22,624 bases of DNA from Anaeramoeba ignava BMAN (Eukaryota; Protista; Anaeramoebae), in assembly GCA_028826165.1 (NCBI GenBank), contig JAPDFW010000084.1, positions 325,615 to 348,238 of the forward strand. The letters run 5' to 3'. The notes below the pieces were generated by a model that was given only the letters and a program-made list of their open reading frames with translations, did not search any database and had not been told where the DNA came from. Both the position numbers and the translations under genes were made by a program. Of the stretch, positions 1 through 22,624 are shown piece after piece; within the stretch, counting starts at the first letter, position 1; every line of letters begins with the position of its first letter.

Positions 1-184
1 ATATTTTGATTAATAATTTAGATTTAGATTTTGATTTAAATTTTAATTTAGATTTTTAAGAAAAAAAATTTTTTTTCTCTTTCACTTTCTCATTTTTTTC
101 TTTTGTGATTTTGTTTTTGTTACTTTGTTTTTGTTATTTTAAAAATCAATTTAATTATTTGATAAAAAAAAAAAACTTTTTTCA

Positions 185-3100
185 ATGTTTGAAAATGCAA
201 TTCAATTTGTAGTTTGGAATTCAGTTCTGCCACCAAAACATGAAATATCTGTAATTTTAGTTTCACAAGAACCAGTTCACATAATAACAGGAACTCAAAC
301 TGGACAAATTTTTTTATGGGAAATCAATGAAAAAAATAATTCAAATAATTCAAATAATTCAAATAATTCAAATAATTCAAATAATTTGGAAATTTTCCCA
401 CGTGCCTTATTATTAGGACATCAAACACAAATAACTGCAATTACTAATACTTTTTTTGATTCACATAAAGCTTTTGCTTCTGGTATTTTTATTTTAATTT
501 TAGATTTGAATTAATAATTAAATTTATAATTAAATTAATAATTTAATTTATAATTAAATTTATAACAAAATTTATAATTAAATTTATAATGAAATTTATA
601 ATTAAATTTGAAATTTATAATGAAATTTATAATTATATTTATAATTAAATTAATAATTAAATTAATAATTAAATTTATAATGAAATTTATAACAAAATTT
701 ATAATTAAATTTATAATGAAATTTATAATTAAATTAATAATGAAATTTATAATGAAATTTAAATTGAAATTTATAATTAAATTTATAATAAAATTTATAT
801 TTAAAATTTATAATTAAATTAATAATTTAAATTTTAATTAAATTTATAATTTTTATAATGAAATTTTAATTTAAATTTTTAAGAAAAATTTTTAATAATT
901 TTTATAATTAAATTCATTTTTCTTTTATAATTAAATTTATTAAATTTTTTAAATTTATAATTAAATTTTAATGAAATTTTGTTATTTTAAAATTAATTTT
1001 TATAATTTTATAAAAAACTTTTTAAATATTTGAAATTTATAATTAAATTTATAATTTATTAAATTTATAATTAAATTTATAAATTAAATTTATAATTAAA
1101 TTTATAATTAAATTAATTAAATTAATAATTAAATTTATAATTAAATTAATAATTAAATTAATAATTAAATTTATAATTAAATTAATAATTAAATTTATAA
1201 TTAAATTATAATTAAATTCAAATGAAATTTCAAATGAAATTTAAATGAAATTTATAATGAAATTTATAATGAAATTTATAATTAAATTAATACAATGAAA
1301 TTTATAATTAAACTCATATAATGAAATTTTTGAAATTTATAATTAAATTTTTATAACAAAATTTTATAATTAAATTTATAACAAAATTTATAATGAAATT
1401 TATAATGAAATTTATAATGAAATTTATAATGAAATTTATAATGAAATTTATAAAATTTATAACTAAATTTATAATGAAATTTATAATTATATTTATAATT
1501 AAATTTATAATGAAATTAATAATTAAATTTATAATTAAATTTATAATGAAATTTATAATGAAATTTATAATTATATTTATAATGAAATTTATAATTAAAT
1601 TTATAATTAAATTTATAATGAAATTTATAATGAAATTTATAATGAAATTTATAATTAAATTTATAATTAAATTTATAATGAAATTTATAATGAAATTTAT
1701 AATTAAATTTATAATAAAATTTATAATGAAATTATAAAGTTTCAATAGATGGATCTTTTTGTATTTGGAAATTAGATGATGGTTATTGTTTACAATCTAA
1801 AATTGAATTATTTCAATGTTCTCCAACTACTATTGTTACACATATTTTTAATAGAAGATGTGTTGTTGCTGCAGGAAATAGTAATTTTATTGAAATTGCA
1901 AATATTGATCTGCTTCAAATTGTCCAAAGAATTAATTTCGATTCTTGGATAGAAAGTTTATCACTTTATGCAATAGAAGGAGGTGATCGTAAATGAATTA
2001 AAATTAAAATTTATAATTAAAATTAAAATTAAAATCAATATTAAAAAATTAAAATTAATATTAAAATAAAGTTACTCCAACTATTTTAACTGCTCTTGGA
2101 ACAGATCAATCATTATCATTCTGGAAACTTCCAAGTAAAAATGAAATGATGCAAAATAAAACAACTTACACAACTCCACAAATACTTCGTCGTGTGATAT
2201 TTCCATATTCAAACCCATCATCAATTTCCTTTTCACCAAATCAATTATTAATTATTTTCTCAACAAAAGAAAGTATTTATATTTATGATAATTCAGGAAT
2301 TAAAAAATTATATGAAATTCCTTCTTGTGATAATCTTACTTGGATTAAAGCACGTTTTATAGATGATAACAACATTATTGCTTGGGATATTTCTGGGAAA
2401 GGAAAAATTTTTAAAATGCCTGAAATAGATTTTACTCAAATTCCTTGTCTTATTGAAAAATTTTTTGGATCAGAATATAAAGTTGTTTTGGTTCAAGATA
2501 ACAAAACTCACAAATTGTCTTTAAGTGAAATATCATTTGAAGAATCAATACTTCAAAATGAAAATATAAAGGATAAGGAAAATGATAATATAACAGTTGA
2601 AAATTCAGATACAAAAGAAAAAAACCCAAAAACAATAAAAAAATTTGGATTTGGATTTGGATTTGGATTTGGATTTGGATGTGAATCAAAACTCAGAAAA
2701 TATTAATTGGAAAGTTGAATTACCAACTCAAGTTCTCGTTTTAAGAGGAAGTCATCATTATAATTCAAAAGAAAATAATCAGAATGAAAGAGAATGTTTC
2801 AACGGTGAAAAATACACCATCTCACAATTTTATTTATCTGAAAAGAGATATATTGCTTGTGGAGACTCACAGGGAAGACTTTGTGTGTGGGATTTAGATT
2901 TAATTAAAAAATCTATATCTCAAAGTAAAAAAGATTTTGTAAAATGTGGATCGATATATTTACAAAAAGAAAATGTTGTTTGTGAACCGACTGTGAGAAG
3001 TTCTCTCAAGCATAATTGGTATATGAAATATCAAAAAAAATGCAATAGACTTTTAAGTTGGAATGAAAATGAAATCCAATTAAAAAATGAAATTCAATTA

Positions 3101-5428
3101 AAAATTCAATTAAAAAATCAAATTCAATTAAAAAATCAAGAAAAGGATAAAGATCCATTTATAACTTGCAGTATTATTGTTGAAGAAGATTTAAATGAAC
3201 TTGTTTTGATACAAGGATTTTCTGATGGAACAATCGAAATCAAAGATATTCCATTTTCATTGGAATGGCCAGTAAAATTTGAATCAGAAAAACAAGATAA
3301 AATCACAGCATTATTTTCGCCACAACTGAAAATCACCAAAACAAACGAAAAAAAAAACTCAATATTGAGACCAATAATAATATCAGGATCAGAAAATGGA
3401 GTGATTTACGTAAGAAATAGAATTACAAGAAAGACCATTGTCGAATATAATCATCATCGAGGTCGAATTAGACATATATTTTCTCCTCCTGAAAAAGTAG
3501 GAGAAATTCTCGATGACTATTTCATTGTTTTTGGGGATGATAAAGTCATTTCGGTTTGCTCACTTTCACATTTTCAAATATTATACCTTTTTGGAGGATT
3601 TTTATCGACGCCCAAGAAAATATTTTGGAGAAATGCAAACGATTTCATCGGCATTGAGTGTGACGATCAGACAATATATGTATGGGATTTATCAACTGGA
3701 AAATTGGATCGGATCTTGCTATCTCAAAATTCAATCAATATTTCAGGAATCACAAACTTCAATCAATATCGGAATATTTTTGAAAAAAAATGGAATCACA
3801 TTTCATCACGAACACAGTTCCAAGATTATCTACTTGGCTGTGCACCGCTTTATCCATTTGCTTTTCGAGAGATTACTCACGTAACTGATATTTATATCGA
3901 TAACCAGGAATCAAACAATATCATTTATGTCAATGTGAATACTCTGTTGAATAATTTAGTTTCGAATTTAAAAGAAAATCCAAGAGAACTCAAGGGTAAA
4001 TTGAGACTAATTACCCATTTTTTCTCGTGGGGACTTGATCGAAAATTTGACGAATATATAGAAAAAATGTTCCATATTTATACTCCAAATCACGAAATGG
4101 CAGTCGGAATCATCGGGAGTTGTCAAAATATTTCGTTGATGATTCCAAGAAAAGTGGACGATCAAATGGCGTCCAAACTCACAATTTCAGAGCAAATCAC
4201 TGCAATATTCTCAATAATCCCGCTTGCACTTGCAATGGCTTTATCGACTCTTGAATCATCGCAAATGCAACAAATCGGATCAGAGATTGCACTTTATTAC
4301 ACAGAAATTTTGCGGAATAAATTAGGGAAAGAATACGTGACTCCTTGTCTCGAATTCTTATGTATTTATTGGTGTGATGATTGTGTTTATATTGAAAACG
4401 CGGCGCGAACTTTGATTCGTTCTGTGATTTCAAGAATGAGTCCAAATCAAAAAAGTTCGCTCATTGAAATTTGGAAAAAAGTTCTTTCTGGCCCACTTTC
4501 TGAAACCCGCAGAGAAACAGGATTTCTTGTGCTTGGAATCATGTGTATTTGCTCTCCAGAATCTGTTTCTTCAACTCTTTTTTCTCAAGTTTGCCAAAAT
4601 TTATTGAACATGATCCGCAAAAAAGGAAGAAAAGCAGCGATTGCAATTGATTTATTAGCTTCTGGATTCAAAAACTTCCAAAAATTCATTGAAAATCAAG
4701 AGGAGCTTATTTGCTATCTATTCAATCTTATTTGCATTTCGGATTCAACTCGTAAAGAGTCTGCAAGAGTTTCCATTTTGTTGGTTGGATTGCATCATCC
4801 GTTGCTAGTTCTTACTTCTTTGGAATCCCAAATACACATGAAAAACACACTCATCACTTCACAAGAAACTGCGAGATTATTGACTGTTTTGATGATCCAA
4901 AAAAATGCAAATTCAATTTATCCTCATTTACTCAAAACAGTGGAAATTCTTGTCAAATCAATGGAAGTCATCAATTCAGATTCAACCTTGTTTGAAATTG
5001 ACAAATCAGCAATCACTCAATTACTGAAAACATTCCCAATGACTGATTTTGACGAGGATCACCAAAGACTTGTTGTCGGTTCAATTGATTCCAAAATGAC
5101 TATTTTTGATTTTAAATTGAATCATGTGTTCGTTCCAAAACAAATCCATAAAAATCCAATTTCCGCTGTTTCTTTTGCAAAAAACGGCAAGCTTTTGGCT
5201 TCGTATTCTCTAGATGATGAAAAAATTGTCATTTGGAGAGTCAGGATTTCTTTGTATAAAATTTTTCATGAACTTGCCAAACAGAAAAAAATTATTCAAG
5301 TTCCTTTTAAACAAAAAGTGAAATTAACAGAACAACTCGATAAAATGAATTTGAAATGGACTTCCGATAATACAATTTCATTAACTATCAAAGATTTTAC
5401 TTTCAATTTTAATATAAAACACAAATGA
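185..5428 (+). CDS. WDR7: WD40-repeat protein, WDR7/WDR72 (rabconnectin-3 beta) family, ~1300 aa; exons 185-482, 1740-1988, 2072-5428 with one apparent +1 frameshift near the A7 run 2637-2643
   Basis: The spliced translation gives VVWNSVLPPKHEIS..IITGTQTGQIFLW..PRALLLGHQTQIT..FASVSIDGSFCIWKLDDGYC, matching the remembered WDR7 N-terminus (VLWG..PTHCIS..IVTGCHDGQICLW..PRALLFGH..SGEMCLWDVSDGRC). PCLEFLCIYWCDDCVYIENAARTLI and the C-terminal RLVVGS..HKNPISAVSFAKNGKLLASYS..IVIW also match WDR7 motifs. Both GT-AG junctions are phase 1 and restore the frame. Confidence 0.88.
335..385 (+). repeat. Coding 9-nt repeat (AATAATTCA)5+ encoding an NNS insertion in a WD40 loop
   Basis: Direct reading. Confidence 0.9.
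483..1739 (+). other. Spliceosomal intron 1 of WDR7-like gene (1257 nt, GTATTT...TAAAG)
   Basis: G482 + TT(1740-41) = GTT (Val) joins FAS-V-SIDGSFCIW, completing a WD40 repeat; the interior is AT tandem repeat. Confidence 0.88.
515..1737 (+). repeat. Degenerate 12-nt minisatellite (ATGAAATTTATA / ATTAAATTTATA)n filling WDR7 intron 1
   Basis: Direct reading; it produces the spurious MKFI/IKFI ORFs in the ORF track. Confidence 0.95.
1989..2071 (+). other. Spliceosomal intron 2 of WDR7-like gene (83 nt, GTAAAT...TAAAG)
   Basis: C1988 + TT(2072-73) = CTT; joins exon 2 in frame to TPTILTALGTDQSLSFWKLP and ORF 2146-2706. Confidence 0.85.
2644..2680 (+). repeat. Coding hexamer (TTGGAT)n, LDLDLD tract
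   Basis: Direct reading; lies next to the apparent frameshift. Confidence 0.85.
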
Positions 5429-5437
5429 ATAAATTTT

Positions 5438-5476
5438 TATTTCATTTTTCATTTTTTCATTTTTTTCATTTTAAAA
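5438..5476 (+). promoter_or_regulatory. Initiator-like (TCATTTTT)n motif plus AAAA-ATG context; the same motif lies upstream of essentially every gene in the window
   Basis: TTCATTTTTCATTTTTTCATTTTTTTCATTTTAAAAATG; equivalents near 90, 7468, 13090-13110(-), 15454-15485(-), 15727, 16436-16450, 17980, 19850-19867 and 22020-22044. Confidence 0.6.
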
Positions 5477-7265
5477 ATGAATGATTGTTTATTTTTTGGA
5501 AGAAATTATTATCCAAAACTTATCAAAAATGAACCAAAAGAAATAAAAAAACCAATTCAATTTAAATTTGAAAATGAAAATGAAAATGAAAATGAAAATG
5601 AAAAACAAATTAAACAAATTTCATCAGGAGATTTTTCAACAATTTTCCTTTTTAAAAATGGAAAAGCAATAGAATATTTAAATGAAAATGATTCAAATCA
5701 AAATCCTGAAAAAATACAAATTGAAAATATTCAAAAAGTAACTGTTGGTGCTTATAATGAAGCTATTTTAACAAAAGAAGGAAGTGTATTTGCCAAAGGA
5801 AAAGATATTAATCCAAAAAATCTAAATCAATTTATCAATATTTCATTATTAATTGAAGATACAAATGATAGAATAATTCAAGATATTGTTTCTGGATACA
5901 ATTCAATTTATTTATTAACTTCAAATCAAAATGCTTATGGAATTGGTTCAAATTATGATGGTCAACTTGGTTTTGATTATGAAATACTTGAAAAAACAGA
6001 AAAACCAATTTTAATGATGAAAAATGTTTCTAAAATATTTTCAGGAAATGATTCAAATCATGTTTTTCTTTTAAATTCAAATCAAGAATTATTTGGATGT
6101 GGATATAATGATTATGACCAACTTGGATTAGGAGAATCAATAATAGAAGAAAAAATCCAAAAATTAACCAAAATCCAAAATATTCCAAAAGGCAAAATAA
6201 TTGATATTCAATGTGGATATTCTCATTCAATAATGTTGATTGAAAATGAAAATGAAAATGAAAATCCAAAAAGAAAACTTTATTCATGCGGAAATTATCT
6301 ATTTAATGGACTTGACAAAGATGAACATACTTATGAATTTACTGAAATCAAATCATCTTTATTTGAAAATGATGATAATATTCTTGATTTTTCTGTTGGC
6401 TGTTTTCATAATTTGATTTTAACTTACAAAAGGAAATTAATAGTATTTGGAGATAATGAATATGGTCAATTAGGAATTGGAGATACAAAAAGATAAATCA
6501 ATTCCAATTCAAATTAAACTTCCTAAATTAAGATTTAATGAAAATATTTCTGATTATCATATTTCTTGTGGAGATTACAAATCATTTATTTACTATTCTC
6601 CTCCTTCTTTTTCCAATCTTGAAGAAGATTTGATAAAACTATTTAAAAGAAAAGAATTTTGCAATATTTCATTTAAAACAGAAAATGGAGAAATAATTGA
6701 AGCTCATAAATTAATATTAAAATATAGATTAAATCAAAATGAAAATCAAAATGAAATTGAAAAACTTCAAGAAATTATTTCAAAAAAATCAATTAAAGAA
6801 TCAAATCAAATATTTGAAATGATTTATTCAAACAATTCCAAAATAAATCCAATATTATATTCTGAAATTAAAGAAATTATAAATTCAAATGAAAAAATTG
6901 AAGAAACAATGAAAAGAATTTATTTAAATGAAAATGAAAATGAAAAAGATTTTATAATTGAAAGAAAAGAAAAACAATATAAATTTCCAAAATTAATATT
7001 AATAATGAGAAGTGAATTATATCGAGGAATGTTTTTATCTGTAACAAATGATACTTCTAATAAAGTTACAGATTATAGTGAATTAAGTAATAAATCATTT
7101 CAAATATTTGAATATTGGATTTATTCAAATCAAATCAAAGATGAAATTCAAATTACACAAGAAATAATTGATGAAATTCAAATTGGAATTGATTATTTTC
7201 AATTAAATCAAACAAATCCAAATTTATTTGATTTATTAATTAACAAATTTAATAATCAAAATTAA
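5477..7265 (+). CDS. RCC1/BLIP-II beta-propeller + tandem BTB/POZ protein, copy 1 (~595 aa; apparent +1 frameshift at A5 run 6487-6491)
   Basis: RCC1 motifs GSNYDGQLG, CGYSHS, FGDNEYGQLG; BTB motifs FCNISFK..EAHKLILKYR and KDFII..KLILIMRSELYRGMF. ORFs 5477-6496 and 6477-7265 join by removing one A, as in the paralogues. Confidence 0.88.
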
Positions 7266-7450
7266 AATTCAAAATTAAAATTAAAATTAAAATTAAAATT
7301 AAAATTCAAAATTAAAATTAAAATTAAAATTAAAATTAAAATTAAAATTAAAATTAAAATTAAAATTAAAATTAAAATTAAAATTAAAATTAAAATTAAA
7401 ATTAAAATTAAAATTAAAATTAAAAATCAAAATTAAATTTAAAATTAAAA
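7266..7450 (+). repeat. (AAAATT)n microsatellite immediately 3' of RCC1-BTB copy 1
   Basis: Direct reading, ~30 units; the stop codon is in register with the array. Confidence 0.95.
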
Positions 7451-7487
7451 TTCCAAAAATTATTTTTTCATTTTTTTCTTTTCAAAA

Positions 7488-9300
7488 ATGAATGAAATTA
7501 TATTTTTTGGTTCAAATCAAAAACCAATTCTTTTCAAAAATAAACCAAATATAATAACAAAACCAATTCAATTTAAATTTGAAAATGAAAATGAAAATGA
7601 AAATGAAAAACAAATTAAAAAAATTTCATCAGAAGAATTTTCAACAATTTTCCTTTTTGAAAATGGAAAAGCAATAGAATATTTAAATGAAAATGATTCA
7701 AATCAAAATCCTGAAAAAATCCAAATTGAAGAAAATATCCAAAAAGTAACTGTTGGTTGTTTTAATGAAGCTATTTTAACAAAAGAAGGAAATGTATTTG
7801 CCAAAGGTTATGATATTAATCCAAAAAATTTAAATGAATTTATCAATATTTCATCATTAATCGGAGATACAAATGATAGAGTAATTCAAGATATTGTTTC
7901 TGGAGGTGAAACAATTTACTTATTAACTTCAAATCAAAATGCTTATGGAATTGGTTCAAATTACTATGGTCAACTTGGTTTTTGGACAATGGAAAAAACA
8001 GAAAAACCAATTTTAATGATGGAAAATGTTTCTAAAATATTTTCAGGAAATTCTTCAATTCATGTTTTTCCTTTTAAATTCAAATCAAGAATTATTTGGA
8101 TGTGGATATAATGAATATGGCCAACTTGGATTAGGAGAATCAAGAAAAGAAGAAGAAAAAATCCAAAAATTAACCAAAATCCAAAATATTCCAAAAGGCA
8201 AAATAATTGATATTAAATGTGGATATTCTCATTCAATAATGTTGATTGAAAATGAAAATGAAAATGAAAATGAAAATGAAAAAAGAAAACTTTATTCATG
8301 TGGATTTTCTGGAAATAATGGACTTGACAAAGATGAAGATGAAGATGAAGATACTTATGAATTTACTGAAATCAAATCATCTTTATTTGAAAATGATGAT
8401 AATATTCTTGAAATTTTTCTGTTGGAAATTATCATACTTTGATTTTAACAAGAAAAGGGAAATTAATTGGATTTGGGAATAATGCTTCAGCCCAATTAGG
8501 AAATGAAGATATAAAAGATCAATTAATCCCTAATTCAAATTGAACTTCCTAAATTAAGATTTAATGAAAATATTTCTAATTATCATATTTCTTGTGGAGA
8601 AAATAATTCATTTTTTTATTATTCTTCTCCTTCTTTTTCCAATCTTGAAGAAGATTTGATAAAATTATTTAAAAGAAAAGAATTTTGTGATATTTCATTT
8701 AAAACAGAAAATGGAGAAATAATTGAAGCTCATAAATTAATATTAAAATATAGATTAAATCAAAATCAAGATCAAAATGAAATTGAAAAACTTCAAGAAA
8801 TTATTTCAAAAAAATCAATTAAAGAATCAAATCAAATATTTGAAATGATTTATTCAAACAGAATAATAAATCCAAAATTATATTCTGAAATTAAAGAAAT
8901 TATAAATTCAAATGAAAAAATTGAAGAAACAATGAAAAGAATTTATTTAAATGAAAATGAAAATGAAAATGAAAATGAAAAAGATTTTATAATTGAAAGA
9001 AAAGAAAAACAATATAAATTTCCTAAATTAATATTAATAATGAGAAGTGAATTATATCGAGGAATGTTTTTATCTGTAACTGAAGATAAATCAAATAAAG
9101 TTACAGATTATAGTGAATTAAGTAATAAATCATTTCAAATATTTGAATATTGGATTTATTCAAATCAAATTAAAGAAGGAATTCAAATTACACAAGAAAT
9201 AATTGATGAAATTCAATTTGGAATTGATTATTTTCAATTAAATCAAACAAATCCAAATTTATTTGATTTATTAATTAACAAATTTAATAATCAAAATTAA
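7488..9300 (+). CDS. RCC1 + tandem BTB protein, copy 2 (~602 aa; three apparent frameshifts at 8070-8071, 8411-8418, 8528-8532; could be a pseudogene)
   Basis: Colinear with copy 1 over its full length when the three indels are corrected; no in-frame nonsense codons seen. Confidence 0.78.
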
Positions 9301-9555
9301 AATTAAAATTAAAATTAAAATCAAAATTAAAAATTAAAATTAAAATTAAAATTAAAATTAAAATTAAAATTAAAATTAAAATCAAAATCAAAAATCAAAA
9401 TTAAAATTAAAACTAAAATCAAAATTTAAATTAAAATTAAAAATTAAAATTAAAATTAAAATTAAAATTAAAATCAAAATTTAAAATTAAAATTAAAATT
9501 AAAATTAAAATTAAAATTAAAATTAAAATCAAAATTAAAATCAAAAATCAAAATT
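9301..9555 (+). repeat. (AAAATT/AAAATC)n microsatellite between convergent RCC1-BTB copy 2 and the ankyrin-BTB gene
   Basis: Direct reading. Confidence 0.95.
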
Positions 9556-9575
9556 TATTCGTTTTCCAGTTGAGT

Positions 9576-12500
9576 TCAAAAATAAAAGAAAAAATTTGAA
9601 TTTGGATTTAATTGATAAAAATCTTTTAAATCAGCAAATTCTTCAATGTTTTGTTTTGTGGTTTTTGTTTCATCAAATTCATCATGATAAAGAAAATGGA
9701 TTAATTGTTGGATTGTTTCAAATGATTTTCCTGAATAATCATGAACTTGATTAGATGAATCATTAACACTTAAAAACATTCCTTTAAATAAATCACTTCT
9801 TATTATTAATATTAACTTATGAACTTTGATTTCTTTTTCATCTTCGCAAATTATTGTGAAATCTTTAGATTCATTTTCTTTATATAATTTCTGAAAATCT
9901 TTCAATATTCCTTTTCTTCCTCTTTTTGATTCAATCCAATTTGAATCTAATCCAATTTCTTTGAGAAAATTTTTCAATAGATGATATTTTTTGTTGGCAT
10001 CTTCTTGTAATTCTGAGCGTACTGCCAAAAAAGAGTTTTTTCGATGTTCCAAATCCAAGTTCATTAATTTTTCTCTTTCCAATTCTTTATCAGGATATTG
10101 ATTTGTTTTTGTGTTAAAAAATAAAAAGCTTTTTTCATCAATTTTTGAAAAATGAGGAAATCCTGTGTAAATGAATTCAAAAACAACTTGGACAATTTCT
10201 TTTGGAGATTGATAACATTTCTCAATGAATTTTTGTAAGAGAGTTGAATCACCATTTAGTCTTGTAAGAAGGATTAATTTGTGAACATTAAATTTACTCC
10301 CATCATTGCATTCAATTTGGAAATCTGCGAAATCATTTGACTTGAAGAGGTTATACAGATCTTGATTTATGGAATGGGTTTTTAGAAATAAATCAAATAG
10401 AGATAGATCCAATTCAAAGAGATTTTCTTCGAAAATTTTTGCATCATTCAAAATAAACAAATTAATTGCCTTTGTATTTTGCTTCCTATTTAACAACCAA
10501 AGCAAAGAGTTGTTTCTGGAAGTTTTTTGATTGATATCTGCGTTATTTTCAACAAGAATTTTTATCACATCATTCAAGTTATTCTCAATAGCAATTTCTA
10601 ATAATGTTTTCTTTTCGGAATTTCTAACATTCAAATCTGCTTTGCTTTTAATTAGGGATTTCATAATTTCTGGTGTTCTTTCATTGTAGTCTTTCAAGGC
10701 ACAAAATAATGGGGTTTCATTGTTATCTCTTTTGCAATTTAGATCAGCTCCTTTTTGGGTTAACAATTCAATAGTTTCCACTGAATGTTTAAAAAGGCAA
10801 GCATAGTGCAATGGAGTTACATTTTCAGTATTTTTTGCATTCACATCTGCTCCTTTTTCGATTAATAACTTGATTATTTGAGACAAATTTTCATTTTGTT
10901 GGTATTGACAAATTGCAAAATGTAAAGGAACTTCAAGGAAAATTGTTTTGGAATTAATATCAATTCCATTTTCAATCAAATATTTGATAATTTGGAGTGA
11001 ATTTTCATTTTGTTGGTATTGACAAGCTAAATGTAAAGCATTTTGTCTTGATTCTGTTTGAGCATTAATATCAATTCCATTTTCAATCAAATATTTGATA
11101 ACTTGAATACAATTTTCATTTTGTTGGTATTGACAAGCTAAATGTAAAGCATTTTGTTGTGATTTTGTTTGAGCATTAATATCAATTCCTTTTTCAACCA
11201 AATATTTGATAATTTGAATACAATTTTCGTTTTGTTGGTATTGGCAAGCTAAATGTAAAGCTGTTTCTTTTTGGTTTGTTTTCCAATTAATATCAATTCC
11301 TTTTTCAATTAAATACTTGATAATTTGGAGACAATTTTCATTTTGTTGGTATTGACAAGCTAAATGTAAAGCTGTTTCGCTTTGTTTTGTTTTCCAATTA
11401 ATCTTGATTCCTTTTTCAATTAAATACTTGATAATTTGGAGTGAATTTTCATTTTGTTGGTATTGGCAAGTTAAATGAAGAGGAGTTTGATTTTGATATG
11501 TTTTAGAATTAATATCAATTCCAATTTCAATCAGATATTTGATAATCTCAAATAATTTCTCATTTCTTTGATATTGACAAACTAAATGTAAAGCAGTTTC
11601 ATCATGAATATTTTTTGAATTAATATCAATTCCGTTTTCAACCAAATATTTGATAATTTGAAGTAAATTTTCATTTTGTTGGTATTGGCAGACAAAATGC
11701 AAAATTGATTCGTTTCTATTTTTTGTTTTAGAATTAATATCAATTCCTTTTTCAATGAAATATTTGATAATTTGGAGTATATTTTCATTTTGTTGGTATT
11801 GACAAGCTAAATGAAGAGGAGTTTCATCTTGGTCTGTTTGAGAATTAATATCGGTTCCATTTTCAACCAAATATTTGATAATTTGAATTAAATTTTCATT
11901 TTGTTGGTATTTCAAAGAAAAAAACAAGGCAGTTTGATTTACATTTGTTTGAACATTAAGGATCAATTCCTTTTTCAACTAAATACTTTATAATTTGGAG
12001 ACAATTTTCACTTTGTTGGTATTGACAAGCTAAATGTAAAGCGTTTTGTCTTGATTCTGTTTGAGCATTAATATCAATTCCTTTTTCAACCAAATATTTG
12101 ATAATTTTAAATGAATTTTCATTTTGCTGATGTTGACAAACTAAATGAAGAGGAGTTTGTTGTGATTTTGTTTTGTAACTAATATCGGTTCCACTTTCAA
12201 TTAATAATTTGATAATATCAAATAATTTCTCATTTTGTCTTTGACATAATAAAATTAGGGCAGTTTCTCCTAAATATCTTATTTTAGTATTAACATCAGC
12301 ACCTTTTCCAATAAGATATTTGATCATCTCAAATAATTGCGGGATTTCATATTGGCAAATGATCAAGAAAGGGGTTTGGTTTTGGTAGTCTGGCATGCAA
12401 TTAAGATCAGCTCCATTTTCAACCAATAATTTGATAATATCAAATAAATTCTCAATTTTATTGGAAGCTTTACAAAGAAAATGCAAAGGTAGTTCTTGAT

Positions 12501-13080
12501 GATAGGCAGTTTTTGCATTAATATCAGCACCTTTATCGATTAAGTATTTGAGAATTTCAATTGATTTTTCAACGTGAACTTTTTTTTGGGTTTGGTTCTT
12601 ATTATGATTTATATTTTGACTTTGAATCTGACTTTGACATAGAAAAAACAAAGATGTTTCTCCAAAAGTTCCTTTGGCATCGACATCATTTCCATTCTCA
12701 ATCAAAAATTTTATCAGCTCAAATAAATTTTCATTCCTACTGAAGGTTTGACAAAGAAAATGAAGAGGTGTTTCTTGGGAATATTTTGTTTTGGCATTGA
12801 CATCTGCACCATTTTCCGTTAAATATTGGATCATCTCAAATAGAAATTGATTTGAAGAGAAATCGAAATTGAAATTTAAATCAAAATCAGAATCAAAATT
12901 GTAAGTAAGAACTTTTGAGTTTTCTAGTAAAAATTTCGCAATTTCAGATGGAGATTCATTTCTACAAATTGAATGTAAAATGGTTTTATTGTTTGAATCT
13001 TTTAAATTTATTTGATTTTTCTCTTTACAAAAAAAATCAATTAAATTAAAAAAATTTTGAAAAGAATCTTTTTGGTTCAT
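9576..13080 (-). CDS. Ankyrin-repeat (~21 repeats, mostly 37 aa) + tandem BTB/POZ protein, ~1167 aa; apparent +1 frameshift at 11960-11961
   Basis: Repeated TPLH/ALHLACQYQQNEN..QIIKYLIEKGIDIN units. BTB1 FADFQIECNDGSKFNVHKLIL; BTB2 KDFTIICEDEKEIKVHKLILIIRSDLFKGMF. ORFs 11956-13080 and 9576-11978 join as GID-L-NVQT after removing one C. ATG is preceded by AAAA and TCATTTTT motifs. Confidence 0.9.
10870..12200 (-). repeat. Array of ~111-nt near-identical ankyrin-coding tandem repeats
   Basis: Recurrent GACAAGCTAAATGTAAAGC / TTTTCATTTTGTTGGTATTG on the + strand with ~111-nt period. Confidence 0.9.
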
Positions 13081-13268
13081 TTTTAATAAATGAAAAAATG
13101 AAAAAATGAAATTGAGAAATTTTTTGTTGTTTAAATTTCTTTATTTTCTGATTAAAGAATTTGCTAATCCAAAAAAAAAAAAAATAAAAGTTCACGAGTA
13201 CATTAAAAAATGGTAAAAAAAAAAAGTGGAAAAAAAAAAGAAGAAGAAGAAGAAGAAAAAAGAAAATT

Positions 13269-15385
13269 TTAATTGAAATCATCACTTTCCCAATCATCAT
13301 CTTGATTATCTTGTTGTTCTGCAAATTTTTGTTGTAATTGAGAAATGGAAGCTTTTAAAACTTTGATTTCTTGTTGAGAAGAATTTGCGATTTTTTGGAA
13401 TCTCAATTTATCTTTTGTTGCCTTTTCTAATTTAGAAGAAATTTCGCTGTTTTCAGCAATTAATCTTCTATTTTCATCAAGAAGAGTGTTTTGGATCAGC
13501 ATTAAATCTGAATGTGAGTCTGAATTTGGTTTTGCAATTTTGAGCTGTTCATTTTCTTTTGCAAGATCAGTGTTTTCTTGAATAAGTTTTTCAATTTCTG
13601 TTGTGAGCATATTGTTTGCTTCTACAAGTTGGTTATTCATAGATAATTGCTGAGATAAAGCAACGTTTTCTTGCTTCATTTTATTATTTTCAACCCTCAA
13701 TTTGGCAAGTTCTTCTGTTAATATCTGGTTTGATTGCGACAGGTTTTGATTTTCCACTTTGAGTGTTTGTTCTTGTTCGTATAATTTCTGTAGAAAACTT
13801 TCAATATCTTTTTCTTTTTTGGAAACGTTTTGTTTGAGCTTATCGTGCGTAGACATCATTTCGTCATACGCACTTGTTTTTTCTTGAAGGGTTTGTTTTA
13901 TCTTTTTATTTTCATTCAAAAGTTTGTCGATTTCTTGCGTTAATTTCAAGTTGATTGTGATGAGCGTTGAGTTTGCGCCATTATTTTCGGCGTTATGATC
14001 AGGATTTGTTTCCAGATCAGGCTCCAAAGTATGTTGTTCGGAATTTCGTGTTGGCGAAGGTGCCTTTTTTTCGGGTTTAGAAAGATTATATTTAGGTTTT
14101 CTATTTGGATTGGGGGATTCTTTTGATTCACCGTCTTTAGGCTTTTTTATTCTTAACGGTGTTCTTTTAATAGGTGATTTAGACTTATCAGGACTTGTTG
14201 GTCGGTTCAACTTTTTTTCAATTTCGGATCGATCCTGCGAAATTCGCGGATCAAAACTTTTGGCTTGTGCGCCAAGAACACCTTTGGAAGGAAGTTTCAA
14301 ACTCAGTCTTCTTGTGTTCATTTGACGGCGTTTTTGATGATCCACTTTTCGCAATCCAACGTCTTCAGGGCTATTTCCTTTGGATTCTTTTGGGCCTCGT
14401 GGTTTTGCTGTTTTTCCATCCTTTATTACTCTCTTTGTTGGTGATGGTGATTTGTTTTGTGGTGGTTCTGTTGTTGTTTCGTTAGGTAGTTTAGGTTTTC
14501 TTATTTGTCCTGATATCGCCATAGGTCTTGTTGTTGATGTTCTTTTTACTTTGATTACTTTCTTCACCTTTTTCGGTTTGTCGTTTTCTTGTGATTCTGA
14601 TTCTTCCGTGTTGTTTTCTTCTTTTTTTTCAATTACTTTTGTTACTGTTTCTATTGGTTTTGGTTTTTGTTTTTGTTCTGTTTCTTCGACTTGGAATCCA
14701 ACTTTTTTATCGAGATAAACTTTTCAATTTTAAATTTATAATAAATTTTATAAATTTTATAAATTTTATAAATGAATTTTAATTTTATATTAAATTAAAT
14801 TTTATAAATGAATTTTATAATTTTAATTTTATATTAAATTTAATTTTAATTTTATATTAAATTTTATAAATTAATTTTATGAATGGATTTTAATTTTATA
14901 AATGAATTTTAATTTTAATTTTAATTTTAATTTTATATTAAATTTATAAATGAATTTTAATTTTAATTTAATTTTATGAATGAATTTTAATTTTAATTTT
15001 AATTTTAATTTTATAAATGAATTTTAATTTTTATATTTACGTTGCTCATCAACAAGTTTATTAAAATGTTCTTGACAATAAAATTTCTTATCAAGAAATT
15101 GATAAGAATTAACTGAAAGAGCTTTTTGACAAACACAACATCTTTTAAATTTTTAAATTTTAAATTAAATTTTAAATTAAATTTTTAATTAAATTTTTAA
15201 AGAGAAAAAAAAATTTTTTATAAAATTTGAATTATAATATTTTTTTAATATTTTTTAATATTCTTTTATTCTTACTTAAAACAATTTTTGTGTGCAATAA
15301 ATCCTTTCAAATCAATTTTTTGTGAAGATTTTATTGATAATTCACAAACTGGACAAAGAACTTTTTTTCTTCGAAACATTGACAT
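13269..15385 (-). CDS. LIM-domain + disordered Pro/basic region + coiled-coil protein with acidic DDDW C-terminus, 553 aa; exons 15385-15276, 15141-15041, 14719-13269
   Basis: The spliced N-terminus MSMFRRKKVLCPVCELSIKSSQKIDLKGFIAHKNCFKCCVCQKALSVNSYQFLDKKFYCQEHF is a complete LIM double zinc finger (CxxC..HxxCxxCxxC..CxxH). Junction phases (2 and 1) put exon 3 in frame with ORF 13269-14567, which has a heptad-rich C-terminal half. Confidence 0.9.
14720..15040 (-). other. Intron 2 of LIM gene (321 nt, GTAAAT...GAAAAG), made of AAAATT / AAAATTCATTTAT repeats on the sense strand
   Basis: C + TT = CTT joins DEQ-L-YLDKKVG in frame with the long exon. Confidence 0.87.
15142..15275 (-). other. Intron 1 of LIM gene (134 nt, GTAAGA...TAAAAG)
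   Basis: Splits the LIM domain at CF-K-CCVC; canonical GT/AG with the correct phase. Confidence 0.9.
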
Positions 15386-15678
15386 AAAAAAATAAAAATT
15401 TAAAACCCTTTTTTATTTAATGAAAAAAAAGAAAAATAATAAAAAGAAAAAAATGAAAAAAAATGAAAAATAAAAAAATGAAAAAAAATTTTTTTAAACT
15501 TGAGAACTTGAATTTTATTTATTTTTCCTTTTTTCGTTTCTAAATTAAAAAAAGAAGAAATAAAAATAAAAATAAAAATAAAATTTTAATCAATCAGAAA
15601 AATTTCAATCAATTTTTTTCTTTTGGATAAATAATTAAAAATAGAAAAAGAAAAAGAAAAAAAGAAGAAGAAGAAAAA

Positions 15679-15686
15679 TTACGTCA
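15679..15686. promoter_or_regulatory. CRE/ATF-like element TTACGTCA (TGACGTAA) in the divergent intergenic region
   Basis: bZIP-type ACGT core in a very GC-poor 376-nt spacer between divergent ATGs at 15385 and 15762. Confidence 0.4.
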
Positions 15687-15761
15687 GAAAAGAAATAAAA
15701 TTAAAAATTAAAATTTTAAAATTTTTTCATTTTTTTCTTTTTTAAAAATCAAAAATTAAAA

Positions 15762-16337
15762 ATGGATCACGATCAAGTAAAATCATTAGGAAGAAAAGGA
15801 AGAAGAAATAAAAGAAAAAAAAGAAAAAAAACTGGACATAGATTACATGTATCACCTTGTAGCAAAAGATTAGGAAATTCAATTCAAAAAGGAATTGGAT
15901 GGGGTTTTGCAAATTTAGCAAAATCAAGATTAGATAAAAAATTAGCAAAAGATTTATGCCGGAAATTTGATTCAAATTTCTCAATTTCTGCCAAAGAATT
16001 GGAACAGCAAATCCAAAAAGAACATTCAATTGATAATTCTTCTCATTTTGAAAGATTAATGAAAAACAATCTAAATCACTTTGCAAACAAAGATGAAAAA
16101 ATTGAAAAAAATTCTTATAATGATTTTTTGTTTTCTTCTCAAATTGCAAATGATTTAATTAAAGAATTTGGATTTGAAATGTTCGATCCTTTAGGAGAAG
16201 AAACAAGAAATAATATGATAAATGGAAATGAAAATGAAAATGAAAATGAAATTTTAAGAAATGAATTAACAGATATTATAATAGAACTTCTTGAAGAATA
16301 TGAAATTGTTGATAATGAGAAAGAAAATATTGATTGA
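15762..16337 (+). CDS. Hypothetical protein, 191 aa; basic NLS-like N-terminus (GRKGRRNKRKKRKK) and acidic C-terminus
   Basis: AAAAATG start context, upstream TCATTTTT motif, codon usage and ENENE tract like neighbouring genes; no recognised domain. Confidence 0.7.
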   Translation: MDHDQVKSLGRKGRRNKRKKRKKTGHRLHVSPCSKRLGNSIQKGIGWGFANLAKSRLDKKLAKDLCRKFDSNFSISAKELEQQIQKEHSIDNSSHFERLMKNNLNHFANKDEKIEKNSYNDFLFSSQIANDLIKEFGFEMFDPLGEETRNNMINGNENENENEILRNELTDIIIELLEEYEIVDNEKENID

Positions 16338-16476
16338 TATTCTTTGAAACTTTTTAAAAAAAAACTTATTATTTTCGTTCTTCTTTTTTTTTTTGCTTTT
16401 TTTTTTACAAAATTTTTTTTTTAAATTTATTAAATTCATTTTTTCATTTTTTTTCTTTTTTCTATTTTCTTTAAAA

Positions 16477-17838
16477 ATGAAAATTTTATTGTTTTTATTT
16501 CTGTTTCATTTATTTCTCAATTCTTATCAAGATTGTGCTAGTGATTTTGATTGTCGAACAAGAAAATATCCAGTTTGTGAAAATTCTAATTGTGTTGAAT
16601 GTCGAAATTCATCAGATTGTGATTTTGATTCATATTGCAATACAGACTCTTATGAATGTCAAAAATACAAAGATGATAATAAGTTTAAAAAATTTTGTCA
16701 ATCAGATGATTGTGCTGATAATAATAATGCAGAAGTTTGTGGTGTTTGTAATGGTGGTTATCAATGGACTGGTTCTTGTATTGAATTTAAATGTTATCCA
16801 TGCCAAGTTAATGGTCCTGATTCTGAAATAATGTAATTTAAAATTAAAATTAAAATTCATTTACAAATTAAAATTAAAAATTCATTTACAAATTAAATTC
16901 AAAATTCATTTACAAATTAAAATTAAAATTAAAATTAAATTCAAAATTAAAATTAAAATTAAAATTAAAATTAAAATTAAAATTCATTTACAAATTAAAA
17001 TTAAAATTAAAATTAAAATTAAAATTTAAAATTAAAATTAAAATTAAAATTAAAATTAAAATTAAAATTAAAATTAAAATTCAAAATTAAAAATTCATTT
17101 AAAAATTAAAATTAAAATTAAAATTAAAATTAAAATTAAAATTAAAATTAAAATTAAAATTAAAATTAAAATTAAAATTAAAATTAAAATTAAAATTAAA
17201 ATTAAAATTAAAATTAAAATTTAAAATTAAAATTAAAATTAAAATTAAATTTAAAATTAAAATTAAAATTCAATTAAAATTAAAATTAAAATCAAAATTA
17301 AAATTAAAAATTAAAATTAAAATTAAAATTAAATCAAAATTAAAATTAAAATTAAAATTAAAATTAAAATTCAAAATTCAAAATTAAAAATAAAAATCAA
17401 AATCAAAAATCAAAATTAAAAATTCAAAATTAAAATTAAAATTAAAAAAATTAAAATTAAAATTAAAATTAAAATTAAAATTAAAATTAAAATTAAAAAA
17501 TTAAAATTAAAATTAAAATTAAAATTAAAATTAAAATTAAAATTAAAATTAAAATTAAAATTAAAATTAAAATTAAAATTAAAATTAAAATTAAAATTAA
17601 AATTAAAATTAAAATTAAATTGAAAATAAAATTTAAAAGGCAATCACATAAAGATGTCGCAAGATGTTATCCAAAATCAACATCAGGTTCAGGTGGTTAT
17701 TTAGGTCCATATCAAGCAACTGAAGGAAGACCAAGAGATCTTAAACAAGATTCTCCAACACTTGGATTAATGATGCTTGGTTTTGCATTTGGAATTATGA
17801 CTATTCTTCAATGCATTATTTTCTTTAAAATTCGGTGA
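16477..17838 (+). CDS. Small cysteine-rich type I membrane protein, 184 aa; exons 16477-16832 and 17640-17838
   Basis: Signal peptide MKILLFLFLFHLFLNSYQ; 16 ectodomain Cys (15 in exon 1 + 1 in exon 2, an even number only after splicing); TM helix LGLMMLGFAFGIMTILQCIIFF followed by KIR-stop; phase-2 junction AT|G. Confidence 0.85.
16833..17639 (+). other. Intron of the Cys-rich membrane protein gene (807 nt, GTAATT...TAAAAG), almost pure (AAAATT)n
   Basis: GT at 16833, AG at 17638-17639, frame restored; essentially G-free interior. Confidence 0.87.
16840..17620 (+). repeat. (AAAATT)n microsatellite, >100 units, with interspersed ATTCATTTAC units
   Basis: Direct reading. Confidence 0.95.
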
Positions 17839-18001
17839 ATGTATTTCTCTCTCTCTCTCTCTTTTTTTTGCTTTAAAAATTAATTTTCAATTATTTTTCA
17901 ATTTAAATTCTCTTTTTAGAGAAATAATAAAAATAATAAAAAAAAACAATCATTTTATTTTCTCTTAATTTTTGGATTTTCATTTTTTTTCTTTTTTAAA
18001 A

Positions 18002-19796
18002 ATGAATCAAATATTCTTTTTTGGTTTTGATAAAACTTCAACTAATTTTTTTTTTAAAGACAGAGAATCAAAATCAATTAAAGAAATAACAGAATTATGT
18101 TTTGAAAATGAAAATGAAAATGAAAATGAAAATGAAAATGAAAAACAAATTAAACAAATTTCTTCTTCAAGTTTTTCAACAATTTTCCTTTTTAAAAATG
18201 GAAAAGCAATAGAATATTTAAATGAAAGAGATTCAAATCAAAATCCTTCAAAAATCCAAATTGAAAATATTCAAAAAGTATCTGTTGGTTATGATAATGA
18301 AGCTATTTTAACAAAAGAAGGAAATGTATTTGCCAAAGGAAAAGATATTAATCCAAATAACCTAAAAGAATTTATCAATATTTCATCATTAATTGAAGAT
18401 ACAAATGATAGAATAATTCAAGATATTGTTTCTGGATACAGTTCAATTTACTTATTAACTTCAAATCAAAATGTTTATGGAATTGGTTCAAATCATTATG
18501 GTCAACTTGGTTTTGATTCTAAAACACTTTATGAAACACAAAAACCAATTTTAATGATGAAAAATGTTTCTAAAATATTTTCAGGAAATTCTTCAAATCA
18601 TGTTTTTCTTTTAAATTTAAATCAAGAATTATTTGGATATGGAAGAAATTATCACAGTCCACTTGGATTAGGAGAATCAAGAAAAGAAGAAACAAAAATC
18701 CATAAATTAACCAAAATCCAAAATATTCCAAAAGGTAAAATAATTGATATTAAATGTGGAAGTTGGCATTCAATAATGTTGATTGAAAATGAAAATCAAA
18801 AATCCAAAAAGAAAACTTTATTCAGCTGGTTATTCTCAATTTAATGGACTTGGCAAAAATCAAAATACTTATGAATTTACTGAAATCAAATCATCTTTAT
18901 TTGAAAATGATAATATTATTATTGATTTTTCTGTTGGATATTCTCATACTTTGATTTTAACTTCTAATTCAAAATTAATAGGATTTGGAGATAATTTTTT
19001 AGGTCAATTAGCAAGAGGGAATATAGGACCAGAAAGAAAACCAATTCAAATTAAACTTCCTAAATTAAGATTTAATGAAAATATTTCTGATTATCATATT
19101 TCTTGTGGTGTATCGAATTCATTTCTTTATTATTCTCTTTCTTTTTCCAATCTTGAAGAAGATTTGATAAAATTATTTGAAAGAAAAGAATTTTGTGATA
19201 TTTCATTTAAAACCGAAAATGGAGAAATAATTGAAGCTCATAAATTAATATTGAAATATAGATTAAATCAAAATGAAAATCAAAATCAAATTGAAAAACT
19301 TAAAGAAATTATTTCAAATAAATCAATTAAAGAATCAAATCAAATATTTGAAATGATTTATTCAAACAGAAAAATAAATCCAAAATTATATTCTGAAATT
19401 AAAGAAATTATAAATTCAAATGAAAAAATTGAAGAAACAATTAAAAGAATTTATTTAAATGAAAATGAAAATGAAAAAGATTTTATTATTGAAAGAAAAG
19501 AAAAACAATATAAATTTCCAAAATTAATATTAATAATGAGAAGTGAATTATATCGAGGAATGTTTTTATCTGTTACAAATGATACTTCTAATAAAGTTAC
19601 AGATTATAGTGAATTAAGTAATAAATCATTTCAAATATTAGAATATTGGATTTATTCAAATCAAATCAAAAAAGGAATTGAAATTACACAAGAAATCATT
19701 GATGAAATTAAAATTGGAATTGATTATTTTCAATTAAATCAAACAAATCCAAATTTATTTGATTTATTAATTAAAAAATTTAATAATCAAAATTAA
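18002..19796 (+). CDS. RCC1 + tandem BTB protein, copy 3 (~597 aa; apparent +1 frameshift at A5 run 18798-18802; divergent first ~33 aa)
   Basis: True ATG at 18002 (AAAAATG context); colinear with the paralogues; removing one A gives ENQNPKRKLYSAG. Confidence 0.88.
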
Positions 19797-19879
19797 AATT
19801 AAAATTAAATTCAAAATTAAATTCAAAATCAAAATCTAAAAATATTTTTTCATTTTTTTCATTTTTTTACTTTTTCAAA

Positions 19880-21729
19880 ATGAATGAAATTATATTTTTT
19901 GGTCAAAATCAATATCCAAAACTTTTCAAAAATGAACCAGATATAATAATAAAACCAATTCAATTTAAATTTGAAAATGAAAATGAAAATGAAAATAAAA
20001 AACAAATTAAACAAATTTCAACAGGAAATTTTTCAACAATTTTCCTTTTAAAAATGGAAAAGCAATAGAATATTTAACTGAAAATCCTTATAATCAAAAT
20101 CCTTTTAAAATCCAAATTGAAGAAAATATTCAAAAAGTAACCGTTGGTTTTCAAAATGAAGCTATTTTAACAATAGAAGGAAATGTATTTGCCAAAGGAT
20201 TTAATATTAATTTAAATAATCCAAAAGAATTTATCAATATTTCATCATTAATTGAAAATAAAAATGATAGAATAATTCAAGATATTGTTTCTGGAAGATA
20301 TGCAATTTACTTATTAACTTCAAATCAAAATGCTTATGGAATTGGTTCAAATCAATTTGGTCAACTTGGTTTTGATTCTTATTATAAAACAGAAAAACCA
20401 ATTTTAATGATGAAAAATGTTTCTAAAATATTTTCAGGAAATTCTTCAGATCATGTCTTTCTTTTAAATTCAAATCAAGAATTATTTGGTTGCGGATATA
20501 GTAACTTTGGTCAGCTTGGATTCAGAAAATCAAGAAAAGAAGAAACAAATATCAAAAAATTAACACAAATCCAAAATATTCCAAAAGGCAAAATAATTGA
20601 TATTAAATGTGGATATTTTCATTCAATAATGTTGATTGAAGATGAAAATCGAAATCAAGATCAAGAAAGAAAACTTTATTCATGTGGAAATTATCAATAT
20701 AATGGACTTGGCAAAAAAAAAGGAGATACTTACGAATTTACTGAAATCAAATCATCTTTATTTCAAAATGATGATGTTATTGATTTTTCTGTTGGATATT
20801 CCCATACTTTGATTTTAACAACACATGGAAAGCTTATCGGATTTGGATATAATACTTATGGTCAAGTAGGAATTGAAAATAGAATAGATACTCAATTAAT
20901 TCCAATTCAAATTGAACTTCCTAAATTAAGATTTAATGAAAATATTTACAATTATCATATTCTTTGTGGATATTCCAAATCATTTCTTTATTATTCTCCT
21001 TTTCTTTCTTCTTTTTCCAATATTGAAGAAGATTTGATAAAATTATTTGAAAGAAAAGAATTTTGTGATATTTCATTTAAAACCAAAAATGGAGAAATAA
21101 TTGAAGCTCATAAATTAATATTGAAATATAGATTAAATCAAAACCAAAATCAAATTAAAAAACTTGAAGAAATTATTTCAAAAAAATCAATTAAAGAATC
21201 AAATCAAATATTTGAAATGATTTATTCAAACAAAATAATAAATCCAAAATTATATTTAGAAATTAAAGAAATTATAAATTTAAATGAAAAAATTGAAGAA
21301 ACAATGAAAAGAATTTATTTAAATGAAAATGAAAATGAAAAAGATTTTATAATTGAAAGAAAAGAAAAACAATATAAATTTCCAAAATTAATATTAATAA
21401 TGAGAAGTGAATTATATCGAGGAATGTTTTTATCTGTAACAAATGATACTTCTAATAAAGTTACAGATTATAGTGAATTAAGTAATAAATCATTTCAAAT
21501 TTTTGAATATTGGATTTATTCAAATCAAATCAAAAAAGGAATTCAAATTACACAAGAAATCATTGAAGAAATTCAAATTGGAATTGATTATTTTCAATTA
21601 AATCAAACAAATCCAAATTTATTTGATTTATTAATTAATAAATTTAATAATCAAAATCAAAATCAAAATCAAAATCAAAATCAAATTGAAAAAGAGGAAG
21701 AAAAAGAAAAAAAATGTTTAATTTTTTAA
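19880..21729 (+). CDS. RCC1 + tandem BTB protein, copy 4, with C-terminal CaaX (CLIF), ~616 aa; apparent -1 frameshift at T4 run 20046-20049
   Basis: Paralogues have T5 here (CTT TTT AAA AAT). After correction the frame is open from 20050 into ORF 20407-21729, which ends NQNQNQIEKEEEKEKKCLIF-stop. Confidence 0.88.
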
Positions 21730-21995
21730 TAAGAAATAATTGAAGAAATTAAAATTGGAATTGATTATTTTCAATTAAATCAAACAAATCCAAATTTATT
21801 TGATTTATTAATTAATAAATTTAATAATCAAAATCAAAATCAAAATCAAAATCAAAATCAAAATCAAATTGAAAAAGAGGAAGAAAAAGAAAAAAAATGT
21901 TTAATTTTTTAATAAGAAATCATTGAAGAAATTCAAATTGGAATTGATTATTTTCAATTAAATGAAACAAATCCAAATTTATTTGATTTATTAAT
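21553..21995 (+). repeat. Tandem ~2.5x repeat of the RCC1-BTB C-terminal/CaaX cassette (units 21553-21729, 21730-21912, partial 21913-21995)
   Basis: 177- and 183-nt units (differing by one AATCAA hexamer), all in the same frame and separated by TAA TAA. Confidence 0.92.
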
Positions 21996-22055
21996 CAAAA
22001 TTAAAATCAAAATCAAAATCATTTTTCATTTTTTTCATTTTTTTACTTTTCAAAA

Positions 22056-22624
22056 ATGAATGAAATTATATTTTTTGGAAGAAATCAATATCCAATTCTT
22101 TTCAAAAATGAACCAAATGAAATAACAAAACCAATTCAATTTAAATTTGAAAATGAAAATGAAAATAAAAATGAAAATAAAAAACAAATTAAACAAATTT
22201 CATCAAGTTATTTTGGAACATTTTTCCTTTTTAAAAATGGAAAAGCAATAGAATATTCAAAACAAAATCCTGAAAAAATCCAAATTGAAAATATTCAAAA
22301 AGTATCTGTTGGTTCTGATAATGAAGCTATTTTAACAAAAGAAGGAAGTGTATTTGCCAAAGGAAAAGATATTAATCCAAAAAATCCAAAAGAATTTATC
22401 AATATTTCATCATTAATTGAAGATACAAATGATAGAATAATTCAAGATATTGTTTCTGGAGCTCTTGCAATTTACTTATTAACTTCAAATCAAAATGCTT
22501 ATGGAATTGGTTCAAATTATTCTGGTCAACTTGGTTTTGATTATGAAATACTTAAAAAAACAGAAAAACCAATTTTAATGATGAAAAATGTTTCTAAAAT
22601 ATTTTCAGGAAATTCTTCAAATCA
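22056..22624 (+). CDS. RCC1 (+ presumably BTB) protein, copy 5, 5' part; runs off the window end
   Basis: ATG at 22056; MNEIIFFGRNQYPILFKNEP...VSVGSDNEAIL...VSGALAIYLL...GSNYSGQLGFDYEIL, open to the end of the window. Confidence 0.88.
   Translation, partial: MNEIIFFGRNQYPILFKNEPNEITKPIQFKFENENENKNENKKQIKQISSSYFGTFFLFKNGKAIEYSKQNPEKIQIENIQKVSVGSDNEAILTKEGSVFAKGKDINPKNPKEFINISSLIEDTNDRIIQDIVSGALAIYLLTSNQNAYGIGSNYSGQLGFDYEILKKTEKPILMMKNVSKIFSGNSSN

Follow-up and report, generated by a model that had tools for sequence, protein, structure and literature searches.

A hypervariable RCC1-BTB-BTB family in the anaerobic amoeba Anaeramoeba ignava resembles a germline repertoire of intracellular recognition proteins

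To our knowledge, expanded families of Cullin-RING adaptors have long been proposed to act as intracellular immune receptors on little direct evidence, and in animals and plants only. Expansions of this kind, affecting MATH-BTB and F-box adaptors in Caenorhabditis and in grasses, were reportedly described by Thomas in 2006 (Genome Research). These are large, lineage-specific tandem families with many pseudogenes, in which a conserved Cullin-docking domain is combined with a substrate-binding domain under positive selection, and an anti-pathogen role has been proposed for them. PMC4334554 refers to the work by Thomas. Other relevant systems combine similar domains in small numbers of genes. RCBTB1, RCBTB2, and IBTK carry an RCC1 propeller followed by BTB domains; IBTK, which is presented as a CRL3 substrate receptor in PMC4447969, also has ankyrin repeats and two BTBs. 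In HERC5 and HERC6, an RCC1-like domain with positively selected codons is tied to ubiquitin/ISG15 ligase function in an immune effector (PMC7775381). Finally, the HNWD NOD-like receptors of Podospora anserina (het-d, het-e, het-r) have a β-propeller sensor, whose units are kept more than 80% identical by concerted evolution, with a few fixed hypervariable positions per unit that lie on the interaction face, are under diversifying selection, and are reshuffled by recombination (PMC12222747).

The DNA analyzed here, referred to as the window, is a stretch of 22,624 nucleotides from Anaeramoeba ignava, a metamonad (Metamonada) and anaerobic amoeba with bacterial symbionts. It holds members of a gene family that has the appearance of a hitherto undescribed germline repertoire of proteins for intracellular recognition, and whose observed and predicted features resemble those of the known systems above. 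It differs from the MATH-BTB and F-box expansions in that the variable domain is an RCC1-like propeller rather than MATH or FTH, in having two BTBs, in having far more copies for the size of the genome, in the much greater likeness of these copies outside the loops, and in its host, a metamonad that lives freely and harbors bacterial symbionts. RCBTB1/2 and IBTK, which we likened to the family by domain order and automatic names, are conserved single- or few-copy genes without hypervariable loops; RCC1+BTB clusters occur in animals and oomycetes. HERC5 and HERC6 have a fused HECT ligase instead of CUL3 docking, comprise one or two genes per genome, and have been selected between species instead of within a swarm of paralogues (PMC7775381). 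In HNWD proteins, near-identical WD40 repeats lie inside one gene next to a NACHT/HET death module, whereas the A. ignava family consists of whole paralogous genes combining RCC1 blades with a ubiquitin-ligase adaptor; in formal terms the ankyrin gene of the window, in which 12 repeats of 37 aa are near-identical, comes closer to them.

The window contains the following features:

5477–7265, + strand: copy A, RCC1-BTB-BTB; propeller 5477–6614, BTB-BTB cassette 6615–7262, BTB2 core motif 6990–7043 (ORFs, Pfam, motif coordinates)
near 6492, + strand: frame break of copy A, one net +1 frameshift (indel map)
7270–7420, + strand: (TAAAAT)n microsatellite spacer; further ones at 9292–9541, 16942–17615, and 21652–21681
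7488–9300, + strand: copy B, RCC1-BTB-BTB pseudogene; cassette 8641–9297, conserved 5' leader 7466–7490 (ORFs, Pfam, indel map, motif coordinates)
8070, 8411, 8531, + strand: frame breaks of copy B, at least three frameshifts (indel map)
9576–13080, − strand: ankyrin-repeat and BTB-BTB gene; BTB1 from near 10361, BTB2 core motif 9765–9818 (ORFs, Pfam)
11956–11978, − strand: frame split of the ankyrin gene into two overlapping frames (ORFs)
10851–12238, − strand: ankyrin unit array inside the ankyrin gene; 12.4 copies of a 111-bp (37-aa) unit, 78% identity
18002–19796, + strand: copy D, RCC1-BTB-BTB; cassette 19149–19793, leader 17978–18004, frame broken by a 7-nt insertion at 18791 (ORFs, Pfam, indel map)
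19880–21729, + strand: copy E, RCC1-BTB-BTB; cassette from 21019, frame broken where a T run at 20046 has lost 1 nt (ORFs, Pfam, indel map)
21715–21729, + strand: C-terminus of copy E, where an NQ-repeat read-through leads into a polybasic CaaX end (CLIF)
21731–22000, + strand: two additional tandem copies of the ~170-nt end of copy E; DYFQLN motifs located at 21763 and 21946, second CLIF-stop at 21898–21912
22058–22624, + strand: copy F, RCC1-BTB-BTB; frame open to the window end

Pfam finds RCC1 repeats (PF00415, PF13540, PF25390) in all four complete RCC1-BTB copies and ankyrin repeats in the minus-strand gene, all five carrying two BTB/POZ stretches (PF00651) above the gathering score. Rfam and tRNA scans of the window returned no RNA genes. 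According to the indel map, all four complete copies (A, B, D, and E) are frame-broken; some of the single-base breaks in homopolymers may be errors of the Nanopore-based assembly. Copy F is cut by the window end, and only its first propeller blades are therefore visible. The original prediction, made from the window alone, that six genes share a tandem-BTB cassette was borne out, with five RCC1 copies, including the truncated copy F, and one ankyrin gene out of about ten or eleven genes, and the BTB2 motifs said to be common to the RCC1 family and the ankyrin gene (KDFxI..KLILIxRSxLxxGMFLSV..D.SN.V.DYS..S and D[YF][FY]QLN) are real. A near-invariant BTB half next to a diversified repeat domain, as also claimed, is seen in the amino-acid identities among the RCC1-BTB copies of the window, which amount to 92–95% in the BTB-BTB half versus 75–85% in the propeller half and only 11–38% at hypervariable positions.

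The expectation of a large repertoire rather than a few copies holds genome-wide. A conserved 30-mer of BTB2 has 1,274 matches in the 42.8 Mb genome and its reversed control has 0; with about 1,270 copies in 43 Mb, the family makes up ~6% of the genomic DNA. The copies lie on most contigs in tandem arrays with a spacing of roughly 2 kb, and a (TAAAAT)n spacer follows nearly every unit. They are 92–97% identical to each other, and the closest relatives outside A. ignava are less than 30% identical. Among 150 scored loci, 88 (~59%) have an open frame of at least 580 aa and ~41% are broken, the pattern of a lineage-specific tandem-array expansion with birth and death. The units adjoin directly via microsatellites, and conservation upstream is limited to a leader of ~30–40 nt before the ATG, which rules out that they are transposon passengers. 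As to lateral transfer, the few RCC1-annotated candidates in the tables of PMC11550330 are mostly from A. flamelloides and differ from the RCC1-BTB-BTB family. Our literature search retrieved no published description of the family and no paper joining Anaeramoeba with BTB or RCC1; the terms RCC1, BTB, and cullin are absent from the main text of the genome paper (PMC11550330), and its supplementary text, of which one file was available in part, contains no such family. Protein analyses drew on 113–120 annotated proteins; of the copies that entered the codon analyses, 18 were intact and 35 partial or broken. Broken copies were searched piecewise or aligned as DNA with the affected codons scored as missing, the frames being left unrepaired and the exons unjoined. 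Transcript evidence was sought via protein clusters: none of the ~130 clusters of the family has a transcriptome-derived member; CUL3 and two divergent RCC1-BTB members do have such cluster members.

An AF2 model of the RCC1-BTB-BTB protein (pLDDT 85.7) displays a seven-bladed RCC1-like propeller followed by two helical/β BTB-like modules at residues 379–470 and about 490–595. In Foldseek searches, the propeller matches RCC1, the HERC2 RLDs, RPGR, and UVR8 with target-normalized TM scores of 0.70–0.81 (0.75–0.81 for RCC1, HERC2, and RPGR). Polybasic CaaX ends were found in 20 of the 120 proteins (~1 in 6), and the copies that carry them are predicted from this signature to sit on membranes. 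A Ras-family GTPase + BTB gene with an identical CLIF tail also exists.

The variation of the propeller is concentrated in about 30–40 hypervariable codons, which form roughly 15 patches. In each blade of the model these occupy two loops, the hairpin between strands 1 and 2 and the loop after strand 3, which lie on one face according to the strand topology; in the alignment with UVR8, the G-x-x-H patch falls on G-W-R-H-T. This is presumably the face by which RCC1 binds Ran. As the loop-bearing face is hypervariable among copies, it is incompatible with one conserved partner, and the family would thus lack the conserved Ran-binding face of RCC1 proper, the Ran guanine-nucleotide exchange factor. 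The loop residues are rich in Tyr, His, Asp, Arg, and Trp, with Tyr alone accounting for 18% versus 3% in the framework. Each of 113 proteins has a unique loop signature, and the patches assort almost independently.

Pairwise Nei-Gojobori counting places the BTB-BTB half under purifying selection (dN 0.029, dS 0.077, dN/dS 0.38) and gives dN/dS above 1 in the propeller loops only, and divergence along the protein is thus non-uniform, as the original prediction required of a diversified repertoire. The hypervariable codons have a dN of 0.81 compared to a framework dS of 0.10, an ~8-fold ratio that would be inflated if gene conversion homogenized the framework and so lowered its dS too far. In cross-validation, dN/dS at these codons is 2.7 when computed locally, a figure that rests on saturated codons, and 8.5 against the rest. 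Synonymous divergence itself falls from 0.21 adjoining a hypervariable codon to 0.05 far away. The youngest tandem pair differs by 17 non-synonymous and 3 synonymous changes in five clusters, and two further recent pairs show only a ~2-fold enrichment of changes at loop positions. Neighboring patch alleles are each common to disjoint sets of unlinked copies, which, together with the clusters in the youngest pair and the local fall in dS, fits change in short tracts. DGR-like targeted mutagenesis of the reverse-transcriptase type is unsupported, since the changes hit more than one base and the loops are just 2–5 fold enriched in young pairs.

A host CUL3, presupposed by the proposed role of the BTB proteins as adaptors, is present as one clear orthologue. 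The locus (L033) has Cullin-3 as its best match (E 4e-127 versus 2e-107 for CUL4), and the annotated protein (P0270), which was used for the CUL3 analyses in place of a joined exon model, is named "cullin-3a-related", with all nearest relatives named cullin 3 or CulC. Complex prediction docks BTB2 on CUL3 with a score of 0.69 in three runs versus 0.07 for the best of three controls; because BTB-CUL3 complexes have already been solved, this score may reflect likeness or memory rather than binding. Of 78 solved complexes, 51 attain the mark applied to the score, as do 2 of 108 mismatched pairs. In the predicted complexes, contacts agree in at least 71%, the partner pLDDT is at least 79, and residues 42–59 and 106–121 of CUL3 (H2 and H5, its canonical docking helices) face residues 513–524, 530–534, and 569–575 of BTB2. 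The predicted docking surface of BTB2 is almost invariant, constitutes the most conserved surface of the protein, and contains a motif common to the ankyrin family.

The ankyrin gene of the window comes from a family of its own, with more than 140 members; variation in the 37-aa unit array of the gene is concentrated in the hairpin positions. The cassette of this gene is homologous to that of the RCC1 family but distinct (45% identity over 96 aa, E 8e-16, for BTB2; 37% for BTB1), which does not agree with the original idea of interchangeable sensors on a shared constant module. Members of the ankyrin family are 50–63% identical to each other, compared to 92–97% in the RCC1 family, and judged by these identities the ankyrin family is the older one. 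As the cassettes are distinct and the ages of the families differ greatly, the sequences speak for a parallel expansion of two architectures rather than recent domain swapping, and the ankyrin gene is a member of a second, older family of the same construction. The original interpretation as a whole is thus partly supported.

The window is part of an A. ignava-specific family of ~1,270 intronless genes and pseudogenes encoding a seven-bladed propeller and two BTBs, which we consider, with a probability of roughly 0.6, to be a germline repertoire of CUL3 substrate receptors directed against fast-changing proteins. Every protein would serve CUL3 as a substrate receptor of individual specificity, and the family as a whole would mark many diverse, fast-changing proteins for ubiquitination. 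The targets would most plausibly come from symbiotic or prey bacteria, viruses, or mobile elements; the role may be an "immune" one. The repertoire appears to grow through dispersal and through unequal crossing-over between (TAAAAT)n spacers. While the frameworks stay alike, short tracts of the loop patches would be exchanged or altered, with selection maintaining the differences. Only tentatively would we go as far as to regard ~750 intact intracellular receptors as an antibody-like germline library, with loops reshuffled among paralogues by very short gene-conversion tracts and a prenylated, membrane-anchored subset policing the contents of symbiosomes or phagosomes via CUL3-dependent ubiquitination.

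The same data would fit CUL3 adaptors aimed at proteins of the cell itself or at selfish genes, acting in intragenomic conflict, kin or mating incompatibility, or the control of Anaeramoeba's very large families of trafficking proteins. The GTPase + BTB gene with the CLIF tail points in this direction, as do the expansion of membrane-trafficking families stressed by the genome paper (PMC11550330) and the fungal propeller receptors of equal variability pattern that serve self/non-self incompatibility (PMC12222747). However, ~750 specificities with Tyr-rich, antibody-like loops exceed the expected need of endogenous substrates, and A. ignava is the less expanded of the two species with respect to trafficking families (PMC11550330), which makes such targets unlikely.

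Still less probable is that the BTBs only oligomerize and that the propeller is a GTPase regulator or membrane scaffold resembling claret, RPGR, or HERC1, with no role in ubiquitination. RCC1-like domains of known proteins bind small GTPases, the CaaX tails resemble those of Rho GTPases, and the automatic names given to the proteins include "claret" and "secretion-regulating GEF" besides "BTK-binding protein-related" (NCBI/PANTHER). Nevertheless, hypervariability of the whole propeller face is unfit for a conserved GTPase partner, and the surface that is most conserved, and common to the ankyrin family, is the predicted CUL3 dock.

Least probable of all is that the family is a repeat, amplified recently and for the most part silent, making up a swarm of pseudogenes with loop variation arising from mutational hot spots or relaxed constraint: the broken frames (41% overall and all four complete copies in the window), the ~130 clusters lacking a transcriptome-derived member, and the clustering of changes, synonymous sites included, agree with it, but relaxed constraint cannot yield a dN several-fold above dS, purifying selection acts on the BTB half (dN/dS 0.38), ~59% of the 1.8 kb frames are open in a genome of 80% A+T, where stops arise easily, each unit keeps the conserved leader, and some single-base homopolymer breaks may stem from Nanopore assembly.

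The A. ignava family is an extreme case among expanded adaptor families, and its host is a protist that can be cultured and whose bacterial symbionts are defined. A constant half with the predicted docking surface is cleanly set apart from roughly 15 hypervariable loop patches, and the fold has several solved relatives; expression, binding partners, and the diversification of loops on a near-constant framework are directly testable here, and the protein offers a natural scaffold whose tolerance of loop variation is already mapped. If the tentatively proposed antibody-like library is real, it would be among the largest receptor families known to us relative to genome size, and would represent a new architecture for cell-autonomous immunity in eukaryotes.

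Within the extremely A+T-rich window, Pfam and a comparison of the BTB sequences bear out the original prediction that six of the ten genes carry a homologous tandem-BTB cassette with shared motifs:

5477–7265, +, copy A, RCC1 repeats then two BTB stretches (Pfam)
7488–9300, +, copy B, RCC1 repeats then two BTB stretches (Pfam)
13080–9576, −, ankyrin gene, ankyrin repeats then two BTB stretches (Pfam)
18002–19796, +, copy D, RCC1 repeats then two BTB stretches (Pfam)
19880–21729, +, copy E, RCC1 repeats then two BTB stretches (Pfam)
from 22058, +, copy F, fifth RCC1-BTB copy, continuing past the window end

Pairwise identity among the RCC1-BTB copies of the window is 92–95% in the BTB-BTB half, 75–85% in the propeller half, and 11–38% at the hypervariable positions. 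The indel map shows broken frames in all four complete copies, with a +1 shift near 6492 in copy A, at least three shifts in copy B, a 7-nt insertion at 18791 in copy D, and a −1 shift within a T run at 20046 in copy E; the reading frame of the ankyrin gene is split at 11956–11978. Some of these breaks may be homopolymer assembly errors instead of true pseudogene lesions: the A. ignava assembly was built with Nanopore reads (PMC11550330), and such errors have been recorded in comparable work (PMC12222747). Elsewhere in the window, a WD40-containing gene (2146–5428, +) has two frames overlapping at a GF/DL dipeptide (dinucleotide) repeat (2645–2706), an overlap with three candidate explanations: an intron, an error by slippage, or a genuine frameshift. 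A 147-aa ORF (16393–16836, +) with a hydrophobic N-terminus and a Cys-rich body is possibly a small secreted protein, and an island of higher G+C content of ~200 nt (17640–17840; 72-aa ORF at 17620–17838), which lies inside a microsatellite desert, gave no match in Rfam and tRNA scans.

The RCC1-BTB family is large. A BTB2 30-mer occurs 1,274 times in the 42.8-Mb assembly (≤3 mismatches) vs 0 for the reversed control, and the family runs on most contigs with a spacing of about 1.9–2.2 kb. With 88 of 150 scored loci keeping a frame open over 580 aa or more, the family would number roughly 750 intact and roughly 500 broken genes, together ~6% of the genome. A full-length copy on a different contig matches an annotated A. 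ignava protein without a difference, and each of the 120 best database relatives likewise comes from A. ignava, under automatic labels like 'claret isoform a' and 'btk-binding protein-related'; divergent RCC1-BTB members (35–58% identity, some N-terminally extended) are also from A. ignava. Outside this species, no full-length relative exceeded ~30% identity in an exhaustive profile search. An RCC1+BTB protein of the sister species reaches 27% identity, and the domain order is widespread across eukaryotes. No transcript-derived protein of this young family occurs among the family relatives and protein clusters, nor is the family treated in the A. ignava genome paper (PMC11550330).

A confident AlphaFold2 model of the RCC1-BTB-BTB protein (pLDDT 85.7, 74-sequence alignment), matched by Foldseek to the propellers of RCC1, HERC2, RPGR, and UVR8, comprises a seven-bladed propeller (residues 1–372), BTB1 (379–470), and BTB2 (about 490–595). 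Among 113 proteins, entropy exceeds 2.5 bits only in short patches recurring in each blade, namely the two residues after Gly in a G-x-x-H hairpin and the two or three residues preceding G-Q-L-G. In each repeat of the model, the patches occupy the strand 1–2 loop and the loop after strand 3, which in an antiparallel blade share one face, and the hairpin patch aligns with G-W-R-H-T of UVR8, a region that forms the UVR8 interaction face. The predicted placement of all hypervariable loops on one propeller face rests on this strand topology and alignment. Tyr (18% vs 3%), His, Asp, Arg, and Trp are over-represented among the hypervariable residues. Each of the 113 proteins has a loop signature of its own; every patch of two or three residues occurs in 45–81 alleles, and one patch varies almost independently of another.

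The proposed diversification of the repeat domain on a conserved BTB half is matched by dN/dS, which reaches 2.6 at the hypervariable codons.

Substitution rates per domain (Nei–Gojobori counts; 18 intact and 35 partial copies)
BTB-BTB: dN 0.029, dS 0.077, dN/dS 0.38
Propeller framework: dN 0.083, dS 0.099, dN/dS 0.83
40 hypervariable codons: dN 0.81, dS 0.31, dN/dS 2.6

With one half of the data used to choose the hypervariable codons and the other half to measure them, dN/dS came to 2.7 locally and 8.5 relative to the remaining codons.

Loop difference is ~80% at any framework synonymous distance (r = 0.07), and the frameworks are therefore either very young or held alike by conversion. In gap-free neighbourhoods, dS falls from 0.21 at one codon from a hypervariable codon to 0.13 at two and 0.08 at three to five; from nine codons onward it is 0.05. 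Of the 20 codons that differ within the youngest tandem pair (framework pS 0.007), 17 are changed non-synonymously; the differences form five clusters, which take in two of the three synonymous changes (chance about 0.004 by our own calculation). One copy of this pair has two patches 78 nt apart whose alleles each recur in three unlinked copies, with no copy common to the two sets, while its partner has a unique allele at one of them. The clustered changes and these disjointly distributed alleles suggest exchange of short tracts among paralogues, together with selection. Targeted hypermutation of the loops is not claimed, because changes at loop positions in two further recent pairs are enriched only about 2-fold.

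The idea of one shared constant module with swapped sensors did not survive. BTB2 and BTB1 of the ankyrin gene are 45% (E 8e-16) and 37% identical to those of the RCC1 genes, and its cassette as a query finds >140 further loci at 50–63% identity; those sampled are ankyrin + BTB in all but one, L055, a locus elsewhere in the genome with a Ras-family GTPase domain fused to BTB (2295–3647, +, C-terminal KGKCLIF). At the sequence level, these matches indicate two families with homologous cassettes that expanded separately, the ankyrin family being old and diverged and the RCC1 family young. The CaaX tail of L055 is the same as in the RCC1-BTB members predicted to be prenylated. The ankyrin gene contains an internal array (10851–12238, −) of 12.4 near-identical 111-bp repeats (78% matches), whose differences cluster in the hairpin, in the residues preceding L-H and those following D-I-N; this pattern of 'high internal conservation' resembles fungal NLR repeats.

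The CUL3 that the predicted adaptors would engage is present in the host genome as one locus on contig 58, which encodes an annotated 736-aa protein, also found in a transcriptome-derived collection, whose nearest relatives are all cullin 3. The other cullin loci are best matched by CUL1/2 (one) and CUL4 (four: L031, L032, L035/L039, and L036), so that CUL4 seems to have multiplied while CUL3 is single. Complex prediction with CUL3 1–390 and the BTB-BTB cassette scored 0.69 over three runs (contact agreement ≥71%, partner pLDDT ≥79), and the highest of three controls scored 0.07. When the tool was calibrated, 51 of 78 solved complexes attained that mark, as did 2 of 108 mismatched pairs. The predicted interface joins CUL3 42–59 and 106–121 to ELYRGMFLSVTE, VTDYS, and IGIDYFQ of BTB2, the motif seen originally as conserved between the RCC1 and ankyrin families. 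The prediction supports a likeness to known BTB-CUL3 complexes and is not proof of binding; by sequence, the nearest solved BTB is KBTBD4, weakly (E 0.006).

Each unit consists of a conserved leader of ~30–40 nt abutting the ATG, an intronless ORF, and a (TAAAAT)n microsatellite. The leader (TTTCATTTTTTTCTTTTCAAAA then ATG; in the window at 7466–7490 and 17978–18004) is conserved over ~25–40 nt ahead of nearly every copy, and at loci L003–L030 elsewhere in the genome it lies upstream of each ATG. Its TCAT core recalls the initiator element of parabasalid promoters, and by this analogy a minimal promoter may come with every unit. The microsatellites (7270–7420, 9292–9541, 16942–17615, and 21652–21681) stand after the stop codon in family members and likewise in the ankyrin gene (9500–9555). 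Terminal Asn-Gln (NQ) repeats are encoded by the C-variant of the hexamer, (CAAAAT)n, so that one C/T change shifts the stop codon, and in 20 of 120 proteins the frame continues to a polybasic stretch and CLIF (CaaX box). Copy E has the CLIF tail, and the final ~170 nt of this copy are present three times. The two extra tandem copies, including DYFQLN and CLIF-stop, occupy 21731–22000, a repetition left by unequal recombination at the 3′ end.

The core observation with which the analysis began is confirmed. Among known systems, the MATH-BTB/F-box expansions and the fungal propeller NLRs (PMC12222747) come closest, and HERC5/6 are a parallel case in which an RCC1-like domain serves immunity (PMC7775381). 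As far as computation reaches, the RCC1-BTB family is supported as an adaptor repertoire, the targets of which would, by inference, be foreign proteins.
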